64,000 nt of DNA, from assembly GCF_009909145.1 (NCBI RefSeq), contig NZ_JAAAPJ010000005.1, forward strand, positions 336,470 to 400,469. Direction: 5' to 3'. The notes beneath the pieces are model-generated. The model did no database searches and was not told the origin of the DNA. It was given only the letters and a program-made list of their open reading frames with translations. The DNA comes from Corallococcus silvisoli. Its GTDB lineage: Bacteria > Myxococcota > Myxococcia > Myxococcales > Myxococcaceae. Numbering within the stretch: position 1 is the stretch's first letter; each line of letters begins with the position of its first letter. A program made the position numbers and the translations under genes. This document shows positions 1-64,000 of this stretch, piece after piece.

Positions 1-1
1 C

Positions 2-238
2 CAGATGCCCACCACGCTCTGGTTCACGGCCGACGCGCAGTTCACCACGGTGGAGTCCACGGGCGCGGCCACCGCCTGCTTCGTGCTCCTGCGCCACCTG
101 CTCGACCACCACGCGGGACAGTTCGAGTCACCGGGTCGTCCGCTGCACGAGCTGTACGTTCGGCTGAGGCAGGAGTGGGCGGCGTTCAACCCGTCCAACC
201 CCCTGCCAGGGGAGCCCCAGCGGTCCATGGCGGCCTAG
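2..238 (+). CDS. 3' end of a hypothetical protein gene whose start lies upstream of the window
   Basis: Frame open from the window edge to TAG 236-238. High GC3. Translation ...LWFTADAQFTTVESTGAATACFVLLRHLLDHHAG... has no motif I recognise. Confidence 0.5.
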   Translation, partial: QMPTTLWFTADAQFTTVESTGAATACFVLLRHLLDHHAGQFESPGRPLHELYVRLRQEWAAFNPSNPLPGEPQRSMAA

Positions 239-239
239 A

Positions 240-437
240 GCGCCGAACAGGTCGGGTATTGGCGAGGCCGAGGACCGCGGTTGGTCCGAGCAGAGCCTCA
301 TCATCCCGGGACTGCCCCGCGCGGAGGCGGAGCGCTTCGGTCGCGCGCACGGTCAGGTGGCCGTCCTGGCGGATCGCACCGGAGGTCCCGCGGAGTTGCT
401 GCTGTGTGGCAACGAAGCGCCGCCATCCGCGCCATGA
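240..437 (+). pseudogene. Start-less coding-like frame: possibly a frameshifted continuation of the upstream ORF, or a gene with a non-canonical start
   Basis: Frame open 168-437 (TGA 435-437) with GC3-rich codons. Protein-like translation (APNRSGIGEAEDRGWSEQSLIIPGLPRAEAERFGRAHGQVAVLADRTGGPAELLLCGNEAPP). No in-frame ATG/GTG/TTG before GTG 357, which is why it is absent from the ORF track. Confidence 0.3.
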
Positions 438-501
438 GCACGGGCAACAGCCGCGGACCCGTGTCGAGACGAAGTCGGGGCGCGAGCTTCACCGCGCCAC
501 C

Positions 502-2532
502 ATGAAGTCGCGCCATCGTCCACGAACCAGAGTAGGTTCCCCCTCCCTGTTCGCTGGAGCTCCGTCGATGCCACAAGCCACACCGCGCTCGTCACCTCTG
601 GGAGCGCGTCCCAGCGTCTTCCTGCTCGCCGGAGCGTTCGTCACCGGCATGTTCCTCTTCGCCCATGGCGGCTGCGGAGGTGACGAGTGCCAGGACGCCG
701 CCGACTGCCGCTTCGATCACAGCACACCGGCCGAGGGCAAGGAGTGGGTCTGCGAGGACAAGCGCTGCGAGCAGCATCCCGTCCAGCAGCCGCCTCCGGA
801 TGCGGGCTCGGACGCGGGGATGCCCGACGCGGGGACGCCCGACTCGGGGACGCCCGACGCGGGGATGCCCGACGCGGGGATGCCCGACGCGGGGAGACCC
901 GACTCGGGGATGCCCGACTCGGGTCCCACCACGGTGAGCGTGCAGGTGCTGGCGTTCAATGACTTCCACGGACAGCTCGAGGAGCCCGCGGGCCAGATCC
1001 TGACGGGCGTGGCCCCCGACGGTGGACCGGTGCGGGTGAACGCGGGCGGCGTGACGTACTTCGCCCGGCATATCGCGGCCCTGCGGGCCACCAATCCGAA
1101 CACGGTGGTGGTGGCGGCGGGAGACCTCATCGGCGCCTCGCCGCTGCTGTCGGCGCTCTTCCACGACGAGCCCACCATCGAGGCGATGAACCTGATTGGC
1201 CTGGACCTGGTCGCGGTGGGCAATCACGAGTTCGACGAGGGCAGCACGGAGCTGTTGCGCATGCAGTCGGGCGGCTGCCACCCGGTGGATGGCTGCCTGG
1301 ACGGGGATGGCTTCCCGGGCGCGAAGTTCAAGTTCCTGGCGGCCAACGTGGCCACGGGCGTGGACCGCACGCTGTTCCCCCGCTACGACGTGCGCGAGTT
1401 CGAGGGCGTGAAGGTGGCCTTCATCGGCATGACGTTGGAGGAAACGCCGGAAATCGTCACGCCCACGGGCGTGGCGGGGCTCACCTTCAAGGACGAAGTG
1501 CAGACGGTGAACGCGCTGGTGCCGGAGCTGCGGCGGCAGGGCATCGAAGCCATCATCGTGGTGGTGCACCAGGGCGGAATCGCGACCTCGGGCTCGCTGG
1601 TGAACGACTGCAAGGGCGCGGGTGCGAACGGCCTCATCTCAGGTGCCATCGTGGGCATCGCCAAGGGCCTCGACGACGCGGTGGATGTCATCGTCAGCGG
1701 CCACACGCATCAGGCCTACAACTGCGTCATCGACGGCAAGGTCGTCACGAGCGCCTCGTCGATGGGGCAGCTCGTCACGGACATCGACCTGACGCTGAGC
1801 AAGGCGACGGGCGACGTCGTGGAGGCGCGAGCGAACAACGTCATCGTCACCCGCGACGTGCAGGAGGTCGGCGAGGTGAAGGAGCTGGTGACGAAGTACC
1901 AGGAGCTCGTCACGCCGCTGGCCAACCGGGTCGTCGGCTGGGTGGCGCAGACGCTCAGGACACAGTCAGACTCCGCGGGCCAGTCCACCCTGGGCTACGT
2001 CGTCGCGGACTCGCAGCTGGAGGCGACGAAGCCCGCGAACCTGGGTGGGGCGCAGGTGGCCTTCATGAACCCGGGCGGCGTGCGCGCGGACATCGCCCAG
2101 GGCGAGGTCACCTACGGCGAGGTCTTCACCACGCAGCCGTTCGGCAACAGCCTGGTCACCCTGACGCTGACGGGCGCGCAAATCGGGCAACTGCTGGAGC
2201 GGCAGTGGCGGTCGTCGGGAGCCACCCTCATGCTGCTTCCGTCTGCGGGCTTCACCTATGCGTTCAGCGCGTCGGCGCCCATCGGAAGCCGCGTCGACCC
2301 GGCGTCCATCCGGATCAACGGCGTGCCAGTGAGCCTGACGGCGGAGTACCGCGTCACCGCGAACAACTACCTCGCGAGTGGGGGTGATGGCTTCTCGGTG
2401 CTCGCCGAGGGGAAGAACCGGCTGGGTGGCGCCGTGGACAGCGACGCGCTGGAGGCATACCTGAAGGCACACAGCAGCCAGGCGAGCCCCTTGCCCGCCC
2501 CCGCGCTCAATCGCGTCACCGTGCGGCCCTAG
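502..2532 (+). CDS. Metallophosphatase/5'-nucleotidase family lipoprotein (UshA-like)
   Basis: Calcineurin-like phosphoesterase motifs NDFHGQL, GDLIGASP, GNHEFD and GHTH, followed by a 5'-nucleotidase C-terminal-type region (TTQPFGNSLVTL). N-terminal hydrophobic segment ends ..LFAHGGC. Alternative start ATG 568. The Arg/Pro-rich 175-501 extension of the track ORF is rejected. Confidence 0.85.
   Translation: MKSRHRPRTRVGSPSLFAGAPSMPQATPRSSPLGARPSVFLLAGAFVTGMFLFAHGGCGGDECQDAADCRFDHSTPAEGKEWVCEDKRCEQHPVQQPPPDAGSDAGMPDAGTPDSGTPDAGMPDAGMPDAGRPDSGMPDSGPTTVSVQVLAFNDFHGQLEEPAGQILTGVAPDGGPVRVNAGGVTYFARHIAALRATNPNTVVVAAGDLIGASPLLSALFHDEPTIEAMNLIGLDLVAVGNHEFDEGSTELLRMQSGGCHPVDGCLDGDGFPGAKFKFLAANVATGVDRTLFPRYDVREFEGVKVAFIGMTLEETPEIVTPTGVAGLTFKDEVQTVNALVPELRRQGIEAIIVVVHQGGIATSGSLVNDCKGAGANGLISGAIVGIAKGLDDAVDVIVSGHTHQAYNCVIDGKVVTSASSMGQLVTDIDLTLSKATGDVVEARANNVIVTRDVQEVGEVKELVTKYQELVTPLANRVVGWVAQTLRTQSDSAGQSTLGYVVADSQLEATKPANLGGAQVAFMNPGGVRADIAQGEVTYGEVFTTQPFGNSLVTLTLTGAQIGQLLERQWRSSGATLMLLPSAGFTYAFSASAPIGSRVDPASIRINGVPVSLTAEYRVTANNYLASGGDGFSVLAEGKNRLGGAVDSDALEAYLKAHSSQASPLPAPALNRVTVRP
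797..926 (+). repeat. Imperfect 15-bp tandem repeat (~8 units) encoding an xPD(A/S)G pentapeptide linker
   Basis: Repeated gcccgac(g/t)cgggga(t/c) units read directly. Translation is PDAGSDAGMPDAGTPDSGTPDAGMPDAGMPDAGRPDSGMPDSG, inside the nucleotidase gene. Confidence 0.9.
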
Positions 2533-2704
2533 AGCGCCGGACAGGTCAGGTCACGACGCGCGAAGGTGACGCGCGGCGACTTCGAGGTCTGGGTCGAGCG
2601 CTCCGAGAACCGACCGCCAGCAGCGGTCGCTCGCAGACATCGGGAAGCCTCAGGAGCTTCTGCTCGCGGGCACTGCACTTCATCGTGGGCTTCCATCGGT
2701 CCAA

Positions 2705-2731
2705 CCGGCACCTCCATGCGGAGGTGACCGG
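2705..2731. other. Strong stem-loop in a ~370-bp untranslated gap
   Basis: CCGGCACCTCC-ATGC-GGAGGTGACCGG: 11 bp with one bulge and a 4-nt loop. No T-tract. No convincing ORF between 2533 and 2906. Confidence 0.4.
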
Positions 2732-2906
2732 AGCACTCGGCGACGGCTCGCGTCGGCGGTGCTCGTAAGCGATCGATTTTCCCTCGGGCTGATTCCTGAT
2801 CGGCGCTCTAGCTTCCTGAAGGGGAGCGAATGCCTGGAGTTTCGCGTGCATCAGGCGATGCCCTGCGTAGGATTCAGGCCCTCACCCGTCCCCCTCCGGA
2901 GGTCCC

Positions 2907-3308
2907 ATGGCATCTCCCACCGATACGCAGGATCCCTTCGAGCGCATCTACCGCGTCTGCGAACAGGTGCCGGCCGGAAAGGTGGCCACGTACGGCGACA
3001 TCGCCGCCATCGTGGGCGGCGGCTGTGATGCGCGCATGGTGGGCCACGCGATGGCGGCCCTGGGTTCGCGCGCGGCGAAGGTGCCGTGGCAGCGCATCAT
3101 CAACCGCACGGGCGGCATCAGCACCTCCGGCCCTCGCCAGCGCGAGCTGCTGGAGGAGGAAGGCGTCGCGTTCGACGACAAGGGCCACGTGCGCATGGAC
3201 GCGCACCACTGGGCGGGACCGAGCGACGCGTGGGCGCGCGCCCACGGCTTCAGCGTGCTGCCGCCCCGGGACGCGCCAGCCCCGGCCTCGCAGCTCAAGC
3301 TCTTCTGA
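2907..3308 (+). CDS. MGMT-family DNA-binding protein, alkyltransferase-like (ATL) type
   Basis: Ogt/MGMT C-terminal domain pattern (VPAGKVATYGDIA...VGHAM...VPWQRIINRTGGIS). Trp replaces the acceptor Cys of the PCHRV motif. GGAGG lies 5 nt upstream of the ATG. Confidence 0.8.
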   Translation: MASPTDTQDPFERIYRVCEQVPAGKVATYGDIAAIVGGGCDARMVGHAMAALGSRAAKVPWQRIINRTGGISTSGPRQRELLEEEGVAFDDKGHVRMDAHHWAGPSDAWARAHGFSVLPPRDAPAPASQLKLF

Positions 3309-3429
3309 AACACACCCCGCGTCGGGGCGTCCGGGCATCAGCCCGAAGCGCTCGGTGGGTCGGCTGCTTTTCAGCGCGGAATAAAGACGGCACCTTCAGG
3401 TCCTCGCCCACTCCTTGGACCTCCGAAGA

Positions 3430-3975
3430 ATGTCCCCTCCCCTGCTCCCACGGGGCCTCGTGCTCCTGGCCTGGCTGCTGGCAACCCCTGGGTTCGCGAA
3501 GGACGCGAAGGTCGGCAAGGCCCAGGGGAAGGGCCCGCGGCTGGTGCGCATCCAGGGCGCCCACCGGCTCCACCGCGACGCGGCGGCGGCCTTCGAGCGC
3601 ATGGCGGCGGAGGCTCGCGCGGCGGGGCGGACCCTGCTCGTGACGAGCGGGTGGCGTTCGTACCAGCAGCAGCGCTTCCTTTGGCGCCGCTACCGCAACG
3701 GCCTGGGGCCCAAGGCCGCGTGGCCGGGCCGCTCCAACCACAACCGCGGGCTGGCGGTGGATCTGGTCGTGGGGAGGGACATGGACTCCCCCACGTATGA
3801 ATGGCTCGCGGCGAACGCGTGCCGCTTCGGCTTCCGGCGAACGGTCGCGTCGGAGCCGTGGCACTGGGAGTACCGGCCGCGAAGCACCGCGACGCCCCAG
3901 GACGGTGAGGACTGCCTGGGGCGTCCGGTGGAGAGTGAGCCCGCGTCAGCCGTGGTCCGTCAGGACGCCAGCTAG
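3430..3975 (+). CDS. Secreted D-alanyl-D-alanine carboxypeptidase family protein (peptidase M15B, VanY-like)
   Basis: Signal peptide MSPPLLPRGLVLLAWLLATPGFA. Motifs SGWRSYQQQ, SNHNRGLAVD and EPWHWEY are typical of VanY-type zinc peptidases. The track ORF starts at TTG 3415; ATG 3430 is preferred. Confidence 0.85.
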   Translation: MSPPLLPRGLVLLAWLLATPGFAKDAKVGKAQGKGPRLVRIQGAHRLHRDAAAAFERMAAEARAAGRTLLVTSGWRSYQQQRFLWRRYRNGLGPKAAWPGRSNHNRGLAVDLVVGRDMDSPTYEWLAANACRFGFRRTVASEPWHWEYRPRSTATPQDGEDCLGRPVESEPASAVVRQDAS

Positions 3976-3994
3976 CGCGTGCGCCTCCGTCACC

Positions 3995-4867
3995 TCACTG
4001 GCACCTGCCGAAGCTGCACGTGAGCGGGAAGCCACACGTATTGCCGCAGCAGGGCCCGTTCCGGTAGCCGCAGGACTCGCAGCGGTTCGACACACCACAC
4101 CCACCCTGCACGCAGTAGGCCCCCGAGCAGCAGGTTTCACCGATGTGGCCGCAGAACAGCTGACAGGTCCCACCGCTGCACGTGAGGACCCCTGAGCAGA
4201 CCTGCCCCGGGCAGCACGTCTCGCCGTTGTAACCACAATGGGCCTGACCGCAGCCGAACAGCTCCAGCTTCCCCATGGAGACGACGACGATGCCCGCCGC
4301 CGGATCATTGTCATCCGTGATGTTCAGCCGGTACTTCAGGTAGCTTCCCGGGGACCCCACCGTATAGGTGCGGGTCTGCAGCCCGGGCCAGCCGGTCTCT
4401 CCCGAGCGCGTGTCCACCACCACCCAACCGCTGCCATTCCACCCCTCCAGCGTCCAGGCGCTGGGCGCGCGACTGGTCAGCGAGCCGTTGGCGAACGTGA
4501 TGGCGTAGCTGGTGACGAGCCGGGGCGTGAAGTCCGTCCACTCGTAGGCGATCCACGCCGGCGTTTGATAGACGGCGGAGATCCACATGCTCGTGTTGGA
4601 GCTGTCGAAGGCCTGCCAGGCCTCATACGAGGAGTCATAGGCGCCTGACCGGGTGACACTGCCGCTGGGGGCCGTCGCGCTGGTCATCGCTGGCACCAGG
4701 CTGACGGTCGTCGAACAGCTCAGCGCGGCCTCGCTCGTGGCCAGTTCGGGTATCGCCGCGGCGCTCTCCTCTAGCGGCGCTCCAGGCGAATCGGTATTTC
4801 CACAGCCAAGGGCGAACAGTGAAAGCAAGGCACTTCCCAGGACGACGATACGGCCAGGATTTCTCAT
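3995..4867 (-). CDS. Lipoprotein with a galactose-binding-like (discoidin/F5-8C-like) domain and three C-terminal 6-Cys modules
   Basis: Lipobox LFALGC. Central beta-rich region (AWTLEGWNGSGWVVVDT...YRLNITDDND). C-terminus holds three modules of CG-x5-CC-x3/4-C-x4/6-C-x4/5-C. GGAGG lies upstream of the ATG. Confidence 0.8.
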   Translation of the reverse strand: MRNPGRIVVLGSALLSLFALGCGNTDSPGAPLEESAAAIPELATSEAALSCSTTVSLVPAMTSATAPSGSVTRSGAYDSSYEAWQAFDSSNTSMWISAVYQTPAWIAYEWTDFTPRLVTSYAITFANGSLTSRAPSAWTLEGWNGSGWVVVDTRSGETGWPGLQTRTYTVGSPGSYLKYRLNITDDNDPAAGIVVVSMGKLELFGCGQAHCGYNGETCCPGQVCSGVLTCSGGTCQLFCGHIGETCCSGAYCVQGGCGVSNRCESCGYRNGPCCGNTCGFPLTCSFGRCQ

Positions 4868-5097
4868 CGAGATGAGCCTCCAGGATTCGGAATGGTGAGC
4901 CTTTGATAACTCACACCCAGAGTCTCAGTTGCTTCACCCTCGATGTCCATCACCGCGCCCCCGCCCTCCCGTTCTTCCGTGGCGGACGCCGCGGCGCGCA
5001 CGTGCGTGCGGTAGCGTTCCGGTGCGGGTGGATCGCCGGCTGGGCAGGGGATGCACTTGGGCACGAAGATGTCACCCAAGACGCGCTCCTTTTTCAT
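4864..5097 (-). CDS. Candidate 77-aa ORF translationally coupled to the lipoprotein gene
   Basis: Its TGA overlaps the lipoprotein ATG (ATGA). GC3 is high over the first two-thirds. No SD sequence and no recognisable motif (MKKERVLGDIFVPKCIPCPAGD...). Confidence 0.3.
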   Translation of the reverse strand: MKKERVLGDIFVPKCIPCPAGDPPAPERYRTHVRAAASATEEREGGGAVMDIEGEATETLGVSYQRLTIPNPGGSSR

Positions 5098-5318
5098 CGC
5101 CAATGCGAGAAGCGTCGGGTGCCCCCATCCGCGATAAAAGCCGGCGAGCCAGACTGTATTCTAGTCGATACTCGGCGGGAGCGCGTCCATGAGCAGCCCG
5201 TGTATGAGGCATGCTGCTGGCGGGTCGGTATTGCCCGTCCAGGTTGGTGTTTGGATTGGAAGTCGAGCGCCTGGATTTGAGGGGGAGCCGTTGCGCGCCA
5301 TCCGAGATCGGGTGCTAC

Positions 5319-6671
5319 ATGAAAACCTGGATTCGCTTCCTGGGGAGTCGCGCCACTCAACTCCGGCAGACGGTGCTGGGAGCCCTCCAAGGCTCGGGCC
5401 TCGAGATGGTGTCGCGCCCGGAGGAAGCTCCCCCTGGCCTCGGAGTGATTGTCTTCGATGAAGTGGAAGCGAACACGCTGGAAGCCGTGCGGGACTGCCG
5501 GCTGAGCCCTTCGACACGGGTCCTCGCGGTGGCCACGACGGGCCAGGGACTCGGTGAAGGGGCTTGCTGGCGGCTGCTTCAGGCGGGAGCCTCGGACGTG
5601 CTCGTCTGGGAGGGCGCGCGTGACGCGGCGGCGGAGATCGCCGCACGGCTGGAGCGCTGGCACCAGGTGGAGCGGCTCATCGAGTCGCCCGCCGTGCAAC
5701 GGCGCCTGGTGGGCCGGGCCGCCACCTGGCTCCCGGTGCTGCGCCAGCTCGTGGAGGTGGCCGCGTTCACTGACGCCTCGGTGCTGCTGCTCGGGGAGAG
5801 CGGCACCGGCAAGGAGGAGATGGCCTGTCTCATCCACGAGCTGGACATGCGCCCGGACAAGCGGGAGCTGGTGACGCTGGACTGTACGACGGTGGTGCCG
5901 GAGCTGTCGGGCAGCGAGTTCTTCGGGCATGAGCGGGGCGCCTTCACGGGAGCGACGAACACCCGAGACGGGGCCTTCGCCCTGGCCCATGGCGGGACGC
6001 TGTTCCTGGACGAGGTGGGCGAGCTGCCCCTGGCCCTCCAGGCTCAGTTGCTGCGGGTGGTGCAGGAGCGTCTGTACAAGCGCGTGGGCTCCAACACCTG
6101 GCAGCGGACGGACTTCCGGCTCGTCTGCGCCACCAACCGCGAGCTGTCCCAGCAGGTCGCCCAGGGCGGCTTCCGCCGCGACTTCTTCCACCGCATCCTG
6201 AGCTGGGTGTGCCGGCTCCCGCCCCTGCGCGAGCGACCCGAGGACATCCTCCCGCTGGCCCAGCACTTCCTCCGGTCGATGCGACCCGACATGGCGCTCG
6301 AGCTGGATCCCCACGTGCGGGAGTACCTCCTCAAGCGCAGCTACCCGGGAAACATCCGGGAGCTGCGTCAGCTCATCGGGCGCCTCTGCAAGCGGCACGT
6401 GGGCACCGGGCCCATCACCGTGGGCGACATTCCCCCCGACGAGCTCCCTTCCTCCGAAGGGCTCGGGGACTGGCAGGACGTCTCGTTCGCGCAGGCCATC
6501 CAGCGCGCCCTGTCGCTCGGGGTGGGGCTCAAGGAGATTGGCCGGAGCGCCTCGGACACGGCCATCCGGCTGGCCCTCGCCGAGGAGCAGGGCAACCTCC
6601 AACGCGCCGCCCGGCGGCTGGGCGTCACGGACCGCGCGCTCCAGCTCCGCCGGGCCCAGCGCGACGAATAG
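5319..6671 (+). CDS. Sigma-54-dependent transcriptional activator (NtrC family) with a degenerate receiver-like N-terminus
   Basis: AAA+ Walker A GESGTGKE, the sigma-54 contact motif GAFTGA, and a C-terminal Fis-type HTH (GNLQRAARRLGVTDRALQ). The N-terminal ~120 aa is receiver-like but lacks the acidic pair and the conserved Lys. Confidence 0.9.
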   Translation: MKTWIRFLGSRATQLRQTVLGALQGSGLEMVSRPEEAPPGLGVIVFDEVEANTLEAVRDCRLSPSTRVLAVATTGQGLGEGACWRLLQAGASDVLVWEGARDAAAEIAARLERWHQVERLIESPAVQRRLVGRAATWLPVLRQLVEVAAFTDASVLLLGESGTGKEEMACLIHELDMRPDKRELVTLDCTTVVPELSGSEFFGHERGAFTGATNTRDGAFALAHGGTLFLDEVGELPLALQAQLLRVVQERLYKRVGSNTWQRTDFRLVCATNRELSQQVAQGGFRRDFFHRILSWVCRLPPLRERPEDILPLAQHFLRSMRPDMALELDPHVREYLLKRSYPGNIRELRQLIGRLCKRHVGTGPITVGDIPPDELPSSEGLGDWQDVSFAQAIQRALSLGVGLKEIGRSASDTAIRLALAEEQGNLQRAARRLGVTDRALQLRRAQRDE

Positions 6672-6685
6672 CCGGAGTCATCGCC

Positions 6686-7522
6686 TCAGCATCCGCCGCC
6701 TCGGAGCGCATCGGGGGTCCAGGGGTCTCGCGGCTCTTCCTCCACCGAGGGGGCCGGGCCCTTCCAGGCAGACCTCCGCCCCAAGGGCCTTGGGCGGCAC
6801 CGGCCCATCAATCGCAGCAGGTTGCCCCCCAACACGAGCTGCCGGTCCTTCGGAGACAGCTCCAGCGCGAGCACCTTGGCCAGCTCCACCCCCGGGTGCA
6901 GCCACGGGCCATCCGAGCCGAAGAGCAGCTTGTGTGCCCCGGCCCGCTCCACCGCCTCCTCCAGCAGGTCGAAGCGGCGCACCCCAGCGGTGTCGGCGTG
7001 GACGTTGGGCAGGCGCGCCAGGAGGTCCAACAGCGCGCGCTGCGCTCGCCAGTCGTCCGCGAAGCTGCCCAGGTGCGGGATGATGAAGCTCACCTCCGGG
7101 TACTCGGTGGCGATCAACTCCACACCGGAGACTTCTCCCATCACGTCGTAGAGGATGGGCAGCGCGAAGGCCCGGGCCACCTCGCAGATCTCACGGGAGA
7201 TGCGCGCGTCGTAGCGGTGGACCTTGATGCCCCGGAAGCCGTAGCGCCGCACGGCCTCCTGGACCCGCTCGAAGACGCGCCCGCGGTCTCTCACGGCATG
7301 CACGAAGGCGAAGCCGTAGAAGCGCTCCGGGTGGCGTTTCACGAGGCGGGCCACCTGGCGATTCGCCGTGGCGTAGTCGGAGTGGAACGCGGCCAGCAGC
7401 ACCGTGCGGGAGATGCCCGCGGCGGACGCGCGCCGCAGGTAGTCCTCCAGCGGCGCGGAGGTGTCCCAGGGGCCGGTGAGCCCGTCGCCCTTCCCGGCAT
7501 GGCAATGGCAGTCGATGATCAT
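6686..7522 (-). CDS. Amidohydrolase-2 family metal-dependent hydrolase (operon gene F)
   Basis: Starts MIIDCHCH (HxH metal motif). Also GIKVH, IIPHLG and LLFGSDGPW, typical of TIM-barrel amidohydrolases. The track ORF 6686-7657 is trimmed to ATG 7522, 7 nt after the stop of gene E. Confidence 0.85.
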   Translation of the reverse strand: MIIDCHCHAGKGDGLTGPWDTSAPLEDYLRRASAAGISRTVLLAAFHSDYATANRQVARLVKRHPERFYGFAFVHAVRDRGRVFERVQEAVRRYGFRGIKVHRYDARISREICEVARAFALPILYDVMGEVSGVELIATEYPEVSFIIPHLGSFADDWRAQRALLDLLARLPNVHADTAGVRRFDLLEEAVERAGAHKLLFGSDGPWLHPGVELAKVLALELSPKDRQLVLGGNLLRLMGRCRPRPLGRRSAWKGPAPSVEEEPRDPWTPDALRGGGC

Positions 7523-7529
7523 CGTCGCG

Positions 7530-8516
7530 TCATCGGCGCTCGAACAGCTCGTAGAGCGCCTTGTCGGGGAGCGAGAGCGCGCGGTTGGCGATGCCAGGCG
7601 CCTTGGCGGCCCGGACGCCCCATGGATTCGGCGGGAGCAAGCCCTGGATGGAGACACCTCCTCTCACGCGGAACTGCCGGATGGAGCTCAGGTTGCGAAG
7701 GCGGCCCGCGGGGACGGCTCCAGAGAGCAGGAGCGCGCGGATCAGCGCATGCTCCACCGCCCTGCGAGCCTGTCGGGTGTTGGGCTGAATCGTCCCGAAC
7801 CAGACCGTGATGGGCTTGGGCAGCAGCCCCCCCTTCTGGGTGAGCCCCATCTGGTAGAGGCTCAGCAGGCGTCCTCGCCAGCGCCCCTGGAAGCTGTCCG
7901 TCTCGCCCACGTAGAGGGGAAGCCCCTCCTCCTCCACGACGTACAAGCCACCTCCGGCGGGAAGCGCGGAGAACGGGTGGCGATCAATCTTCCGCACCGA
8001 CCAGGAGAGGACCTTCGCGGTGACGGGGCCCCGCTGTGCCTCGAGCTCCTGCGACTCCGCGGGAGGGGGCCCGTCCTGCCCGGGCGGAGCGTCCGAGGGT
8101 TCCTCGGGAGGCGCCACATCCGGCGGCGGCTGCGCCGCGGCCACCGGCTCGACGCTGTCGGGAGGGGGCTCGTTCAGGGCCGGCTGGTAGAGCGGGTAGC
8201 CGTACGGCCCTCCGCCGTAGACCACCCAGGGGCGGCCCCTCGGCCACCGCCGCCCCGGCCTCGGCCCCTGCCCCTGCCCCTGCCCCTGCCCGGGGCTCCG
8301 CCACGCACGGGCCGGTCTCGAACCCGAACGCCAGACCTGCGCCCGGGGGACGCCCATCATCCCGCGTCCGACCCCGAACCGCCTCGCGCCGGGCTGGAGT
8401 GCACGAGCGCGGCGCGCAGGTGGCGCACGGAAGGACCGCGCGAAGTGGCCCTCCTCTTCGCCTTCCCACTCGGACTCCAACGCGTCTTCGCTCTCGTTCT
8501 CGTACCACTCATTCAT
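7530..8516 (-). CDS. Hypothetical protein: acidic head, Arg-rich/GQ-repeat segment, Pro-rich linker, GIY-YIG-like C-terminal domain (operon gene E)
   Basis: N-terminus MNEWYENESEDALESEWEGEEEG, followed by about 18 Arg with no acidic residues. The C-terminal half contains GLYVVEEEGLPLYVGETDSFQGRWRGRL...AVEHALI, resembling GIY-x8-YxG-R...E. Start overlaps the gene D stop (ATGAATGA). Confidence 0.75.
   Translation of the reverse strand: MNEWYENESEDALESEWEGEEEGHFARSFRAPPARRARALQPGARRFGVGRGMMGVPRAQVWRSGSRPARAWRSPGQGQGQGQGPRPGRRWPRGRPWVVYGGGPYGYPLYQPALNEPPPDSVEPVAAAQPPPDVAPPEEPSDAPPGQDGPPPAESQELEAQRGPVTAKVLSWSVRKIDRHPFSALPAGGGLYVVEEEGLPLYVGETDSFQGRWRGRLLSLYQMGLTQKGGLLPKPITVWFGTIQPNTRQARRAVEHALIRALLLSGAVPAGRLRNLSSIRQFRVRGGVSIQGLLPPNPWGVRAAKAPGIANRALSLPDKALYELFERR
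8265..8291 (-). repeat. Hexanucleotide tandem repeat (cccctg x4.5) encoding (GQ)4
   Basis: Read directly from the sequence. In frame within gene E. Confidence 0.9.
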
Positions 8517-9594
8517 GACGTGTCCTCCGCTGCTGCCTTCCGTCGACGGCTTCCACCAGCGCCTCCACTGCGTGAGTCAGCTCCTCCGCGCCGTGCCGCG
8601 CGGTGAGGATGAAGCTCACCGACACCTCCGGACCGCAGCGCGAGCGCTGGAGCACGGTCCGGATGCCACGCCGGTGCAGCCGCTCGTGGACCGCTCGCGG
8701 GTTCACCCCGCGAGGAAGCTGGATCCGCTGCACCGGGAACCGCCCGCCCACCGAGGCCAACCCCGACCGCCGCAGCCGCCCCCGGAAGTGCGCCACCCGC
8801 AGCGCCAGCGCCTCCCGGAGCGCGTCGCCTTTCCGGCGATTGATGGCCACCGCGTGCTCGGCGGCATGGAGATCCGCCACCGAAGGTGGACTGCAATGCA
8901 TCCGCGTCTCGCTGCGCTCCTCGTACCTGGCCACCACCCGCGCGCCGCCGGCCATCAGCGCCATCGGCACACCCAAGGCCTTCGCCATCGAGCCGCACCA
9001 CAGGACATCTGGCCCGTGGATGCCGTACCAGCGCAGCGAACCCCCTCCGCCGGCTCCGTATGGCAGGCCGGGCCCCGGCATGCCGAACACTCCCAAGGCT
9101 TGGGTGTCGTCCAGGATGAGCAGGCCCCCATGGGCCCGGACCACCTCCAGGTACGCGTCGAGCGGCGCCAGCGCGCCGCAGCCCGGACACCAACCGTCGC
9201 AGACCACCACCGGCCGGAGCCCCTGGCGCGGCGCCCGTGCCAGGAGCCTCGCCAGGGCCTCGGGCGAATGATGGGGAAAGCTCCTCACGGGTCCGCCGCG
9301 CGCCACCACCCGCTCGAACCCCCACCGCACCACCGGGTAGCTGCCTTCATCCCAGTAGAGGGCCACGGGGCGCCCCGCGAGCGCTCCGAACACGTCCCAG
9401 AACAGGTGCAGCGTGGAGCGGGCGAACAGCCCCCGCTCGCAGCCCACCAGCTCCGCCAGGGCGCGTGACGTCTCTTGCGTTCCGGGGGGCTCCTCGAGGA
9501 TGGCCGGAGTGCCCAGGGTGAGCCGCTCCCACGGCGCGAGCGATCCGCTGGAGTGCTCCAGGCCCAGGTAGAGCGCGGAGGTGAAGTCGAGCAC
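8509..9594 (-). CDS. 8-amino-7-oxononanoate synthase-like PLP-dependent acyltransferase, divergent active site (operon gene D)
   Basis: N-terminal LDFTSALYLGLEHS (compare DFxSNDYLGL). DDTQALGVFG stands where the family has DDAHGxG. Lys is retained in GSMAKALG. GTG start with GGGGGA 9 nt upstream. Confidence 0.8.
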   Translation of the reverse strand: MLDFTSALYLGLEHSSGSLAPWERLTLGTPAILEEPPGTQETSRALAELVGCERGLFARSTLHLFWDVFGALAGRPVALYWDEGSYPVVRWGFERVVARGGPVRSFPHHSPEALARLLARAPRQGLRPVVVCDGWCPGCGALAPLDAYLEVVRAHGGLLILDDTQALGVFGMPGPGLPYGAGGGGSLRWYGIHGPDVLWCGSMAKALGVPMALMAGGARVVARYEERSETRMHCSPPSVADLHAAEHAVAINRRKGDALREALALRVAHFRGRLRRSGLASVGGRFPVQRIQLPRGVNPRAVHERLHRRGIRTVLQRSRCGPEVSVSFILTARHGAEELTHAVEALVEAVDGRQQRRTRHE

Positions 9595-9609
9595 CGGCGC
9601 CGTCCCCCG

Positions 9610-11466
9610 TCACCGCCTCCGCTGCAGGGCCAGCCGGTTGCGCAGGTGCACCGAGGGGGACACGTAGCGCTCCGCCAGGCGCTGCTGGTCGGTGATGTCG
9701 ACCGCGAGGTCCACGCCGGTGACGGCCCGGTACGCGTGGATGTAGCCCTGGATCTCCGGCCGCCAGTAGCGCGCCCAGTTGGCGGCCTGGTTCGGGTCGT
9801 TCGTGATGCTCCACGCGCCGTAGCGCACGGCCAGGAGCACCTGCTCGCCGTAGACGGCGAGGTCGTGGAAGTGCACCACGCTGACGTCCGTCCACCCCAG
9901 GAGCGACTTCATCGCATCCACCCGGTCCATCCACGGCTCCGGGTAGGGCACCATCACCCGCCCGCCGAGGAACTCGCGCATCTCCGGGCGCGACAGCAGC
10001 CACTGCTGCATCAGCATCTCCTGGCGCGCGGTGGAGGGCATGTCTCCGAACTGGTTATGGGCCCCCTGCGCCAGCAGGTAGTGCGTCTCCTTGAGCGAGT
10101 TGAGCACCGGGAAGCCGTCCGACACCACGGTGGTGTCATCGTCCTGCCGGAAGAACTGCACGCATTGGTGGAGCAGGTTGTGGAAGGACTCGAGGAACTT
10201 CGAGCGCCGATCCGCGGTGCGCATCCCGGACACGGCCTTGCCGTGCAGCGTGAAGCCATATTCGTGGTCGTACTCGTGGGCGCGGCGCACGACGCTCAGC
10301 CGGTGCTGCTCGTCCTGGAGGTAGCCCCACAACACGTTGTTGAGGGGCCGCAGCGGATCGATCTCCATGTTCGCCAGCGGATCCCGGTCCCCGGGCCCGC
10401 GCACGTTCTGGAAGCGATTGCTGATGTAGTTCATCGCCTGGACCAGCATTCCCTCCTCGTGCCAGTAGTTCCAGATGAGCTCCAGGAAGGTGGGGTAGCC
10501 CAGCTTCTGCTGGAGGATGCCGTAGCAAGCGGCGTAGTCGTCCTCCGGAATGTTCCGAGGCGCGATGACCGGCACGTCGGGGAGCTTGTTGCGGATGATC
10601 GCCAGGTAGGGGAGCGCGACATCGGCGCTTCCGTTCACATCCTCCAGGTAGTGCTTCCACACGACCTCGAAGTCGAAATCGCGAGGAAGCGTCTGGCCGA
10701 GGCGACCGCCCTCCACGCGCGCGTCCAGCTTGTCCAGCAGCTCCGTGAAGTCCACCAGCACGCCCGTGCGCTCCAGCATGAAGGCCTCGGTCAGGGCCTT
10801 CAGCTTCCGGTAGGCATCCACGCCAGGGAATGGCAGCCGGAGCTTGGGCTTGCGGATCGGGGTCGGCCTGCCCGGGCCCGGCAGGCCCGTGCCCGGGTCC
10901 GTCATGTGGTCGGGCGGGCAGAGGTGTGCGTCGATGAACCGGCTGTATTGATCGAAGGAGAGCCAATCGGTGGTCTTGCGGATGACCATCCAGAGGATGA
11001 CGTCGGTCGTCAGCGGATGAAGGGTGCGCTGCAGCGCCACGGGGAGGACAGGCATGCGTCCAGCCGCGCCGAAGGAGTTGAGCTCGTTGAGCGCTTCGCG
11101 CACCACCTCCCGGACGTTCCTGTCGCCCTCTCCCGGGAGGAGGGTCAGCGACTGTTCGGCTTCCCAGGTGAACGCGGGCCTGGTGGAGCCCGCCCCTTCG
11201 AACTCCTCGAGGATGACCTTGGCCTTGAGGACGCCCGCGCGCCTCGAGCTGGGAATCGTCCAGGTCGCGTGGCCATTGAGCTCCTGCCTGTCCGCGCTGG
11301 ACTTGGAGACCGGGGGTTCGACGCTGCCGGCCTCCACGGACCATCTGTAGACCCGATGCGTGAGCTTCGGGTTCACGTGGACGGGGGACGCCGACAGTTC
11401 GACGGTGGCACCCGAAGCGCTCGAGGTGACGGTGGTGGGTGAGAGAGTGAGTGTGACGCCAGCCAT
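9610..11466 (-). CDS. Large hypothetical protein, 618 aa, no recognisable domain (operon gene C)
   Basis: High GC3. ATG 11466 is preceded by GGAGGA (the track ORF starts at TTG 11481). N-terminal ~110 aa is beta-rich, followed by a long helical region (FLELIWNYWHEEGMLVQAMNYISNRF, HEYDHEYGF). Confidence 0.8.
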   Translation of the reverse strand: MAGVTLTLSPTTVTSSASGATVELSASPVHVNPKLTHRVYRWSVEAGSVEPPVSKSSADRQELNGHATWTIPSSRRAGVLKAKVILEEFEGAGSTRPAFTWEAEQSLTLLPGEGDRNVREVVREALNELNSFGAAGRMPVLPVALQRTLHPLTTDVILWMVIRKTTDWLSFDQYSRFIDAHLCPPDHMTDPGTGLPGPGRPTPIRKPKLRLPFPGVDAYRKLKALTEAFMLERTGVLVDFTELLDKLDARVEGGRLGQTLPRDFDFEVVWKHYLEDVNGSADVALPYLAIIRNKLPDVPVIAPRNIPEDDYAACYGILQQKLGYPTFLELIWNYWHEEGMLVQAMNYISNRFQNVRGPGDRDPLANMEIDPLRPLNNVLWGYLQDEQHRLSVVRRAHEYDHEYGFTLHGKAVSGMRTADRRSKFLESFHNLLHQCVQFFRQDDDTTVVSDGFPVLNSLKETHYLLAQGAHNQFGDMPSTARQEMLMQQWLLSRPEMREFLGGRVMVPYPEPWMDRVDAMKSLLGWTDVSVVHFHDLAVYGEQVLLAVRYGAWSITNDPNQAANWARYWRPEIQGYIHAYRAVTGVDLAVDITDQQRLAERYVSPSVHLRNRLALQRRR

Positions 11467-11483
11467 GATTCCATCCTCCAACG

Positions 11484-12827
11484 CTAGGTGACGACGTTCC
11501 GCGGCAACGCGGGAGCCCGGAGCACCGACGCCAGGGTCCGCGACTTCGAGAGTGACGCGCAGGTCTCGGACGCATCGAGCGTGCTGCGCAGGGCCCAGTA
11601 CTTGAGGAGCTCGGCCAGGGCCTTGCTCTCCTCCTCGGGAGTGATGGCCCCGTCGGCCCTGGCCTGCCCGATGACGGCGAACACCAGCGAGGGCGGCGAC
11701 TCACGAATGCGGGAGCGCCGGGCGCGCCACTCCCGGTACAGCTCGGAGAGCCGGTCTGGCTGACGCTCCCGCGTCTTCATGACCTCCACCAGCGTGCGTC
11801 CACGAAGGGACTCCGGCCGGTGCTCCACCAGGAGCCGCGCGATGCGCGGCAGGCTCGCCTCGAGCGCGCCGAGCACCCGGCGGTGCTGCTCGGACAGTCC
11901 GTCGATGGGGTAGAACGCCTTCCACAGTCGCGCCAGCCGCGCCCACTGCGGATGCGGATACAGCAGTCCGCCCAGCGCGCTGCTCAGCTTGACGCGGATC
12001 CACGGGATGGGATGGGGGTCGTCCATGTTCAGCCGGAACACGAACGGCCGCGGCAGGCTCACCACCCCCATCAGCCCCACCGTGGCGGTCACCCCCACGC
12101 GAGCCACCGACCAGAAATCCGCGACGACCTCCGAGATCCACCGCTCCCACAGGCCCCAGACCAGCGCGTCCTCGGGCCCTTCACGCGGCACGTCGCGCAG
12201 GGCCACGCGGAGCGAGGCCACCAGGTCCAGCAGCGCCGCCCCCTGGTGCCCCACCTCGTGGAAGAGGGAGGACGCGAGGCTGCTGCCGATCATCCGCTCG
12301 CGGGGGACGCGGATGATGGCCACCGGGTTCGCCCCGCCGCCGGGCAGACGCGTGCGCGCCCGGCGGATGGCCGCTCCGGGGCCGCGAGCCAGGTAGCAGA
12401 TGACGGGCGGCGCCTCGTAGTACCCCGGCAGCTCCAGCGCGTTCTTGGAGAGCACGTCCAGCCCCGCCAGCCAGACGCCGTTGTCCGCCTCGCTGCGCTG
12501 GCTCATGGCCTCGCTGAAGATGTCGAACTGCGACAGCACCACGTTGAAGCGCAGCCGCAGGAAGGTGAAGCGCCGCTGCGCCTCGGCGGGGGCCGCGTGT
12601 CGGCCCCAGGGGCCCTCCAACCACGCGAGGTACTGGTGGATCTGCGTCCGTAGCTCACGGCGCCCCTTGACCAGGTAGCTCTCCAACGCCGCCTGCGCTT
12701 CGACGGAGAGCGTGGCCGCTGGGACCATCGTCTCCGACATGGCGAAGGACTTGATGCGCTCGAGCCGGGTGAGCAGCGCGCGGGCCTCCTGTGACAGCAT
12801 CCAGGAGGCGAAGGAGCCGGAGGACAT
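11484..12827 (-). CDS. Hypothetical protein with a single HExxH zinc-metalloprotease motif (operon gene B)
   Basis: SLFHEVGHQGAALLDL is the only recognisable motif. Starts 6 nt after the gene A stop. Confidence 0.75.
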   Translation of the reverse strand: MSSGSFASWMLSQEARALLTRLERIKSFAMSETMVPAATLSVEAQAALESYLVKGRRELRTQIHQYLAWLEGPWGRHAAPAEAQRRFTFLRLRFNVVLSQFDIFSEAMSQRSEADNGVWLAGLDVLSKNALELPGYYEAPPVICYLARGPGAAIRRARTRLPGGGANPVAIIRVPRERMIGSSLASSLFHEVGHQGAALLDLVASLRVALRDVPREGPEDALVWGLWERWISEVVADFWSVARVGVTATVGLMGVVSLPRPFVFRLNMDDPHPIPWIRVKLSSALGGLLYPHPQWARLARLWKAFYPIDGLSEQHRRVLGALEASLPRIARLLVEHRPESLRGRTLVEVMKTRERQPDRLSELYREWRARRSRIRESPPSLVFAVIGQARADGAITPEEESKALAELLKYWALRSTLDASETCASLSKSRTLASVLRAPALPRNVVT

Positions 12828-12833
12828 GGTGGC

Positions 12834-13463
12834 TCAGACCCCGTAGAGGATGATCTTGTTGCCCTTGCGCACCCAGCGGCCACTGCGGCCACCGGTGCCC
12901 GCGGCGTGCGGCATCTGGGCGGCGAAGCCAGGGGCGAACTTCTGGATGGCCTGGTGGACGGCGGCGCCAGCCACCTGCTGGGGCGAAGCATTGTCGGGCG
13001 AGTTGAGGGCCGTCTTGGAGGCGTCCGAGGCGAGTCGGACAATCTGCCGGGCCACCTCGAACTCGCGGTCCTCCTGGCTCAGGCCCTCCAGTTCGAGCCC
13101 GAACGCCTGGCCCGCCATGGAGGCCAGCTTGCCACCGACGGCGCCGCCCACGCCGGGGACCACGAGGTTGCCGAGCGCGCTGCCCACCATCGGCAGGGCC
13201 TGCCTGGCCAGTCCCTTGAGCATGCCCCCGAGCTGCTTGCCCAGCGGAGACTTCACGACCTTGCCGACGGCGCTGCCCACCTTCTTGATGATGTTGCCGA
13301 GGAACTGATCCAGCTCCTGCTCGTTGCTGACCTCCAGCAGCTCCGAGGCGAGCTCGTTCAGCTCGTTCTCGTTGAAGACCTCGCCCCACTCCGACTCGGC
13401 GTTGAACTCGAACTCGAACGACTCCCCCTCCAGTTCCTGGTAGGTGCGATCCACGTCATGCAT
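12834..13463 (-). CDS. 209-aa protein with an acidic head and a cationic Gly/Lys-rich core (operon gene A)
   Basis: ATG 13463 preceded by GAGGAA. The track ORF 12834-13712 is trimmed because its upstream part is Arg/Pro/Ala-rich junk. Residues 1-54 carry 15 Glu, 3 Asp and 1 Arg. Residues 55-122 carry 7 Lys, 1 Arg, 16 Gly and no acidic residues. C-terminus is GRWVRKGNKIILYGV. Confidence 0.8.
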   Translation of the reverse strand: MHDVDRTYQELEGESFEFEFNAESEWGEVFNENELNELASELLEVSNEQELDQFLGNIIKKVGSAVGKVVKSPLGKQLGGMLKGLARQALPMVGSALGNLVVPGVGGAVGGKLASMAGQAFGLELEGLSQEDREFEVARQIVRLASDASKTALNSPDNASPQQVAGAAVHQAIQKFAPGFAAQMPHAAGTGGRSGRWVRKGNKIILYGV

Positions 13464-13520
13464 GGTCAGTTCCTCGTGTGATGGGGCCGGCTTCGTGGCC
13501 GCGGGTTCGGACCGGGCATA

Positions 13521-13536
13521 AGCAGCGGCTGTGCCA
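13521..13536 (-). promoter_or_regulatory. Sigma-54 (-24/-12) promoter candidate for the six-gene operon
   Basis: Minus strand reads TGGCACAGCCGCTGCT against the consensus TGGCACG-N4-TTGCW. GG and GC have correct spacing. The -12 element is about 58 nt upstream of ATG 13463. No other correctly placed TGGCAC/GC pair was found in the window. Confidence 0.6.
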
Positions 13537-13581
13537 ACCCCGCCGAGGGTCGCTCCTGCTCTGGGAGTCAGGGCGCGGGAG

Positions 13582-13639
13582 CGAAGCGCGCTTCGGCGGC
13601 GCCGGCCGAACGGGAGATTCGGCGAAGCAGGCTTCGGCG
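13582..13639. promoter_or_regulatory. Candidate upstream activator sites: perfect palindrome plus TTCGGCG repeats
   Basis: CGAAGCGCGCTTCG (13582-13595) is a perfect 14-bp palindrome. TTCGGCG occurs at 13592, 13618 and 13633, with an inverted GCCGAA at 13605. The sites lie about 45-105 bp upstream of the -24 element. Confidence 0.3.
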
Positions 13640-13766
13640 CCCCGTCATGGCCCCGTGGGCTCCGGGCGAGTCCCCCCCCTGGCGAGGGCATTCGTCCCCT
13701 CGCCGTCGCCATTCGCGGGGCCGTCGGCTAGCGTTCGGCCCTCTCCGCGGAACAAGAGGGGGGCCC

Positions 13767-16040
13767 ATGCGCGTCGTACCGTCCATCCTGGAATCCGTCA
13801 CCGTTCACGCCGAAGGCGCGCTGTGCACCCGCGCGCTCGTGCTCTCCCCCGAGGACGGGCACCTGCCCGAACAGGTCCGCGTCGACGGCCTGCCCCTGGC
13901 CCTGCGAACAGCGACCCTGCGCGCCCGCGTGGTGGAGGGCCCCACCGGGCTCCTCGTCCGCGACCTGCGGCCCACGTTCGACGTGCGGCTGCCCGCCGAA
14001 TCGGACCTGCCCGCGGAGCTGCACGCGGCCGAAGCGGCGGAGGCCGCGCTGTCGGACGTGCTGGGCCGGCTGGAGCGGGTGCGCGCGGAGCTGGAGACCC
14101 TTCAGGGACTGGCGCCCTCCTTCCCGCCCCAGCGCAAGGGCCAGCTCCCGCGCGAGGCGCCCCTCGCCGCGATGCTGGCGCTGACGGGCTTCGTGGACGC
14201 GGAGCTGACGGCGCTGCATGCCCAGCGGCTGGAGCTGGAGCGGCAGTACCGCGACGCCACCCAAGAGCTGGAGCTGCGCCGCCGCCGCGTCCAGGAGCTG
14301 TCCTCCGCGCGAAGCGTGGACCGGGCCCGGCTCTTCCGCGCGGCCCTCCTCACGCTGTCCGGCCCCATCGCCGCGAACGCGGAGGCGCGCCTGGTGTTGG
14401 AGTACGCCGTGGCGGGCGCGCGATGGGTGCCCACCTACGACCTGCGCCTGCCGCGCACGCTGGAGGAAGGCACGCTGCGCATGCGTGCCGCCGTCATCCA
14501 GCGGACCGGCGAGGACTGGAAGGGGGTCCGGCTGTCGGTCTCCACCGCGAGCCTGGAGCGGCGCGCGGTGGTGCCGGAGCTGAAGTCGCTGCGCATCGGC
14601 CGCAGCCAGCCGGCGCCCGTGCGCTCGGGATGGCGTGAGCCCGCGCCGGGCCTGGACGAGCTGTTCGCGGGCTACGACGCCATGACGGTGCCGCCCCCTC
14701 TCGCGATGCCCGAGCCTCTTCCGCCCCCTCCGATGGACGAGCTGGACGCGGATGAGGACTCGTTCGGGAGCGTGGTGGCCTTCGAGGAGTCCTTGAAGGA
14801 GAAGTCGCCGAAGGCGATGTCGTCCTCGTATGGGGGCGCGCCGGGCGCTCCGCCCATGGCGCCCCCTTCCGTCTCCCGGCCCGCGCCGCCGCCCATGCCG
14901 GCTCCCAAGGCCGCGGCCCCCGCGCTGGGCGGAGTCCGCCCGTCGGCGGCCCCGAGCCGGAACCTCAGCGACGGCGGAGACCTCAGCCGGAGTTTCCGGC
15001 GGGATGCCCCGGGCCGGGGCGGCGGCGGGATGAGCAAGAAGCGCGCGGCCGAGGAGGAGAGCCTCGATGATGCCCCGATGATGGACCTGTCATCGGACCT
15101 CTCGGACGGCGAGGGCGGCGGCGGGGAGTCGCGGCGCACGAGGGCCCTGGAGCCCGCGGACAGCCTGTTCGACTACGACTCGCTGACGCTGGCCCCTCCG
15201 GGCGCTCCAGCCGAGCGCGGCCGGCTGACGCCCCGGCCGGCGCTCATCACGCAGGCGAGGCTGTCCGTCACTTCCGTGAGTCTCCAGGTCGAAGTGGTGC
15301 GCCTGGAGGCCCAGGCCTTCGTCACCGCCGAGTCCGTGAACACCGTGCCGCCGCCCACGTGGGCGGTGGCGCCGCGCGACTCCGCCCGGCACTTCGACGC
15401 GCGCTTCGACGCGGAGGCGGTCGCGGACGTGCCCGCCGACGGCGCGTGGCACACGGTGCCCATGCTGACGGTGCCCCTGGAGTTCCGCGCCGAATACGTC
15501 TGCGTGCCTTCGGTGGAGCCGCGGGTCTTCCGCACGGTGCGCCTGGACAATCGGACACCGCACCCGCTGCTCGCGGGGCCCGTGGACGTGACGCTCGGGG
15601 ATGAGTTCCTGATGACCTCTCCGCTGCCCACGCTCGGGCCCGGCGAGACGCAGCGGCTGGGATTGGGCGTGGAGGAAGCGATCCAGGTGGCGCGCAACAC
15701 GCGCTTCGAGGAAGCGACGGGCGGCATGTTCGGCAACAACACCGTCCTCACGCACCACGTCTCCGTGGAGGTGACCAACCACCTCGCGCGTCCCGCGACG
15801 CTCGCCATCTCCGAGCGCATCGGCGCGGTGCCCGAGTCCCAGAAGGACCTCAAGGTCGAGGAGGCGGAGGTCATCCCGCCCTGGCAGAAGCCCACGCCCC
15901 TGCCCGGAGAGGTCGCGGTGGAGGGCGAGCGGGTCTGGCGCATGAGCATGCCCGCCGGAGAGAAGCGTTCGATGAAGGCGACATGGGTCGTGAAGCTGCC
16001 CGGCAACAAGATGCTGTACGGCGGGAACCGGAGGACATGA
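13767..16040 (+). CDS. DUF4139 (mucoidy inhibitor MuiA-like) family protein with a ~150-aa Pro/Ala/Gly-rich insertion
   Basis: Hallmark ARWVPTYDLRLP...AAVIQRTGEDWKGVRLSVSTAS. ATG 13767 preceded by AAGAGGGGGG. Low-complexity insertion at about 14640-15190. Confidence 0.8.
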   Translation: MRVVPSILESVTVHAEGALCTRALVLSPEDGHLPEQVRVDGLPLALRTATLRARVVEGPTGLLVRDLRPTFDVRLPAESDLPAELHAAEAAEAALSDVLGRLERVRAELETLQGLAPSFPPQRKGQLPREAPLAAMLALTGFVDAELTALHAQRLELERQYRDATQELELRRRRVQELSSARSVDRARLFRAALLTLSGPIAANAEARLVLEYAVAGARWVPTYDLRLPRTLEEGTLRMRAAVIQRTGEDWKGVRLSVSTASLERRAVVPELKSLRIGRSQPAPVRSGWREPAPGLDELFAGYDAMTVPPPLAMPEPLPPPPMDELDADEDSFGSVVAFEESLKEKSPKAMSSSYGGAPGAPPMAPPSVSRPAPPPMPAPKAAAPALGGVRPSAAPSRNLSDGGDLSRSFRRDAPGRGGGGMSKKRAAEEESLDDAPMMDLSSDLSDGEGGGGESRRTRALEPADSLFDYDSLTLAPPGAPAERGRLTPRPALITQARLSVTSVSLQVEVVRLEAQAFVTAESVNTVPPPTWAVAPRDSARHFDARFDAEAVADVPADGAWHTVPMLTVPLEFRAEYVCVPSVEPRVFRTVRLDNRTPHPLLAGPVDVTLGDEFLMTSPLPTLGPGETQRLGLGVEEAIQVARNTRFEEATGGMFGNNTVLTHHVSVEVTNHLARPATLAISERIGAVPESQKDLKVEEAEVIPPWQKPTPLPGEVAVEGERVWRMSMPAGEKRSMKATWVVKLPGNKMLYGGNRRT

Positions 16041-17599
16041 TGCGCACTTCCATTCTGTTGCCCCTGGTCAAGGTGACGGTCCTGGAGGACCGGGCCCTCA
16101 TCGAGCGCACCGGCGAGGTGACGCTGCCTCCGGGCCCGTGCCGCCTCGCGGTGGACGGCCTGCCGGCGGTGGCCGTGGACCGCTCGCTTCAAGCGAAGCT
16201 CTCAGGTGGCGTGGTGACCCAGGCCAGCCTGCGCCGCTCGATGCGCGCGGTGCTCCCGGAGGCCCTGCGCGAACACGCCACGGAGCTGGCCCGCCGCGCC
16301 TTCGAGCGCGAGCAGGAGCTGGAGCGCGCGCAGGCGGAGGTCGGTCGCCTGGAGACGCGGCGCGACCTGCTGGAGGCCGCGCGGACCGAGGTCTTCCGCG
16401 CCATCAGCGAGCGCACCGGCGCGGGCGAGGCGGATCCGACGCGCTGGAAGGAACAGCTCGAAACGCTGCGCAAGGAGCAGGCCGCGACGGACGACACGCT
16501 CTGGCAGGCCCGGCGCTCCGCGGCGCGCCTCCAACGCCAGCATGAGCAGGAGACCCGCGAGGTGCTGGCGCGCACGGCTCCCGCCGAGCCCACGGTGGAC
16601 GTGCGCGCGGAGCTGGACGTGAGCCACGCGACGGGCGGGCCGGTGACGTTGACGCTGACGTACCTGGTGCCCTGCGCCGCATGGCGGCCCGCGTATCGCG
16701 CGGCCCTGAGCCTCGCGGACGAGGGCTCGACGGTGGCGTTGGAGTGCGAGGCCGTCGTCTGGCAGAACACGGGCGAGGCCTGGAAGGACGTGACGCTGGC
16801 CTTCTCCACGGCGCGCCCCACGCTGGGTGCCACGCCCCCCAGGCTCGAGGAGGACTGGCTGTCCCTGCGGGACAAGACAGCGCGAGAGAAGCAGGTGGTG
16901 GAGGTCTCCGTCCGCGAGGAGTCCATCCAGACGACCGGCGAGGCCGGGACCTCGAAGGCCGCGGATGCGCTGCCCGGCATGGACGACGGCGGAGCGCCGG
17001 TGACGCTGTCCACGCCCCACAAGGTCACGGTGCCGTCGGACGGCGAGGCGCACCGCGTGGCGCTGTTCGCGTTCACGGCGCCCGCGACGTCGGAGCTGGT
17101 GGCCTGCCCGGAGCAGTCGCCGCTGGTGCACCGGGTGGCGCGGTTCGCCAACACGGGGCCGACGGTGCTGATGGCCGGGCCGGTGGACCTGGTGCGCTCG
17201 AAGGGCTACGTGGGCCGCGCGCAGCTCAAGTTCGCGGGCCGGGGCGAGCGCGTGAAGCTGGGCTTCGGCAGCGAGGACTCGCTGCGCGTGTCACGGCAGG
17301 CGGAGTCGAGCGAGGAGGTCGCGCGCATCACCAGCCGGCGCACGAACACGGAGCGGGTGAAGCTGTTCGTCTCCAACATGGGGGCGATGCCGGCGAACCT
17401 GGTGGTGGAGGAGCGCATGCCGGTGTCCGAGGTGGAGGCCGTGGAGGTGGCGCTGCTCAAGGACGCCACGAAGCCCGCGCCCACGAAGGTGAGCGACGAC
17501 GGCATCGTGCGCTTCGAGTTGAACGTCCCGCCGCGCTCCCGGCAGACGGTGTCCTTCGGCTTCACGGTGGCCCGCTCCGGGAAGGTCTCGGGCCTGTAG
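16037..17599 (+). CDS. DUF4139 (MuiA-like) family protein, paralog of the upstream gene
   Basis: AAWRPAYRAALSL...AVVWQNTGEAWKDVTLAFSTARP. Its ATG overlaps the upstream TGA (ATGA). Confidence 0.8.
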   Translation: MMRTSILLPLVKVTVLEDRALIERTGEVTLPPGPCRLAVDGLPAVAVDRSLQAKLSGGVVTQASLRRSMRAVLPEALREHATELARRAFEREQELERAQAEVGRLETRRDLLEAARTEVFRAISERTGAGEADPTRWKEQLETLRKEQAATDDTLWQARRSAARLQRQHEQETREVLARTAPAEPTVDVRAELDVSHATGGPVTLTLTYLVPCAAWRPAYRAALSLADEGSTVALECEAVVWQNTGEAWKDVTLAFSTARPTLGATPPRLEEDWLSLRDKTAREKQVVEVSVREESIQTTGEAGTSKAADALPGMDDGGAPVTLSTPHKVTVPSDGEAHRVALFAFTAPATSELVACPEQSPLVHRVARFANTGPTVLMAGPVDLVRSKGYVGRAQLKFAGRGERVKLGFGSEDSLRVSRQAESSEEVARITSRRTNTERVKLFVSNMGAMPANLVVEERMPVSEVEAVEVALLKDATKPAPTKVSDDGIVRFELNVPPRSRQTVSFGFTVARSGKVSGL

Positions 17600-17614
17600 G
17601 AGAGAGTCCACGCC

Positions 17615-18379
17615 ATGCCCTTCGCGACGAAGTCCGGCCGCCGCATCCACTACGAGGTCCAGGGACGTGGGCCTCCCCTGCTCCTCCTGCACGGCCTGCT
17701 CCAGCTGGGCTCGCACTGGGCCCTCAAGGGGTACCTGCCCGCGCTGACGGAGGCGTACACCGTGGTGACCTTCGACTCGCTGGGGCACGGGCGGAGCGAA
17801 GCGCCCCACGACCTGGAGGCCTACAGGCTGCGGCACCGGGTGGAGGACGTGCTGTCGGTGCTCGACACGCTGTCCATCGGCAGGGCCCAGGCGTGGGGCT
17901 ATTCGATGGGCGGTTGGACGCTGTGCGGGCTGGCCGCCGCCGCGCCGGAGCGGCTGACGTCCTACGTGGTGGGCGGTTGGGATCCCGTCGTCGGGCTGCC
18001 CATCGCCTACGCGGCCCTGGCGAAGCAGCTCAAGTCGTCCGAGGAAGTGGATTGGTTCCACGTGCTCCTGATGGGCGCGCGGCGAGCCCCGGAGCTGGCG
18101 GAGGCCATCGACGCGGGCGACCTGGAGGCCCTGCGCCTGTGCCTGAGGGCCTGCGAGGACTCAGCGGGCCAGGATGAAGCGCTGGTCCGCTCCGGGCGAC
18201 CGGGGCTCTTGTACTGCGGGGAGAAGGACCCGTACCACGACGCCATGAAGGGGGTGGCGGAGCGGGCGGGCGCGGCCTTCGCCACCATCGAACACGCGGA
18301 CCATGGTGGAGCCTGGGCGAAGGCCCCCAAGGTGCTGCCGCACGTCCTGCCGTTCCTCGCGTCGACCGCGTCGAAGTGA
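17615..18379 (+). CDS. Alpha/beta hydrolase
   Basis: LLLLHG oxyanion region and nucleophile elbow GYSMGG. AGGAGAGAG lies upstream. Starts 15 nt after the previous gene. Confidence 0.85.
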   Translation: MPFATKSGRRIHYEVQGRGPPLLLLHGLLQLGSHWALKGYLPALTEAYTVVTFDSLGHGRSEAPHDLEAYRLRHRVEDVLSVLDTLSIGRAQAWGYSMGGWTLCGLAAAAPERLTSYVVGGWDPVVGLPIAYAALAKQLKSSEEVDWFHVLLMGARRAPELAEAIDAGDLEALRLCLRACEDSAGQDEALVRSGRPGLLYCGEKDPYHDAMKGVAERAGAAFATIEHADHGGAWAKAPKVLPHVLPFLASTASK

Positions 18380-18380
18380 C

Positions 18381-18414
18381 CCCCGGCCTGACCGGGGCGC
18401 GGGTGAGACCGCGC
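18381..18414. terminator. Two short GC hairpins between convergent genes
   Basis: CCCCGG-cctga-CCGGGG and GCGCGG-gtgaga-CCGCGC. No T-tract. Confidence 0.25.
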
Positions 18415-18431
18415 GCCCGCTCCGGCGCGGC

Positions 18432-19607
18432 TCAGCGCAAGGGCGCCACCAGCTGGCGGAGCTGGTTCTTCGCGGCGGACTCCGGGACACGCCGGAAGAG
18501 CGCATCGCGGACAAAGCGAGCGGCCGTGCTCTCCCACTGGGCCATCCGTCCCACCTGGTGTGAGCGCACGACCATCGCGTTGGCGCGCTTCACCCGGATG
18601 GCCTCGTAGGCGCGCAGCGCGTCCTCCACGCTCCCGGGAGCCGTCAGACACTCCGCCAGCACCACGCCGTCCTCGATGGCCTGACATCCCCCCTGCCCCA
18701 GGTTCGGGGTCATCGGGTGCGCGGCGTCTCCCAGGAGCGTCACCCGTCCGCGGCTCCAGTGCGCCAGCGGCGGCCGGTCGTGGATGTCCGTGCGCAGGAC
18801 GCGCTCGGGAGGCGTCGCCGCGAGCAGTCGCGCGATGGGCGCATGCCACCCCGCGAAACGCTCCTGGAGGACCGCGAGCGTCTGGCCCGGAGCATCCTCC
18901 GCCCCCGCGGGGGCGTTGAGCGTGGCGTACCAGTACACCTCGCCGTGACCGATGGGCACGATGCCGAAGCGCGCCCCGGGCCCCCACGTCTCGATCATCT
19001 GGCCCGCCGTGACCCACTCCGCGCCCGGGCAGACGCCACGCCAGCTGGTGTAGCCGGAGTACCGCGTGGGCTCGTCGCCCCGAAGGCCGGAGCGCACGAC
19101 GGAGCGCAGGCCATCCGCGCCCACCAGCACGTCGCCGGAGACGGTGGTGCCGTCGGACAGCGACACCGTGACGTGCCCCTCCGCGTCCTGGAAGCCCGTC
19201 ACCGACACGCCCAGCCGCACGGCGTCCTCGGGGCCCGCATGGGCGCGCAGGACGGCCTGGAGGCGGGCGCGGTGGATGGCGACCATCGGGGCATCCAGCT
19301 CCTGCTGGAGCGAGCGCACGTCGACGCGGCTGATGCGTCGCCCCGCCAAGTCGAGGATGAGGGTCTGCTCGGGCCGCTCGCCTTCCGCCACGACGGCGTC
19401 ACACAGGCCGATCCTGCGCAGGGCGAGCGCCGCGTTCATCTGCACGATGATGCCCGCGCCGACCTGCCGCAGCGCCTCCGCGCGCTCGAACACCGTGGCG
19501 CGAACGCCGGCCCGCTGGAGCGCGCACGCCAGCGTGAGGCCGCCAATGCCCGCGCCCGCGATGAGGACATGGCGGGAGGACGGAGGCGCGACGAGGGGAG
19601 GAGTCAT
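18432..19607 (-). CDS. FAD-dependent monooxygenase (UbiH/salicylate hydroxylase-like)
   Basis: Dinucleotide-binding motif VLIAGAGIGGLTLA. DG motif region and GDAAHPMTPNLGQGG. The track start is TTG 19643 (overlapping the upstream stop); ATG 19607 is preferred. Confidence 0.85.
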   Translation of the reverse strand: MTPPLVAPPSSRHVLIAGAGIGGLTLACALQRAGVRATVFERAEALRQVGAGIIVQMNAALALRRIGLCDAVVAEGERPEQTLILDLAGRRISRVDVRSLQQELDAPMVAIHRARLQAVLRAHAGPEDAVRLGVSVTGFQDAEGHVTVSLSDGTTVSGDVLVGADGLRSVVRSGLRGDEPTRYSGYTSWRGVCPGAEWVTAGQMIETWGPGARFGIVPIGHGEVYWYATLNAPAGAEDAPGQTLAVLQERFAGWHAPIARLLAATPPERVLRTDIHDRPPLAHWSRGRVTLLGDAAHPMTPNLGQGGCQAIEDGVVLAECLTAPGSVEDALRAYEAIRVKRANAMVVRSHQVGRMAQWESTAARFVRDALFRRVPESAAKNQLRQLVAPLR

Positions 19608-19639
19608 GGTGGGCCTCGCGGGAAGGCCGGGGCTGGCGC

Positions 19640-20488
19640 TCAACCGAACCAGCGGCCGGAGTCAGGCGCGAAGACTCGCACGCGCTCCAGGAGTGAGGCG
19701 GGGAGGCGGGCCTGGAGGGTCGCATGGACCTGCGCGGGGCTGTAAGCCTGACTGAAGTGCATCAGGACCAGGGCCTCGTTCTGGAAGCGGTCGGCCATGG
19801 CGGCGATCTCCTCCAGGTGGATGTGCGCCCGCTCCTGCGCGTCGCGCACGGTGCGCTCCGAGTCAATGAACGTGCACTCCAGGATGAGCACGCGGCTGTC
19901 GAACAGGGACGGCTGGCGCTCCAATACATTGGAGAGCGTGTCGGTGCAGTAGGCCAGCTCCAGGCGCTCGACTTCATCGAACAGGGGCTCACCGGCCTGC
20001 CTCCGGCGGCCGATCTCCGCTGGAGGCAGCTCGCGGTACTCGGCCTTGAGCTTGGCGACGCGGCGGAGGAACTGGTAGCCCAGCGAGGGCACGGGGTGGT
20101 GCGTGCGAAAGGCGCGCACCCACAGGTCCTGCTGCACCTTCACGGTGTCGCCGGGCCGCAGGGGAACGGTGCGGATGTCCGACTTCATGCGGTGCAGCCG
20201 CCCCAGGGCCGCGAGCGCCTCCTGCACGGGCGCTTCGATCTCCGCCGGAAGGTAGACGAACGGAGGCCCCTTCCCCACGAGCGCGCGGATGCCCAGGAGC
20301 GAGCCCAGGGCGCTGGCGTGGTCCGCGTGGCCATGGCTCAGGAAGATGCGGTCGGTGCCAGCGAAGGACCGGATGGGGATGCCGGCATCCAGCAACACCC
20401 CCAGCTCCGGGACCAGGAGCGACGTGTACACGCCGCCCACGGACACACCGCGCACGGTATAGGGGCCCGCCTGCACTTCGGTCAGCAT
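19640..20488 (-). CDS. MBL-fold metallo-hydrolase (RNase Z/ElaC-like)
   Basis: HxHxDH motif in FLSHGHADHASAL. Confidence 0.8.
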   Translation of the reverse strand: MLTEVQAGPYTVRGVSVGGVYTSLLVPELGVLLDAGIPIRSFAGTDRIFLSHGHADHASALGSLLGIRALVGKGPPFVYLPAEIEAPVQEALAALGRLHRMKSDIRTVPLRPGDTVKVQQDLWVRAFRTHHPVPSLGYQFLRRVAKLKAEYRELPPAEIGRRRQAGEPLFDEVERLELAYCTDTLSNVLERQPSLFDSRVLILECTFIDSERTVRDAQERAHIHLEEIAAMADRFQNEALVLMHFSQAYSPAQVHATLQARLPASLLERVRVFAPDSGRWFG

Positions 20489-20540
20489 GGGGACCAGCTT
20501 ACGCGGACTTTGAACGGGACCGGCGGCCCCAGGACGCGCG

Positions 20541-21608
20541 TCAGTTCTTCGCGCGCTCGTACTGGTGCGGCCACATCACGTCCGCGCGCAGCTCCTTCGC
20601 GGCGCGCAGCGGCCAGTACGGATCCCTCAGGAGCTCCCGGGCCAGGATGACGACGTCCGCCTGCCCGGTGACGAGCACGTGCTCCGCCTGGAACGCGGAG
20701 CGGATCATCCCCACCGCGCCCGTCATCACGCCCGTCTCCTGGCGCACCTTCTCCGCCAGGTGCGTCTGGTAGCCCGGCCCCACCGGGATCTTCGCGGTGG
20801 CCACCACGCCCCCCGACGAGCAGTCGATGAGGTCCACGCCCTCCTTCGCCACCAGCCGCGCCAGCGCCACCGACTCCTCCGGCGTCCAGCCCCCCTCCAC
20901 CCAGTCCGTCGCGGAGATGCGCATGAAGAGCGGCAACGACTCCGGCCACTTCGAGCGCACCGCGCGCGTCACCTCCAGCGCGAAGCGCGTGCGGTTCTCG
21001 AACGACCCGCCGTACCGGTCCGTCCGCGTGTTCGACAGCGGCGACAGGAACTCATGCAGCAGGTAGCCGTGCGCCGCGTGCAGCTCGATGACCTGGAACC
21101 CCGCCGCCTTCGCGCGCACCGCCGCGTCCGCGAACGCCTTCACGACGCGCGCGATGCCCGCCTCATCCAGCGCCGCGGGCACCGGATAGCCCTCCGTGAA
21201 CGACTCCGTCGTGGGCCCGAACGGCGTCCAGCCCCCGTCCTCCGGAGCCACCCGCGCCCCCGCGTCCCAGGGCCGGGGCGTGGACGCCTTGCGCCCCGCG
21301 TGCGCCAGCTGCACGCCCGACGCGGCCCCATTCTGGTGCAGGAAGCGGTTGATGCGCGCCAGCTGCTCCACGTGCGCGTCCTTCCACAACCCCAGGTCCT
21401 GCGGCGAGATGCGCCCCTCCGGCTCCACGGCCGTGGCCTCCGTCAGGATGAGCCCCGCGCCGCCCACCGCGCGGCTGCCCAGGTGCACCACGTGCCACTC
21501 GTTGGCGAAGCCGTCCTCGCTCGAGTACTGGCACATGGGCGAGACCACGACACGGTTTCGCAACGTGATGTCCCGCAGCTTCAACGGGCTGAAGAGCTTG
21601 CTGCTCAT
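20541..21608 (-). CDS. NADH:flavin oxidoreductase, Old Yellow Enzyme family (YqjM/NamA-like)
   Basis: VVSPMCQYS, HAGRK and HAAHGYLLHEFLSPLSN. Start overlaps the def stop (ATGA). Confidence 0.9.
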   Translation of the reverse strand: MSSKLFSPLKLRDITLRNRVVVSPMCQYSSEDGFANEWHVVHLGSRAVGGAGLILTEATAVEPEGRISPQDLGLWKDAHVEQLARINRFLHQNGAASGVQLAHAGRKASTPRPWDAGARVAPEDGGWTPFGPTTESFTEGYPVPAALDEAGIARVVKAFADAAVRAKAAGFQVIELHAAHGYLLHEFLSPLSNTRTDRYGGSFENRTRFALEVTRAVRSKWPESLPLFMRISATDWVEGGWTPEESVALARLVAKEGVDLIDCSSGGVVATAKIPVGPGYQTHLAEKVRQETGVMTGAVGMIRSAFQAEHVLVTGQADVVILARELLRDPYWPLRAAKELRADVMWPHQYERAKN

Positions 21609-22231
21609 GACTTGTCCTCCGGGGAAATCGAAACCTGCTGCTCCGCCAGCCCCAGCGCCGCGCGCACCTGGGCCGTGCTCCTGCCCAGCCAGTGCCGCCG
21701 GTGGTTCTCCTGCGTCGTGAGGCTGCGCGTCTCCATGCGGTCCACGTAGAGCGTGCCGTCCAGGTGATCCACCTCATGCTGGAGGATGCGCGCGTACCAG
21801 CCCCGCGCCGACACCGTCACCGGCTTCCCGTGCTCGTCCAGCGCCTCCACCCGCACGCCGCGTGCCCGGGACACCAGCGCCGCGAGCCCGTTCACGCTCA
21901 GACACCCTTCGTGGAACTCCATCGGCGTGGGGTCCTCCACCACCAGCCGCGGGTTGATCAACACGTGGAAGCCCACCGGCGCCCGCTCCCGCGAGGCGAG
22001 GTCCGCGGCCGAGGCTCCGGCCTGGTACTCGGCGCGGTCCTCGATGACGACCAGCCGCACGCCCACCCCCACCTGGGGCGCCGCCAACCCCACGCCGGGG
22101 GCATCCCGCATCGTGTCGCGCATCAGCGCGATGAGCTGGCGCGTGGCCTCGCCGCCAATCTCCTCGGGGGTCAGCTCTCGCGCGCGCTGGCGCAGCACCG
22201 GTTCTCCTGCCTGGACGATTTTCAGCACCAT
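21605..22231 (-). CDS. def: Peptide deformylase
   Basis: The three deformylase motifs GVGLAAPQVG, EGCLS and HEVDHL. The track ORF is trimmed to ATG 22231 (MVLKIVQAGEPVLR). Confidence 0.92.
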   Translation of the reverse strand: MVLKIVQAGEPVLRQRARELTPEEIGGEATRQLIALMRDTMRDAPGVGLAAPQVGVGVRLVVIEDRAEYQAGASAADLASRERAPVGFHVLINPRLVVEDPTPMEFHEGCLSVNGLAALVSRARGVRVEALDEHGKPVTVSARGWYARILQHEVDHLDGTLYVDRMETRSLTTQENHRRHWLGRSTAQVRAALGLAEQQVSISPEDKS

Positions 22232-22370
22232 GGTGGCCCCCACCGTAACAATCGCTCTCCCGCCGCGCCGCATCCCCGTGAAGCGGGCACGGGCCCGGCC
22301 GCCGGGTTCCCCACGGGGAGGGCAACCCCTGGCGTGGAGGGGTGCCACTGACGGTAGGCTGCGTCGCACC

Positions 22371-22868
22371 ATGGCTCGCCGCAAGAAGGCCGAAGAGACC
22401 ACCGCCCGGGTGCGCAACCTGCTCGCCCTCGACGCCGCCGGCATCATGCGGAGGCTCGCCGCGCGCAGGGAGGAGATGTTCCTGCTCTTCTCCCGCCTGC
22501 GCAGCCGAGGGCCGCTGGTGGAGACGGTGGCGTCGCGCTACGCGGAGGGCGCCTTCGCCCAGCTCATCCACCTCCCCGAACAGGAGCAGGCGGTGGTGGA
22601 CCACTTCTACGCGCGCCTGGACGAGCTGCGCTGGTACTTCACCTACACCGAGGACATGCCCGGCACCGCGCACCAGACCTTCATCGCGCTGCACCGCAGG
22701 CTGGAGGAGAGCTACCGCCTGTTCGTGGAGACGCTGGGGCTGCCCGTGCAACCCGACGGCGTGCGCGTGGTGAACGCGGAGGCCGTCCGCCACGAGGAGG
22801 TCGCCGCGGAGCCCACGCCGGTGGCGCTCGCCCCGCTGCCCCGCCGCCGGCGCGCGCCGCCCGCCTGA
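22371..22868 (+). CDS. Hypothetical protein (165 aa)
   Basis: High GC3 from ATG 22371 (MARRKKAEETTARV...). The upstream part of track ORF 21786-22868 is antisense to def. No motif recognised. Confidence 0.7.
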   Translation: MARRKKAEETTARVRNLLALDAAGIMRRLAARREEMFLLFSRLRSRGPLVETVASRYAEGAFAQLIHLPEQEQAVVDHFYARLDELRWYFTYTEDMPGTAHQTFIALHRRLEESYRLFVETLGLPVQPDGVRVVNAEAVRHEEVAAEPTPVALAPLPRRRRAPPA

Positions 22869-22869
22869 C

Positions 22870-24018
22870 TCAGGCCGCGGAGGCCTCCGCCGCGTCCGCC
22901 GCCGACATCTCGGGGGCCGGAGCCTTCACCAGCCGCTTCATGGACGCCTTGCCCACGACGACGTCCACCATCTTCCGCGCGCGCGTCCAGACGCTCTCCT
23001 GCACGTACGGGATGCCGTACTTCTCGCACAGGGCGCGCACGTGTGGCTGCGCCTCGCGGTACTTCAGCATCGGCAGGTCCGGCCAGAGGTGGTGTTCAAT
23101 CTGGTAGTTCAGCCACAGGTGCGCGAAGTCGTTGAGGTCGCCGCCCGTGCGGTAGTTCGCGCTGCCCAGCACCTGCTGCACCATGCGCTCCGACTTGTTC
23201 GCGGGCGCGGAGTCGAAGCGGTACAGGTCCTCGCCGGTGTGGTTGGGCCCCACGACGAAGAACGTGTGCAGGTTGGTGACGACGTCCGCCAGCACGGAGT
23301 TGCACAGCACGCTGAACGCCGCCCACGGGCCCAGCAGCCCGAAGACCGCCGGGTACAGTCCAAAGTAGACCGCCGCGTACGGCAGGTAGCAGCGCGAGAG
23401 GAGCTCCCACACCTCCGCGCGCGTCAGCGCCCCACCCTCGCGGCGCCCCTTGCGCCGCAGCGACCCCAGCGTCTCCGGCGCGTAGTAGCTCGCGCGCCAG
23501 GTGATGGCCAGCAGCGCCAGCTGCACGTAGCGCAGCGGCAGCGGCCGGCCGGTGTCGCGCAGCGTGCCCTCCGCGTTGCGCTCCAGCAGATCCGGATCCG
23601 CGTCCTCGCCCGTGTGCGAGTGGTGCAGCACGTTGTGCTCGAAGACCCACGCCTCCGGCAGCATCCAGTCCAGCCAGTCCACGAACCTGCGGGCCCCCTT
23701 CGCGAAGCCCTTGCTGGTGCGCGACGCGGGCATGCCCGGCACCCGGTCGTAGCCCCGGTGCCCCACGTGGTGCATGAGCAGCCAGCGCGTGGAGCGCCCC
23801 AGCCCCAGCGCCACCGCGCTCAGCGGGTTGGGGGCGATCCACGCCGTGGCCACGCCCAGCGCCGTGGCCACCCGCCCCCAGCGCTCCAGCTTGCGCAGGT
23901 GCGCCGCGTCCGCCTCGCCCAGGTTCGCGTCCAGCCGGGCGCGCAGCGCCTTCAGCTCCTGGTGGAACCCCTCCACGTCCACGGAGGCGAGGTCGAAGTC
24001 GGGGGTACCGCGAGACAT
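22870..24018 (-). CDS. Membrane fatty-acid desaturase family protein
   Basis: Histidine boxes HHVGH, HNVLHHSH and QIEHHLWP. GAGGAG lies 7 nt upstream of ATG 24018. Confidence 0.85.
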   Translation of the reverse strand: MSRGTPDFDLASVDVEGFHQELKALRARLDANLGEADAAHLRKLERWGRVATALGVATAWIAPNPLSAVALGLGRSTRWLLMHHVGHRGYDRVPGMPASRTSKGFAKGARRFVDWLDWMLPEAWVFEHNVLHHSHTGEDADPDLLERNAEGTLRDTGRPLPLRYVQLALLAITWRASYYAPETLGSLRRKGRREGGALTRAEVWELLSRCYLPYAAVYFGLYPAVFGLLGPWAAFSVLCNSVLADVVTNLHTFFVVGPNHTGEDLYRFDSAPANKSERMVQQVLGSANYRTGGDLNDFAHLWLNYQIEHHLWPDLPMLKYREAQPHVRALCEKYGIPYVQESVWTRARKMVDVVVGKASMKRLVKAPAPEMSAADAAEASAA

Positions 24019-24115
24019 GGAGGAACTCCTCGGGAGCGGGACGGAAACCAAGGCACGGCCAAGGCGGGCCGCACGGTAGCCTCCGCCCGCGCTCGCGAAA
24101 AGCCTCCCGGCCCGC

Positions 24116-24592
24116 TCACCCGCCCGCCGGGCGACGGGGCAGCACCAGCTTCGCGGTGAGCACCTGCAGCACCTCTCCCTTCTGGTTGCGGGTCTCGCTG
24201 CGCACGACGGCGATGCCCCGGTCCGGCCGCGTGCGCGAGGGAATGAGCTCCAGCACCTCGCTCTCCACGTGCAGCACGTCCCCCGGACGCGTGGGCTTCG
24301 GCCAGCGCAGCTCCCCGCCCGCCCCCACGATGCCCCCCTTGAACGGCAGCCCGCTCTGGACGTTGAGCTTCATGGTGAGCGCCGCCGTGTGCCAGCCGCT
24401 CGCCGCAAGTCCCTCGAACAGCGTGTCCCGGGCCGCGTCATCGTCCAGGTGGAACCCCTGCGGATCGAACTCCCGCGCGAAGGCGACGATCTGCGCCGCG
24501 TCCAGCGCGTGCGTGCCGCTGATGAACTTCTGGCCCACCTGGAGGTCGTCCAGGCAGAACTCCTTGCGCCCACCCTCTTGCGACGAAGCCAT
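24116..24592 (-). CDS. MaoC-like (R)-hydratase/dehydratase hot-dog protein
   Basis: FAREFDPQGFHLD and ASGWHT, typical of the MaoC dehydratase fold. The track ORF 24116-25171 is trimmed to ATG 24592. Confidence 0.85.
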   Translation of the reverse strand: MASSQEGGRKEFCLDDLQVGQKFISGTHALDAAQIVAFAREFDPQGFHLDDDAARDTLFEGLAASGWHTAALTMKLNVQSGLPFKGGIVGAGGELRWPKPTRPGDVLHVESEVLELIPSRTRPDRGIAVVRSETRNQKGEVLQVLTAKLVLPRRPAGG

Positions 24593-24746
24593 GTCCACGT
24601 CCTTCCCAAATGGATGCATATCCAGATGATGAGGATAATGCATTCTTTGGGGACCGCGCCGCACCACCCGTGCGTGCCACCGCGTCCTCCGCGCCGAGCC
24701 GAGGGCGCGGGGTGCCGCCGAACGTCGAGCATCGCGCGTCCTCCCG

Positions 24747-26189
24747 GTGCGGGAGGAGCCGGGGCCCCGGAGCCTGGGGTATGAGCACGGGGTGCTCGTG
24801 TCCTCGCGCGTCCGCTCCCTGCTGTCCCTCCTCACCGTGGCCATGACGGGAGGGGGCGCGTCCGTGGCCTGGGCCGAGGAGGAGCCCGGGGCCGCCTCCG
24901 GCCCGCCGGAGGTCGCGGAGGTGCGGGTGGAGGGCGTGGACAAGACGAGGCCCTCGACGGTGCGTTCGTACGCGCGGCTGGACGTGGGTGACACCGTCGA
25001 CGAAGAGCTGCTGCGCAAGGTGGAGCGGCGCCTGCTGGCCACGGGCCTGTTCCAGGAGGCCCACGCGAGCACGGAGCCCCTGCCCGACGGCCGCGTGCGG
25101 CTGGTGCTGAAGGTGACGGACAAGGCGTCGTGGGTGGTGGCCCCGACGGTGGCCTTGTCCTCCGCCAACACCGGCGGCGGCCTGCTCTACGCGGAGAACA
25201 ACCTGGCCGGCCGCGCGAAGAAGTTCGCCGTCGCCGGGCAGGTCAGCACCGCCGAGAGCGGCCTGTACGTGGGCTTCCTGGACCCGCTCCTCTTCGGCCT
25301 GCCCCAACTGAAGTTCAGCCTGGAGGGCCAGCTGCGCAGCGACCGCGTGGACGAGTACCTTCCAGGGGCGAGCCAGGCGGATCCGGAGATCCTCCGGCGC
25401 ACGCGGCTCAACTCCGCGGCCCTGGGCGCGGAGCTGGGCTTCATCCTCTTCGAGCGGGTGCGCGCGGCGGCGAAGTACCGCGTGTCCAGCATCGACGCGC
25501 AGTCGCCGGACCCGAAGAAGCCGGTCACAGCGCAGGCGTTCTCCACCGGCCCCGCCCTGCGCGACACGTCGCTGCGCTTCATGGTGGGCCTGGACTCGCG
25601 CCAGACGCTGCACGCGGTGACGGAGGGCCTCAACCTGGAGGGCTCCTACGAGGTGTCCGTCCCGGGCGTGTGGAGCGAGTTCCGCTACCGCAAGTTCAGC
25701 GTCCTCTACCGCCAGGGCCTGCGCTTCTTCAGCGAGCACAACCTGGTGCTGCGCGGCGAGCTGAACGTGGGAAAGGACCTGCCCTTCCACCAGGAGCTGG
25801 TGATGGGCGGCACCACCCTGCGGGGCTTCCAGTACCGCCAGTTCCGCGGCGACACCCGGCTCACCCTCAGCGCCGAGTACCACTTCCCGCTCTTCTCCGT
25901 GAAGTCGCTGGCCTTCCGCGGCGTGGGCTTCTCCGACACGGGCGCCATCGCGTGGAGGGACCTGCCCGCGGATGGAACGCTGACCGACACCACCGGTCGC
26001 GTCATCCGCCGTTACCTGCCGGAGTCCAGGTCCGGCCTGGACCACGCCACCGTGGCCCAGGGCGTGGGCGCGGGCCTGCGGCTGTACTTGAGCAACGTCG
26101 TCCTGCCCCTGCTGGGCGTGGACGTCGCGTACGGCGTCAACTCCGGCCAGGTGCGCGTCTACCTCGTGGCCGGAGTCACGCCCTCCTGA
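24747..26189 (+). CDS. Omp85/BamA-family outer-membrane protein with one POTRA-like domain
   Basis: Signal peptide ...LLSLLTVAMTGGGASVAWA. POTRA-like VRVEGVDKTRPSTVRSYARLDVGDTV. C-terminal beta-barrel region (bacterial surface antigen type). Start uncertain: GTG 24747, 24792 or 24798. Confidence 0.75.
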   Translation: MREEPGPRSLGYEHGVLVSSRVRSLLSLLTVAMTGGGASVAWAEEEPGAASGPPEVAEVRVEGVDKTRPSTVRSYARLDVGDTVDEELLRKVERRLLATGLFQEAHASTEPLPDGRVRLVLKVTDKASWVVAPTVALSSANTGGGLLYAENNLAGRAKKFAVAGQVSTAESGLYVGFLDPLLFGLPQLKFSLEGQLRSDRVDEYLPGASQADPEILRRTRLNSAALGAELGFILFERVRAAAKYRVSSIDAQSPDPKKPVTAQAFSTGPALRDTSLRFMVGLDSRQTLHAVTEGLNLEGSYEVSVPGVWSEFRYRKFSVLYRQGLRFFSEHNLVLRGELNVGKDLPFHQELVMGGTTLRGFQYRQFRGDTRLTLSAEYHFPLFSVKSLAFRGVGFSDTGAIAWRDLPADGTLTDTTGRVIRRYLPESRSGLDHATVAQGVGAGLRLYLSNVVLPLLGVDVAYGVNSGQVRVYLVAGVTPS

Positions 26190-26195
26190 GCGCCC

Positions 26196-27164
26196 TCAGC
26201 TGGCGCGGGCGCTGACGTCCGCGTCCGCCGGGTCCGGGACCTTCACGCCGGGCCAGTCCTCCGGCGCCAGGTCCAGGCTGAAGGGCGGCGCCTCGCCGCG
26301 CAGCGTGTGCCACAGCGCGTAGTCCGCGCACAGCGCCTGCGCGATGCGGCCGGACGTCGTGCGAACGCGCTCCACGACCGCCTGATGCTCCTCGGGCGTC
26401 TGCGCCTCCAGCATCGCGACGACGTTCTCCCAGACGCGCTGCCGCCAGACGATGAGCATCTGCATGACGGCCCGCTCCACCATGGGGCGGCTGAAGGGCA
26501 CGAGCAGGACGAGCTTCGTGGACGTGCAGTGGTAGCGCTCGACGAGCAGATCCAGACACTCGGGGATGCACGAGCGGAGGATCTCATTCACGTGGAAGTA
26601 GTCGTGCCGGTAGCGCGCCATGCGCCGCGCATCCGCCGGGGGAGACTGGTGCGCGATGTTGTCGTAAACGACCATGCCCAGGTCGTGGTTGATGTGCGCG
26701 CTGACGCCCAGGAGCGCGTCCTGGAACGGCCGCGTGAGTCGCTGGGCCGGATAGTGCGTCGCGAAGCGCCAGGCGGCCGTGGGCAGCGGCAGGTTCTTCA
26801 GCGAGTCCCGCACCGCGATGAGCGCCTCCTCCGCGAAGCGGCCCGTCAGATGCGACAGCCACTCGGGCTCCAGGAACCCGCCCGCGTCCGGCTGGCTCAA
26901 CAGGTGGACCACCCGCCGTGTGACAATGGCGTAGATGTCCAGGAAGATGGCGCGTGAATCATCCCGTGCGTTCAGCCGGGCGAGGATCTTCTCCAGACCC
27001 TCCAGCGCTTCCTCCGCGTTGATGGGATTCCAGAGGACGTCATCCAGTTGGATGGGGCCCGTGTCTTCCGGGGCCTTCGTCTCATGGAGGTGGACGGCCT
27101 TCGAACGATTCTTCCGGTGCGGCTCGGGGGAAACCGGTGAAACATTCATGGAGTGACGCTCCAC
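26196..27164 (-). CDS. Hypothetical protein, DUF5995-like
   Basis: DSRAIFLDIYAIVTRRV and GVSAHINHDLG resemble the DUF5995 family as I remember it. Alternative start ATG 27149. Confidence 0.6.
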   Translation of the reverse strand: MERHSMNVSPVSPEPHRKNRSKAVHLHETKAPEDTGPIQLDDVLWNPINAEEALEGLEKILARLNARDDSRAIFLDIYAIVTRRVVHLLSQPDAGGFLEPEWLSHLTGRFAEEALIAVRDSLKNLPLPTAAWRFATHYPAQRLTRPFQDALLGVSAHINHDLGMVVYDNIAHQSPPADARRMARYRHDYFHVNEILRSCIPECLDLLVERYHCTSTKLVLLVPFSRPMVERAVMQMLIVWRQRVWENVVAMLEAQTPEEHQAVVERVRTTSGRIAQALCADYALWHTLRGEAPPFSLDLAPEDWPGVKVPDPADADVSARAS

Positions 27165-27255
27165 GGCTGGGGGAACGACTTCGCATGAAACCTTATCTCA
27201 CCCGGTACTTTCTGTAACGCCAGCCCCCCCGGAAAAACGCTTTGTTTCAGCGAAT

Positions 27256-27282
27256 CCCCGCGTGTCGACATGACACGCGGGG
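27256..27282 (-). terminator. Perfect 11-bp inverted repeat 24 nt downstream of the cytochrome gene stop
   Basis: CCCCGCGTGTC-gacat-GACACGCGGGG. On the minus strand a second small hairpin and a TTTTT run follow about 20 nt later. Confidence 0.5.
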
Positions 27283-27305
27283 CATTTGTCACCCGCTTGT
27301 GGCAC

Positions 27306-28559
27306 TCAGGGCGCGGTGCCTTCGCTCACGCCACTGCCCGTCTTGCCCAGCACATACTTCGCGAGCGTGAGGGCGTTGGCCTCGTCGAGGAGGGATTCGT
27401 AGGTGGGCATCTGCGTCCCGGGCTTGAAGGACTCCGGGTTGCGGATCCACTTCGCCACCTCTTCGGCGGGCTTGCCCTTCGCGCCCTGGAGCTTGGCCTC
27501 GAACTGCTTGTTGGCGCCGTGGCACGAGGCGCAGCCCAGGGAGCTGAACAGCTTCTCCGGGTCGTTGGTGGGCTCCGCCTTGGGACGGCCACCGGCGGGG
27601 GGCGGCACGGCCTTGTCGTTGGCCTTCATCGTGCGCAGGAAGGTGTAGATGGCGGTGAGCTCCACGTCGTCCGCGTAGCGGTACTTGGGCATCGGCGCGC
27701 GCAGGATGTAGCCGCCCGGCGTCACACCGGTCTTCATCGCGAGCTTGAACTCCTCCAGCGTCCACTTTCCGATACCGGCCGTCTCGCTGGGGGTGATGTT
27801 GGGCGACAGCAGCTTGCCCTCGCCGCCCATGGGCGTGAGGTCGAACTCGAAGCCGCCGCTCAGCACCGTGTCCGGGTTCTTCAGCTTCGCCGCGCTGCCC
27901 TCGAAGCCGGGCGAGTGGCAGAAGACGCAGTCGTAGACGCTGGCGGACACGTAGCGGCCGTACTCCACGGAGTCCGCCGCCTTCGCGGGGATGACCACCG
28001 GCTCCGTGCGGGCCTTGTCGTTGATGCCCATCGCGAAGGAGAACACCATCCGGCCCATGGGCGTCAGCACGGAGCGCGGCGGCTGGGACTGCTCCGGCGC
28101 GAAGTCCGGGTGACCGGAGCGCATGAAGCCAATCACCGCCGCCAGGTCCTTGTCGCCCATGTTGGGGAAGGCCGGCATGGGGCGCACGTGGTTGTCACGG
28201 TCGATGGCGTTGATGACCATGCGGGCGATCTCCTCGTCCTTCCAGGCGCCCACGCCCTTCTCCGGATCCGAGGTGATGTTCGCCGAGTAGAACGTGCCCA
28301 GCTCCGGCGGGAAGTCGTGCATCTGCACGCCGGTGGGCTTCGTGTTGCCGCCGCCAGCGTGACACTCGGCGCACACCGCGCGGAACACCTGCTCACCGCG
28401 GGCGATGCCCTCCGGTGAGCTGTCTCGCTGGATGTTCGGCAGTGCCACGTCCGCGTAGGACTTGTTGATCTTGTGGGTGGCGACACCCATCGCGGTGCCC
28501 GCGCCAATCAAGACCAGGACGACCAATGCTCCAAGGGCCAGCAGTATCTTCTTCACCAT
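27306..28559 (-). CDS. Membrane-anchored tri-haem c-type cytochrome
   Basis: N-terminal TM helix and three CxxCH motifs (CAECH, CVFCH, CASCH). Resembles the cytochrome c subunits of membrane-bound dehydrogenases. Confidence 0.85.
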   Translation of the reverse strand: MVKKILLALGALVVLVLIGAGTAMGVATHKINKSYADVALPNIQRDSSPEGIARGEQVFRAVCAECHAGGGNTKPTGVQMHDFPPELGTFYSANITSDPEKGVGAWKDEEIARMVINAIDRDNHVRPMPAFPNMGDKDLAAVIGFMRSGHPDFAPEQSQPPRSVLTPMGRMVFSFAMGINDKARTEPVVIPAKAADSVEYGRYVSASVYDCVFCHSPGFEGSAAKLKNPDTVLSGGFEFDLTPMGGEGKLLSPNITPSETAGIGKWTLEEFKLAMKTGVTPGGYILRAPMPKYRYADDVELTAIYTFLRTMKANDKAVPPPAGGRPKAEPTNDPEKLFSSLGCASCHGANKQFEAKLQGAKGKPAEEVAKWIRNPESFKPGTQMPTYESLLDEANALTLAKYVLGKTGSGVSEGTAP

Positions 28560-28594
28560 GGGGAACGTTGCTCCGGCAGGACGGGGACACGGCT

Positions 28595-28629
28595 CTCCGC
28601 CGGTCCCCTCGAAAGGGGAGCCGGCGGAG
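28595..28629 (-). other. Intercistronic stem-loop (14 bp with one bulge)
   Basis: CTCCGCCGGTCCCC-tcgaaa-GGGGAGCCGGCGGAG, between the lipoprotein stop (28662) and the cytochrome start (28559). No T-tract. Confidence 0.4.
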
Positions 28630-28661
28630 CGGAGGCGTTGGGACGGGGTGTGACGGGGGTG

Positions 28662-29774
28662 CTACTGCCCGGGCACGCAGGTGCTGGGCGGGGGAATCGA
28701 CGGCGTCGTCGACGGGGTGCTGCTCGCCATCTGGAGGCCGGCGAACGTGACGATGCCGGGGATCTGCGGAATGGCCAGCGCCTGGAGCAGCCAGGGCCGC
28801 CCCTCCGGCGCGCTCGTCGTGGAGTCCTTCGCCGTGTACGTGACGACCGGCGGCGGGCCCATCAGCGGCGGGTGGACGACGGCGACCAGGCCCAGGCTGC
28901 TGTTGGGGGCGGGCGGGCCGGGCGGGATGAAGAAGCCGCGCGGCGACTGGAGCGGCGCCAGCGGCGGCGGCAGCGCGCCCACCGGTGCCCACTCGATGTT
29001 GAGCACGCGGCCGGACGTGGCCTCCACGGTGGTGTTCGCCGCGGGCACGCGGAAGACGGGGAACCCCGGGCGGTAGAGCCAGAAGACCGTCACGCCGCCG
29101 AAGCGGGCCGGGTTGAGCAGGTCCTGCACCGTGACGGAGGTGCCCTCGGAGCTCAGGCGCCGGGCCACCGCGTCCAGGATGCCCTTGTCGCTCACCTGGA
29201 GCGCCTCCAGGCCCACGCACGCGCTGTGGGCCGGCACCACCGGACGCACGGTCATCGTGGTCAGGTAGTTGCCTTCCACGACGGGCGGCAGCGGCGGCGA
29301 CGGGGCGTCGTTGGCCAGCGTGCCCTGCTGTCCCAGCGACAGGACGAAGAACGGCGCGCCCCGGCGGGTGGGCACCTTCTCCAGGGTCCACAGGCCCGTG
29401 GGCCCGGACACCACGGGCGCGGGCGGCGGGGGCGGCTGCCCCGTGGCCGGGTCCGGCACCGTGTCCTGCAGGGTCACCAGCGCGTTGCGCACCACCGAGC
29501 GCTGCAGCAGCGGGCTGAACTCCGCGTACAGCGGCGGCAGCTGGCACTGCGTGCCCGGCGGGGCGCAGTTGGCCAGGTTGATGAAGTAGGCCTCCGGATC
29601 CACCGTGAAGCCGGTGAGCCGGGAGGTCAGACCCTCCGGCTCGCGGTTCTGGTAGTTCGGGCGCGGGATGAACGTCGACACCGCGGGGGAGGAGGATTCC
29701 TGGCAGCCGGCGCCCAGCAGGGCCGCGCCAAGGAGCGTTCCAACGTAGAGGGCTCTTTGCATGGCTCGTCGCAT
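28662..29774 (-). CDS. Lipoprotein of unknown function
   Basis: Lipobox LLGAGC. Starts 3 nt after the upstream stop. No recognisable domain. Confidence 0.8.
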   Translation of the reverse strand: MRRAMQRALYVGTLLGAALLGAGCQESSSPAVSTFIPRPNYQNREPEGLTSRLTGFTVDPEAYFINLANCAPPGTQCQLPPLYAEFSPLLQRSVVRNALVTLQDTVPDPATGQPPPPPAPVVSGPTGLWTLEKVPTRRGAPFFVLSLGQQGTLANDAPSPPLPPVVEGNYLTTMTVRPVVPAHSACVGLEALQVSDKGILDAVARRLSSEGTSVTVQDLLNPARFGGVTVFWLYRPGFPVFRVPAANTTVEATSGRVLNIEWAPVGALPPPLAPLQSPRGFFIPPGPPAPNSSLGLVAVVHPPLMGPPPVVTYTAKDSTTSAPEGRPWLLQALAIPQIPGIVTFAGLQMASSTPSTTPSIPPPSTCVPGQ

Positions 29775-29777
29775 CCC

Positions 29778-31688
29778 CTACTTCGCGGGGAGGATGTGTC
29801 GGGAGGGAAGCTGATCGCCGCCGTGGCACGTCTGCGCGCAGTTGCCGAACCGGCTGGGCGTGCCGCGCTGACTGAAGGCGATCTGGAAGAACTCGTCACC
29901 GTGCTGAGACACGTGGCACGAGCCGCACAGCGACAGGCTGGGCCGCTCGGTGCTCTTGCGCGTCAGGTGGCAGACGGTGCAGTCCGCGCGGTTCGCCGGG
30001 TAGCTGGGCGAGTTCATGTGGATGCGGTGCACCATCTCCTGCGTGCGGCCCACCGTGTCGGTGTCGTAGTGGTGGCACACCTTGCAGCTCTCGATGTGGT
30101 CCACCGACAGGCCGTGGCGCAGGTTGTCCAGCGACAGCACGCCGCGGTGGCACAGCTGGCAGTTGCCCACGTTGCCCGGGTAGGTCGTCGGCTCGTCCTG
30201 GCCCACCTGGAAGAAGAACGGCGACATCTTCGCCACGCGCTCGCCCATGGCGGCGCGGTTGAACTTCACCAGCGCCACGTAGGTGCCCGGCTTCGCGTCC
30301 GCGGGCAGCGTGAACGTCTGGCGCGTGGGCCACTTGAAGTCGACGAGGCCCGGCGTCAGCCCCGTGAGCGTGGCGTCATCCAGGAAGGCGAACGGGAACG
30401 GCTTGGCGAAGAACTGGGGCTTGTCGCCCGGGTCGCCCAGCACCTTCAGGTCCTGGATGGGACCGGCGATGGCCACGTTGGAGATGGAGTCGTTCTCCGT
30501 GATGATCCCGATGACGTTGGGGACGAACGTCATGATGCCGTTGGCCTGGTTGGTGATGATCTCCTTCGCGGACGGCAGCAGGTCCGGCGAGTGCAGGTGG
30601 GCGCCCGCGCTGTCGCGCAGGTCGACGTACATGCTCACGTCCTCGCCGGGCTTGTAGAAGCTGCCCTCCTTCGGGGGCGAGAACACCAGCCGCGAGTCCA
30701 GGCCCGGGCTGCACTGCACCGCATTGCCGCTGTCGTCGGTGCAGGTGGACGGGCGGTCATCCGGGATGACGTACGTCACCGGGAAGTAGAACGGGCGGTC
30801 CGGCAGCTGGCTCCAGGTCGCCTTGAGCGCGCCGGGGCCCGACAGGCGCGGGATGCGCAGCACCTTGAAGGGGTTGGTGCTGCCCACCATGTCCACGCGC
30901 GCGATGGTGCGGAACGTGGGGCCCTGCGCCATGCCACCCGGGAAGCCCGCCACGTTGCGGGTCTCCTTGTCACCGGGGAAGCGCGGCGCCTGCAGGTTCT
31001 CCGAACGCCAGGAGAAGCGGCTGTGGCCCGCGTAGGGCGAGGACGCCAGCAGCTCCGAGCGCAGGTACGTCTGGCTGGCGCGCGGGGCGCCCGTCTCGTC
31101 CAGCACCTCCACGGTGATGGTGTCGCCCTTCACCTTCTGCCAGTTCGCGTTGCCGAACTGCACCTCGCGGGTCCAGCAGTCCTCCACGGCCCCGCCGAGG
31201 CTGTAGAAGCTCCACTCGTCCGCGCCCTGGTTGACGTTGCTCCAGTCCAGGCCCGCGAAGACCGACTGGTTCTTGATCCACCCCAGCGCGGCGCTCAGGT
31301 CGGTGGGGTTGGTGTGCTGGTTGACCACCGTCTCCGAGACGGAGAACTGGTTCAGGAAGTACTGGGTGTCCGACAGGATCTGCAGCGTGCCCGTGGGGGG
31401 CGACAGCGTCAGCGGATCCTGGCCGAGCGGCGTGATGCACACGTCCGGGTACGGGACGGGCACTCCGTTCTTCGCGACCATCTGCCCGTTGGGAAGAAAG
31501 GCGCAGCCGTTGATGTACTGGAGGCTGAGCCGGATCGCGCCGGAATCAAGCCCCTGGTACGGGTCGAACCGCTTGGCGCCGCGCCCCGTGGTGGAGCCTT
31601 CGTCGTCGGTGACCTTGAGGAGGTTGCAGGACAGCAGGGGCACCAGCAGGGCGCACCACGCGCTCTTGCGTAGGATTGAGCGGATCAT
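29778..31688 (-). CDS. Multihaem c-type cytochrome lipoprotein (4 CxxCH + 1 CxxxCH)
   Basis: Lipobox-like LLSC after MIRSILRKSAWCALLVP. C-terminal CQLCH, CKVCH, CTVCH, CGSCH and CAQTCH. Large beta-rich N-terminal region. The track ORF is trimmed to ATG 31688. Confidence 0.8.
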   Translation of the reverse strand: MIRSILRKSAWCALLVPLLSCNLLKVTDDEGSTTGRGAKRFDPYQGLDSGAIRLSLQYINGCAFLPNGQMVAKNGVPVPYPDVCITPLGQDPLTLSPPTGTLQILSDTQYFLNQFSVSETVVNQHTNPTDLSAALGWIKNQSVFAGLDWSNVNQGADEWSFYSLGGAVEDCWTREVQFGNANWQKVKGDTITVEVLDETGAPRASQTYLRSELLASSPYAGHSRFSWRSENLQAPRFPGDKETRNVAGFPGGMAQGPTFRTIARVDMVGSTNPFKVLRIPRLSGPGALKATWSQLPDRPFYFPVTYVIPDDRPSTCTDDSGNAVQCSPGLDSRLVFSPPKEGSFYKPGEDVSMYVDLRDSAGAHLHSPDLLPSAKEIITNQANGIMTFVPNVIGIITENDSISNVAIAGPIQDLKVLGDPGDKPQFFAKPFPFAFLDDATLTGLTPGLVDFKWPTRQTFTLPADAKPGTYVALVKFNRAAMGERVAKMSPFFFQVGQDEPTTYPGNVGNCQLCHRGVLSLDNLRHGLSVDHIESCKVCHHYDTDTVGRTQEMVHRIHMNSPSYPANRADCTVCHLTRKSTERPSLSLCGSCHVSQHGDEFFQIAFSQRGTPSRFGNCAQTCHGGDQLPSRHILPAK

Positions 31689-31909
31689 GGAAGACGAGGC
31701 CGGGGGAAGGCAGAGGGAGGAAGGGAAGGAGGTGCACTCACGCGCAGGCCCACGCGTCCTACCCTTCCCGACGCCGCCACCACTTCGCCACGCGAAGTCG
31801 GTGAGGGCCGGCAAGGGTTGGGAGGAGAACACCTCATCGCATCAAACTGACCACATTATGAGAGTCCGCGCAATTCGCGAACCTCCCGGGGAATACCGGA
31901 CACGGTGGA

Positions 31910-32851
31910 TCAGCGGCCTCCCGGGAGGAGAAGGAAGCCCGCGGACAACAAGAGCGCGAAGACGAGCCCCAGGCCCGCCGTCCTGCCCAGGTGGGGATTG
32001 AGGGCGCTGCCGTCCTCGCGCCAGATGGCGCGGATCTCCCGGGCCGCCAGCGGGAGCGCCAGCAGCGGACAGAGCCACGCCAGCGGGTGTCCCGGCAGCG
32101 TCATCCAGGAGATGACGGGGATGACGAACGCGCCGACCACCGCCACCGTGTACTCCCACTGACCGAAGGCCCGGCCAAAGCGCACCACCAGCGTGCGCTT
32201 GCCGGCGGCCCTGTCCGTGTCGCGGTCCCGCAGGTTGTTCACCGCGAGGATTCCGGACGCGATGAGCCCCATGGACAGGCCCGCGAGCACGACGCCCGGC
32301 GTGACGTGGTGGGCGAGCACGGCGTAGCTGCCGGACACCCCGGACAGGCCGAAGATGAGCAGCACCAGCACGTCCCCCAGGCCCATGTAGCCCAGGGGCA
32401 CCGGGCCCGCGGAATAGAAGACCGCGCCCGCGAGACAGAAGGCGCCGCCCGCGAACACGGGCCAGCCCCCCACCGGGGTCAGCACCAACAGCGCGAGCAT
32501 GGAGCCAGCGAACGCCAGGGCCGCGGCGCTCGCCACCTCGCGCGCGCTCAGCCAGCCCTTCTGGGTGACGCGCGCGGGCCCCAGCCGCTCGGCCGTGTCC
32601 GCGCCGCGCTCGAAGTCCGCGTAGTCGTTCACCAGGTTGCTGACGATCTGCATCAGCACGAAGCCCACCAGGAACGTGAGCGCTGGCGCGGGCCGCCAGC
32701 TGCCTTCCGCGTTGGCGAAGGCCCAACCCAGCAGGGTCGGAGCCACCGACGCGGTCAGCGTCTTGGGGCGCAGCGCGAGCCACCAGATGCGCGCCAACGG
32801 GGGTTTTGCTTCAAGCGCGACACTCGACGACGGGGGATTCGGAGTGGCCAT
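31910..32851 (-). CDS. menA: 1,4-dihydroxy-2-naphthoate polyprenyltransferase
   Basis: UbiA-family polytopic protein with the NDYADFERGAD motif and MenA-like overall pattern. ATG 32851 preferred over the track start 32908. Confidence 0.8.
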   Translation of the reverse strand: MATPNPPSSSVALEAKPPLARIWWLALRPKTLTASVAPTLLGWAFANAEGSWRPAPALTFLVGFVLMQIVSNLVNDYADFERGADTAERLGPARVTQKGWLSAREVASAAALAFAGSMLALLVLTPVGGWPVFAGGAFCLAGAVFYSAGPVPLGYMGLGDVLVLLIFGLSGVSGSYAVLAHHVTPGVVLAGLSMGLIASGILAVNNLRDRDTDRAAGKRTLVVRFGRAFGQWEYTVAVVGAFVIPVISWMTLPGHPLAWLCPLLALPLAAREIRAIWREDGSALNPHLGRTAGLGLVFALLLSAGFLLLPGGR

Positions 32852-32916
32852 GTGACCCTGGGGGAAGGGCAGCAGGCGCACGCTAGTGCTACAAAACATC
32901 CGTATCAATACGTCTC

Positions 32917-33066
32917 ATGTCTCAAATGAAACATCCTCACTCTCAGGAATCATGTGTTTTATCGCCCAGAAACGTAAAAACCGATAACTCGAAACACGCG
33001 CATCCGGCGCGACGGCACCAGAGCAGAATAAGCAGATTTACGAGCTTAAAATGCTCTCCCGGGTGA
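32917..33066 (+). CDS. Candidate 49-aa small ORF in an AT-rich intergenic region
   Basis: MSQMKHPHSQESCVLSPRNVKTDNSKHAHPARRHQSRISRFTSLKCSPG. Low GC3 and no SD sequence. Ends 14 nt before the lipoprotein gene. Shares the MS-x-MKH start with the ORF at 37518. Confidence 0.2.
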   Translation: MSQMKHPHSQESCVLSPRNVKTDNSKHAHPARRHQSRISRFTSLKCSPG

Positions 33067-33079
33067 TAAGACCCGGGGC

Positions 33080-33775
33080 ATGATCCCTTCCCATCTCCCG
33101 CTCTCCCGTTCCCCTTCCCTTTCGCGTCGGAGTGTCCTGGCGCTGCTCGGCGTCGTCGCGCTCGCGCTCGGCGGCTGCGACACGGCGCTCTCCATCGCCG
33201 ACGCGCGTTCGCGTGGCACCGGCGCGGAGGTGACGGTGGAGGGCACCGTCACCGTGGCCCCCGGCACCTTCGCCTCCGCGTTGGGGGACGAAGGGTTCGC
33301 GATCCAGGACGACACCGCCGGCCTCTACGTCAAGGTGGCCGAGAAGCTGTCGTTCGGGCTGGGCGCCCGCGTGCGCGTCACCGGCACGCTGGATGAGCAG
33401 AACCAGCTGCGCATCCTCAAGGCCGTGCCCGCGGACGTCGAGCTGAAGTCCGGAACCGGGACCGTGCCCCCGAAGGACGTCTCCACCGGCGGCGTGAACG
33501 AGTCCGTGGAGGGCCAGCTCATCCGCGTCAGCGGCGCCATCACCCAGGCGTTCCAGGACGACTCGCCCTACGGCTACAAGCTCTACATCAACGATGGCTC
33601 TGGCGAGGTGCAGGTGTTCGTGCACGTGTCGGCCGGCTTCGACGCGGCGGCGCTGAAGGCCCTCGCCGTGGGCCAGCGCATCCAGGTGGTGGGCCTGGCC
33701 GCCCAGTACGAAACGACCTACGAGGTCGCGCCCCGCATGCCGGGCGACCTCGTCGTCCAGACGACGACCCCCTAG
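33080..33775 (+). CDS. Lipoprotein of unknown function
   Basis: Lipobox LALGGC. Two beta-rich halves (EVTVEGTVTVAPG..., QLIRVSGAITQAF...). Confidence 0.8.
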   Translation: MIPSHLPLSRSPSLSRRSVLALLGVVALALGGCDTALSIADARSRGTGAEVTVEGTVTVAPGTFASALGDEGFAIQDDTAGLYVKVAEKLSFGLGARVRVTGTLDEQNQLRILKAVPADVELKSGTGTVPPKDVSTGGVNESVEGQLIRVSGAITQAFQDDSPYGYKLYINDGSGEVQVFVHVSAGFDAAALKALAVGQRIQVVGLAAQYETTYEVAPRMPGDLVVQTTTP

Positions 33776-33982
33776 CACCCGACGCCCCCCTGGGTGCGAG
33801 GAACCCCGGGCACCCGTTCCGGGTGAACCGGGCCGTTGGCTTTCGTGCATCGCTTGGGATGTGGGCCTCCGAGCGGATGCACGAAAGCCAACGCGCGTCC
33901 ACGAGGTGGCCGGACGGGCAGGTTCCGTTCTCACCGGCAGTGCCAATCCATCGAGGTCCCTGGCGGACGAACGAGGGCTGGC

Positions 33983-36433
33983 ATGGACGGAGTTCGAGGA
34001 GCGACAGCGGTCTTGCTCGCGTGCGCGGGGCTGTGGGCTCCGGGCGCCGCGTGGGCCCAGGCCCCCGGCGAGGACGAAGCCAGCGACGTGATGTCGGAGG
34101 AGAAGCTGGAGGCCCTGCTGGACACGCCGACGGCGCAGCCTACCCAGGACGAGGTGACGGCGGAGGCGTTTGGACCGGAGCGGCTGACGTCCTACTTCGC
34201 GCAGGGACTGCTCGCGAAGGCGCGCGCGGAGTTCGACCGGGGCCGCTACCGGTCCGCGCGGGCGCTGCTCGCCACCGAATCCCCCCCTTCCCTTCCGGGC
34301 CGCTACCTCCAGGCCCAGAGCGCCTTCCTCGCGCGCGACTTCGCCACCGCCGCCGAGGAGTTCACCGCGCTGGCGGAGGACTATGTGCCCCTGCGCGACC
34401 ACTGCCTGATGCGGGCCGCCGAGTCCCATGAGCGCCTGCACAAGCCGCTGCGCGCGGCGGAGCAGTACGGCGCGGTGAGTCCGGCCTCGCCGCTCTATCC
34501 GGAGGCGCGCTTCACCCTGGCGCGCGTGCTCAAGCGCCAGAACCGCATCCCCGAGGCGCTGACCGCGCTCCAGGCCCTCATCGACAGCCGGCAGGCGCGG
34601 GGGCCGGACGCGCTCCGGATGAAGGCGCTGCTGGCGTACTGCGACCTGGCGCGCGCGCAGGGGCAGTACAACGCCGAGCACCGCGCGCTGCTGGAGGTCT
34701 GGGCGACGGCGCCCCTGTCGCCCGAGGCGGCCCGCGCGCGCGTGCTGCTGCGGGATCTGCCGCTGCCCATGAAGTGGCGGGTGCGCCGCGCCGAGGCGCT
34801 GGTGGAGCTGCACCAGAACGTCGCGGCCATGAACCTGCTGGCCCGTTCGGGGCCGCGGACGGAGCTCCCGGACGAGCTGGCCTGCGGCGCCCAGCTCACC
34901 CTGGGCCGCGCGCTGCGCAAGGAGCGGCAGCACCGGCGCGCCATCCAGGTGCTGGAGCCGGTGGCGCGCGAGTGCCTGTCCCCCGAGCAGCGCCCGCAGG
35001 CGCTCTACCTCCTCGCGTATTCGCAGTCGGTGGTGCAGCCGGAGGCGGCCGTGGACACGTACGCCACGCTGGCCCGGGACTACCCGGCGCACGGCTACGC
35101 GGACGACGCGCTGTTCTTCGAGGCGTGGACGCAGCAGCGCCTGGGGCTCGTGGACGAGGCGCTCCAGAACTACGAGGCGCTGGCGAAGCAATACCCCGCC
35201 GGCAACTTCGCCGCCGAGGCCCTCTTCCGCGCCTTCTGGCTGCACCAGCGCAAGGGCGAGACGCAGCCCGCGCTCGCGTCGCTGATGGCGGTGGAGCAGC
35301 TGCCGGAAGCGGCGCGCACCGACGAAGCCCTGTGGCGCGCCCGCTACTGGCAGGCGCGCGTGCAGGAGTCCGGCGGCGCGGTGGACGCGGCGCTCACGCG
35401 CTACGAGCTCATCGCCACCGAGCGGCCCACGGCCTGGTACGGCCTGCTCGCCCGGACGCGGCTCGCGCAGCACGCGCCGGAGCGGATGGCCCGCCTGACG
35501 GCGGCGTCCGCCGCACCGAAGGCCACGTCCATCCCGAACACCGCCGGGCCCGTCACCGACGAGGTCTGGCCCCTGCCCCCGGGCCCGCTCCAGAAGGACC
35601 CGCGCTTCGCCGCGGGCGTGGAGCTCTTGCGCCTGGGCCAGCCAGGCGTGGTGGAGGAGCTGCTCGCGGTGGACACGCGCGGCCTGGCGGAGGCGCCCGC
35701 GCGGCTGCTCTACCAGACGATGCGCCGCACCGGGCGGGGCCGGGCCACGCGGCAGGTGGCGCGCGTGTCGCTTCGCCAGGAGGCCGCCGGGCCGCTGAGC
35801 GCCGCGTCGCGCCCGGTGTGGGAGGCCACGTGGCCGCTCGCGTTCCGGCCGCTCATCCAGAGCTCTTCGCGGTCAGCGCGAGTGGATCCCGATCTGCTCC
35901 AGGGCCTCATCCGCGAGGAGAGCCGCTTCAACCCGCGCGCGCGCTCCGCCACGGGAGCGCTGGGACTGGCGCAGCTCATGCCCTCGACGGCGCGCCAGGT
36001 GGCGGACTCGCTGAAGATGGCCTCGTTCGACGTGTCCTCGCTGCTTCAGCCCGCGCCGAACATCCGCCTGGGCGCGGCGTACCTGGGGCAGTTGCTCAAG
36101 CACTTCGACGGCAACCCCGCCTACGCCGTGGCCGCGTACAACGCGGGACCCGCGGCCGTGGAGCGCTGGCGCCGGGCCCTGCCCCAGGCGGAGCTGGACG
36201 AGTGGGTGGAGCACATCGCCTTCGACGAGACCCGCGACTACGTGAAGCGCGTCCTGGGCAGCTACAGCGCCTACAAGCTGCTCTACGCGAACGAAGTGCC
36301 CGCGTCGTTCCAGAAGGCCCACAAGGCCCCCCTGGAGGCCGCGCGCGCGCCCACGGTGAGCCCCGCGACGGGCACCGGCGGCAGCGGCAGGAACGCGGTG
36401 ACGCCGACGTCCACCCTGTCTGGCGGACGGTAG
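33983..36433 (+). CDS. Soluble lytic murein transglycosylase (Slt70-like)
   Basis: Signal peptide MDGVRGATAVLLACAGLWAPGAAWA. Long helical-repeat N-terminal region. Catalytic motifs EESRFNPRARSATGALGLAQLMP and AYNAGP. Confidence 0.88.
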   Translation: MDGVRGATAVLLACAGLWAPGAAWAQAPGEDEASDVMSEEKLEALLDTPTAQPTQDEVTAEAFGPERLTSYFAQGLLAKARAEFDRGRYRSARALLATESPPSLPGRYLQAQSAFLARDFATAAEEFTALAEDYVPLRDHCLMRAAESHERLHKPLRAAEQYGAVSPASPLYPEARFTLARVLKRQNRIPEALTALQALIDSRQARGPDALRMKALLAYCDLARAQGQYNAEHRALLEVWATAPLSPEAARARVLLRDLPLPMKWRVRRAEALVELHQNVAAMNLLARSGPRTELPDELACGAQLTLGRALRKERQHRRAIQVLEPVARECLSPEQRPQALYLLAYSQSVVQPEAAVDTYATLARDYPAHGYADDALFFEAWTQQRLGLVDEALQNYEALAKQYPAGNFAAEALFRAFWLHQRKGETQPALASLMAVEQLPEAARTDEALWRARYWQARVQESGGAVDAALTRYELIATERPTAWYGLLARTRLAQHAPERMARLTAASAAPKATSIPNTAGPVTDEVWPLPPGPLQKDPRFAAGVELLRLGQPGVVEELLAVDTRGLAEAPARLLYQTMRRTGRGRATRQVARVSLRQEAAGPLSAASRPVWEATWPLAFRPLIQSSSRSARVDPDLLQGLIREESRFNPRARSATGALGLAQLMPSTARQVADSLKMASFDVSSLLQPAPNIRLGAAYLGQLLKHFDGNPAYAVAAYNAGPAAVERWRRALPQAELDEWVEHIAFDETRDYVKRVLGSYSAYKLLYANEVPASFQKAHKAPLEAARAPTVSPATGTGGSGRNAVTPTSTLSGGR

Positions 36434-36525
36434 GGCTCCCACCTCGACGGTGAGGCCAGGACGCGAACGCCCAACGGCGGCAGGACTCCATGGCACGTTG
36501 GGCGAACGCCTTGCCCCCCTCACGT

Positions 36526-36556
36526 CGCCGGACGGGACCTTGGCTCCCGTCCGGCG
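36526..36556. terminator. Perfect 12-bp stem-loop between convergent genes
   Basis: CGCCGGACGGGA-ccttggc-TCCCGTCCGGCG. No T-tract. Confidence 0.4.
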
Positions 36557-36583
36557 CGCGAGGAAACAGTGCGGCGATGGGCG

Positions 36584-37399
36584 CTACTTCACACCCGTGG
36601 GCGCGGTGATGGACTCGGAGTTGATGGTGTACTGGCTGGCGATGGCGTTCGTGTCGATGCCCGTGAAGTGGCGGTACGGGTAGGCACCCTCCGCGATGGT
36701 CTCGATGAACTCCACCTGATCACCGGTGATGCGCTTGCCGTTGATGTCCACCGTGAACGTGTTCTTCTCCGAACCCACGCGCCACACGCACGCGCCCACG
36801 TTCTCCTTGGCCGAGCCGAGCGACAGACCGTCGACGTCGAAGTCGTTCAGGAAGTGGTGGTGCATCTCCGCCCAGCGGAGGAAGTCCCGCCAGTTGGTGA
36901 ACACGATGACCATGCCCGCCGGCTGCGGGCTGGAGCCCTGGAGCACGCCGCCCAGGTAGACGTTCATCGTGTAGCGCGAGCCCCCCGGCGAACCGGTGAA
37001 CGTGGGCGCCATGGTGACCGAGTTGGCCTCCTTGCCCGGCGTGACCCTCAGCGTGCTGACGACCTGATCGCCGTCACGCGCGGACAGCTGGTAGCCACCG
37101 TTCGCGCCCAGGCTCATCCCGACGCGCTGCTCCCACTTCACGGCCTGCGCGAAGGTGCTCGCGACGCCGTCCTTCTGGGTGGCGAGCCCGGACACAGCGA
37201 GACCGTCCGCCACGGAATCGAGCTTCGCCCGGCCCATCGCACAGCTGCTGATGCCTTCGAACCTCTTGACACACTGGGACTGCGCCGCCGACTCCTGCGC
37301 GTTCAGGGAACCGGCGGACTGGCTGTCGTCGCCGCCCGCACAACCCGCGAGGCTCAGGAACATGGAAGCCAGCAGGGGACCCGTCATCTTCAGGTGCAT
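36584..37399 (-). CDS. Lipoprotein of unknown function
   Basis: Lipobox LSLAGC. No recognisable domain. Confidence 0.8.
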   Translation of the reverse strand: MHLKMTGPLLASMFLSLAGCAGGDDSQSAGSLNAQESAAQSQCVKRFEGISSCAMGRAKLDSVADGLAVSGLATQKDGVASTFAQAVKWEQRVGMSLGANGGYQLSARDGDQVVSTLRVTPGKEANSVTMAPTFTGSPGGSRYTMNVYLGGVLQGSSPQPAGMVIVFTNWRDFLRWAEMHHHFLNDFDVDGLSLGSAKENVGACVWRVGSEKNTFTVDINGKRITGDQVEFIETIAEGAYPYRHFTGIDTNAIASQYTINSESITAPTGVK

Positions 37400-37486
37400 G
37401 CGCTACCTCGTCATGGGGTGAACTGCACGCCTCCCCATTGCACCCCTTGAGCCAACACACCGGACGCGTCTGTCTTCACTCTTGCC

Positions 37487-37499
37487 ATTCATTGAATGA
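37487..37499. promoter_or_regulatory. Palindromic motif ATTCATTGAATGA (copy 1)
   Basis: TCA-N-TGA type inverted repeat. A near-identical copy lies 126 bp downstream. Confidence 0.3.
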
Positions 37500-37517
37500 G
37501 AAAACAGGAGTAGCGAC

Positions 37518-37625
37518 ATGAGTCACATGAAACACTGTATTTGTAGCAAGGCGAGTCACAGCGGCCGCCAAGACGGCCCGGCGGGATCCGGCGCGCCCCC
37601 TTTGAAACCTGGATTCACTGAATGA
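37518..37625 (+). CDS. Candidate 35-aa small ORF with a strong SD sequence
   Basis: AGGAG lies 7 nt upstream of ATG 37518. Translation MSHMKHCICSKASHSGRQDGPAGSGAPPLKPGFTE. Its stop lies inside the second palindrome. Below the ORF-track size cut-off. Confidence 0.3.
   Translation: MSHMKHCICSKASHSGRQDGPAGSGAPPLKPGFTE
37613..37625. promoter_or_regulatory. Palindromic motif ATTCACTGAATGA (copy 2)
   Basis: 12 of 13 identical to the copy at 37487. About 97 nt upstream of the M28 peptidase start. Confidence 0.3.
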
Positions 37626-37721
37626 ACTGATAACGCACGGAATCGCGCCGCGGCGCACAACTTCTGACCGGCTCCGTCGGATAATCTCAGGAAGCGCGTT
37701 TCCTCCCCCGGACTCCCCACC

Positions 37722-39113
37722 ATGGCCACGAAGATCAACGACAGCTCGCGCCCCCTCACCTCCGTGTCGCGGTTGAACTCGCAGGACGCGCGGAGCACGG
37801 ACGCGAAGTCGAAGAACCGTCCCCTCGCGTTCAAGGACGGCTTCGAGTCCTCCGGCACGCGCCCCTCCCTGCCCCGGCTGCCCGCGCCGCCCCCGGTGCT
37901 GTCGCTGCCCGCGCCCTGCACTCCGGCGCCCACGACGCCGGTGCCGGAGACGCCCGCCGAGCCGCCCGTGTCGGTCGACTCGGATCCGATGACGCACATC
38001 GAGTACCTGGCCTCCGACGCGCTGAAGGGCCGTGACAGCCCCTCCGAGGGCCTGGACGCGGCGAGCGCCTACGTGCAGGCGCACGCGGAGAAGTACGGCC
38101 TCGTGGGGCCCAACTCGAACAACCCGGCGAACCCCTTCCAGCAGAAGTTCAACGTCTACTCCTGGCTGGGGCCGAACACGGCCGGCGAGGCGAACGGCGC
38201 GGCCCACGGCGAGCACAAGCAGTTCGGCCACAAGATGTTCCAGGAGGGGTTCTACCTGGACGAGAAGATGCCCAAGGACACGCTGAAGCTGCTCAACAAG
38301 CAGTACGAGAGCACGATGAAGGCGGCGGGCCAGCCGCTGGCCCCGGCGCGGTCCGGGAAGCAGCGCAGCGTGGAGGAGCTCAAGCAGGTGGCCACGGCGA
38401 CGGGACAGGCCGTGAACACGATGGCGATGCTGCCCGGCACCGGCCCCCACAAGGACGAGGTCATCGTGGTGATGGCCCACCTGGACCACGTGGGCGTGGA
38501 CCGCAAGGGCAACCCGTTCAACGGCGCGGACGACAACGCGTCAGGCAGCGCGGTGCTGATGGCGGCGGTGCCGGAGCTGGCGGAGGCCGCGAAGAACGGC
38601 AAGCTGGACCGCTCCGTGCTCTTCATCTGGACGGGCGCGGAGGAGAAGGGGCTGGTGGGCTCGCAGTACTTCGTGGACCACCCCATCCCCGGGCTGGAGA
38701 TGAAGGACATCGCCGGCGTCATCAACACGGACATGGTGGGCCGCTGGGATGATCAGCGCCTGTCCGTCGTGGACACCAACACCAAGGGCCAGCCCAACTA
38801 CTTCCGGGACGTGGTGGACCAGGCGAACCAGCAGATGGCGGACCCGTTCGACCGCATCAACCGGGACATCAACGTGTACCGCGACCGCCAGGACGGCGCG
38901 TCGTTCGGGCGCAAGGGCGAGGACGTGCTCTTCCTCTTCGAGGGCCTGTCCAACCCCGAGGGCGGCGGCGATCTCATCCCCGAGTACCACCGGCAGGATG
39001 ACGACATCGAGAAGATCATCGAGGACAACGGCGGCAACAAGCCCCGCCGCGTGAAGGACCTCCTGGTGAACGTCATCAACCTGGCGGCGAACCGCGTCCC
39101 CGCAGAGAAGTGA
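37722..39113 (+). CDS. M28-family aminopeptidase with a disordered Pro-rich N-terminal region
   Basis: MAHLDHVG, GADDNASGSAVLMA and FIWTGAEEKGLVGSQYF, typical of M28 zinc peptidases. No obvious signal peptide. Confidence 0.85.
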   Translation: MATKINDSSRPLTSVSRLNSQDARSTDAKSKNRPLAFKDGFESSGTRPSLPRLPAPPPVLSLPAPCTPAPTTPVPETPAEPPVSVDSDPMTHIEYLASDALKGRDSPSEGLDAASAYVQAHAEKYGLVGPNSNNPANPFQQKFNVYSWLGPNTAGEANGAAHGEHKQFGHKMFQEGFYLDEKMPKDTLKLLNKQYESTMKAAGQPLAPARSGKQRSVEELKQVATATGQAVNTMAMLPGTGPHKDEVIVVMAHLDHVGVDRKGNPFNGADDNASGSAVLMAAVPELAEAAKNGKLDRSVLFIWTGAEEKGLVGSQYFVDHPIPGLEMKDIAGVINTDMVGRWDDQRLSVVDTNTKGQPNYFRDVVDQANQQMADPFDRINRDINVYRDRQDGASFGRKGEDVLFLFEGLSNPEGGGDLIPEYHRQDDDIEKIIEDNGGNKPRRVKDLLVNVINLAANRVPAEK

Positions 39114-39119
39114 TGGGAC

Positions 39120-39147
39120 GGGGGGGCGGAGCGCCCCCCCTCTTTTT
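39120..39147 (+). terminator. Rho-independent terminator
   Basis: GGGGGGGCG-gag-CGCCCCCCC followed by TCTTTTT, 7 nt after the peptidase stop. Confidence 0.8.
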
Positions 39148-39184
39148 CCGCCGGACGACGGCGCTCCGCGGGGGGCCCTCGGCC

Positions 39185-40066
39185 TCAGGCCGCCAGCTTC
39201 TCCCCCGTCGCCGCGGGCGCCGCGGCGATGGCGTCCAGTTCGTGCTGGCTGAGCACCACCTTCGCTTCGGAGCCGCGCCAGACGAACGGGATGCCCGGCT
39301 GACGGTAGAGGTGCGCGGGGATCTCCCGCGCGAGCTGGGCGTGCAGCTCCGGCAGCTTGGACCAGTGCAGCCCGTGCCGCGTGTGATGCGCGGTGTGGTA
39401 GCCCAGGTTGCCGGTCATCAGGTTGTAGCCGCGGTGGAGGATGTTGTACGAGGCCTCCGAGTGCAGCTCGGTGTTCAGGTCCACGTGGTGGAAGAAGGTC
39501 GCCCACACCGTGACGAACAGCGACGCCACCATGGGCAGCAGGAACACGAAGAGCGCGTTGTAGGGGTTCACCCAGAACAGCCCCGCCAACAGGACGACCT
39601 GCAGCACGCCCATCGCGATGAACACCCGCAGCGCCTTGGGGTGCTGCTGGCGCCCCACTTCGAACGCCCGCGGATACGCGGTCAGCATGGTGCTGAGCGA
39701 GTACTCCAGCTCGCCCATGGTCGTGCCGTCATCGCGCTTCCAGCGCGACTCGTCCTTCGTCTGGTCCAGGTAGTTGCGGTGGTGACCCAGCACGTGGTGG
39801 AGGAACCACGCCTGCGACGTCACGCCCGTCTGGAAACCGAAGATGATCTCCAGGAGGCGGTTGGGCAGCGCGTGCCGGAACATCGACAGGTGCTGGTGGT
39901 GGTGGTTCCACGAGCAGATCCATCCCTTGGGGATGATGCCCAGGCCGAACCACAACACCGGCACCCACCAGCTGCTCGCCGTGAGGAACACCGTCACGTC
40001 GAGCGCGAACACGCACGTGAACAACAGGACCGGGATGCGATCTTCGGGATGCCGGAACAGGGTCAT
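39185..40066 (-). CDS. Membrane fatty-acid desaturase/hydroxylase-family protein
   Basis: Histidine boxes WNHHHQH, HHVLGHHRNY and HTAHHTRHG. TM helices. The track ORF is trimmed to ATG 40066. Confidence 0.8.
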   Translation of the reverse strand: MTLFRHPEDRIPVLLFTCVFALDVTVFLTASSWWVPVLWFGLGIIPKGWICSWNHHHQHLSMFRHALPNRLLEIIFGFQTGVTSQAWFLHHVLGHHRNYLDQTKDESRWKRDDGTTMGELEYSLSTMLTAYPRAFEVGRQQHPKALRVFIAMGVLQVVLLAGLFWVNPYNALFVFLLPMVASLFVTVWATFFHHVDLNTELHSEASYNILHRGYNLMTGNLGYHTAHHTRHGLHWSKLPELHAQLAREIPAHLYRQPGIPFVWRGSEAKVVLSQHELDAIAAAPAATGEKLAA

Positions 40067-40356
40067 GCGCCTTCCGCGACAAGAGGGATCAGGGAACAAA
40101 TGCTGATTTTCCAACTGTAGGACGTGAAGCCCCGCCTGGAACAGGCCCGCCCAGGCGGACATGCCCCACGTCGCCCGCTCGCCCCTTCTCCCACACACCC
40201 GCCGTGGGGGCCCCCTCTGGAACGGGCAGGTTCCACAATGGCGGTAAACAACGTAGTCGCATTGAACTTGTATTTCTACTATTTCAAGAATCACAGTCCT
40301 GAATTGTGATAAACGCCGACCCAGCCCTTTCTGGCAGCACAGGCCCTGGAGGCGTC

Positions 40357-41019
40357 ATGCGGAACCAGACCATCGAGGCGGCGCTCGCGAAGAACCCCCA
40401 CCGTGAGCAGCTCATCAAGCACCGGTTCTTCGAAGTGGTGGATGAGAAGGCCTTCAGCCGCGAGCAGGCGGAGATGGTGCTGGGCCAGTGGTGGCACCCG
40501 CTGCACTACTTCCCCAACTTCCTGGGCAAGCTGCTCGCCGTCTGCCCGCAGATCGAGATGAAGACGGCGGTGTCGCACATCCTCAACCAGGAGGTGGGCG
40601 AAGGGGATCCGGAGCGCGCGCACGAGCGCTTCTTCATCACGACGATGACGGACGCGGGCTTCACGAAGGCGGGCGTGTCCGAAGCGGACATGGCGCCCGC
40701 CACGCGCCGGCTGCTCGACGGCTACCAGCGCTCCACGGACAACCACCTCACGGGCCTGGGCTTCCTCTACGGCACGGAGGTGGCGGACCTCACCATGGTG
40801 GCGAAGCTGGGCAAGCTGGTGCGCCGCACCACGGGCCTCAAGTCCCTGCCCTGGGTGGACATCCACGTGAAGCAGGAGCCGGACCACGTGGAGACGGCCG
40901 GCCACACCATGGGGCTCGAGTACACCGACGCGGAGCTGGCCACCATCACCCGGGGCGCGGAGGAGATGTGGCAGCTGTGGGTGGGATTCTTCGAGGAGCT
41001 GCGCAACCGCGTCGTCTGA
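40357..41019 (+). CDS. Haem-oxygenase-like fold, iron-containing redox enzyme family protein
   Basis: All-helical, with Glu/His-rich motifs (LNQEVGEGDPERAHERFF, YGTEVADL, HVKQEPDHVE) resembling the TenA/PqqC/haem-oxygenase-like di-iron family. GGAGG lies 6 nt upstream of ATG 40357. Confidence 0.65.
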   Translation: MRNQTIEAALAKNPHREQLIKHRFFEVVDEKAFSREQAEMVLGQWWHPLHYFPNFLGKLLAVCPQIEMKTAVSHILNQEVGEGDPERAHERFFITTMTDAGFTKAGVSEADMAPATRRLLDGYQRSTDNHLTGLGFLYGTEVADLTMVAKLGKLVRRTTGLKSLPWVDIHVKQEPDHVETAGHTMGLEYTDAELATITRGAEEMWQLWVGFFEELRNRVV

Positions 41020-41054
41020 GCCGCCGCCGCGTCACGCTCCAACCTCCTGGAATT

Positions 41055-41070
41055 CGTGCGATTTCGCACG
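41055..41070. promoter_or_regulatory. Perfect 16-bp palindrome CGTGCGATTTCGCACG
   Basis: 7-bp arms with a 2-nt centre, too tight for an RNA hairpin. About 125 nt upstream of the DUF47/PiT operon. Confidence 0.3.
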
Positions 41071-41192
41071 CGGCACTGGCGAATCTCTCCAGGTAGGGTA
41101 CTCACTCGCGCGCCACGGGAGTGCCACACCTCGCGCCTCTCCTCCTCCCGCGGCGGACCTCGCCTGGCCCTCCAGGCGCCGAGGGAGAATCC

Positions 41193-41819
41193 ATGCTCGA
41201 AAAGCTGATGCCGAAGTCGGACGAGTTCTTCGACGACTTCGACGCGCAATGCGCAAGGACCGTCGAGGGAGCCCAGCTCCTGCACGACCTGTTGAGCGAC
41301 TACCGGGACGTGCCCGCGCGCGTCCAGGCGCTCAAGGACGTGGAGCACAAGGGTGACGACGTCACCCACGCGGCCTTCAACCGGCTCCACCAGCAGTTCA
41401 TCACCCCCTTCGACCGCGGGCAGATCCACTCGCTGCTGTCGCGCATCGACGACGTGCTGGACCTGACCAACGCGGCGGCGGCGCGCCTGCTGTACTACGA
41501 GATCGACAGCACCCGGGCGGACGCCACGGAGCTGGCGCGGCTCCTGGTGCTGTCCACGCGCAAGGTGCAGGAGGTGGTGGCCGCCCTGCGCCTCATCAAG
41601 AAGCCGGAGCAGATCCTGGCGGGCTGCAAGGAGATCAAGCACCTGGAGTCGCAGGCGGACGAGGTGCTGCGCGCGGGCATGGGCCGGCTGTTCAAGAGCG
41701 GCGTGGACACCCTGACCATCATCAAGTGGAAGGAGATCTACGACCTCATCGAGACGGCGACCGACAAGTGCCAGGGTGTCGCCAACGTCATCGAAGGCGT
41801 CGTGCTGGAGCACTCCTGA
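41193..41819 (+). CDS. DUF47 (PhoU-like) phosphate-transport accessory protein
   Basis: MLEKLMPKSDEFFDDF... and ...EHKGDDVTH...ESQADEV are typical of the TIGR00153/DUF47 family that pairs with PiT. GAGGGAGA lies upstream. Confidence 0.85.
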   Translation: MLEKLMPKSDEFFDDFDAQCARTVEGAQLLHDLLSDYRDVPARVQALKDVEHKGDDVTHAAFNRLHQQFITPFDRGQIHSLLSRIDDVLDLTNAAAARLLYYEIDSTRADATELARLLVLSTRKVQEVVAALRLIKKPEQILAGCKEIKHLESQADEVLRAGMGRLFKSGVDTLTIIKWKEIYDLIETATDKCQGVANVIEGVVLEHS

Positions 41820-41820
41820 G

Positions 41821-42846
41821 ATGCTGCTCGCCGCGGTCGTCCTCATCGTCATCGTCGCGCTCGTCTTCGACTTCATCAACGGCTTCCACGACGCCGCGAA
41901 CTCCATCGCCACGGTCGTCTCCACGCGCGTGCTGTCGCCCAACCTCGCGGTGGCCTGGGCGGCGTTCTTCAACTTCGTGGCTGCGTTCGCCGGCGGCGTT
42001 CACGTCGCCAACACCATGGGCAAGGGCATCATCAACTTCGACATGCTCCGCGCGGCCGGCCCCACCGCGGTGTTGATGGTCATCTTCTCCTCGCTCATCG
42101 GGGCCATCTCCTGGAACCTGCTCACTTGGTGGTGGGGGCTGCCCTCGTCGTCGTCGCACGCGCTGGCGGGCGGGATGATTGGCGCCACGCTGCCGGTGCT
42201 GGGCTTCCAGGGCCTGGTGGGCTCCGGCATCGCGCGCATCGCGGCGTTCATCGTGCTGTCGCCGCTCATCGGCATGGTGCTGGGCATCGGGATGATGGTG
42301 GCCAGCACGTGGGCGGTGCGCCGTCAGACGCCCCTGCGCGTGGACACCTGGTTCCGCAGGCTCCAGCTGGTGTCGTCCGCCATCTTCTCCTTCAGCCACG
42401 GCACCAACGACGCGCAGAAGGTGATGGGCATCATCGCCGTGGTGCTCTTCGGCACCATCTGGCGCGACCGGCCCTTCCACATCGACTGGTGGATGATCAT
42501 CTCCTGCCACGCCGCCATCGCGATGGGCACCTTCTTCGGCGGCTGGCGCATCATCCGCACCATGGGCCACAGCCTCACGAAGCTGGCGCCCATTGGCGGC
42601 TTCTGCGCGGAGACGGGCGGCGGCGTCACCATCATCGCGCTGGCGGAGCTGGGCATCCCCGTGTCCACCACCCACACCATCACCGGCGCCATCGTCGGCG
42701 TGGGGTCCACGCGCGGCTGGCGCGCGGTGAAGTGGGGCACCGCGGGACGCATCATCTGGGCGTGGGTGTTCACCATCCCCGCCGCCGCGCTGGTGTCCGT
42801 CATCGTCTACGGCATCACGCTGGCCATCGTCCAGATGGTGGGCTGA
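41821..42846 (+). CDS. Inorganic phosphate transporter, PiT family
   Basis: FDFINGFHDAANSIATVVSTRVL and the second-half repeat SFSHGTNDAQKVMG. ATG lies 1 nt after the DUF47 stop. Confidence 0.9.
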   Translation: MLLAAVVLIVIVALVFDFINGFHDAANSIATVVSTRVLSPNLAVAWAAFFNFVAAFAGGVHVANTMGKGIINFDMLRAAGPTAVLMVIFSSLIGAISWNLLTWWWGLPSSSSHALAGGMIGATLPVLGFQGLVGSGIARIAAFIVLSPLIGMVLGIGMMVASTWAVRRQTPLRVDTWFRRLQLVSSAIFSFSHGTNDAQKVMGIIAVVLFGTIWRDRPFHIDWWMIISCHAAIAMGTFFGGWRIIRTMGHSLTKLAPIGGFCAETGGGVTIIALAELGIPVSTTHTITGAIVGVGSTRGWRAVKWGTAGRIIWAWVFTIPAAALVSVIVYGITLAIVQMVG

Positions 42847-42872
42847 GCGCAAGAGCAGCGTCCCCCCACCCA

Positions 42873-42911
42873 GGGCGGGCCCCTTCGCGGGGGTCCGCCC
42901 TTCGTGTCTTT
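42873..42911 (+). terminator. Terminator-like hairpin after the PiT gene
   Basis: GGGCGGGCCCC-ttcgcg-GGGGTCCGCCC (11 bp including one G-U pair) followed by TTCGTGTCTTT. Confidence 0.5.
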
Positions 42912-42914
42912 GGA

Positions 42915-44702
42915 CTAATCCACGACGCGGGCGTTGGTCAGCGACGGCGGCCCGCCCAGCGCGGGCGGCGTCCAGGGGATCACCTTGCGGTTGCGCCACT
43001 CGACGAACTTGAGCGACGGGTCCTCCAGCGGCACGTCGAAGGTGAAGGAGATGCGCGTGGGGCCCTCCGCGTCCGCCTCCTCGATGCGCGCCTTCATGCC
43101 CTTCATGTCGAACTCATCCCCCTGCTTCACCGGGTAGTTCACGCCGCGGTAGATGCGCTCCTCCAGGATGTTGAGGTAGTGCTTCCCGTCCGTCAGCGAC
43201 AGCTCCAGCGAGTTGGGGCCGGTGCGCGTCACCTTCTGCTCCTCCGACTTGTAGGACAGCACCCACCAGTTCTTCGGCAGGGGCCGGCCCGAGGACCACC
43301 ACTGCACGGAGCCGTAGATGCCCACCGTGCCGCTGGGGGCGTTGAGCACCACCAGGCGCTGGTTCGGGAACTGCTCCAGGTCCAGGGCCTCCGCGTAGCG
43401 CAGGTTCACGCGCTTGAACAACGCGTCCACCTGCGAATAGAAGCCCGAGGTCTGCCACCAGACGTACGGCGCGCCCACGACGTGCAGGAGCGCCATCACC
43501 GCCGCGCCCGCCAGCACCGCGCCCGCCCGGGGCTTCAGCGCGCGGCCGCGCCACGCGCAGCGCAGCACCACCGCCAGCGCCACCGCCATGCCCAGGCTGG
43601 GCACGATGAGCGTGCGGGCGCCCGCCAGCGGCGAGCTGCCCAGCCACGTGGACAGGAACGAGCCCGTCAGCAGCCACTTCAGCGTCTTGCGCTCCGCCGG
43701 CTCCACCTGCGGCCACACGCCCCACAGGAGCAGCCCGAAGAACACCAGGCCCGCCGCGCCCAGCAGCTGGAAGGTGGGCACATAGGACGGGTCCAGGATG
43801 TAGTCGTTGGGCGCGCTGAGCGTCAGCCCCGCGATGGCGGCGGGCACGCGCGCGAACATCCCCATGAACCACTGCACCGGCGCCCCGTACGGATCCAGGT
43901 GCGTGTCCTGCCTCGCCGCGCCGTAGCCCAGCGCCTTGTACATGACGAGGAAGGCGGTCATCAGCGCGCCAAACGGGATGAGCGCCTTGAGCCGGTCGGA
44001 CGGCTTGCCCGGACCCGCGAAGGCCTCATAGGCGAGGACGTAGGGGATCATGATGAGCACCGTCTCCGCGCCCGCCAGGCCCAGCGCGAAGGCGATGAGC
44101 GACCCCACCAGCGCGCCCTTGCGCTGGCGCTCGCGCCACTCCATGTGCAGCCAGAGGCCCAGCACCCCGAAGAGCATGGACACCAGCAGCACGCGGTAGG
44201 ACAGCCAGCCCACCACCGCGCTGTGGGAGCCGTTGACGGCGAAGAGGAACAGCGCCAGCCCGGCCAGCCCCGTGGGCAGCAGCCGCCGGAACAGCACGCC
44301 CACCAGCATCACCAGGCCCACGTACCAGAGCAGCGAGTGCACGTGATACGCGACGGCGACGCGGTTGTAGAGCAGGTGATCCAGGCCGAACAGCGCGCTG
44401 CCCAGCGGCCGGAAGAAGGCCAGCTTCACCCCGGGCTCCACCCACCACGGGAAGATGCCCGCATGGGACATCTGCGCGGTGTGCTCCGCGACGCCCGTGG
44501 CCGTGCGGTACACGTCGAAGTGCGTGTTCGCCAGCGGCGCTGGCTGCGGCAGGTTGTCCCAGACGCCCAGCCAGACATAGTCGTCGAACATCCAGCCCGT
44601 GTTCAGCGTCAGCAGGCTGAGCGCCGCCGCGGCGACGACTGAAATCCAGAAATAGCGTCGAAACGGCCAACCACCGGAGGATGGCGGAGGAGAGGTATCC
44701 AT
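42915..44702 (-). CDS. Polytopic membrane protein, possibly a GT-C-type glycosyltransferase, with a C-terminal soluble domain
   Basis: Many hydrophobic helices. An Asp pair (MFDDYVW) lies after the first helix, as in GT-C enzymes. The functional call is weak. Confidence 0.6.
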   Translation of the reverse strand: MDTSPPPSSGGWPFRRYFWISVVAAAALSLLTLNTGWMFDDYVWLGVWDNLPQPAPLANTHFDVYRTATGVAEHTAQMSHAGIFPWWVEPGVKLAFFRPLGSALFGLDHLLYNRVAVAYHVHSLLWYVGLVMLVGVLFRRLLPTGLAGLALFLFAVNGSHSAVVGWLSYRVLLVSMLFGVLGLWLHMEWRERQRKGALVGSLIAFALGLAGAETVLIMIPYVLAYEAFAGPGKPSDRLKALIPFGALMTAFLVMYKALGYGAARQDTHLDPYGAPVQWFMGMFARVPAAIAGLTLSAPNDYILDPSYVPTFQLLGAAGLVFFGLLLWGVWPQVEPAERKTLKWLLTGSFLSTWLGSSPLAGARTLIVPSLGMAVALAVVLRCAWRGRALKPRAGAVLAGAAVMALLHVVGAPYVWWQTSGFYSQVDALFKRVNLRYAEALDLEQFPNQRLVVLNAPSGTVGIYGSVQWWSSGRPLPKNWWVLSYKSEEQKVTRTGPNSLELSLTDGKHYLNILEERIYRGVNYPVKQGDEFDMKGMKARIEEADAEGPTRISFTFDVPLEDPSLKFVEWRNRKVIPWTPPALGGPPSLTNARVVD

Positions 44703-44921
44703 GTTTCAAAGATCTATCAGCAGCGCCCCCCGACGAGATAGGTCCTGCCGGGTCGTCCGCTGACACCGGAAACACGCGGAGTGCGTCGCGGCCCGCGGAG
44801 ATCCTTTGCCACTGCCCGGACTCCGGGTGATTCTCGGCGAACGGAGGGGGCCGCGGTCCGGCAGAGGCAACCGCGAACGGGCGCGGGGCGTTCCTTCCGT
44901 GCCCTCGTCCGGAGCGCACGC

Positions 44922-46337
44922 ATGCGCATCGCCATCATCGCCACGTACACCCATCCGACCCGCCTGCGGATCAAGGAACCCTCCATCATGCAGTCCTCCG
45001 TGCCGGAGCTGATCGCCGGCCTGTGCCCGGAGCACGCGCAGGTGGAGATCTTCAACGAGAAGGAGGCCGACCTGCCGTTGGACAGGCACTGGGACCTGGT
45101 CTTCTTCTCGTACCTGCACTCGTACTACGAGCACACCAAGGTGCTCTCCACCCTCTTCCGTCAGCGCGGCATGACGACGGTGGCGGGCGGGCGGCACGCC
45201 AGCCACTTCCCCGACGACGCGGCCCTCTATTTCGACGCGGTCATCACCGGCGAGCCCGAATCCAACGTGCCCGCGCTCATCGCCGACTTCGAGAAGGGCG
45301 AGCTGAAGCCGCGCTACAGCCTGCCGTCGCAGGGCGCCGCGGCCATCCGCCCGTACCGCTACGAGCTCATCGACTTCACGCACAACAAGGTGCGCCTGCC
45401 GGGCATCGAGGCGTCGCGAGGCTGCCCCTTCACCTGCAACTTCTGCGTGCTCACCGGCCACGAGCGCTACCGCTTCCGCCCCATCCCCGAGGTCATCGAC
45501 GAGATCCAGACGCGCATGCGCTGGAACCCGAACTTCCTGGGGCTGATGGATGACGCCTTCGTCTTCCTGGACAACAACCTGGGCGGCTCCCCCAAGTACC
45601 TGCGCGCGCTTTGCGAAGCGCTCATCCCCTTGAAGAAGACCTGGGGCTGCGCCCTCACCTTCAACGTGCTCAAGGATGAAGCGCTGGTGAAGCTGATGGC
45701 GAAGGCGGGCTGCCGCTACGTCTACACCGGCCTGGAGTCCCTCAACCCGGACTCCATCAAGGCGATGAACAAGGGGCAGAACAAGCTGTCGGAGGTGGAC
45801 GCCGTCATCCGCCGCGTCTTCTCCGCCGGCATCCTGCTGTCCTTCGGGCTCATCGTCGGCTCGGACGGCGACACCAACGAATACCTGCACCGGCTGCCGG
45901 AGTACCTGGCGGACCTGAAGTACTTCTCCGTCACCTTCCTGGGCATCGTGTGCCCGTATCCGGAGACGCCCTTCTTTCGCGAGCTCCAGGCGGACAACCG
46001 GCTGCTGCCGGGCACCACCAGCCGCGACTATGACGGCTACACGCTGTGCCACCGGCCCAAGCAGCTCCACGGGTCGGAGGTGGTGGAGCACTTCCGCCGG
46101 CTGTGTCACACGCTGGGGAGCCTGCCCAACATCGCGCGGCACTACGCGTCCAAGCTGATGATGAGCGACCTGCCCCGCTACAAGCAGACCATCCTCTTCT
46201 CCGGGCCGGAGATCATCAGCATCCGCAACCCGGTGAAGAACCCGGCGCGCCGCTACATCGCGGGCCTGGACGCCATCGAGGAGTGGGACGTGAAGCAGAT
46301 GGCCGCGCTGGGCCTCAAGCCCCAGCTTCTGACCTGA
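44922..46337 (+). CDS. B12-binding-domain radical SAM enzyme
   Basis: N-terminal Rossmann-like MRIAIIATY...VFFSYLH...VAGGRHAS, followed by the radical SAM cluster motif CPFTCNFC. The track ORF is trimmed to ATG 44922. Confidence 0.85.
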   Translation: MRIAIIATYTHPTRLRIKEPSIMQSSVPELIAGLCPEHAQVEIFNEKEADLPLDRHWDLVFFSYLHSYYEHTKVLSTLFRQRGMTTVAGGRHASHFPDDAALYFDAVITGEPESNVPALIADFEKGELKPRYSLPSQGAAAIRPYRYELIDFTHNKVRLPGIEASRGCPFTCNFCVLTGHERYRFRPIPEVIDEIQTRMRWNPNFLGLMDDAFVFLDNNLGGSPKYLRALCEALIPLKKTWGCALTFNVLKDEALVKLMAKAGCRYVYTGLESLNPDSIKAMNKGQNKLSEVDAVIRRVFSAGILLSFGLIVGSDGDTNEYLHRLPEYLADLKYFSVTFLGIVCPYPETPFFRELQADNRLLPGTTSRDYDGYTLCHRPKQLHGSEVVEHFRRLCHTLGSLPNIARHYASKLMMSDLPRYKQTILFSGPEIISIRNPVKNPARRYIAGLDAIEEWDVKQMAALGLKPQLLT

Positions 46338-47145
46338 GCCGGGACGGCAGGCGCACGTCCCACGCCAGCCCCACGGCCTGGAGCGCGCGGATGAAGAGCC
46401 AGCCTGGATCCCACTGCCACCACACCCAGCCATGCCGCGCGGACGCGGGGAAGGCGTGGTGGTTGTTGTGCCAGCCCTCGCCCAGCGCGAGGACGCTCAC
46501 CCACCACACGTTCCGGCTCTGGTCGCGCGTGTCGTGGACGCGCGAGCCGAACGCGGCGTGGCACACGGAGTTCACCGCGTAGGTGCTCTGCATCCAGCAC
46601 ACCACCGGCAGGAAGAAGTACGCGGGCACCGCGCGCCAGCCGAACGTCAGCCCCACCGCGAGCACCGCCAGCACCTGCGGCGCGATCCGGTAGCGCAGGA
46701 GCCAGTGGTAGTAGCCGTCCTGCGCCATGTCGCGGCACCAGGTGCGCCAGCCGTCCTCCTCCGTGGAGGCCTCGTTGAGGATCCACCCCATGTGCGCGTA
46801 CCAGAAGCCGCGCACGGGCGAATGCACGTCGCCCTCCATGTCCGCCTTCGCGTGATGCAGCCGGTGGTTGGCGGCCCACAGCAGCGGGCTGCCCTGGGCC
46901 GTCAGCATGGCCACCGTCACCAGCGCGTACTCCACCCAGCGGGGGCAGGCGAAGGCCCGGTGGCAGAGGAGCCGGTGCAGCCCCACCGTGGTGCCCAGCC
47001 CGATGGACACGTACACCCCCAGCGCCACCGGCAGCGCGTACGGAGGCCACGGGAGGAAGAAGGCCAGCGCGGCCAGCGCATGCACCACGAGCATGTAGCC
47101 GACGATGACGGGACTGAACCGGAAGCGGAGCGGAGCGGTGGTCAT
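46315..47145 (-). CDS. Acyl-CoA (delta-9-type) fatty-acid desaturase
   Basis: Histidine boxes HRLLCH, HRLHH and HNNHH. Only the last 276 codons of track ORF 46315-49815 are used. The 3' end overlaps the radical SAM gene by 23 bp. Confidence 0.85.
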   Translation of the reverse strand: MTTAPLRFRFSPVIVGYMLVVHALAALAFFLPWPPYALPVALGVYVSIGLGTTVGLHRLLCHRAFACPRWVEYALVTVAMLTAQGSPLLWAANHRLHHAKADMEGDVHSPVRGFWYAHMGWILNEASTEEDGWRTWCRDMAQDGYYHWLLRYRIAPQVLAVLAVGLTFGWRAVPAYFFLPVVCWMQSTYAVNSVCHAAFGSRVHDTRDQSRNVWWVSVLALGEGWHNNHHAFPASARHGWVWWQWDPGWLFIRALQAVGLAWDVRLPSRLRSEAGA

Positions 47146-47216
47146 GGCCTGGTGCGGAGTCGAAGGGGAGGCACGCAGCGTAGGGGCCGGGCCTGACGGC
47201 GCGGGGGGATGCACGG

Positions 47217-50200
47217 TCACCCCCCCCGCGCGGCGCGGAGCGGCGGGAGCGCCGCGGTGCCGGGCAGCAGGGCCTGCATCGCGGCCTGGAAGCGGTCCAT
47301 GCGGCGCAGCTCCGCGTGGGCCTCCACCTGCGTGAAGATGGCCCGGGCGCGGGCCAGGAACGCGTCCCGCCGGTGCGGCAGCGCCACCGCCGCGTCGAAG
47401 TAGGCCACGCCCGTCTCCCAGCGGTTGGGGCTCTTCTCCAGGACGGCGATGGCCTCCAGGAACACCGGCTCCGCGGCCCTCGGGCCCTTGCGCAGGGCCA
47501 GGGCGCGCGCCGTCACGCGCAGCGCCGGGCCCTTGAGGTACGGGTACAGCCGGGCGATCACGCGCGCCTTGAGGCAGGCCAGCCGCACGATGCGCAGCAG
47601 CTTCTTGCGCGACACCACCGTGGCGCCCTCCTCCAGCGCGAAGAGGGCCGCCTCCGCCGCGTCCACCAGCCCCACCTGGAGGAAGGGCACCAGCACCTGG
47701 TAGCTCCAGATGCTCTTGAAGCAGCGCACCGCGACGAGCGCCGCCTCCTCCACCTGGTGCTCGCGCACGGTGACGTTGGCCAGGTGGTTGAGGCTCGCGC
47801 ACTGGTTGGCCAGGTCCGCCACCTCCATGCTGATGCGCAGGCCCTGCTCCATCTCCGCGCACAGCTCGCCGACGTCGCCTTCGCCCAGCAGGTAGCGGCA
47901 CATGGGCGCCCACGAGTGCGCCCAGCCCTGGTGCATCAGCGCGTTGAGCTCCAGGCCAATGGTCCCCATCTGCTCGTAGAGCGACTCCGCCGTCCGGAAG
48001 CGCGAGTGGAGGAACTCCCCTGTCGCCTGCATCATCAGGGACGTCTGGCGCTCCCAGCGCTCGCCCACCTGGCGCAGCGTGGAGACGGCCTCCTCCTGGA
48101 ACTCCCGCGCGCGCTCCAGCTCGTTGGCGAAGAAGGCCTGGATGCCCAGGCGGCTGAGCGCGAGCCCCTCCGCCACGGGGTCGCGGGAGCGCAGTGCGTA
48201 GGTGAGCGCCCGCTCGCAGTGCAGCCGCGCGCGCTTGAGCAACCCCGCGCCGAACAGCAGCGTGCCGTAATAGCCGCTGGCGAGGCTCATGGCGTAGTCG
48301 CTGCGCGAGCGCTCCGCCATGTTGGTGGACACCAGCGTCGCCCAGGTGAGCTTGGTGATGTCCGCGAAGTAGTAGATGCGGATGAGCGAGTTGAGCGTGG
48401 ACAGCTGCTGGAGGTAGTTGCCCAGCCGCGACGCGGGCAGCGGCCGCAGCACGAACGGCATCAGCGTGGCCAGCCCCCGGAGGAGCAGGTTGCCCAGCGT
48501 CCGCGCGCCCAGCGCGGCCAGGTTCCCGGGGAGGCTGCGGCCTCGGAGGACCAGCGACTGCTCCAGGTGCTGCGTGGCCAGCGCGGACTCGCCCTTCTCC
48601 TGGTGCGCGCGGCCCAGGCCCAGGTGCAGCTCCGCCTGCTGCGGCACCTCCTCCTCGTCCACCAGGCACTGCTCGAACATCAGGATGGCGTTGGCGTAGT
48701 GGCCCGCCTGGAGCAGCGTCTCCGCCAGCTCCTGCATCACCCGGCGCGTCTTCAGCAGCATCGCCTCCGGGTCCACCGGCACGACGGTGCCCAGGAGCTC
48801 CAACCCCCGGTTGTAGTGGTAGAGGGCGTCGTCGTTGGCGTACTGCGCCCGCGCGCTGCGGGCCGCCATCAGCGTGTACTCCAGGCCCTTGTCCTCCACG
48901 TTGCCCGCGAGGAAGTGGAACGCGAGCAGACCCGCGGAGCCCGCGAGGTTGTCGCTCGCGCGGGCCTCCAGGTAGCGCGCGAGCCGGCGGTGCAGGTCCT
49001 CGCGCGCCGACACCAGCAGCGTGTTGTAGGCCACGTCGCGGATGACGATGTGCTTGAAGAGGCAGGTGTAGGGCTCCTCCGCCTCCAGGAGGGTGAGGCC
49101 CAGGCGCCGGAGCGTGTCCATGGCCTCGCGGAGCCTCGGGCCGGCCAGGGAGGGCACCAGCGCCGCCACCGCGTCCAGCGTGAAGATGCGCCCGATGACG
49201 GACGCCACCTTCACCACCAGCTTCTCCGTCTCGCTCAGCAGGTCGATGCGCGACAGCACCACGTCCTGGATGGAGTCCGGGAGCAGCAGGTCCTGCAGGC
49301 CGCGCTTCACCTCCATCCGCGACGCGCCGGGCTCCACCGGTCCCAGGTAGCCCTGCTCCGCCAGGCCCTCCACGATGGACTCGATGAAGAACGGGTTGCC
49401 CTGCACCTTCGCGAGCAGCCGCTCCTCCAGCGCCACGTCCGGCGGCGACAAGCGCAGGTGCACGCGCAGGAGCGCTCGCGTGTCCTCGTCGTCCAGGCTG
49501 CTCAGGTCCACCGGACAGTACTCGGGCGTGTCGCGCAGCCCCTTGAGCTGGTCGCCCGGGCGCATCGTCGCCAGCACCATGATGCGGTGCGACCCCACGC
49601 GCGCCGCGAGGTGCTGGAGCAGGTCCAACGAGATGTAGTCCGCCCAGTGCAGGTCCTCGAAGAAGAGCAGCAGCGGCTGCGCGTGGCTGAGCTTCTCCAG
49701 GAGCTGGAAGACGATCTGGAACACCTTCTGCTGCTTGCGCCTCGCGTCCATCCCCGCCGTGACGGACGTCTCCTCCAGGGACATGCCCAGGATGCCCGCG
49801 ACCACGGGCATCCACTCCGGCCCCACGTCCTCCAGGCCGTCCAGCCCCTGCCGCAGGCGCGTCAGCTGCGCCTCCGTGTCATCCGAGTCGTGCAGCCCGA
49901 AGGCCTGGAGCAGCACTTCCTTCCAGGGGAAGAAGGGGGTGAACATCTCGTAGGAGTAGCAGACGCCGTACAGCGCCCGCGCGCCGCCCTCCTCCGCGTC
50001 CTCCAGGACGCGCGCGCCCAGCCGTGACTTGCCGATGCCGGCCTCGCCGGACACCACGCACACGCGGCCCTGGCCGGTGAACGACGCGTTCAGCGCCTCA
50101 TGCAGCACGTTCAGCTCACGGCTGCGGCCGATGATGTCGCCCCGGCCCTTGATGAAGAGGCCGCGGCGCGTCTCCCCCAGCAGCCGGTACACCGGCACCG

Positions 50201-51509
50201 TGCGCGAGACGCCCTTGAGCTTCGCGTCCTCCACGAACTCGGTGGCGAAGCCGCCCTGCAGCGAGCGGGCCTGGGTGTTGGCGCACAGGTGCACGCCGCT
50301 CTGGCGTCCGCCGTGCGTCATCAAGCGCGCGGCCATGTTCACGACCTCGCCCAGCGCCGAGTACCCCTTGCGCGTCGGGGAGCCCATGTCCCCGCAGTAG
50401 GCGTGGCCGGTGGCGATGCCGATCTGCAGCTCGTCCAGGAACGGGAACGACTCCCGGGCCTTGAGCAGCTTGCAGGCCAGCCGGCACGCCAGCACCTCCT
50501 TGTTCTGCTGGGCGGTGGGCGCGCCGAACAGGACGTAGAGCACGTTGCCCTTGTCCGTGAAGTCCGTCATCAGCAGCACGCCGCCGTGGTGGGCGCTCTC
50601 GCGCTGGACGAACTCGTAGTAGGCGTTGAGGTCGCGGGTGAACGCGCCGGGGTCGTGGTCCGACGTCGCATGCGTGAAGCGCACGAAGAAGCAGGTGACG
50701 TCGCGGAAGTCTCCGGTGAACTCCTGGTGCGCGGTGGTGATCTTCGTGAAGAGCACCGGGTGCAGCAGGAGCGCGCACCGGCCCACCAGCTCCGCCCCTC
50801 CCGTGGGCGGCGGCAGCGGGCGCTTGACGGAGTCCACCGGCGCGTCGAGCGCCAGCCGGTGGTTGCCGCCCTCGCGGGGCTCCCCCCTTCGCGCGGCTTC
50901 CGGCAACACGTCCCACGCACGGGGGCTGAGCACCACCTCCGACACCGTGGCCTGCTTCTCCGCGCCCACCGCCTGCGCCAGCGGCTCGCCCACGAGCGCC
51001 GGGTGCATCCACAGGCCGGTGCTCCCCATCACGATGCGGGTGGACTCACCAAAGCCGATGCCGATGCGCGACGACACGCCGAAGCGCTGACCCAACAGCT
51101 CCAGCCGCGCGAAGCGCGCGAGCCGCCGCTGCACGCCCAGCGCGCACACCGCCGCGCGCTGCACGACGTCTGCGTCCGCCTCGCCGGGCGCGGCCTCGAA
51201 GCACGCGAGGATGGAGTCTCCGGCGAACTGGTAGATGTCCCCGCCGTGGTCGCGGACCACGTCGATCATCTCCGTGTAGTAGTTCGTGAGCAGCCGCTGG
51301 AGCGCGTCGATGCCTCGCGGACCCGCGCCGCTCAGCCCCACCACGATGGGCGTGAAGCCCGCGATGTCCAGCAGCAGGATGGCGCCCCGCACGGCTTCCG
51401 CGTGCGGCAGCGAATCCGCCTCATGGCTCCCGAGCCGCGCGAGGATGGCCGCCGGCATGTAGGGCGCCAGCGCCGCGACCACCGGATCAATGGGCTGCGT
51501 GGAGGACAT
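47217..51509 (-). CDS. Tandem class III adenylate/guanylate cyclase domains fused to a P-loop NTPase and TPR-like repeats
   Basis: Two cyclase homology domains (LLLDIAGFT..., FVRFTHAT...GDKGNVLYVLFG...). Walker A SGEAGIGKSRL. Long helical repeat C-terminus. Confidence 0.88.
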   Translation of the reverse strand: MSSTQPIDPVVAALAPYMPAAILARLGSHEADSLPHAEAVRGAILLLDIAGFTPIVVGLSGAGPRGIDALQRLLTNYYTEMIDVVRDHGGDIYQFAGDSILACFEAAPGEADADVVQRAAVCALGVQRRLARFARLELLGQRFGVSSRIGIGFGESTRIVMGSTGLWMHPALVGEPLAQAVGAEKQATVSEVVLSPRAWDVLPEAARRGEPREGGNHRLALDAPVDSVKRPLPPPTGGAELVGRCALLLHPVLFTKITTAHQEFTGDFRDVTCFFVRFTHATSDHDPGAFTRDLNAYYEFVQRESAHHGGVLLMTDFTDKGNVLYVLFGAPTAQQNKEVLACRLACKLLKARESFPFLDELQIGIATGHAYCGDMGSPTRKGYSALGEVVNMAARLMTHGGRQSGVHLCANTQARSLQGGFATEFVEDAKLKGVSRTVPVYRLLGETRRGLFIKGRGDIIGRSRELNVLHEALNASFTGQGRVCVVSGEAGIGKSRLGARVLEDAEEGGARALYGVCYSYEMFTPFFPWKEVLLQAFGLHDSDDTEAQLTRLRQGLDGLEDVGPEWMPVVAGILGMSLEETSVTAGMDARRKQQKVFQIVFQLLEKLSHAQPLLLFFEDLHWADYISLDLLQHLAARVGSHRIMVLATMRPGDQLKGLRDTPEYCPVDLSSLDDEDTRALLRVHLRLSPPDVALEERLLAKVQGNPFFIESIVEGLAEQGYLGPVEPGASRMEVKRGLQDLLLPDSIQDVVLSRIDLLSETEKLVVKVASVIGRIFTLDAVAALVPSLAGPRLREAMDTLRRLGLTLLEAEEPYTCLFKHIVIRDVAYNTLLVSAREDLHRRLARYLEARASDNLAGSAGLLAFHFLAGNVEDKGLEYTLMAARSARAQYANDDALYHYNRGLELLGTVVPVDPEAMLLKTRRVMQELAETLLQAGHYANAILMFEQCLVDEEEVPQQAELHLGLGRAHQEKGESALATQHLEQSLVLRGRSLPGNLAALGARTLGNLLLRGLATLMPFVLRPLPASRLGNYLQQLSTLNSLIRIYYFADITKLTWATLVSTNMAERSRSDYAMSLASGYYGTLLFGAGLLKRARLHCERALTYALRSRDPVAEGLALSRLGIQAFFANELERAREFQEEAVSTLRQVGERWERQTSLMMQATGEFLHSRFRTAESLYEQMGTIGLELNALMHQGWAHSWAPMCRYLLGEGDVGELCAEMEQGLRISMEVADLANQCASLNHLANVTVREHQVEEAALVAVRCFKSIWSYQVLVPFLQVGLVDAAEAALFALEEGATVVSRKKLLRIVRLACLKARVIARLYPYLKGPALRVTARALALRKGPRAAEPVFLEAIAVLEKSPNRWETGVAYFDAAVALPHRRDAFLARARAIFTQVEAHAELRRMDRFQAAMQALLPGTAALPPLRAARGG

Positions 51510-51525
51510 CCCCAGGGCCTTCCGC

Positions 51526-51927
51526 TCAGGACAGCGTGGCGTAGCGAAGGTACAGGGCCCCCACGCACACCAGGCCGTAGAGGGGAATCTCCGCCGTCTC
51601 CGTCCAGGGCTGCTGCTTCATCACCGCGCCCCAGATGTGCACCGCCGTCATCAGCCCGCCAATCAGGCCGATGAGCTCGAAGATGACCAGGTGGCTCTTG
51701 GGGTCCGGAATGAACCGCACCACCGCGATGATGACGGACAGCGCCAGGCCCCCCAGGCAGCGCGCGAAGTAGACCGTCAGGTCGTTGTTGCCCGTGGGCA
51801 GCTCCCACCCGAACCAGCGCGCCCACCGCAGTGGGACGAACAGCAACGGCAGTGCGTAGACGATCAGGAACAGCGACGTGGAGAGCGCGAGGAACCAGCT
51901 GGCCAGCGGATAGTCGGGGTTGATCAT
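51526..51927 (-). CDS. Small integral membrane protein (133 aa, 4 predicted helices)
   Basis: MINPDYPLASWFLALSTSLFLIVYALPLLF... High GC3. Ends 16 nt upstream of the cyclase gene. Confidence 0.7.
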   Translation of the reverse strand: MINPDYPLASWFLALSTSLFLIVYALPLLFVPLRWARWFGWELPTGNNDLTVYFARCLGGLALSVIIAVVRFIPDPKSHLVIFELIGLIGGLMTAVHIWGAVMKQQPWTETAEIPLYGLVCVGALYLRYATLS

Positions 51928-52066
51928 GGTGGCGAACGTGGCAGGGGCCTGGCGTCCGCGATGCCGGGCGCACCCTGCCCCACGTGTCCATCCTAGAATC
52001 TTTTCCCACCCCGTGGGGTACCTTCCCCCCACCCACCAAGGCCGGTGGGTCGCCTGCCCCGGCCGG

Positions 52067-52597
52067 CTACCGGGTGGCGGCCAGGAGGAACTCCGTCACC
52101 CGCTCCAGGGAGGTGGTGCGCTCGGCCTCCGCCGGGAAGCGCCGGAACAGCTCCGGTGGCCCATGGAGGATGAGCGGCTTGCCATAGCGCAGCGCCAGCA
52201 CGGCCTCCGCCGCGGTGCCCGCGCCCCCGGGCAGCGCCACCAGGGCGTGCGGGGTCAGCACGTTGATGTGGTTGCGGCTCATGGGGTCCGTGCCCTGCTC
52301 CCCGCTGAGCGGCAGGTGGGTGTAGATGGGGATTTCGATGTCCGTGTTCGGATAGCCGGGCCGGGGCTGGTAGCGGCCGTCCGTCCCCACGGTGCCGGGG
52401 ATGATGCCGATGGCCGCCCCCCGCCGCCCCTCCACCTGGACGAAGGCCTCCGCGGCCGCGCTCATCACACCGCCCCCCGCCCCGGTGAGCAGGTCGAAGC
52501 CCGCCTCGGCGATCCACCGCGCCAGGGGGACGACCCACTCCGCGTGGGCCTCCGCCCCCGAGCCGAAGACTCCGATGATGCGGCGGTGTCTGCGCAT
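52067..52597 (-). CDS. LOG/TIGR00725-family (SLOG-type Rossmann) protein
   Basis: IGVFGSG, LLTGAGGGVM and LPGGAGTAAE motifs. The track ORF is trimmed to ATG 52597. Confidence 0.7.
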   Translation of the reverse strand: MRRHRRIIGVFGSGAEAHAEWVVPLARWIAEAGFDLLTGAGGGVMSAAAEAFVQVEGRRGAAIGIIPGTVGTDGRYQPRPGYPNTDIEIPIYTHLPLSGEQGTDPMSRNHINVLTPHALVALPGGAGTAAEAVLALRYGKPLILHGPPELFRRFPAEAERTTSLERVTEFLLAATR

Positions 52598-52840
52598 GAC
52601 TGCATCCTCCCCAGGAGCCCCGAGCTGCGTGAGCCCCTGTTCCATGCGAATCCGTTGCCAACGCCGCAAGGGCTCACGGACCGCCGTGCGGCCTCCCTCC
52701 CGTCCACCCGTGGAAGGTGCGCGGGGCGAGCGTCCGACACCCGTCGCTTCCCCCCGCCTGGAGCGCCAGACGCCCTCACCCAACCTGGGATGTCGGACCC
52801 CTCCTCTACCTTCGTTCACGAATGAGCCCGGAGACTGCCC

Positions 52841-53146
52841 ATGTTCGACGCCTGTGGAGGTTGTGAGCGCCGTGGTACCGCCGGTGAGGTGTTCGACTGG
52901 TGCGCGCACTGCGAATTGTCCCTGTGCCCCCTCTGCCTCGGACGGGGCTGCTGCGGAAGCACCCCCGCGGAGTCCGGACGGGGCGCGCCCCGGGAGCTGC
53001 CCGAGCCCCCCGAGCACGCGTGCGAACCCCTGCCGGAGCACTTCGGCGGACGCTGCTGCACGCACGCGCGCGCGGTGGCGTGCTCCTGCGCCTTCCACTG
53101 GGTCTGCGTGCGCCACGGCGACGTGCACGTGGGGACGCACGACTGA
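52841..53146 (+). CDS. Cys-rich small protein (101 aa), B-box/zinc-ribbon-like N-terminus
   Basis: C5-x2-C8-x12-C21-x2-C24-x4-C29-x2-C32, then further Cys/His. High GC3. GGAGA lies upstream of the ATG. Confidence 0.55.
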   Translation: MFDACGGCERRGTAGEVFDWCAHCELSLCPLCLGRGCCGSTPAESGRGAPRELPEPPEHACEPLPEHFGGRCCTHARAVACSCAFHWVCVRHGDVHVGTHD

Positions 53147-53274
53147 CATCCGGTCAGTGCCCGGGTGACGTGAAGCATCAACCCCAGGCGGGGCGTTGAC
53201 ACATGGGGGGCCTGTCCACGACGGTTTCAGCCCGTCGGGCACTCCTGCCCGGACGCATCGCGGAGCAAGACACC

Positions 53275-53667
53275 ATGGGACTCGCCGAACGGAAGGAAAT
53301 GGCGGCGTTCAAGAGGGATTCCTTCGAGCCGAAGGTGCAGGAGCTGAGGCAGGCCGCGGGCGGCGCGGACATCCAGGCCACGCTCGACGAGGCCAGCTTC
53401 ACCACGGTGGCCGCCATCCAGATGATCTCCAACGGCATCTTCGACCGGCTCATCGACGACATGAAGTCCGTCTGCGACGACGACATCGGCAAGGAGGCCG
53501 TCCGGGACGGCATCAAGACGGTGCACATCCTCCACAAGGACGACGCCGGCTACACGCTGGAGCTGGGGGGCGGCACCTTCACCATCCGCGCGAAGGTGGA
53601 CGGCTCGCTGGGCGACGACCTGCCCGGGTACGGCGCCTACAAGGACTTCCTGCTGAAGAAGCTGTAG
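53275..53667 (+). CDS. Hypothetical protein (130 aa)
   Basis: High GC3 from ATG 53275 (MGLAERKEMAAFKRDSFEPKVQEL...). No motif recognised. Confidence 0.7.
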   Translation: MGLAERKEMAAFKRDSFEPKVQELRQAAGGADIQATLDEASFTTVAAIQMISNGIFDRLIDDMKSVCDDDIGKEAVRDGIKTVHILHKDDAGYTLELGGGTFTIRAKVDGSLGDDLPGYGAYKDFLLKKL

Positions 53668-53733
53668 GCCGCGCCGACAGGCCGGTGGGACGCCCGAGCT
53701 GGCCACCGCCAGCCCGGGATCATCCGCTCCAGC

Positions 53734-56700
53734 TCAGGGCACGTCCAACGCGACGCCCTGGCCCGGGACGGCCATCACCCAGCGGACGAGGTCAGGCTTG
53801 CCGCCGCAGGTGACGCGCACCTCGAACTCACGCCCCGCGGGCATGGGACTGGCGAGCGGCGTCTGCCCCTGGAGCACCTGGGAGCCCAGCGCGACGCGGC
53901 ACCCCTGGGCGCCGGTGACGCTGAGCGTGCCCCGGGCATCCGCCTGGGGCGCGGCATCCGCGAGCGTGCGCAGGTCGATGTGCTCGGCCTTCGCCACCTT
54001 GCCAAAGCGGTGCAGCTTGCCGTCCACGGCGGTGGAGACGAGCCAGCCGCCCGGATCCTCGGGCAGGGCGTGCTTGCCCTCCAGCAGCACGCCGGACACG
54101 TAGACGCGCTCACCCTCCTGGGCGTTGCGGACCTCCATGCCTCCCTTGGGCAACAGGAAGGCCAGCGCGAGCCCCGCGAGCACCAGTCCGCCTCCGCCCA
54201 CCCACAGCCCCTTGCGCTGACCGGACGTCAGGCCCTTGCCTGGCGCGGGGTGCCCGCCCGCGCTGGGAGCAACGGGCGCGGGCGGCGGCACGGCATGCAC
54301 CGGGGCCGGAGGTGGGGCCACGCGCTCTCCCGAGGCACGCGCATGCGTGGGCACGGGAGTGGAGCCAATGGGCGGCAAGGAGGCCGTGTGCGGAGGAGGC
54401 GGCGGCGCGGAGACCTGCGGCGCGGCGGCGACGGGAGGAGGCGGCGGGACCGCGGTCATCGGCGCCACGCTGGGCACGGAGACCGAGGGCCGCGCGGGCG
54501 GCTGCGGAGGAGGCCCCACGCGCGTGGGCACGTTGGCGGAAGCGGCCGGGCGCACCGCCGTCGGTGACGGCAACGGCGACACGGGCGGCGGCGCGGCAGG
54601 GCGCGAAGGACGGGGCGCGGGAGCGGCCATCACGGGCGGCGCGGCGGGAGGGCGCGGCGGTTCGGAGGCGACGGAGACGACCTCGGTGCCCCGCTCGGCG
54701 GGCTCGGGCGCGGCGGCGACGGGCGGCGGCTCCATCCGCGGCATGCTGCCGGAGCCCCCGCGCACGGGAGGCCGGGACAGGTCCGACGGAGCCCGCATGT
54801 CGCTGCCAGAACCGGAGCCCGTGCCCAGGTTGCGCGAGTGCGAACCCGTGCCCGGCATCAGCGCCCGGGGGTTGGAGCCCGTCCCCGAGCCGGCGATGGA
54901 GGACGGCGCGTACTCGGAGAGCCGGTCCCCCAGCGCCTCCTTGAAGAACTGCGCCACCGACGCGGGCGACGAGGACAGCCGGTGGTGCGCGATGACCGCT
55001 TCGATCTCCTCGCGCATCGCCGCCGCGGAGGGCGTGCGGCGCGCCGGGTCCTTCACCAGCGCGCGCAGGATGAGGTCGGACACGTCCTGCGGGATGTGCG
55101 GCTTGAGCTGCGAGGGCACCGGCGCGGGCTCGCGCACGATGGCCGCGAGCGTGGCCGCGTCATGGTCCCGGCGGAACGGCAGCTGCCCGGTGAGCAGTTC
55201 GAAGAGCACCACGCCCAGCGCGAACACGTCGTTGCGCCAGTCCAGCGGGCGGCCGCTGGCGGCCTCCGGGGAGAGGTACGAAATCTTCCCCTTGATGACG
55301 CCCGCCTGCGTCTGCTCCTCGCCCTGCACCTTGGCGATGCCGAAGTCCGACAGCTTGATGGCGCCGTCGAGCGACACGAGCACGTTGTGGGGGCTGACGT
55401 CGCGGTGGACCACCGGGTGCGCGGTGCCGGACGGGTCCACGTAGCTGTGCGCGTAGTGCAGGCCCGCCGCGACCTCCGCCACGATGCGCAGCGCGTGCTC
55501 CAGCGGCAGCGCCATGCCCTTGCGGCGCAGCTCCGTGATCAGGCGCTTGAGGTCCGGGCCGCGCACGTACTCCATCAGGATGTACGCCACGCCGTCCGTC
55601 ACGCCCACGTCGAAGGTCTGGACGATGTTGGGGTGCGTGAGGCGCGCGTTCGCGCGGGCCTCCGCGAAGAGCATGTCGACGAACTCGGGGTTCTCCGCGA
55701 ACTGCGCGAGGATCTTCTTCATCACCACGAACTTCTCGAAGCCCTTCACGCCCTGCTGCTTGGCGAGGAACACCTCCGCCATGCCGCCCTGCCCCAGCCG
55801 GCGGATGATCTGCAGCCGGGCGCTGCCGCCGTGCACGTCCGTGGGCGACGTGCCGCGGGCCCCGGGGTCCGCGTTGGTGGAGCCGAAGAGGTACTGGCTG
55901 AGCGCGCGCTGCTCCAGCGCCTCGATGTCGTCGAGCGGCTTCTCGGTGAGCGGCGTGCGCGCCAGCAGGCCCTGGAACTGCGCCAGCGCCGGGGCCCGCG
56001 CGGTGCCGCCGCAGACGGGGCACACGCGGTCCATGGTGCCCTTGGCGCGCAGCACCTCCAGGTATTCGGAGGTCTGGATGCGCTGGTGGGTGACCTGGCC
56101 GCAGTTGCGGCAGTCGCACGGCAGCCACAGCGTGGCCAGCTTCGCCGGCAGCGGCTTGGAGGACTTCGCCAGCACGCCCAGCATCGGCGGGGGCACGCGG
56201 CAGAGCACCACCTGCGCGCCCTGCGCCGCCACCTCCAGCACTTGTTCGATGCGCGGCAGGGCCTCCGGCTCCACCGTGCTCACGTGACAGCAGTCGAACG
56301 CGACGCGCCCCTCCAGGCCGGACGCGAGCCGGCGCACGTTGAGGTCGCCCTTCAGCGTGCTGGCCAGGGTGATGAAGGTGATGTCGTCCTGGATGATCTT
56401 CAGGTGCGAGGAGAGCTCGGACGGCTCCGACGGACTGCTGGCGCGCAGGTAGCGCAGCACGGCCGGGTCCACCGCGGAGAACTGCTGGCGGCGGGCGAAG
56501 TCGAAGAACTCCGTGGGCTCGTCCGCGAACTCCAGGGGCTGCGCGCACACGGGGCACTGGTGCGGCGGGGCGCCGCCCTGCTCCAGGATCTTCGCCTCCT
56601 CCACCAGCCGGACCAGCCGCAGCCGGTCCTCCTTGCAGAAGCGGCAGGTGTAGGGCGCCAGCAGGGAGAGCACGCGCGCGACGCCCGCGAAGCCCTCCAC

Positions 56701-56973
56701 CATGTTGAGCTGATCCACCACCACCGGCGGCGCGTTGACGACGTACAGGGCCGACACGCCCTGCGGCGGGTGGCCCACGAACTCAATCCACCGGCGGACG
56801 CCGAAGGAGCTGATCCGCTCCACCAGGCCCAGGTCCACCACCACCAGCCCCGACATCCCCTTGGAGGCGGGGGAGAGGGGGAAGGTCTCGTCGATCACTC
56901 CGGCCACGCGCACGTGGGTCAGACTGCCCACGCGCAGGGGGGTGATGCTGGCATTGGAAGTTTGGCTTTCCAC
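53734..56973 (-). CDS. Hanks-type Ser/Thr protein kinase with two N-terminal STAS-like modules, zinc ribbons, one TM helix and a C-terminal extracytoplasmic domain
   Basis: Kinase motifs GQGGMAEV, VVMKKI, HRDVSPHN and DFGIAK. STAS-like VVVDLGLVERISSFGVRRW. CxxC...CxxC pairs (CRFC..CPVC, CRNC..CPVC). TM helix GLWVGGGGLVLAGLALAFLL. Probable GTG start 56973 with GAGGG upstream. Confidence 0.88.
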   Translation of the reverse strand: MESQTSNASITPLRVGSLTHVRVAGVIDETFPLSPASKGMSGLVVVDLGLVERISSFGVRRWIEFVGHPPQGVSALYVVNAPPVVVDQLNMVEGFAGVARVLSLLAPYTCRFCKEDRLRLVRLVEEAKILEQGGAPPHQCPVCAQPLEFADEPTEFFDFARRQQFSAVDPAVLRYLRASSPSEPSELSSHLKIIQDDITFITLASTLKGDLNVRRLASGLEGRVAFDCCHVSTVEPEALPRIEQVLEVAAQGAQVVLCRVPPPMLGVLAKSSKPLPAKLATLWLPCDCRNCGQVTHQRIQTSEYLEVLRAKGTMDRVCPVCGGTARAPALAQFQGLLARTPLTEKPLDDIEALEQRALSQYLFGSTNADPGARGTSPTDVHGGSARLQIIRRLGQGGMAEVFLAKQQGVKGFEKFVVMKKILAQFAENPEFVDMLFAEARANARLTHPNIVQTFDVGVTDGVAYILMEYVRGPDLKRLITELRRKGMALPLEHALRIVAEVAAGLHYAHSYVDPSGTAHPVVHRDVSPHNVLVSLDGAIKLSDFGIAKVQGEEQTQAGVIKGKISYLSPEAASGRPLDWRNDVFALGVVLFELLTGQLPFRRDHDAATLAAIVREPAPVPSQLKPHIPQDVSDLILRALVKDPARRTPSAAAMREEIEAVIAHHRLSSSPASVAQFFKEALGDRLSEYAPSSIAGSGTGSNPRALMPGTGSHSRNLGTGSGSGSDMRAPSDLSRPPVRGGSGSMPRMEPPPVAAAPEPAERGTEVVSVASEPPRPPAAPPVMAAPAPRPSRPAAPPPVSPLPSPTAVRPAASANVPTRVGPPPQPPARPSVSVPSVAPMTAVPPPPPVAAAPQVSAPPPPPHTASLPPIGSTPVPTHARASGERVAPPPAPVHAVPPPAPVAPSAGGHPAPGKGLTSGQRKGLWVGGGGLVLAGLALAFLLPKGGMEVRNAQEGERVYVSGVLLEGKHALPEDPGGWLVSTAVDGKLHRFGKVAKAEHIDLRTLADAAPQADARGTLSVTGAQGCRVALGSQVLQGQTPLASPMPAGREFEVRVTCGGKPDLVRWVMAVPGQGVALDVP

Positions 56974-56977
56974 CCGC

Positions 56978-57823
56978 CTACCCTCGTTCCAGACAGAACA
57001 GCAGCGACTTGGGCTGCGCGGCCCGGCGGCGTGTATCCCCCAGGTCCACCCCACAAGCGAATTGCGTCCGCTTTCCCGGGGTCACCCGCACCGCCACTGC
57101 GTCGCTGTGCTCCAGGATGCGCCGCAGACCCAGGCCCGCGCCACCGCCAGAAGCATCCACCTGCGCCTTCTCACCCCACGCCTTCACCACCCGCACCAGC
57201 GGTGACACCGTCAGCCGGCCGAAGCGGTCCGTCGCCTCCAGCCACGCGCGGCCCTCCGCCACCGCCCAGGACACCAGGCAGCGATCTTCCTCGGCCACCG
57301 CCTGCACCTGTCCCCGCCGGTGGGCGTACTTCGGCTGCCCCTCGGCGTCCACCGGGGCGTCGAGGAGCGCGTTCACGCCAATCTCATGGACGACATCCGC
57401 CACCCGGCTGGCCGCGCCCTTGGAGGCCCCCGTCCGCAGGACCTCCTCCGCGGCGCGCTCGCCCGCGGCCGTCACCTCCGCCACGCTGCCCAGCCAGGCC
57501 ACGGACGTGGCGGCCTCCCGCGGAATCAGGGGCTCGCCGCGCAACAGCGAGCTCAAGAGCCGCGCCTCCCAGCCGGACGGCTGCCCCGCCTCGCCGCGAG
57601 TGGCCAGGAGCAGGGCCGGGGGCCGCTGCTCCAACATCGCCGCGTGCGCGGCCGTCAGCCGCCCGTCGAAGAGCACCAGTCGCGGCGCCGCGTCGTCACC
57701 CCGCCCCAGCAACAGGCCATCCCGGGCGAGCACCCCGGAGGCCTTTTCCAGCGCCTCCGGCGTGAGGGTCGTATCCGGCGTCAACTTCAGGGGAGCATCC
57801 TTCACGGCGGCGACGGTATCCAA
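56978..57823 (-). CDS. RsbW/SpoIIAB-like HATPase domain protein
   Basis: C-terminal half has an N-box-like HEIGVNALLDA, then DRFGRL and GGGAGLGLRRI. Start uncertain: TTG 57823 lies 8 nt after the receptor stop. Stop lies 4 nt before the kinase GTG. Confidence 0.65.
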   Translation of the reverse strand: MDTVAAVKDAPLKLTPDTTLTPEALEKASGVLARDGLLLGRGDDAAPRLVLFDGRLTAAHAAMLEQRPPALLLATRGEAGQPSGWEARLLSSLLRGEPLIPREAATSVAWLGSVAEVTAAGERAAEEVLRTGASKGAASRVADVVHEIGVNALLDAPVDAEGQPKYAHRRGQVQAVAEEDRCLVSWAVAEGRAWLEATDRFGRLTVSPLVRVVKAWGEKAQVDASGGGAGLGLRRILEHSDAVAVRVTPGKRTQFACGVDLGDTRRRAAQPKSLLFCLERG

Positions 57824-57831
57824 ACAGCGCC

Positions 57832-60453
57832 CTAATAATGGAGTCGAACTTCTGTGAAGACGCCCAGCGGCGGAGCGGGGAAGCCGTGGGACTCCTCGTA
57901 CTTCGCGTTGAACAGGTTCGTGCCCAGCAGGGACACCGCCACCCGTTCGTGGACGTTGAAGCCCACGCGCGCCGTCGCGGTGATGTAGCTGGGCAGCTTC
58001 ACGCGGGTGGTGGTGCCCGCGTTCTCGTCCACCACGAAGCCGGGGTCGAAGCGCGGGCCCACGAACAGGCCGTAGAGCTCCACGAAGGCGAACTTCCCGA
58101 TGTTGGTGCGGCCGCGCAGGTAGACGCGGTGGCTGGGCGCGTAGTCCAGCGGGTAGCTGGCCCCGCCGCCCACGGGCAGCGCCTGGGCATCCAGGAACTG
58201 GTAGGCCACGTCGAAGGACGAGTTGAGGGACGGCACCTGCGCCGCCGCCTCCGCCTCGAAGCCCGCCACGCGCGCGTCGCCCAGGTTGCGGAACTGGGAC
58301 GTGGAGCCGAAGACGAGCTCCTGATTGATGAAGTTGCGGGCGCGGTTGTAGAAGCCCGTGCCCGTCAGGCGCACCCGGCGGTCGAACGGCCAGAAGTCCA
58401 CCGCCGCCTCCACCGTGTCCAGCGTCTCCGCGCGCAGCGACGGGTTGCCCAGCAGCGTCGCGGCGTACATCTGCTGGTTGATGGCGAGCTCCGCCAGCGT
58501 GGGCGCGCGGAAGGCGCGGCCGTAGTTGGTGCGCAGCGTGAGCAGCTCCGGGATGGCGTGGAACACGACGCTGGCGCGCGGGGAGATCTGATCCGTGCGC
58601 GCCTCCCAGACCTTTTCGGGGATCTGGTAGTTGTCGTAGCGGGCGCCCGCGCCCACCACCAGCCGGTCCGTGGCGCGGAACTCCGCGTCCACGAAGCCGC
58701 CCAGGATGGTCTGCTTCGTGTCATCCAGGGTCAGGCCCGGGAGCACGTTCTGGTTGTTCACCTGGTCGGCCTTCACGTCGCCGCCCACGGTGACGGACAG
58801 CCGGTCCAGGGAGAAGAGCGCGCGCGCCTCGCCGCCCAGCCGGCTGCGCTTGCCCAGCGTGTCCTCCAGCGCGCCCGTGATTTCATTCTCCAGCGTCACG
58901 TTGCGGCGCTTGAAGAACGCATAGCCCTGGGCGAACACGCGCACGTTGTCCGTCACCTGCTGATCCAGCTGCACGGCGGCGTTCAGGTTCTGGACGTGCT
59001 CGTTGTCCTGCGCGGTGTAGTGGCAGCGACCGCAGTTGCCCACGGTGGAGATGTTCTGCCCACCGGGCCGGCCGATGTTGCCGTCGGTGAAGTCCGCGTC
59101 CAGCGCGAGGGGACCCACGCGGACCTTGCCGTTCACCTGGTGCACCAGCGAGTCCTCGTTGGTGTCCGTCTGGTTGAGCTGCGGGTTGTTGAAGAGCTGC
59201 GGGCCGTCCGAGCCGTAGCCGTAGTAGCCGAGCAGCGCCTCCACGGGGCCACCGCGGCCGGCGACGTTGGTCTGCAGGCGCCACGTCTTGTCCTGGCCGG
59301 CGAGGATGCGCGCGTCGGCGCCCACGTTCTGGCCCTTGGCGATGAGATCGCCCGGCTGGCGCTCGATGATGTTGATGACGCCGCTGAAGGCGTTGGAGCC
59401 GTAGAGCGACGAACCCGGGCCGCGGATGACCTCCACCTGCTTGAGGTTGGTCAGCGGCGTCGTCTCATCCGCGTAGAACTGGCCCGTCCAGGGATCCGTC
59501 AGCGGACGGCCATCCTTGAGCAGCAGGAGGCGGTTGGACAGGTAGTTGGAGCCCAGGCCGCGCGCGCTCACCGCCGCCTTGCGCATGGAGCCCCGGCGGC
59601 ACTCCATGCCGGGGAAGTACTGGATGGCCTCGCAGAGCGAGAACTGGCCGGTGCCCTCCAGCTCCTCCGCCGGAATCCAGGACACCGTGAGGGGCACGTC
59701 GGAGATGCGCTGGCTGCGCTTGGAGGCCGTGGTGACCATGGCCTCGCTCAGCGCCTGGTTGACGGTCTTCTCGAAGTCGTCGCCGTTGCCCAGCGCATCC
59801 GGGCCATCCAGGCCGGAGAGGCTGGAGGGCGGCGGCATCGCGCGGTCCGACGCGGGCTCCGTGAAGGGCGCGCGGTCCGGGACGTTCTCGTTCATCCGCG
59901 GCTGCGAGCCCGACAGCACCGCGCCAGCGCCCAGGTGCTGCGCGGGCGGCGGGTTGGCCGGCACATCCGACGTCAGCGGGCCGTCGTAGGGAGACGGCGA
60001 CGCGACGGGCGTCCCCGGCGAGGCGACGGGCATCGGATCCGCCACCGACGGGCCCGGGCCGGGCGCGGCCACCGGGGCCGGCTGCTCCACGGGCGGCGTG
60101 GCGACGAACGGCTCCTCCGTGGGAGATGGCGCGGCGTCCGGCTCCACGGGCGGCGGAGGCGTCTTCGCCCCCCTGCGCGTCTTCGCCGTGCGCGCGGGTT
60201 TCGTCCCCGGCGCGGCGCTCTTCGCCGCTGGCGTGGCGCTCTTCGCCGCTGGCGTGGCGGGCGCGGCACGCTTGCGCGTGGCCTTCGTCCGCGTCTTGGG
60301 AGCCGGCTCCTGGGCCTCCTGGGCCTGGGCACGTTCCACCGTGAACAGCGACAGGGCGCACAGCACCAACGTCAGACGCGCGAACGCGCCCGGCCGTCCT
60401 GCAAGCCCCTTCACCGCGAAGCTTCGCGGCCCACCGTACTCAGTCGAGTCCAT
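57832..60453 (-). CDS. TonB-dependent receptor with a ~190-aa low-complexity N-terminal extension
   Basis: Signal peptide. Plug region (SKRSQRISDVPLTVSWIPAEELE...VEVIRGPGSSLYGSNAF). C-terminal barrel ending VFTEVRLHY. Confidence 0.88.
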   Translation of the reverse strand: MDSTEYGGPRSFAVKGLAGRPGAFARLTLVLCALSLFTVERAQAQEAQEPAPKTRTKATRKRAAPATPAAKSATPAAKSAAPGTKPARTAKTRRGAKTPPPPVEPDAAPSPTEEPFVATPPVEQPAPVAAPGPGPSVADPMPVASPGTPVASPSPYDGPLTSDVPANPPPAQHLGAGAVLSGSQPRMNENVPDRAPFTEPASDRAMPPPSSLSGLDGPDALGNGDDFEKTVNQALSEAMVTTASKRSQRISDVPLTVSWIPAEELEGTGQFSLCEAIQYFPGMECRRGSMRKAAVSARGLGSNYLSNRLLLLKDGRPLTDPWTGQFYADETTPLTNLKQVEVIRGPGSSLYGSNAFSGVINIIERQPGDLIAKGQNVGADARILAGQDKTWRLQTNVAGRGGPVEALLGYYGYGSDGPQLFNNPQLNQTDTNEDSLVHQVNGKVRVGPLALDADFTDGNIGRPGGQNISTVGNCGRCHYTAQDNEHVQNLNAAVQLDQQVTDNVRVFAQGYAFFKRRNVTLENEITGALEDTLGKRSRLGGEARALFSLDRLSVTVGGDVKADQVNNQNVLPGLTLDDTKQTILGGFVDAEFRATDRLVVGAGARYDNYQIPEKVWEARTDQISPRASVVFHAIPELLTLRTNYGRAFRAPTLAELAINQQMYAATLLGNPSLRAETLDTVEAAVDFWPFDRRVRLTGTGFYNRARNFINQELVFGSTSQFRNLGDARVAGFEAEAAAQVPSLNSSFDVAYQFLDAQALPVGGGASYPLDYAPSHRVYLRGRTNIGKFAFVELYGLFVGPRFDPGFVVDENAGTTTRVKLPSYITATARVGFNVHERVAVSLLGTNLFNAKYEESHGFPAPPLGVFTEVRLHY
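60215..60256 (-). repeat. Perfect 21-bp tandem duplication encoding ATPAAKS x2
   Basis: gcgctcttcgccgctggcgtg occurs twice in direct succession, inside the Lys/Ala/Pro tract of the receptor. Confidence 0.9.
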
Positions 60454-60688
60454 CGTTCTCTATTCCACGAGGGGAAGCAGGGATGTCCGCGGTCCTTGCG
60501 CCAGGATCCAGAGCCGGTGCGACTGGCAATCGTCCACAGGGGCGTGTTTCCACCCCTGAACGGTGGCGTTCCGCTCGACTTCTCAAATTACCGCAATAAC
60601 TGGTCTAAGGCCAAGTCATGGCTGTCGATCCCAGCAAATCGCGCGCGCGGCATCGCAAGGCCGCGCGCGGATCAGCCGCGCCACGCCG

Positions 60689-61606
60689 TCAGTCGTCGGG
60701 CTGTTCGGCGGAGACGGCCAGGTCGTCCGCGAACGGCGGCAGCGCGGGACCCAGCGAATCCGACTGCACCAGCGCGGGCGTCTCCACCCGCAGGTCGGGG
60801 GCGTCCGCGAAGACGGGCAGCCGGCGCGGAGGACCCTGGGTGACGAGCTTGCGGAAGTCGTCGAATTCACGGCCCTGGATGCGGGCGAAGGCGTCGAACG
60901 GGGCCACCGCCCCCACTTCGGGCAGGGACTGGGCCAGCGCGCTCCCCCCGCCCTTCAAGTCCACCAGCACCGCGCTCGGCACCCGGGCGCTGCGGAAGAG
61001 CACGCGCTGGTCCTTGGGGACGTGCGCCACGGGAACGAGCGCGGCCTCCGCGCCCTTCGCCTCCAGCATCTTCACCGCCGACTCCACGTTGGGCACCGGC
61101 ACCAGCTTGAAATGACGCTGCGCGTCCAGGTCTCCGCCCAGGACGACGTGGGAGACGAACTTGGGATCCGCGGGGCCCGCGCCCTTGACGAGCGCCATGC
61201 GCTTGCCGGCGAGGTCCTTCACGGTGCCCTTCTGGGTGGAGATGATGGCCCAGCGCTGCTGCGTCTCACCGGCGTGCGGCGCGTACGCCACGGGGTCCGC
61301 CTTGGCGCCCAGCTGCACGGCGGCCCAGGCGTCCACCACGGCGAAGTCGATCTGCCCCTCGCCCACCGCCTTGGAGAAGTCCTCGTAGCGGCCGAAGCTG
61401 CGGGCGGCGACGGGGCGCCCCAGGGCGGCCTCCAGCTTCTGGGCCAGCGCCTCCGCGTACTGGAAGCGCTCCTGGCCGTCCGACAGCGTGGTGGCGAGGA
61501 ACACGCCCAGCGTCGCCTTCTTGGGCGCCGCGGACGCGGGGAGTGCGACGAACAGCACGGCGGCGAGCAGGAGGCTCCACCGCGCGACAAGGGATGGCGT
61601 CTTCAC
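60689..61606 (-). CDS. Periplasmic substrate-binding protein, PhnD-like
   Basis: GTG start 61606 with GGAGGA upstream, overlapping the TPR gene stop. Signal peptide VKTPSLVARWSLLLAAVLFVALPASA. Type-2 periplasmic binding-protein-like pattern (YEDFSKAVGEGQIDFAVVDAW). The family call is tentative. Confidence 0.6.
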   Translation of the reverse strand: MKTPSLVARWSLLLAAVLFVALPASAAPKKATLGVFLATTLSDGQERFQYAEALAQKLEAALGRPVAARSFGRYEDFSKAVGEGQIDFAVVDAWAAVQLGAKADPVAYAPHAGETQQRWAIISTQKGTVKDLAGKRMALVKGAGPADPKFVSHVVLGGDLDAQRHFKLVPVPNVESAVKMLEAKGAEAALVPVAHVPKDQRVLFRSARVPSAVLVDLKGGGSALAQSLPEVGAVAPFDAFARIQGREFDDFRKLVTQGPPRRLPVFADAPDLRVETPALVQSDSLGPALPPFADDLAVSAEQPDD

Positions 61607-63993
61607 GGTGTCTCCTCCGCGACCCCGGAGGCCTGACCGACGCCCTGCGCGTCGCCCAGCCCGTAGAGGCCCTGCAGGCGGTCCTTCCATTCCCGAACCT
61701 GGGCGGCGCGGGGGCCCACGCCCGAGGCCAGGTAGCGGCGCCAGGCGTCCACGGCCTCGGCGGGTTCGTGGCGGCGGTCCTGCGCGTCGATGCCAAGGTT
61801 GAGCGCGGCGATGGGGACGGCCGTCTCCAGGCGCTTCCACGCCGTCAGCGCCGCCGCCGTCTCGCCCTGGCGCCAGTCCACGCAGGCCAGGTTGTGCTGC
61901 ACGAGCGCGTCGTCGGGCGTGGCGGCCAGCGCGGCCTTCAGCGCCTTCTCCGACGCCTTCATGTTGCCGGAGGCGTACGCGAGCGCCGCCTCGCGCCGGA
62001 GCAGCGCGCCGGTGAGGTTGCCCATCCAGCGGGGCTGCCCGGGCATGGGCTTCTTCTGGGCGGTGGTGAGCAGCTTGCGCGAGGGCGCCACCTTCCCCTG
62101 GCGGTACAGCACCCACGCGTCCGCGAGCGGGCGCGTGTTGGGCCACGCCCACTCCGGGGTCGGCGTGAGCGCGCGCTTGGTGCCGGCGGTGGCGTCCGCG
62201 AACTTGCCCTCCTCCGCGCGCGTGAGCGCCCGGGCGAAGGTGGCCAGCTTCGCCAGGTCCGCGCGCTTGCCGGTGCCCAGGCGGTCCACCGCGTCCAGGT
62301 CCCGGTTCGCCGAGGCCGCGTCGCCGACCTCCAGCTTCGCCAGGGCCCGGCGCACCAGCACGCGCGGCAGGTTCGCCTCCGCCACCTTCGCCGCCGTCTT
62401 GGAGGGCCCCGCGTCCGTCAGCCGCTGCACGGCGGCGTCCACCTGGCCCAGCTCCACCTCCGCGAGCGCGGCACCCGCGGAGGCCTCCGCGCGCTGATCC
62501 GGCTCCTGCGTGGCCTCACCGGACTGGGTGAAGGCGGCGAGCGCGGCCTGCGCGTCCCCGCCGCCCAGCCGGGCGTAGCCCAGGAGCAGGTGCTCGCGCC
62601 AGGTCGCGCCCGGCAGCGTCACCGCGCCCTCCATCACCTTGCGAGCCTCCGCGAACTGGTGGCTGTCCAGGAGCGCCGCGCCCAGCCGGCGGGCCATGGC
62701 CACGGAGCGATCCAGGTCGTACGCGCGGCGCAGGTCGCGCACGGCGTCGTCCAGGCGCTGCGTGCCCGCGCGGTCGCGCGCGCGGTGCGCCAGCGCTCGG
62801 GCCAGCCACTGGCTCGCGCCGGGGTGGCCGGGTTCGACCTGGAGCGCGCTGCTGTAGTCCTCGATGGCCTGGTCCCACTGGCCGGTGGCGAAGTGGTCCG
62901 CCCCCAGCAGCATCCAGCCCAGCGCCTGGCGCGGCGCCATCTCCACCACGCGCCGGTGCACCTCCACCGCGCGCTGATAGCGGCCGGCGCGGCGGTTGAC
63001 GGAGCCCAGCGTCGCCCACAGCTCCAGGCTGCCTCCGCCCGACTTCACCGCCGCCTCCAGGAACTGGATGGCCTCCTCGTGGCGGGCCTGCGCCTGGAGC
63101 GCCTTGCCCACGGCGATCTGCCCCATCAACAGGCCCGGCTGCAGCTCCAGCACCTTGCGGAACTCGGCCTCGGCCTGCGCGGGCTGCTTCTGCGCGAGCC
63201 GCACGTCGCCCAGCAAGAGGTGCGCGGCGGGCGTGGCGCCCAGGTTCACCAGCGCCAGCGCCTGGGCCTCCGCGCGGGGCACGTCCCCCGCGGACAGGTA
63301 CAGCCGCGCGAGGCGCTCCTTCGGCTCCGCCACCTGCGGGAACTTCGTCACCAGCCGCTCCAGCAGCGTGCGGGCCTCCGGGACGCGGCCCTCCAGCTCC
63401 AGCACCGCGGCGAGGCCGATCTGCGCGGTGGCGGACTCCGCCCTCCCCGCCTGGGCCTTCTCGAACGCGGCGCGCGCGGCGGGCGCGTCCCGGCGCAGCA
63501 GGTGCGCCTTGCCCAGCAGCTCGAGGATCTGGAAGTCATTGCCCGCGAGCTTCTCCGGGCGCAGCGACAGGTAGCGCTGGAGCCGCGCCACCGCGCGGTT
63601 CCCGTCCTGCACGTACAGGTAATAGCTGGCCAGGTAGTAGTGGACGATGAGGTGGTCCGGCTGATCCGCGGCGGCCACCTGCTCCAGGAGCGGCACGGCC
63701 TCCTGGAAGCGGCGCAGCTTGAAGTACGCCGTGCCCAGCGGGTACGCGAGCGACAGCTCCGCGCGGTTGCGCTCGAACACCGGCTGGAGGCGCGCGGCCG
63801 TGCGCTGGAAGTCCTGGAGCGCGTTGGCGGCGCTGCCCAGGCCCGCGGCGGCCGTGATGGACTGCGGCTCCTGCGTGAGGGCCTGCTCGAAGAGCTGGAG
63901 CGCCTTCTTGAACTTCTCCTCCGCCTCCTTCTTGTCGCCCTTGGACGCGGCGGCGTTGGCGGACACGAGCGCCTGCTCTCCCTGCTCCGTCAT
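61603..63993 (-). CDS. TPR-repeat protein (N-terminus may lie beyond the window)
   Basis: Repeated A-x3-F/Y-x2-A-L-x-L-x-P 34-residue patterns throughout. First ATG at 63993, but the frame stays open to the window edge. Confidence 0.8.
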   Translation of the reverse strand: MTEQGEQALVSANAAASKGDKKEAEEKFKKALQLFEQALTQEPQSITAAAGLGSAANALQDFQRTAARLQPVFERNRAELSLAYPLGTAYFKLRRFQEAVPLLEQVAAADQPDHLIVHYYLASYYLYVQDGNRAVARLQRYLSLRPEKLAGNDFQILELLGKAHLLRRDAPAARAAFEKAQAGRAESATAQIGLAAVLELEGRVPEARTLLERLVTKFPQVAEPKERLARLYLSAGDVPRAEAQALALVNLGATPAAHLLLGDVRLAQKQPAQAEAEFRKVLELQPGLLMGQIAVGKALQAQARHEEAIQFLEAAVKSGGGSLELWATLGSVNRRAGRYQRAVEVHRRVVEMAPRQALGWMLLGADHFATGQWDQAIEDYSSALQVEPGHPGASQWLARALAHRARDRAGTQRLDDAVRDLRRAYDLDRSVAMARRLGAALLDSHQFAEARKVMEGAVTLPGATWREHLLLGYARLGGGDAQAALAAFTQSGEATQEPDQRAEASAGAALAEVELGQVDAAVQRLTDAGPSKTAAKVAEANLPRVLVRRALAKLEVGDAASANRDLDAVDRLGTGKRADLAKLATFARALTRAEEGKFADATAGTKRALTPTPEWAWPNTRPLADAWVLYRQGKVAPSRKLLTTAQKKPMPGQPRWMGNLTGALLRREAALAYASGNMKASEKALKAALAATPDDALVQHNLACVDWRQGETAAALTAWKRLETAVPIAALNLGIDAQDRRHEPAEAVDAWRRYLASGVGPRAAQVREWKDRLQGLYGLGDAQGVGQASGVAEETP

Positions 63994-64000
63994 GCGCTGG

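Follow-up and report, generated by a model that had tools for sequence, protein, structure and literature searches.

A widespread, horizontally mobile cassette with a predicted sigma-54 switch, built from three protein families without known relatives

The closest described counterparts in control architecture to the operon analysed here are PspF-pspABCDE and RtcR-rtcBA, in which one adjacent GAFTGA bEBP, acting through tandem upstream sites and a single -24/-12 promoter, drives one operon and basal expression is kept tightly off. The present cassette has the same predicted layout. Its payload is unrelated, however, including neither PspA nor RtcB/RtcA, the N-terminal domain of its regulator is neither CARF nor a recognisable receiver, and in Actinomycetota and Chloroflexota the cassette brings its own rpoN. 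We know of no Psp or Rtc locus that does so.

The window, a stretch of 64,000 nucleotides from Corallococcus silvisoli, includes one copy of this horizontally mobile, self-contained and, by prediction, sigma-54-gated cassette. As the initial annotation described, the list of open reading frames contained six packed minus-strand genes with intergenic gaps of 6, 17, 15, -8 and 7 nt: A (12834-13463, 209 aa), B (11484-12827, 447 aa), C (9610-11466, 618 aa), D (8509-9594, 361 aa, an alpha-oxoamine-synthase-like PLP enzyme), E (7530-8516, 328 aa, the occupant of a variable slot) and F (6686-7522, 278 aa, an Amidohydro_2 TIM-barrel metal hydrolase). The bEBP gene (R; 5319-6671, plus strand) is convergent to the operon and its 3' end lies 14 nt from the F stop codon, and also the -24/-12 promoter was found in the expected place. 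Transmembrane segments were detected in none of the six proteins, and their N-termini are on inspection unlike signal peptides.

Related cassettes were present at 79 loci in at least seven phyla, in the order A-B-C-(D)-variable slot-F and usually with an adjoining bEBP. Complete flanks were available for 55 loci. All of these have A and B, 50 have the bEBP, 48 have F and 38 have D; the genes are strongly co-conserved both inside and outside Myxococcota. The six-gene unit first proposed is real here as a predicted operon but only partly a conserved one: the conserved unit consists of A (1-2 copies), B, C and F plus the bEBP, while D is a frequent but dispensable accessory member and E a lineage-specific occupant of the slot. 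The cassette is widespread and has spread horizontally, its distribution being patchy with very high cross-phylum identity. It occurs in monoderm and diderm bacteria, including non-predatory autotrophs and phototrophs. The three families A, B and C have no known relatives; profile searches placed none of them in a family of Pfam, NCBIfam, PADLOC or PDB, and a literature search found no paper describing the cassette, which agrees with the earlier statement that no characterised pathway is known to combine such proteins.

The sigma-54 promoter predicted in front of A (TGGCAC-N5-CTGCT, site TGGCACAGCCGCTGCT) is located at 13521-13536 on the minus strand, with its -12 GC 59 nt 5' of the A ATG and a predicted transcription start at about 13510. 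The window contained one match with at most one mismatch against 1.88 expected, so the sequence alone is not above chance; what gives it weight is where it lies and that related loci conserve it. The motif CGAA-N6-TTCG is present in the window only twice, as the palindromes of two putative upstream activator sites, the distal CGAAGCAGGCTTCG at 13623-13636 and the proximal CGAAGCGCGCTTCG at 13582-13595, centred about 119 and 78 nt 5' of the predicted start, respectively. Of 71 related loci, 51 have such a pair before A, spaced 41-43 bp, and the density of the motif 5' of A was 3.29 per kb versus 0.041 per kb elsewhere in these loci (80-fold). The architecture of promoter and palindromes is repeated in 51-58 of the 71 loci. 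The -24 element starts approximately 45-57 nt 3' of the start of the proximal palindrome in most loci and about 100-125 nt from it in several gammaproteobacterial ones. Elements of the form GG-N10-GC are found at the equivalent position before A across phyla, for example in Streptomyces (TGGCACGGAACTTGCA) and Kribbella (TGGCACGAATTGTGCG).

R has the Pfam domain Sigma54_activat (1.9e-53) with a GAFTGA motif in the AAA+ domain and a Fis-type HTH, and an uncharacterised N-terminal domain with CheY-like similarity that is marginal at most. The bEBPs of related loci also bear GAFTGA, and 41 of the 55 complete loci have the bEBP gene next to the cassette in convergent orientation. In 18 loci of Actinomycetota and Chloroflexota, phyla reported to be without sigma-54 or rarely to have it (PMC3162934, PMC12316311), rpoN lies directly 5' of A. 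These cassette-borne genes encode the RpoN box together with the CBD and DBD domains of Pfam, and in Streptomyces and Chloroflexaceae also AID. Control of the operon by sigma-54 and the bEBP, proposed in the initial annotation, is strongly supported by these sequence features. A sigma factor carried within the cassette suggests that control without leakage is essential, which in turn would suggest a toxic payload.

The same switch could also belong to an envelope-stress or cell-wall-remodelling regulon comparable to Psp, Zra and Rtc, with envelope damage activating R and the products repairing rather than killing. A dedicated bEBP with tandem upstream sites and a sigma-54 operon is what PspF-pspA and RtcR-rtcBA have, RtcR is the best NCBIfam match of R, though far under the cut-off, and cell-exterior functions are enriched in sigma-54 regulons (PMC3162934). 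Proteins of the slot bind and cut peptidoglycan, and the occurrence in non-predatory autotrophs and phototrophs fits as well. The reading is nevertheless quite unlikely: the wall enzymes have no export signals, the polymorphic slot with its phospholipase D, trypsin-like and nuclease-like domains is typical of toxins, A is not similar to PspA/ESCRT-III or other repair proteins, and patchy horizontal spread with such high identity between phyla is unusual for housekeeping stress systems.

Protein A has at least 1760 homologs, all unnamed, of 200-350 aa. Its sequence consists of the N-terminus MHDVDRT, an acidic-aromatic head, the motif ELLEVSNEQELDQFLG, a cationic, glycine-zipper-like core and the C-terminal tail SGRWVRKGNKIILYGV, with an ELxxFLG motif at the junction of head and core, an extra helical domain and a glycine-rich composition. 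The N-terminus and the tail are invariant in the alignment, the tail being kept across phyla; the core is conserved as a whole and the acidic head is the variable part. The net charge is -17 over residues 1-55 and +8 over residues 56-120, which bears out the acidic head and cationic core noted at first. A Kyte-Doolittle maximum of 1.36 leaves no hydrophobic stretch at the transmembrane threshold, and A is therefore not a classical holin. Weak matches were obtained with Gly-zipper_Omp (best E 0.2) and L_biotic_typeA, and in PHROGs with tape-measure families through glycine-rich regions.

The initial readings of B, C, D and F were likewise upheld. B, a helical protein of 447 aa with at least 5723 homologs (61-87% identity in the aligned set) and without a Pfam assignment, has its single HEVGH motif at residues 190-194; the extended HEVGHQ and an Arg-rich loop (RRARTRLPGG...RVPRER) are both invariant. 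Its AlphaFold2 model (pLDDT 82, pTM 0.80) includes a two-stranded sheet before the HExxH helix, and no structural match was found in PDB or BFVD, nor a peptidase fold. B may be a protease. C, with at least 3809 homologs and 80 invariant columns over 48 sequences, has a variable N-terminal beta-sandwich (approximately residues 1-110), modelled confidently, followed by a helical domain of about 470 aa that is highly conserved and poorly modelled; it has no relative among PDB sequences. D is a divergent BioF/Kbl/SPT-like protein (Pfam Aminotran_1_2, 1e-9) which retains the Schiff-base Lys and Asp, whereas two PLP-contacting His are replaced by Gln and Tyr. F (Amidohydro_2, 2.7e-23; 83.6 bits against a Pfam cut-off of 26.4) is the most conserved protein of the cassette, with a median identity of 63% to homologs from other phyla and the HxH and Asp metal-ligand motifs visible in the sequence.

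These enzyme families bring up a modified-protein (RiPP-like) or natural-product cluster, in which A would be a precursor with a long acidic leader, tailored by B (HExxH enzyme), C, D (PLP-dependent) and F (amidohydrolase) to a bacteriocin-like product. The ELxxFLG of A is reminiscent of ELxxIxGG in double-glycine leaders, two A paralogs often occur together, as the partners of two-peptide bacteriocins do, and the L_biotic_typeA and Gly-zipper matches of A, although weak, point the same way. Also consistent with it are the small-molecule families of D and F with their catalytic Lys and metal ligands kept, the extreme, enzyme-like conservation of B and C, and the label 'HEXXH motif-containing protein' on one B homolog in UniRef. 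A protein of 200-350 aa with a conserved core and a variable acidic head is however the opposite of what RiPP precursors show. The searches revealed neither a RiPP recognition element nor a transporter, a C39 peptidase or any known tailoring family, D is absent from about 30% of complete loci, and a slot of peptidoglycan hydrolases with the head and tail of A is left unexplained. This makes such a cluster rather doubtful.

The slot differs in content between close relatives, a polymorphism typical of conflict systems and counted here for a toxic payload. Elsewhere it contains peptidoglycan-binding hydrolases, proteases and a phospholipase D. Among 38 slot proteins, PG_binding_1 was present in 15, and also OmpA, Peptidase_M74, Amidase_2, CHAP, trypsin, M20 and PLDc_2 domains were found. 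The acidic head of A is common to many of them (acidic heads in 16/38, basic follow-on segments in 16/38) and its C-terminal GRWVRxGxxIxLxG tail to some (GRW motif in 7/38). In E, an acidic head (MNEWYE...) is combined with a cationic segment rich in Arg, Pro and Trp, an acidic linker rich in Pro and a divergent domain resembling GIY-YIG. The head and the Arg-rich segment are as first described; the GIY-YIG assignment is weaker, at 0.22 and sub-threshold for E itself, with 9 of 19 relatives matching (best 1.2e-4). The motif order GIY...YIG...R...E...N is kept and E may be a nuclease, yet its family of 85 clusters occurs elsewhere in fusions with Peptidase_M74, PG_binding_1 or trypsin domains, and being joined to peptidoglycan-binding and peptidase domains is odd for a nuclease. 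Relatives of E were present in L005 and L037 only among the 79 loci (2 of the 55 complete ones).

Heads and tails shared in this way could also be packaging signals, with B, C and F preparing or loading cargo for delivery by a machine whose genes lie elsewhere, for instance an extracellular contractile injection system. N-terminal packaging signals are known on the cargo of such systems, the slot domains (peptidoglycan hydrolases, phospholipase D, protease, nuclease-like) resemble secretion-system toxins, and in one Nitrospiraceae genome the cassette is divergent beside a complete contractile-injection cluster (Pvc16_N, sheath, tube, spike). With the proteins of that cluster, however, tblastn found nothing within 10 kb of the other loci or in the 64-kb window, three further locus contexts had no injection genes, and the cassette is found in both monoderms and diderms, which makes this reading very improbable.

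The cassette probably controls toxic, cell-wall-attacking proteins, and the explanation tentatively preferred here is that of a pro-toxin or lysis module under tight control. A signal would lead R to activate a promoter that is otherwise silent, and 'head-and-tail-tagged' proteins would be the payload. A would be a pro-protein whose acidic head masks a cationic, glycine-zipper-like, membrane-active core, and the slot would add further effectors, here E and elsewhere endolysin-like peptidoglycan hydrolases, phospholipase D or proteases. B, as a zincin-like HExxH protein with an invariant poly-Arg loop, may recognise and remove the acidic heads, and C and F, with or without D, may be conserved maturation or handling enzymes. 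Since the cassette proteins seem to have no signal peptide, it is proposed that A, once activated, makes the cytoplasmic membrane of the producing cell permeable, much like a holin, after which peptidoglycan-binding effectors could reach the cell wall. The outcome would be regulated lysis or suicide, which would either release antibacterial enzymes altruistically or be a response resembling abortive infection. Several observations speak against the lysis module: A is not a classical holin, its most conserved parts, B, C and F, are enzyme-like, F and D come from small-molecule enzyme families which the model does not explain, B has no peptidase-fold match and no assigned third zinc ligand, and the minimal cassettes of Kribbella and Algoriphagus are without a slot hydrolase. 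The cassette proteins had no PADLOC match, the loci examined no consistent defence-island or mobile-element context, and neither relatives in 2.9 million viral contigs nor immunity genes were recognised.

Compared with known enzymes, D (BioF/Kbl/SPT/CqsA) and F (Amidohydro_2) both pass the Pfam gathering thresholds with key catalytic residues kept, but D, at 60 bits, falls far short of the BioF equivalog cut-off of 426, and about 40-50 residues are missing from its N-terminus. For F, the PDB contains no relative with E <0.001. A is similar by composition, not homology, to glycine-zipper toxins and bacteriocins (CdzC/CdzD, Tse4/Ssp6, colicin V-type microcins) and to antimicrobial precursors with anionic propieces, sharing the cationic, glycine-rich amphipathic core after an anionic pro-region, the junction motif and the common pairing of paralogs; it differs in being much larger, in its extra helical domain and conserved tail, and in having no ABC or C39 exporter. 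With phage holin-endolysin and lysis-dependent (type 10) secretion systems the cassette shares modular, signal-peptide-less, endolysin-like PG_binding_1 hydrolases in the slot of related loci, preceded by a small, charged, glycine-rich protein that often comes as a pair of paralogs. It differs from them in that A has no transmembrane domain, spanins are absent, the B/C/F core has no phage counterpart, the cassette is absent from the 2.9 million viral contigs and control is predicted to be by sigma-54. As in polymorphic toxin systems, conserved heads and some tails are joined to swappable enzymatic domains; unlike them, the cassette has no recognisable secretion-system trafficking domain or recognised adjacent immunity genes, and its slot lies inside a conserved enzyme operon.

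The six minus-strand genes were found at exactly the positions proposed in the initial annotation: A at 12834–13463, B at 11484–12827, C at 9610–11466, D at 8509–9594, E at 7530–8516 and F at 6686–7522, with spacings from A to F of 6, 17, 15, -8 and 7 nt. C and A are 100% identical to proteins of Corallococcus silvisoli, which identifies the species of the window. Gene R (5319–6671) is convergent, with 14 nt between its end and the F stop codon, and encodes a sigma-54 enhancer-binding protein (bEBP; Sigma54_activat, 1.9e-53) with a GAFTGA loop (FFGHERGAFTGA), in agreement with the NtrC-type activator gene that had been placed near the 3' end of the operon. F was confirmed as an amidohydrolase-2 protein (Amidohydro_2, 2.7e-23, 83.6 bits against a cut-off of 26.4), and its HxH...H...D metal-ligand motifs were recognized by inspection as DCHCH, KVH, IPH and GSDGPW. 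D is a fold-type I PLP enzyme, distantly BioF/Kbl-like (Aminotran_1_2, 38.5 bits against a cut-off of 19.7), in which SMAKALG aligns with the BioF motif GTLxKA. The earlier comparison of D with 8-amino-7-oxononanoate synthase held for the PLP fold, the retained Schiff-base Lys and PLP Asp, and the altered active-site His (PLP-contacting sites changed from DDAH to DDTQ and from NHAS to SYPV), but its score against the equivalog model TIGR00858 fell far short of the cut-off (59.9 against 426 bits).

Homologs, counted as clusters at 90% identity, numbered at least 3809 for C, at least 5723 for B and at least 1760 for A. Apart from a few labels they are unnamed: a few A homologs are called 'DUF697 family', one B homolog 'HEXXH motif-containing protein', and two C homologs (P0012, 748 aa, Aggregicoccus, and P0054, 640 aa, Pendulispora) '8-amino-7-oxononanoate synthase' in the source database. 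The label of these two may be due to a C–D fusion or a gene-calling artefact; a fusion, if true, would tie C and D functionally.

Scanning one genome per species gave 79 related loci from Myxococcota, Acidobacteriota, Chloroflexota, Actinomycetota (Streptomyces, Kribbella and others), Bacteroidota, Pseudomonadota and Methylomirabilota. Protein matches add Nitrospirota and Planctomycetota, at least nine phyla overall, and in Paraburkholderia phymatum, Ensifer adhaerens and Rhizobium the genes are also found on megaplasmids or chromids. Single-linkage clustering of ORFs merged families through antisense ORFs because of the high GC content, and targeted tblastn was used instead. With the window proteins as queries, the order A-B-C-(D)-[gap]-F was constant both inside and outside Myxococcota, with the bEBP gene downstream and usually convergent. 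Among the 55 loci with complete flanks, A and B were present in all, R in 50, F in 48 and D in 38, and 41 showed the complete order with R next to it in convergent orientation. E was present in only two of the 55; it is lineage-specific cargo outside the core gene set. Median identities to the homologs in these loci were unusually high (F 63%, B 56%, R 53%, C 50%), which together with the patchy distribution argues for horizontal spread under strong constraint. The loci show a mobile cassette that joins a predicted private sigma-54 switch to a conserved core, in which A, B, C and F are accompanied by an optional D.

Minimal cassettes were found in Kribbella and Algoriphagus, with the composition (rpoN)-A(-A2)-B-C(-D)-F plus R. 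The Kribbella-type cassettes have an extra ORF of 209 aa between F and the bEBP gene, for example at 13277–13906 (+) in locus L058, without Pfam match, and equivalent gaps of 600–700 nt are present at the same position in other Kribbella loci. A scan of viral contigs with the B profile detected no relatives, and the cassette is accordingly not considered phage-borne. Neither was a consistent neighbourhood seen among the related loci. On the plasmid pBPHY01 of Paraburkholderia phymatum (L080), the gene immediately upstream of the cassette (4747–6831, minus strand) encodes an AAA_15/AAA_21 ATPase of OLD/AbiEii type whose N-terminus is IF2_N-like; it hints at a defence context and is absent from the other loci. 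In another locus (L084) a TIR-nSTAND-WD40 gene is located 8 kb from the cassette. In the window, tandem DUF4140/DUF4139 genes (13647–16040 and 15983–17599, plus strand) are divergent from the operon and have the palindrome-bearing intergenic region in common with it, an adjacency not conserved in other loci. A further window protein of 290 aa (3995–4867, minus strand) has a lipoprotein-like N-terminus (LFALGCGN) and C-terminal Cys-rich CCxG repeats, and no Pfam match.

A near-consensus sigma-54 promoter had been proposed before A, and the element TGGCAC-N5-CTGCT, with -24 GG and -12 GC at canonical spacing, was located on the minus strand at 13536–13521; 59 nt separate it from the ATG of A downstream. 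It was the only match in the 64-kb window to TGGCAC-N5-TTGCW with at most one mismatch, but as 1.88 such sites are expected by chance in 64 kb, a single site is not above chance and the promoter call needed independent support. Equivalents of the element are conserved: in many loci the first A gene is preceded by TGGCA[CT]-N5-[CT]TGC[ACT], in every sampled phylum and at the same relative position (TGGCACGGAACTTGCA in Streptomyces). Upstream of the element, related loci carry a pair of CGAA-N6-TTCG palindromes 41–43 bp apart. Within 450 nt upstream of A, at least two copies of the palindrome were present in 51 and at least one in 58 of 71 loci, and its density was 3.29 per kb upstream of A against 0.041 per kb elsewhere in the loci, an 80-fold difference. 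The window has only two copies, at 13582 and 13623; both closely precede the promoter and are putative upstream activator sequences bound by R. When the strict promoter pattern failed, as in Kribbella and Acidobacteriota among others, 23 of the 24 loci examined had a GG-N10-GC downstream of the proximal palindrome, mostly about 45–57 nt from the start of the palindrome.

The GAFTGA loop is kept in the cassette bEBPs, except in Bacteroidota, where GAFTNA, GAFTHA or GSYTNA takes its place (L035, L025, L038, L039, L051 and L053). No sigma-70 promoters or terminators were found between 5000 and 14000, in a scan that is uninformative at 70% GC. Judged from the sequence features, the operon is very likely controlled by sigma-54 and R, and the main interpretation of the initial annotation, a sigma-54-driven six-gene operon, is supported.

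Directly upstream of A, an ORF with the RpoN box ARRTVAKYR was detected in 18 loci, all of Actinomycetota or Chloroflexota: three from Streptomyces (L028, L032, L040), eight from Kribbella and relatives (L056–L058, L060, L062, L064, L066, L070), two from Chloroflexota (L015, L033) and five further loci (L023, L050, L073, L077, L079). In a Pfam scan of three examples (Kribbella, Streptomyces, Chloroflexaceae) all included Sigma54_CBD and Sigma54_DBD, and the Streptomyces and Chloroflexaceae examples also Sigma54_AID. Published surveys describe Actinomycetota as being without functional RpoN, and sporadic 'rpoN' hits have been dismissed (PMC12316311); possibly these hits are cassette members. 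As the rpoN genes lie upstream of A in hosts reported to have sigma-54 rarely or not at all, the cassette imports its own sigma factor. The Actinomycetota genes give strong indirect support for the predicted RpoN- and activator-dependent transcription. Bona fide rpoN genes, linked to a single cassette that also has the cognate bEBP, activator sites and promoter, are present in Actinomycetota such as Streptomyces and Kribbella, and the published view that functional sigma-54 is missing from this phylum needs qualification; the portability of the switch, rpoN included, into Actinomycetota runs against present statements in the literature. These loci also offer a minimal regulon, apparently with a single promoter, for the study of sigma-54 in a naive host. 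The palindromes, promoter, bEBP and rpoN are seemingly portable across phyla, and would make an attractive orthogonal expression device with very low leakage. From a few Streptomyces copies (L026, L029, L030, L059) rpoN, R and the palindromes are all absent. One of these, L030, has downstream, at 13974–16946, a large ORF resembling by eye an ATP-binding LuxR-type (LAL) regulator, and together these features suggest a regulator swap.

Scans of Pfam, NCBIfam, PADLOC and PHROGs gave nothing significant for A, B, C or E; in PHROGs, A had just weak glycine-rich matches to tape-measure proteins. Against PDB sequence profiles A, B and C had either no match or matched designed helical repeats only. 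An exact-protein look-up found no record of B, and a literature search including motif strings found no account of the cassette. Family, structure and literature searches therefore leave A, B, C and the cassette unaccounted for, in line with the earlier statement that no characterised pathway combines such genes.

A begins with the near-invariant MHD[IVL]DRT, continues with acidic-aromatic repeats of variable length (FEFE, GEYE) and ELAxELLxVxxExELxxFLG, and then has a cationic glycine-rich core, the conserved helical segment GLELEGLSxEDxEFExAKQFVRLA and the extreme C-terminal tail sGRW[VI]R[RK]Gxx[IV]x[LV]xG (the GRW motif). The net charge of A in the window is -17 for residues 1–55, the acidic head, and +8 for residues 56–120. 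Two tandem A paralogs are present in many loci. No transmembrane segment was found in A (top 19-residue Kyte-Doolittle value 1.36), and it was rejected as a classical holin for this reason. The tail was also considered as an amyloid signalling motif, which was set aside because an NLR partner is absent.

B had been described as protease-like on the basis of its HExxH motif. H190, E191 and H194 are invariant in the alignment, and in the predicted model the motif lies within a helix (181–199) following strands 142–147 and 170–175, but there was neither sequence nor fold similarity to peptidase families nor an identifiable third zinc ligand. The alternative of an alpha-ketoglutarate/HExxH peptide hydroxylase was rejected, the NCBIfam match being absent. 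In C, a variable beta-sandwich at the N-terminus is followed by a helical domain of ca. 470 residues, and this domain holds nearly all of the 80 invariant columns of the C alignment. AlphaFold2 modelled this conserved helical domain at pLDDT 40–60, and it was therefore left out of the fold search.

The position occupied by E in the window is a variable slot, which in other loci holds 0–4 unrelated genes between D (or C) and F. Pfam domains of 38 slot proteins included PG_binding_1 in 15, and also OmpA, PG_binding_3, Peptidase_M74, Amidase_2, CHAP, trypsin, M20, DUF2272 and glycoside-hydrolase-like domains; in a Nitrospiraceae locus phospholipase D is fused to PG_binding_1. A strongly acidic aromatic head was present in 16 of the 38 proteins (e.g. 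MSDEFGFEE, MPYELNFEAEPF, MNEWYE) and a following basic Arg/Pro/Trp-rich segment likewise in 16, and seven had the GRW motif, either C-terminally or just past the head. On inspection, none of the slot-protein N-termini was signal-peptide-like. Besides its core, the cassette includes a variable group of proteins with the head and tail of A and with predicted wall-, membrane- or nucleic-acid-degrading domains. Two slot genes from Archangium and Corallococcus exercitus (L003, 11495–11929, and L004, 11896–12195) encode only an acidic head and an Arg/Pro/Trp-rich peptide (e.g. RHRWPWLRYLRSWPY) with no enzymatic domain, and resemble Arg/Trp-rich antimicrobial peptides.

E itself is built like the slot proteins that have a head and a basic segment: its head carries a charge of -11 and the next segment +18, and after a Pro-rich linker comes a C-terminal domain whose family has only 85 clusters and is joined, in other proteins, to domains of the M74 peptidase, PG_binding_1 or trypsin type. 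Its earlier designation as GIY-YIG-like is plausible, but its PF01541 score was below the threshold (12.3 bits, cut-off 22.6, E-value 0.22). Weak matches to GIY-YIG were obtained from nine of 19 relatives (best 1.2e-4), and E has GLYVV...LYVGET...RWRGRL...VEHALIR...LRN, conserved in the family consensus, which may correspond to the order GIY-x9-11-YIG, Arg, Glu, Asn.

The import of a whole sigma factor for apparently one promoter suggests a need for zero-leak control and thereby a toxic payload. The acidic heads probably mask the neighbouring cationic segments, and B may be a maturation protease specific to the heads, a role which the HExxH motif and an invariant poly-Arg loop would fit. Because the peptidoglycan-binding enzymes have no export signals, a breach of the cytoplasmic membrane would be required, and activated A might supply it. 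These steps taken together make a gated pro-toxin or lysis module the favoured reading of the payload, one we hold only tentatively. Gated lysis could serve the altruistic release of antibacterial enzymes or an abortive-infection-like suicide. The same steps leave it unexplained that constraint is strongest on the enzyme-like F, C and often D, and it also speaks against them that A is not a classical holin, that B matches no peptidase, that minimal cassettes are without hydrolases, and that a PADLOC match, a phage link and a consistent neighbourhood are all absent.

A biosynthetic cluster for a modified protein or bacteriocin would account for D and F and for why B and C are conserved, but the conserved 'core' and variable head of A and the effector slot fit such a cluster poorly and make it unlikely. 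An envelope-stress or remodelling regulon of Psp or Rtc type, which would suit the regulatory design and the wide ecology, appears less probable again against a slot whose products are toxin-like, polymorphic and export-less. A Nitrospiraceae MAG (GCA_050249475.1, L082) has a complete contractile-injection cluster at 1–7768 (Pvc16_N, sheath, two gp19 tubes, DUF5908, CIS_tube and a VgrG-like spike, with a REC-GerE regulator), divergent from the cassette that starts at 8326. This locus prompted the idea of cargo for a delivery machine encoded elsewhere, which we find doubtful, as contractile-injection genes are within reach neither in the window nor in any other locus; the linkage was set aside as a general feature.

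Setting the gated pro-toxin or lysis module within the cassette as a whole, we consider the chances only a little short of even that this is an undescribed mobile sigma-54 regulon with its own sigma factor, activator, sites and promoter and a novel lysis or toxin-release payload (A, B, C and a slot for tagged effectors), its self-carried sigma factor and switch having installed sigma-54 transcription in Actinomycetota. As three large unannotated families (A, B and C) occur in a fixed cassette, their functions are now open to joint study. If gated lysis or toxin action is what the payload serves, it would represent a new bacterial mechanism of cell death or antagonism, and a source of naturally 'masked' fusions of cationic peptides and hydrolases.

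In comparison with known systems, tests against lysis cassettes, defence systems, RiPP clusters and zincins each failed in at least one defining feature, and the payload therefore fits none of them. Endolysin-type enzymes without signal peptides (PG_binding_1 with Amidase_2, CHAP or M74) occur in many related loci but are absent from the slot of the window, where the GIY-YIG-like protein is found. PADLOC matched none of the six proteins to a defence system, even at E-values as high as 0.1. In RiPP clusters the precursor is short and pairs a conserved leader with a hypervariable core, whereas A has 209 aa and it is its core that is conserved and its acidic head that varies, and no RiPP-associated tailoring or recognition family was found in the Pfam and NCBIfam scans. 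The finding is real. The regulatory half of the cassette is a switch of a textbook type, and the payload is rated as new in kind.

Follow-up and report, generated by a model that had tools for sequence, protein, structure and literature searches.

A GIY-YIG-like protein with an acidic head in a multigene cassette of Corallococcus silvisoli

The cassette and its variable slot

The window analysed here is a whole stretch of 64,000 nucleotides from Corallococcus silvisoli. It holds an operon of genes A to F on the minus strand together with a gene for a sigma-54 enhancer-binding protein (Table 1). The start codon of E overlaps the D stop, with 8 nt shared (ATGAATGA), and a GGAGGA sequence lies 6 nt 5' of it; the assignment of this start is well supported by both features. 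Gene F probably begins at MIIDCH, 8 nt past the E stop.

Table 1. Positions of the cassette genes and of the features discussed in the text
Feature	Position	Strand	Description
Gene A	12834..13463	-	209 aa; start MHDVDRT at 13463
A acidic head	13293..13463	-	Residues 1-57; ESEW at residues 23-26 (13386-13397)
Gene B	11484..12827	-	447 aa; orphan family
Gene C	9610..11481	-	~618-623 aa; orphan family
Gene D	8509..9594	-	361 aa; PLP-dependent, BioF/Kbl (alpha-oxoamine synthase) type
Gene E CDS	7530..8516	-	ORF of 328 aa plus stop
E acidic head	8448..8516	-	Residues 1-23, MNEWYENESEDALESEWEGEEEG; ESEW at residues 14-17 (8466-8477)
E cationic disordered tract	8217..8447	-	Residues 24-100
(GQ)4 repeat in E tract	8268..8291	-	Starts at residue 76
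R-x-R-P-W-V-V motif in E tract	8220..8240	-	
E Tyr/Gly/Pro segment, then Pro/Glu/Asp-rich acidic linker	8037..8216	-	Residues 101-160
GIY-YIG-like domain of E	7533..8036	-	Residues 161-328; core ~186-276 (7689-7961)
Gene F	6686..7522	-	Amidohydro_2 metal-dependent hydrolase; Pfam PF04909, 4.6e-23
Sigma-54 enhancer-binding protein gene	5211..6671	+	Pfam Sigma54_activat, 2.2e-53; convergent with the operon 3' end
Sigma-54-type -24/-12 promoter candidate	13521..13536	-	TGGCACAGCCGCTGCT; ~58 nt upstream of the A start codon

The most conserved proteins of the cassette have no family assignment. In B, the columns H190-E191-x-x-H194, E233 and D237 are invariant among 27 sequences from many phyla, and B is a putative zinc metallopeptidase on this basis. 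Searches of B against Pfam, NCBIfam, PDB and PADLOC found no relatives and no detectable link to any known peptidase family. The C-terminal ~330 residues of C are very strongly conserved, with ~55% identity across phyla, and C likewise has no relatives in Pfam, PDB, NCBIfam or PADLOC. Pfam scans at loose thresholds, covering 27-28 members of B and of C, gave scattered noise only, sequence and profile searches of both against the PDB gave nothing credible, and the four matches to C in a plasmid collection are all unannotated. Gene A is identical (100%) to a Corallococcus RefSeq hypothetical protein and has more than 1,760 homologues, with no family in Pfam, NCBIfam or PADLOC. The assignment of D comes from a match to Pfam Aminotran_1_2 (1.1e-09) and from sub-threshold matches to the NCBIfam bioF, Kbl and CqsA-like models. 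No transmembrane segment is predicted in any of A to F (maximum 19-residue Kyte-Doolittle mean 1.56), and Pfam, NCBIfam and PADLOC recognised no immunity gene, transporter, ATPase, outer-membrane or membrane protein among the cassette genes.

The candidate promoter upstream of A is the sole one-mismatch sigma-54 match in the window. Comparable sites lie 56-83 nt upstream of 12 of 62 A genes, whereas the background rate is 0.013 per 300 nt, and a scan of the operon for sigma-70 promoters and terminators found none. The predicted sigma-54 promoter appears to drive transcription of the cassette in this window, and the cassette as such probably depends on sigma-54. The enhancer-binding protein also adjoins the cassette in loci L001, L002, L085, L087 and L089.

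A relative of C was confirmed in 530 stretches of GTDB species genomes from many phyla; the taxa include Myxococcota, Acidobacteriota, Chloroflexota, Nitrospirota, Burkholderiales and Planctomycetota, among others. The order A-B-C-D-E-F, with the enhancer-binding protein, is kept where the E homologue is 87% or 37% identical and also in three distant representatives. E sits at the equivalent place in loci L001, L002 and L003, and in all 29 GTDB loci with a match to the E-domain HMM, that match is a same-strand ORF between C and F. E occupies the place between D and F as a regular, translationally coupled component of the cassette.

The position between D and F holds other enzymes in other taxa. 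Muramidases and amidases (including a muramidase plus amidase) occur there, as do peptidases of the M23 and trypsin-like types, VanY, a phospholipase D and an amidase-GIY-YIG fusion. All of these enzymes have acidic heads and lack a Sec-like N-terminus. All 11 plus-strand matches to an FExEPF-type motif fall no more than 9 kb downstream of C, and the proteins with this motif that were tested have cell-wall hydrolase, protease or PLD domains.

The GIY-YIG-like domain of E

The blocks of the E protein, as read from its translation, run from an acidic aromatic head through an Arg-rich disordered tract, a Tyr/Pro/Gly segment and an acidic Pro-rich linker to the nuclease domain. A sequence-only reading of this DNA had counted ten Glu and one Asp in the 23 residues of the head, and recounting gives the same figures. 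Its estimate of about 18 Arg and no acidic residue in the following segment is exact for residues 24-100 (18 Arg, no Lys, no Asp or Glu), where the (GQ)4 repeat it described is also present; the first acidic residue afterwards is E116. The same reading had proposed that an acidic head is followed by a cationic segment in both A and E, and the net charges bear this out: -9 and then +16 over residues 21-100 in E, and -16 and then +7 in A, where the head is followed by a Lys/Gly-rich amphipathic segment. Residues 101-160 of E form charge blocks of -2, -4 and -5 and are predicted to be disordered. The order of blocks is matched in Janthinobacterium E-type proteins. An AlphaFold model of full-length E built on five sequences has a pLDDT of 52.8 overall and below 50 over residues 1-153.

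An R-R-P-W-I-F-like motif is present in 20 of 58 full-length E-family members and was considered as a Tat signal. It lies 20-95 residues from the N-terminus, and the Tat reading was rejected because no h-region follows, that is, there is no hydrophobic stretch after the motif. The top 19-residue Kyte-Doolittle mean of E (1.19) is located inside the C-terminal domain.

A word-index homologue search with full-length E retrieved only four proteins; when the C-terminal domain was used in a full HMMER scan, 117 representatives were retrieved. The AlphaFold model of residues 157-328, built on 113 sequences, has a pLDDT of 91.6. It shows the alpha/beta GIY-YIG fold and matches I-TevI, UvrC and phage GIY-YIG endonucleases, with an additional N-terminal beta-hairpin and a C-terminal extension of ~50 residues. 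The similarity to phage enzymes is weak (best BFVD E-value 0.012).

The top PDB profile match of E is the GIY-YIG domain of UvrC (1ycz, 1yd0-1yd6), over the pattern PxxxG-[VL]-Y-x9-Y-[IV]-G-x7-R. The alignment spans GIY, YIG and the Arg and places Y192, Y202 and R212 of E on Y19, Y29 and R39 of UvrC. In E, G190-L-Y192 is separated by nine residues from Y202-V-G204 (GLY-x9-YVG), which aligns to GVY and YIG in UvrC. A GIY-YIG core had been proposed for the C-terminal half of E with an x8 spacing; the core is well supported, and the spacing is x9, as in UvrC. The putative catalytic set is completed by E255 and N275, which fall within the pattern E-x-x-[LI]-I...N. Each of the five positions is at least 90% conserved among the 113 relatives, as are W172, G190, P200, G204, R260 and P295. 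The relatives are 19-98% identical to E, and conservation of Y-Y-R-E-N across them is what one would expect if the enzyme is active.

The E protein of the window matches no Pfam family at E <= 0.1, GIY-YIG included, and has no family in NCBIfam or PADLOC. Among the 113 family members, 21 match PF01541 at E <= 0.01 (best 2.7e-05), and no other family recurs equally. Because E itself falls short of the Pfam threshold, its membership is placed at the level of the superfamily, through these intermediates and the fold. With the modelled fold and the retained putative catalytic Arg and Glu in an intact active-site set, E is very probably a GIY-YIG superfamily nuclease of divergent sequence. Other members of the family are fused to PG_binding_1, Peptidase_M74 or PLA2 domains.

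Acidic heads and their short motifs

The sequence-only reading had also noted ESEW in the heads of both A and E and suggested that this common head is a recognition, targeting or auto-inhibition tag on which the machinery of the operon acts. The tetrapeptide is literally present in both (A contains FNAESEWGEVFNENE), but it is at chance level and unconserved. When both heads are shuffled with their composition preserved, 20% of the pairs have a tetrapeptide in common. The E orthologues have ESER, EQEF, EPEL or EAEW at this position, and ESEW is present in only 4 of the 120 homologues nearest to A. What the orthologues of E do keep is an acidic, aromatic head, which starts with MxEW[YH]E in myxobacteria and with MNExFExLPF in Burkholderiales.

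A broader motif fares better. Among 151 unique A heads, Trp is preceded by Glu in 52 of 66 cases (17.6 +/- 3.9 in shuffles). EWx[GEQ] occurs 47 times in these heads against 7.1 +/- 2.7 expected, and 43 times in E-type N-terminal regions against 7.7 +/- 2.9 expected. Across 80 genomes, EW[x]?[GS]E is found 0.91 times per 10,000 aa in ORFs on the cassette strand and 0.03 times elsewhere in the loci, a ~30-fold enrichment; like the other enrichments, it concerns short motifs in compositionally biased sequence, with related sequences included in the counts. The string EWEGE(V/R) is common to E-type proteins of Janthinobacterium and PG-binding proteins of Nitrospira. By these counts ESEW is one local variant of a genuine motif, E-W-x-G/S-E, found in the heads of A, E-type and other slot proteins. 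The EW motif is present in only about a quarter of the A heads (39 of 151), and many E-family representatives have no acidic head or have another N-terminal module, MWTTxDGY.

The heads also differ by type. The A-type pattern is MHDIDRT...FEFE...ELAxELLxVxNExELDQFLG, and the extreme N-terminus is conserved as MHDIDRT in A and as MNExFE in E-type proteins. Heads of the Burkholderiales E-type proteins read MNEAFEMLPF...EGEWEGEWEGEWESEWEGER followed by RGG-rich sequence, and the head of the window's E is related to these MNExFExLPF...(EGEW)n heads. Of 33 E-type ORFs, 19 begin strictly with MxxxFExLxF or MxEW[YH]E. The A-head HMM, for which 99 heads were used, does not match the window's E even at E <= 10, and therefore shared short motifs are claimed here, not common ancestry of the heads. 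By its motifs, the head of E is a distinct E-type head that has only short motifs in common with A.

Searched against 120 E-family sequences, the A-head HMM matches only P0144 (8.9e-12) and P0218 (5.7e-08). P0144 has a bona fide A head on an E domain and a sigma-54 site 61 nt upstream. In P0218, which is located in the D-F slot, an A-like ELLSVTSEAELDLFLG module and a Gly/Ala-rich region are fused to an E domain. In their predicted proteins, these two natural fusions tie A-type modules to the E domain. The idea of a common head handled by the operon is partly supported, by the conserved acidic head of the E orthologues, the E-W-x-G/S-E motif and the fusions, and falls for ESEW itself.

The consensus of double-glycine leaders suggested a comparison with the ELDQFLG-x of A. 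This idea was dropped because a C39 peptidase and a transporter are both absent and Asp is frequent at position -1.

What the head and the cassette may do

As a whole, the data lean towards E being a GIY-YIG nuclease that bears a cassette-specific acidic tag. A head that serves as a functional tag common to cassette proteins has, on the motif evidence, slightly better than an even chance. Such a tag would consist of an F/Y-E-x-E/L-P-F-type start and E-W-x-G/S-E elements placed on the interchangeable proteins of the D-F slot, and related elements would also mark the Gly-rich amphipathic protein A. The head may act as a recognition or pro-region handle that is recognised by a conserved partner in the cassette, for which B, with its invariant HExxH...E signature, would be the best candidate; that B actually removes the head is a doubtful proposition. 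The charge pattern suggests auto-inhibition, in which the negative charge of the head would keep the neighbouring cationic tract masked, and removal or engagement of the head would expose it. Once unmasked, the cationic tract and the GIY-YIG domain could bind and cut nucleic acid. More tentatively, A-B-C-D-(E or another effector)-F may be an undescribed sigma-54-dependent system of many phyla in which the acidic tag marks destructive enzymes and B and C handle them, for the activation or release of lytic effectors that have no signal peptide.

Comparison with known systems sets the E protein apart from other GIY-YIG enzymes. The GIY-to-YIG spacing equals that of UvrC, but the Glu-to-Asn spacing is 20 residues in E and ~12 in UvrC. 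E lacks the UvrB-interaction region of UvrC and Cho and the C-terminal RNase H-like or HhH nuclease half of UvrC, adds to the UvrC-like domain a 160-residue disordered N-terminal region, the beta-hairpin and the C-terminal extension, and has a wholly different genomic context. Sequence identity to T4 endonuclease II, I-TevI, Eco29kI and Hpy188I is 10-20%. The DNA-recognition modules of homing and restriction GIY-YIG enzymes are absent from E, which occupies a fixed operon position and is not associated with phages or introns.

The cassette as a whole resembles polymorphic toxin and bacteriocin systems, whose nuclease effectors join a modular N-terminal trafficking part to a variable C-terminal toxin: proteins with a common N-terminal tag and varied enzymatic C-terminal domains fill its one slot. 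It differs in that its tag is a short acidic linear motif and not a folded trafficking domain such as Rhs, PAAR, LXG or MAFB, that neither an immunity gene nor a known secretion system adjoins it (the gene after E encodes the Amidohydro_2 protein), and that Pfam, NCBIfam and PADLOC connect A, B, C, D and F with no toxin-delivery system described so far. Anionic pro-regions neutralise the cationic mature part in antimicrobial-peptide precursors, and A and E similarly place an acidic block directly before a basic block, although the cationic part of E is no antimicrobial peptide but an Arg-rich disordered linker ahead of an enzyme domain. Literature searches on the head motifs and on GIY-YIG together with myxobacteria and sigma-54 found nothing on the cassette.

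The heads of A and E could be alike in composition only, as acidic disordered N-termini that serve solubility or charge balance, with ESEW a coincidence. The shuffles, the variation at the ESEW position in both families, the failure of the A-head HMM to see the window's E and the predicted disorder of the heads all fit this explanation. It is nonetheless unlikely given the excess of Glu before Trp in A heads, the enrichment of the EW motif on the cassette strand, the EWEGE(V/R) string shared by Janthinobacterium and Nitrospira proteins, the conserved extreme N-termini and the A-E fusions. Still less probable is that the GIY-YIG-like domain has no catalytic activity and serves as a scaffold that binds nucleic acid or a partner protein, leaving the Arg-rich tract to act. 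The divergence of the domain from the Pfam model, its additional hairpin and extension and the fusion of some relatives to cell-wall-acting enzymes would suit a scaffold; all five canonical positions are retained across the family, and this speaks for catalysis.

That E is a selfish homing endonuclease of the I-TevI kind or a repair nuclease of the UvrC/Cho kind, in the operon by chance, is extremely improbable. The modelled fold matches such enzymes, but E holds a fixed position between D and F across phyla, in the 29 loci and in five metagenomic contexts, and is translationally coupled to D. Pfam finds no NUMOD, IENR1, UvrB-binding, RNase H-like or HhH module in E, its resemblance to phage enzymes is weak, and its disordered N-terminal region is conserved and specific to the family. 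A possible, if tentative, explanation is that E acts as an antibacterial toxin, secreted or released, in a polymorphic-effector system, with the head chiefly as an export or packaging signal and not a pro-region for cleavage, and A as a membrane-permeabilising, holin- or bacteriocin-like part through which the signal-less enzymes would leave. The lytic and antibacterial enzymes that fill the slot, with acidic heads and no Sec-like N-terminus, agree with this, as do the PG_binding_1, Peptidase_M74 and PLA2 fusions and the amphipathic segment behind the head of A; GIY-YIG is listed among the nuclease domains of polymorphic toxins (PMC3482391). Weighing against a toxin of this kind are the absence of a recognised transporter, ATPase, outer-membrane component or immunity gene from the cassette, the absence of predicted transmembrane segments from A to F, the lack of PADLOC and NCBIfam matches for A, B, C and E, and the metabolic type of D and F, which have no evident role in export.

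For the GIY-YIG superfamily, E would add a subfamily that Pfam misses in this protein and whose N-terminus has unusual conserved disordered blocks that run from acidic to Arg-rich to Tyr/Pro to acidic. E also points to an uncharacterised cassette in hundreds of species, in which the variable slot holds lytic or toxic enzymes with a common N-terminal tag and no signal peptides. Should the tag serve as a signal for recognition or as a pro-region, it would represent a new bacterial way to control or deliver destructive enzymes, and it would provide a simple sequence rule for the discovery of cargo. The cassette may then be a new route for signal-less lytic effectors that serves bacterial antagonism or programmed lysis.

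The C-terminal domain of gene E

Gene E is one whole ORF, the fifth of six tightly packed minus-strand genes (A to F). A direct scan of E against Pfam and NCBIfam gave no match, and a word-index search returned four homologues only. When a profile of its C-terminal 172 residues was run in a full HMMER scan, 117 cluster representatives were found, most of which carry G-[ILV]-Y...P-[IL]-Y-V-G. W172, G190, Y192, P200, Y202, G204, R212, E255, R260, N275, and P295 are at least 90% conserved in an alignment of 113 of the 117, and the canonical GIY-YIG set (two Tyr, Arg, Glu, Asn) falls within these positions. The best PDB matches of the profile are to the Thermotoga UvrC GIY-YIG domain (E = 0.008), in register across GIY, YIG, and Arg. 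PF01541 is matched individually by 21 of 113 family members, and other families recur less often. An AlphaFold model of the domain on the 113-sequence alignment (pLDDT 91.6, pTM 0.87) shows two additions, a beta-hairpin at the N-terminus and an extension of the C-terminus by about 50 residues. With this model, the top eight Foldseek matches in the PDB are all UvrC GIY-YIG domains, and the named matches in a viral structure library are GIY-YIG endonucleases, every one weak. Residues 1-153 are predicted to be disordered.

The sequence-only reading had placed a GIY-YIG-like core in the C-terminal half of E, and the UvrC match, PF01541 in relatives, the conserved catalytic set, the model, and Foldseek bear it out. 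The GIY-YIG fold and intact catalytic set are established computationally, from alignment and model, and nuclease activity is predicted. The domain belongs to the superfamily as a remote member; its sequence is nearest to that of UvrC and its fold to that of T4 EndoII. E lacks the accessory modules of UvrC, and also those of homing endonucleases and restriction enzymes. One of the profile matches, in five stretches of P0211 (1179 aa), a long protein of GDFNFTD(V/I)E(G/S)D...VNDVPVA repeat units, almost certainly arises spuriously from low complexity or repeats and does not make P0211 a member of the family.

The cassette around E

Features of the window around gene E and elsewhere
Feature	Position	Strand	Length	Family or remark
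A	12834-13463	minus	209 aa	no family; true start MHDVDRT
B	11484-12827	minus	447 aa	no family
C	9610-11481	minus	about 620 aa	no family
D	8509-9594	minus	361 aa	Pfam Aminotran_1_2; NCBIfam BioF/Kbl-like
E	7530-8516	minus	328 aa	no family by direct scan
F	6686-7522	minus	278 aa	Amidohydro_2
Sigma-54 enhancer-binding protein	5211-6671			convergent to A-F operon
Sigma-54-type site	13521-13536	minus		TGGCACAGCCGCTGCT
(GQ)4 repeat of E	8268-8291	minus		GGGCAG hexanucleotide repeat
R-R-(x)-P-W-[IV]-[FLY] of E	8220-8240
DUF4139/DUF4140 paralogue pair	13647-16040; 15983-17599	plus		adjacent, divergent from A; also flanks the cassette on related Corallococcus contig L001
5'-Nucleotidase/metallophosphatase-like ORF	175-2532	plus		tandem PDAG(M/T/R)PD(A/S)G repeat near N-terminus (~800-950); no relation to E or its head
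Predicted secreted protein (ORF list)	3995-4867	minus	290 aa	Cys-rich C-terminal triple repeat CG..GE.CC.G..C

The ATG of E overlaps the stop codon of D (ATGAATGA), with GGAGGA 6 nt upstream of the E start, and 8 nt separate the E stop from the F start. G+C of the window is ~70%. The product of A is 100% identical to RefSeq 'MULTISPECIES: hypothetical protein [Corallococcus]', which marks the window as myxobacterial DNA. A scan of the whole window for TGGCAC-N5-TTGCW gave a sole one-mismatch match, ~58 nt upstream of the A ATG; a promoter and terminator scan found no sigma-70-like promoter or intrinsic terminator in the operon. Among MHD-type A genes, 12 of 62 have a sigma-54-type site 56-83 nt upstream, against a background of 0.013 per 300 nt.

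The order A-B-C-D-E-F plus the enhancer-binding protein gene is kept for E homologues at 87% and 37% identity, and the arrangement recurs at three distant representatives that were looked up (P0157, P0182, and P0218). A search with C through the species genomes of GTDB confirmed 530 stretches, which belong to Myxococcota, Acidobacteriota, Chloroflexota, Nitrospirota, Methylomirabilota, Planctomycetota, Verrucomicrobiota, and many Burkholderiales. Of the 80 loci that were fetched, 77 contain B, 74 contain A (often as two or three copies), 64 contain D, and 53 contain F. In 29 of the 80, the E-domain HMM matches an ORF, in every case on the same strand and between C and F. Computationally, E is shown to belong, by its position, to a conserved cassette as one of the components. 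Searches of Pfam, NCBIfam, PADLOC, and PDB turned up no relatives of B or C. H190-E191-x-x-H194, E233, and D237 are invariant in B across phyla, a signature that suggests a putative zinc metallopeptidase.

The cassettes also vary. In Corallococcus exercitus (L009:11896-12195) the D gene is absent, and merely an ~80-aa stub lies between C and F. It reads MRPWYELSEELETEGEGELRGGRRVGGFRYRALRRRGYPWMLG...RWPWLRYLRSWPY, an E-type head, basic tract, and RWPWL motif without the GIY-YIG domain, and could be a remnant or else a head peptide that stands alone. Burkholderiales cassettes (e.g., L018:13432-14118, L028, L030, and L062) have a third A-like paralogue with a Cys-containing head (MHASNCNCPTCRQARETFFEPETFDDEF...ELLSVTSEAEMDQFLG) between the E-type gene and F, and an additional A-like gene upstream of the MHD-type A.

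Head motifs in E, A, and other proteins

Residues 1-23, the head of E, comprise 10 Glu and 1 Asp; in residues 24-100 there are 18 Arg but neither Lys nor any acidic residue, the next acidic residue being E116. A recount agrees with the composition first reported for both segments. A, which carries FNAESEWGEVFNENE, likewise has an acidic block followed by a basic one. The tetrapeptide ESEW had been proposed as a head common to A and E. Some tetrapeptide is shared by 20% of shuffled A/E head pairs, and an HMM of 99 A heads did not detect the window's E even at E <= 10. Conservation of ESEW in orthologues does not hold up by alignment: E orthologues have ESER (87% identity), EQEF, EPEL, or EAEW at this position, and among the closest 120 A homologues ESEW occurs in 4 and Trp at that column in 28. 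What stands is a real, looser motif around ESEW, of which ESEW itself is a chance-level local form. The (GQ)4 repeat, starting at residue 76, is unstable and nonconserved, since P0001, an orthologue of 87% identity, has QGPAQGQGPRQG at this place.

A heads across phyla follow MHDIDRT..E..FE.E.FEFGQGEWSGE.... Among 151 unique A heads, Glu precedes Trp in 52 of 66 cases (17.6 +/- 3.9 in shuffles). EWx[GEQ] is observed 47 times in A heads versus 7.1 +/- 2.7 expected and 43 times in E-type N-terminal regions versus 7.7 +/- 2.9. Cassette-strand ORFs contain EW[x]?[GS]E 47 times, versus 4 occurrences in nearly three times as much other ORF sequence from the same loci (0.91 versus 0.03 per 10,000 aa); these EW counts overstate independence because related sequences are included, and the motif is seen repeatedly in various phyla and protein families.

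The E-type head of Janthinobacterium lividum L078 (MNEAFEMLPF...EQEWSGEWSQEWSQE...EGEWEGEWEGEWESEWEGER) is followed by an R/G-rich tract, a Y/P-rich segment, an acidic linker, and a GIY-YIG-like domain, and this block design of Burkholderiales E-type proteins is that of the window's E. By its sequence, MNEWYENE...ESEWEGEEEG of E is plainly a variant of the Burkholderiales head. Of 33 E-type ORFs, 19 begin with a strict MxxxFExLxF or MxEW[YH]E. Another head element, [FL]-x-F-E-x-E-P-F, has 11 plus-strand matches, all 11 within 9 kb downstream of C. The Pfam domains of the proteins it heads are of kinds typical for lytic or antibacterial enzymes: trypsin-like peptidases, PG_binding_1 with PLD, PG_binding_1 with muramidase and Amidase_2, DUF2272 with VanY, PG_binding_1 with M23, and Amidase_2 with GIY-YIG. 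The E family itself includes fusions to PG_binding_1, Peptidase_M74, and PLA2 domains. In computational terms, the E head is shown by sequence comparison to have short cassette-specific motifs in common with A and other proteins of the slot between D and F.

Other N-terminal features were also seen. Of 58 full-length E-family members, 20 (e.g., the window's E, P0125, P0143, P0148, P0149, P0151, and P0154) carry R-R-(x)-P-W-[IV]-[FLY] in the basic tract, at a distance of 20-95 residues from the N-terminus; this looks like a twin-arginine motif but is without the downstream hydrophobic region. One E-family subgroup (P0167, P0176, P0181, P0186, P0190, P0193, P0200, P0208, P0216, P0218, P0230, P0237, and L077:15705-16409) has a conserved MW(T/K/N)T.DGY.L.L... 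N-terminus in place of the acidic head, with at least two within cassettes (L085 and L077). Proteins encoded divergently from the cassette in Sorangium (L005, minus, near 7160; L007, minus, near 7316) join an A-like start (..RTYQEPEGESFHYEFEDEPFHYEFEGEPL..) to long KPKPKP/GQGTKP repeats, that is, an acidic head and a strongly cationic low-complexity tract.

The head as a possible tag

Natural fusions point to joint action of A modules and the E domain. P0144 (254 aa) sets a genuine A-type head, MHDLDRTFERTHREAATFEFTGESEFTGEYGETQEIFHEAELDEL (A-head HMM E = 8.9e-12), directly on the E domain and has a sigma-54-type site 61 nt upstream of its start. P0218 (653 aa), in the D-F slot of a complete cassette, has, ahead of the E domain, an A-like ELLSVTSEAELDLFLG helix and ~300 residues of amphipathic, Gly/Ala-rich sequence.

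The shared head had been read as a tag, which is plausible and has comparative support, but is unproven. The head would be a recognition or pro-region tag, with B the best candidate to read or remove it, and the cationic tract may be masked by the acidic head. As the main alternative, the head would be a signal for export or release, with A as the membrane-active component. The N-termini inspected among head-bearing and E-type proteins are acidic and not Sec-like, and no transmembrane segments are predicted in the window's A-F. That the likeness of the A and E heads is purely compositional coincidence, or that E is a mobile homing endonuclease, is unlikely because the motif statistics and fixed synteny speak against both.

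The tag reading resembles polymorphic toxin systems in placing one tag on many effector domains. It differs in that the cassette tag consists of a short linear motif of acidic character and its conserved partners belong to orphan families, and the cassette has no immunity gene and no known secretion apparatus. A literature search found no paper on the cassette or the head motifs, and the cassette around E may be something new.

Follow-up and report, generated by a model that had tools for sequence, protein, structure and literature searches.

An operon on the minus strand of a 64,000-nucleotide stretch of Corallococcus silvisoli DNA (the window) has at its centre a large protein without a name, and the locus raises the question of what this protein is and what it does among its neighbours. 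A preliminary description, made from the sequence alone, had presented it as an orphan, either a scaffold or an enzyme of a new family. The coding sequence is intact over 618 codons plus stop; it starts with an ATG at position 11466, preceded by GGAGGA, and its GC3 of 0.88 is that of real genes in a genome of ~70% GC. The NCBI annotation of WP_161664628.1, a "hypothetical protein", has identical boundaries. These data bear out the preliminary description, which had left the strand unstated, in taking the reading frame for a real gene, in calling its product the largest of the operon and in placing it between a protein with an HExxH motif and a PLP enzyme (Table 1). Intergenic gaps in the window measure 15-17 nt.

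Table 1. Features of the cassette, in window coordinates
Feature	Position	Strand	Basis
Sigma-54 enhancer-binding protein, AAA+ with GAFTGA, HTH_8	5211..6671	+	Sigma54_activat 2.2e-53
Amidohydro_2 protein, 278 aa, accessory	6686..7522	-	~70% identical across phyla
Variable-slot effector, 328 aa	7530..8516	-	GIY-YIG-like C-terminal module
Divergent alpha-oxoamine-synthase-like PLP enzyme, 361 aa, accessory	8509..9594	-	BioF, KBL, SPT, ALAS relatives
Large protein, WP_161664628.1, 618 aa	9610..11466	-	ATG with GGAGGA, GC3 0.88, NCBI boundaries
Residues 325-618, helical sub-domain B, very highly conserved	9613..10494	-	Conservation, AF2 pLDDT 95-98
Residues 141-324, helical sub-domain A, moderately conserved	10495..11046	-	AF2, cross-phylum identity
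Residues 1-112, fast-evolving N-terminal module, predicted beta-sandwich (Ig-like)	11131..11466	-	AF2, homologue comparison
Unclassified HExxH protein, 447 aa, obligate upstream partner	11484..12827	-	Conservation, constant adjacency to the large protein
Small pro-protein, 209 aa	12834..13463	-	Motif conservation, charge and glycine-zipper statistics, position before the HExxH gene
Sigma-54-type -24/-12 promoter element TGGCACAGCCGCTGC	13522..13536	-	~60 nt upstream of the small-protein ATG

The word orphan turned out to be wrong. At least 3,809 homologues were found at E≤1e-3, an exhaustive profile search yielded 1,346 clusters of the family at 50% identity, and 431 reference species genomes, spread over roughly ten phyla, contain relatives. 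No copy was present in a phage collection of 50,697 records, and the core proteins of the cassette described below had no match in PHROGs. The plasmid collection contained four copies only, all of them on a megaplasmid or chromid.

The failure to recognize any motif in the protein proved justified. No family matched in Pfam-A (scanned up to E=10), NCBIfam, PADLOC or PHROGs, and comparison with the PDB gave neither a sequence match nor a fold relative. Pfam matches among 68 diverse homologues were limited to CarboxypepD_reg or PKD modules at the N-terminus. A fold search with the helical domain (483-residue query) against solved structures and viral predicted structures returned neighbours at noise level throughout. 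Neither a catalytic motif of a known enzyme class nor a recognized cofactor-binding signature was detected. A match to a characterized domain family, which would have overturned the proposal of a new family, was sought and not found; sequence and structure searches alike link the protein to nothing characterized, and the proposal stands. The helical domain lies outside every described family and is without a solved structural relative.

Several more specific identities were considered and discarded. The sequence H397-E-Y-D-H401 resembles a zincin motif, but across the family position 397 may hold S, N, Y, V or other residues instead of H, and only E398 and H401 are invariant. No terpene cyclase (class I with DDxxD or class II with DxDDTA, on an alpha-helical cyclase fold) was recognized; QDDDTTVV, a look-alike of the class II motif, and the segments GAHNQFG and VHFHD, which look like the proximal and distal sites of haem peroxidases, failed on conservation, motif order or fold. 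An alpha-pore-forming toxin of the ClyA, AhlB or MakB type, a class defined by a long helical bundle with a hydrophobic hairpin or tongue, was rejected as well. Homology of the protein to its HExxH neighbour found no support (hhalign probability 0.1%). A fusion with the PLP enzyme, suggested by the source name "8-amino-7-oxononanoate synthase" carried by two family members (P0012 and P0054), was likewise dismissed: the alignment of P0012 with the family runs from one end to the other, its extra length is a low-complexity insert, and the protein has no Pfam domain.

Two parts make up the protein: a predicted N-terminal beta-sandwich, which is dispensable and evolves fast, and an all-helical domain of 480 residues. 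AF2 predicted nine strands in the N-terminal ~110 residues (pLDDT 80-92), in keeping with the Ig-like beta sandwich that had been suspected there, and the Pfam scan gave no match for this domain. The N-terminal module is 55% identical to that of a congener, whereas the cores of the same two proteins are 92% identical. In other members, as seen in the 68 homologues scanned, PKD or CarboxypepD_reg modules take this place, and some (P0113 and P0120) are essentially devoid of an N-terminal module. When AF2 was run on the full-length protein with 30 close homologues, the helical part scored a pLDDT <50; a model of the helical domain built from a 149-sequence alignment of the domain was used instead. 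This model (483-residue query) was compact and confident, with a pTM of 0.92, and everything beyond the N-terminal module was predicted to be helical, as had been proposed. The absence of a transmembrane helix was also confirmed, the maximum Kyte-Doolittle mean over 19 residues being 1.03.

The helical domain divides into two parts. Sub-domain A is 32-39% identical across phyla and contains a variable Pro/Gly-rich loop at ~185-215; its helices have a pLDDT >85 except for model residues ~50-80. Sub-domain B, the C-terminal 294 residues, was modelled with a pLDDT of 95-98 and is 67-74% identical across phyla with zero indels, the identity being ~70% between Myxococcota, Acidobacteriota, Burkholderiales, Chloroflexota, Planctomycetota and Nitrospirota. 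In 30 homologues spanning several phyla about 100 positions are invariant, and many of these are occupied by Asp, Glu, His, Arg, Asn, Gln, Trp or Tyr. In sub-domain B the invariant polar residues include E398-x-x-H401, E426-x-x-H429, D442-D444, H462 and G468-A-H-N471. Three aromatic and His patches singled out from the one sequence belong to the best-conserved parts of the family; invariant within them are E329, W335, E337 and Q343, then R394, R395, E398, Y399, H401, Y403 and G404, and finally F438. The double ExxH (E398xxH401 and E426xxH429) recalls di-metal carboxylate enzymes, either ferritin-like or haem-oxygenase-like di-iron enzymes, with fold neighbours at noise level.

Comparison of gene neighbourhoods identified the large protein as a conserved core subunit of a self-contained cassette. 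The cassette begins with a sigma-54 promoter, one to three small pro-protein genes, the HExxH gene and the gene of the large protein. A BioF-like PLP enzyme usually comes next, and the number of variable effectors behind it ranges from zero to four. After these an M20 peptidase is sometimes and an Amidohydro_2 protein usually present, and a sigma-54 activator gene converges on the end. The order small protein, HExxH protein, large protein was found in essentially all 80 genome loci with enough flanking sequence. Seen from the HExxH gene, a small-protein gene lies directly upstream in 61/61 loci and the gene of the large protein downstream in 51/54, the 3 exceptions being too short to tell. In Sorangium the cassette is minimal: the small, HExxH and large proteins are accompanied only by the activator and an Exo_endo_phos protein, and both the PLP enzyme and the amidohydrolase are missing. 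Effector-free cassettes also exist (L025 and L027). Therefore, the small protein, the HExxH protein and the large protein constitute the invariant unit.

The HExxH partner carries HEVGH at residues 190-194 and an E233-x-x-x-D237 motif. H190, E191, H194, E233 and D237 are invariant in 38 sequences, the HEVGH region is near-invariant in a separate alignment of 78 sequences as well, and the segments RRARTRLPGGG and DDPHP are invariant or nearly so. Family libraries and the PDB gave no match for this protein. The small pro-protein, whose true start is MHDVDRT, has an anionic leader ending in ELDQFLG, a cationic glycine-zipper segment and a conserved C-terminus, GRWVRKGNKIILYGV. In 81 sequences used to assess motif conservation, F54 and G56 of the FLG motif are near-invariant. 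The leader has a net charge of about -17 and the next 75 residues one of +4.8; glycine-zipper motifs number 8.6, against 3.1 in shuffled sequences. No clear transmembrane helix was found (maximum Kyte-Doolittle value, 1.36). With ~200 residues, conserved helices and a conserved C-terminus, the small protein may be a folded structural partner and not a precursor.

The remaining genes are more variable. The matches of the PLP enzyme to BioF, KBL, SPT and ALAS relatives fall below family cut-offs, and its S202/K205 and DDTQ are invariant. The gene is missing from several otherwise complete cassettes (L005, L007, L008, L009, L025, L048 and L062) and from 3/30 metagenome loci with enough flanking sequence. 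A functional link between the large protein and the PLP enzyme, implied in the preliminary description, is thus weak, because the PLP gene is sometimes missing and the small and HExxH proteins are always present. The effector slot was surveyed in 89 ORFs, which matched 22 Pfam families: PG_binding_1 in 22/89, OmpA in 10, Amidase_2 and trypsin in 7 each, VanY in 3 and an M20 peptidase in 7/89, besides M23, M74, NlpC/P60, CHAP, muramidase, GIY-YIG and HNH domains, and Exo_endo_phos in Sorangium. These peptidoglycan hydrolases, proteases and nucleases have no signal peptide. Most slot proteins consist of an acidic, aromatic N-terminal tag, a flexible Arg/Pro-rich linker and then the enzyme domain. 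The 328-residue effector of the window follows this layout, with an Arg/Pro/Gly-rich linker; its match to GIY-YIG reaches only E=0.22, and 14 other cassettes encode GIY-YIG-like modules with which it aligns. Its start codon is uncertain, since the exact sequence is absent from the protein collection. A crude test for lineage-specific co-variation between small-protein leaders and effector tags gave no signal (contingency table 4/4/6/8). No immunity genes were noticed by eye beside the effectors in the neighbourhoods examined, no exporter is encoded in the cassette, and no secretion-system genes were seen in or beside the cassettes examined. PADLOC matched none of the cassette components, and the flanks examined gave no sign of enrichment in defence islands.

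The promoter of the window has the pattern TGGCAC-N5-CTGC. An equivalent element is present in 35/72 related loci, the expectation being 0.029 per region or about 2 in all. The activator gene, whose start codon is uncertain, occupies the same position in nearly all cassettes. A -24/-12 promoter together with its putative cognate enhancer-binding protein points to a sigma-54 regulon. Sigma-54 promoters are known for a tight off-state. Without its activator the operon is probably silent, and a published secretome of C. silvisoli gave no information on the cassette proteins.

As a whole, these data are best explained, albeit tentatively, by the large protein being the obligate partner of the HExxH peptidase, the two maturing or controlling the small pro-protein. 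The large protein would work with the adjacent HExxH protein, a putative gluzincin-like metallopeptidase, and both would act on the small pro-protein, the only universal client in the cassette. Sub-domain B might be the catalytic centre, possibly metal-dependent through E398xxH401, E426xxH429, H462, H470 and D442-D444, or else a platform on which the leader is held while it is cleaved or modified; the role of an adaptor would fall to the variable beta-sandwich. When the activator switches on the sigma-54 promoter, the small protein, once matured, would permeabilize a membrane, and the signal-less peptidoglycan hydrolases, proteases and nucleases would thereby gain access to their substrates. 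The outcome could be a bacteriocin-like attack or self-lysis. Several observations count against the maturation partner. Conservation as high as this is unusual for components of conflict systems, and modules of the PKD, Ig and CarboxypepD_reg types occur more typically in proteins outside the cell or on particle surfaces than in maturases of the cytosol. The large protein has no catalytic motif of a known enzyme class, the small protein may be a folded structural partner, the cassette encodes no exporter, and leaders and effector tags gave no co-variation signal.

A sensor or safety role for the large protein, as a regulatory subunit, appears unlikely. In such an arrangement the helical domain would prevent either the peptidase or the small membrane-active protein from acting inside the producing cell, and the beta-sandwich would sense a trigger. 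The N-terminal module diverges faster than the core, as expected of a recognition module, and its type varies from Ig-like to PKD or CarboxypepD_reg or is lacking altogether. Release of the signal-less peptidoglycan hydrolases and nucleases would be lethal to the producer, inspection by eye recognized no immunity gene beside them, and the tight off-state generally known of sigma-54 promoters would fit such a safeguard. Against this, members lacking the N-terminal module (P0113, P0120) exist, and therefore sensing through that module cannot be essential; an inhibitor or sensor rarely needs ~100 invariant polar or aromatic positions; and neither PADLOC nor the flanks examined gave any sign of a defence system. 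Triggers imagined for a sensor include a phage or competitor component and envelope damage. The cassette would then be a two-key module for programmed lysis or abortive infection, requiring sigma-54 transcription and post-translational release.

We consider a structural or delivery component rather unlikely. Here the helical domain would self-assemble or bind the acidic tags of the effectors, as a carrier, shell or B-component. The modules fused to the core are exclusively beta-sandwich types typical of extracellular or particle-surface proteins, most slot proteins share the acidic aromatic tag and Arg/Pro-rich linker, and the very high, indel-free conservation would suit an assembly with many interfaces. 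The layout of an acidic tag and a flexible linker recalls cargo-targeting peptides. In a particle of this kind the beta-sandwich would face outward and bind target-cell surfaces, and complexes released by lysis would deliver the polymorphic effectors. Quite improbable is a small-molecule enzyme that would produce or alter, jointly with the PLP enzyme, the Amidohydro_2 protein and, in some cassettes, an M20 peptidase, a metabolite (such as an activator signal, an antibiotic or a producer-protecting modification of a cell-wall precursor): despite the tight coupling to the PLP gene directly downstream, the invariant Schiff-base lysine and DDTQ motif of its product, the cross-phylum identity of Amidohydro_2, the recurrence of M20 in the slot and the wealth of invariant acid, base and His residues in the large protein, the PLP gene is absent from the complete cassettes and metagenome loci listed above and Sorangium does without both PLP enzyme and Amidohydro_2, the large protein always being kept with the HExxH and small proteins.

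The cassette as a whole could well be, though we would not yet bet on it, an unrecognized, phylum-spanning protein weapon or programmed-lysis system, combining a sigma-54 switch, two-protein maturation of a glycine-zipper pro-protein and effector release without a known secretion apparatus. It is widespread and apparently undescribed: no account of it was found in the literature, and the one candidate paper, by Kaur et al. (2020), is not concerned with it. Sub-domain B is conserved like core housekeeping machinery, yet has no name, family or structural relative. If the proposed mechanism holds, diderm bacteria would possess a new route for deploying signal-less cell-wall-degrading enzymes, and the locus would define a novel fold or class of enzyme and open up a fresh supply of membrane-active proteins and lytic enzymes. 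Should the mechanism prove wrong, three large "hypothetical" families, each of roughly 1,300 or more clusters by order of magnitude, would still become members of a defined system. As part of such a weapon, the large protein would be a new-fold protein, perhaps a metalloenzyme making an undescribed protein modification.

Among known systems, operons for leader-peptide bacteriocins, microcins and RiPPs are similar in that one to three tandem precursor-like genes precede a peptidase and a large accessory protein. That the operon opens with tandem precursor-like genes carrying a conserved leader is in keeping with this class. The small protein has, like leader-peptide bacteriocins, an anionic leader with a conserved helix followed by a cationic, Gly-rich core that looks membrane-active, and its ELDxFLG resembles the LSxxELxxIxGG consensus of double-glycine-leader class II bacteriocins. 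Unlike their precursors, it is ~200 residues long with conserved downstream helices and C-terminus. Pfam and NCBIfam revealed no C39/ABC exporter, RRE or recognized modification-enzyme domain among the cassette genes, and, in further contrast to RiPP and bacteriocin operons, neither the peptidase nor the large protein falls into a described family, their role in processing being a predicted one.

Polymorphic toxin and colicin-type bacteriocin loci have reportedly been surveyed by comparative genomics by Zhang, Aravind and colleagues in 2012. The cassette differs from them in lacking a known trafficking apparatus such as T5SS, T6SS, T7SS or Rhs and a lysis lipoprotein, in a constant machinery made of three unclassified proteins plus metabolic-type enzymes and in being controlled by sigma-54 and not by SOS; inspection by eye recognized no adjacent immunity genes. 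As in polymorphic toxins, the effectors join a constant N-terminal part to C-terminal toxin domains that are interchangeable between close relatives (peptidoglycan amidases, peptidases, a muramidase and GIY-YIG, HNH and EEP nucleases), with a disordered linker between tag and toxin domain. Holin-endolysin and gasdermin-type systems contain no counterpart of the 480-residue helical protein; unlike phage lysis cassettes, the present one has no phage context, and unlike gasdermin modules it shows no gasdermin-like fold or PADLOC match. It nonetheless resembles holin-endolysin cassettes in encoding signal-less peptidoglycan hydrolases together with a small glycine-zipper protein of membrane-active appearance, and bacterial gasdermin and protease modules in having a peptidase gene adjoin that of a pro-protein with a putative inhibitory extension.

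The GC content of the window is about 70% and spurious long ORFs are plentiful. The plus-strand frame spanning the interval assigned to the 618-aa target protein was rejected as a gene; the real gene lies on the minus strand, and its product is 100% identical, with equal boundaries, to WP_161664628.1, a C. silvisoli "hypothetical protein". Gaps of 15-17 nt separate this gene from those of the HExxH protein and the PLP enzyme, which flank it on the same strand; the preliminary description likewise placed it between the two. That description also held up in denying the protein a TM helix (none indicated; maximum 19-residue hydropathy 1.03) and a signal peptide (by inspection, the N-terminus, MAGVTLTLSPTTVTSSASG..., is unlike one). 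Over the target and HExxH genes (10001-12000) GC falls to 0.67, where the 2-kb bins on either side have 0.70-0.74, a dip compatible with horizontal acquisition but weak on its own.

Features of the cassette and its surroundings (window coordinates unless stated)
Feature	Position	Strand	Remarks
Activator gene	5211-6671	+	
Slot protein, 328 aa	7530-8516	-	downstream of PLP gene; GIY-YIG Pfam E only 0.22
PLP enzyme, 361 aa	8509-9594	-	flanks target
Target gene	9610-11466	-	ATG at 11466, GGAGGA just 5', GC3 0.88
Helical A	target residues 141-324		32-39% identity across phyla
Helical B	target residues 325-618		67-74% identity across phyla
HExxH protein, 447 aa	11484-12827	-	flanks target
Rejected 292-aa small-protein ORF	12834-13712	-	83 codons too long
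Sigma-54-type element TTGGCACAGCCGCTGCTT	13522-13536	-	about 60 nt upstream of small-protein ATG at 13463
797-aa ORF	13647-16040	+	DUF4140 and DUF4139 domains
538-aa ORF	15983-17599	+	5' end overlaps 3' end of 797-aa ORF by about 58 nt

The target had been presented as an orphan, a view that database searches overturned. A word-indexed search returned at least 3,809 homologues at E<=1e-3, the best 120 each scoring above 599 bits, and a profile search run exhaustively over 1.84 billion representatives yielded 1,346 clusters at 50% identity with E<=1e-3, 686 of them reaching E<=1e-30. Relatives are encoded in 431 stretches of GTDB contigs (one genome per species), among them stretches from Myxococcota, Acidobacteriota, Chloroflexota, Planctomycetota, Nitrospirota, Verrucomicrobiota, Methylomirabilota and Deinococcota, as well as from many Burkholderiales (Massilia, Janthinobacterium, Rugamonas, Variovorax, Caballeronia, Polaromonas, Thauera). 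A few copies reside on megaplasmids or chromids (Ensifer, Rhizobium, Paraburkholderia); none was found among 50,697 phage records. Source annotations for the families read "hypothetical protein" throughout or are propagated errors. Two homologues, P0012 (Aggregicoccus) and P0054 (Pendulispora), bear the NCBI or UniRef name "8-amino-7-oxononanoate synthase" despite lacking any PLP domain, probably because the label was carried over from the adjacent gene.

A 30-member alignment and per-segment identities from 29 comparisons divided the protein into three tiers of conservation: residues 1-112 and the two parts of the all-helical domain, helical A and helical B (sub-domain B). Residues 1-112 are poorly conserved: identity is only 55% to a congener that matches the core at 92%, and 11-38% elsewhere; this part is swapped for PKD or CarboxypepD_reg modules in some lineages and nearly missing in the homologues P0113 and P0120. 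Helical B aligned without gaps at 294/294 positions in 28 of the 29 comparisons, the remaining sequence being 7 residues short. Across the 30 sequences about 100 positions never vary, among them E329, W335, E337, Q343, R351-F-Q-N354, D370, R373, R394, R395, E398, Y399, H401, Y403, G404, E426, D443, D444, D450, N456, H462, G468-A-H-N471, R481, E483 and many Arg and Trp residues. For the N-terminus, where an Ig-like beta sandwich had been suggested, AF2 predicts a nine-strand beta-sandwich (residues 1-112, pLDDT 80-92), and the remainder is predicted to be helical, as also suggested: the model of residues 136-618, built on 149 sequences from 50%-identity representatives, comprises 23 helices (mean pLDDT 92.5, pTM 0.92), with a Pro/Gly-rich loop near 185-215 as its sole weak stretch.

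Inspection of homologue neighbourhoods, recommended in the preliminary description, revealed that distant relatives are syntenic with the window. The cassette proteins were used in tblastn searches against 80 genome loci and a second set of 80 metagenome loci, retrieved via the HExxH protein. The small protein was encoded directly upstream of the HExxH gene in 61/61 loci and the target directly downstream in 51/54, the flank being shorter than 930 nt in each of the three exceptions. Next came the PLP enzyme in 27/30 loci, and most cassettes ended with Amidohydro_2 and a convergent sigma-54 activator. The PLP gene is absent from several complete cassettes, including that of Archangium; the Sorangium cassette consists only of small protein, HExxH protein, target, an Exo_endo_phos protein and activator, and loci L025 and L027 do without effectors altogether. 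Therefore, the obligate unit is formed by the small protein, the HExxH protein and the target, with the activator. In a Polyangiaceae MAG (locus L083, 8001-11400) two tandem target paralogues (53% and 49% identity) occur in an altered order: small protein, target, target, HExxH, PLP. An extra conserved gene, missing in the window, encodes a ~480-aa M20/M25/M40 peptidase ("...FIRFPSVSAQP...") just before Amidohydro_2 in Acidobacteriota, Nitrospira and other lineages (loci L011, L013, L043, L059, L062, L067, L078).

The target, HExxH and small-protein families have no Pfam, NCBIfam or PDB relatives, and direct comparison showed no relationship between target and HExxH protein. In the latter, H190, E191, H194, E233 and D237 are invariant and "RRARTRLPGGG" and "DDPHP" nearly so. 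An HExxH with a later ExxxD is characteristic of gluzincins such as thermolysin, so that an active metallopeptidase is probable. Among alpha-oxoamine synthases the PLP enzyme is a divergent member (best PDB relatives BioF, 1e-11, then KBL, SPT and ALAS), with an invariant Schiff-base lysine and with DDTQ where BioF has DDAH. Homologues and the NCBI call set the true start of the small protein at MHDVDRT, giving 209 aa; the sigma-54 promoter falls within the spurious, Arg/Pro/Ala-rich extension of the longer ORF. The leader of the small protein carries a net charge of about -17 and closes with D-x-F-L-G, which is near-invariant; the following 75 residues have a net charge of +4.8, 22% Gly and 8.6 glycine-zipper motifs, versus 3.1 in shuffles. 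The C-terminus is conserved as G-R-W-x-R-x-G-x-x-I-x-L-x-G. A second paralogue class carries an N-terminal, zinc-ribbon-like Cys motif (C-x-C-x2-C-R-Q) and lies in the variable slot, between effector and Amidohydro_2, chiefly in Burkholderiales (loci L023, L034, L038, L044, L054, L057, L058, L068, L081 and L078, the last a Nitrospira MAG).

Of 72 loci, 35 have an equivalent -24/-12 element in the 450 nt preceding the first small-protein gene, versus 0.029 expected per region. In the activator, a canonical sigma-54 interaction domain (2.2e-53) that contains GAFTGA is accompanied by HTH_8; the N-terminal ~170 residues of this protein have no Pfam match and resemble, by eye, a degenerate receiver domain. 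Two large adjoining ORFs (797 and 538 aa) occupy the other strand immediately upstream of the promoter of the cassette.

From 52 cassettes, 98 candidate ORFs were gathered in the slot between the PLP (or target) and amidohydrolase genes. A Pfam scan of 89 ORFs (88 of these and the 328-aa protein of the window) found PG_binding_1 (22), OmpA (10), Amidase_2 (7), trypsin-like (7), M20 peptidase (7), GIY-YIG (4), VanY (3), DUF2272 (2) and Rv2525c-like (2) domains, and muramidase, M23, M74, NlpC/P60, CHAP and HNH once each. With a stricter regex, GIY-YIG-like modules were counted in at least 15 of the 52 cassettes, including the window's. There the 328-aa protein, for whose ORF NCBI calls another start codon, is acidic at its N-terminus (MNEWYENESEDALESEWEGEEEG); a (GQ)n/Arg-Pro-rich linker, which includes RRWPRGRPWVVY, leads to the GIY-YIG-like module (GGLYVV...LYVGET...) at the C-terminus. 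Most slot proteins likewise join an acidic, aromatic-rich N-terminus (e.g. M..F.FEAEPFE, or in myxobacteria M.EWYE.E.E) through an Arg/Pro/Gly-rich linker to an enzyme domain, a layout that on inspection rules out a Sec or Tat signal. Arg/Pro-rich linkers such as RPRPRPRPRPRPRPGPIGWPVGWP and RRKWPWFLY (loci L001, L030, L034, L068, L085 and others) resemble Pro/Arg-rich and Arg/Trp-rich cell-penetrating antimicrobial peptides (for instance Bac7, PR-39 and indolicidin); should this likeness hold, the linker might serve in translocation. Slot content varies between close relatives, the hallmark of a polymorphic effector system with a constant core.

Architecture, conservation, co-occurrence and regulatory elements of the cassette are direct observations, from which we infer a mechanism. 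In operon grammar (tandem pro-protein genes, then peptidase, then large accessory protein) and in the charge-neutralised leader/core arrangement of its small protein, the cassette most resembles bacteriocin/RiPP-type maturation. For this reason we place first, tentatively, a role of the target as obligate partner of the HExxH peptidase: together they would process or otherwise modify the small pro-protein, sub-domain B acting as a catalytic or substrate-presenting module. The matured glycine-zipper protein would then breach a membrane, opening substrates to the signal-less hydrolases and nucleases. It seems unlikely that the target instead serves a programmed-lysis or abortive-infection module as its sensor or safety subunit, and somewhat less likely still that it is a carrier or shell with the variable beta-sandwich facing outward. 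Least probable is a small-molecule enzyme working alongside the PLP and amidohydrolase proteins, since the genes for both are dispensable. What stands out most is how very strongly sub-domain B is conserved; neither the partnership with the peptidase nor any of the other three readings accounts for it.

At the protein level there is nothing known with which to compare the target. A full-text search of openly accessible literature found no description of the cassette; for this reason, and given the annotations, the family appears, short of an AFDB-scale structure comparison, to be new. The cassette could be assigned to none of three known systems: it differs from bacteriocin/RiPP maturation in having no exporter, RRE or known modifying enzyme, from polymorphic toxins in that no known secretion route or immunity genes were recognised in the cassettes examined, and from holin-endolysin systems in having no phage context or clear TM holin. 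In its working it would most resemble a combination of the three, with leader-dependent bacteriocin maturation, a polymorphic-toxin slot and holin-endolysin logic.
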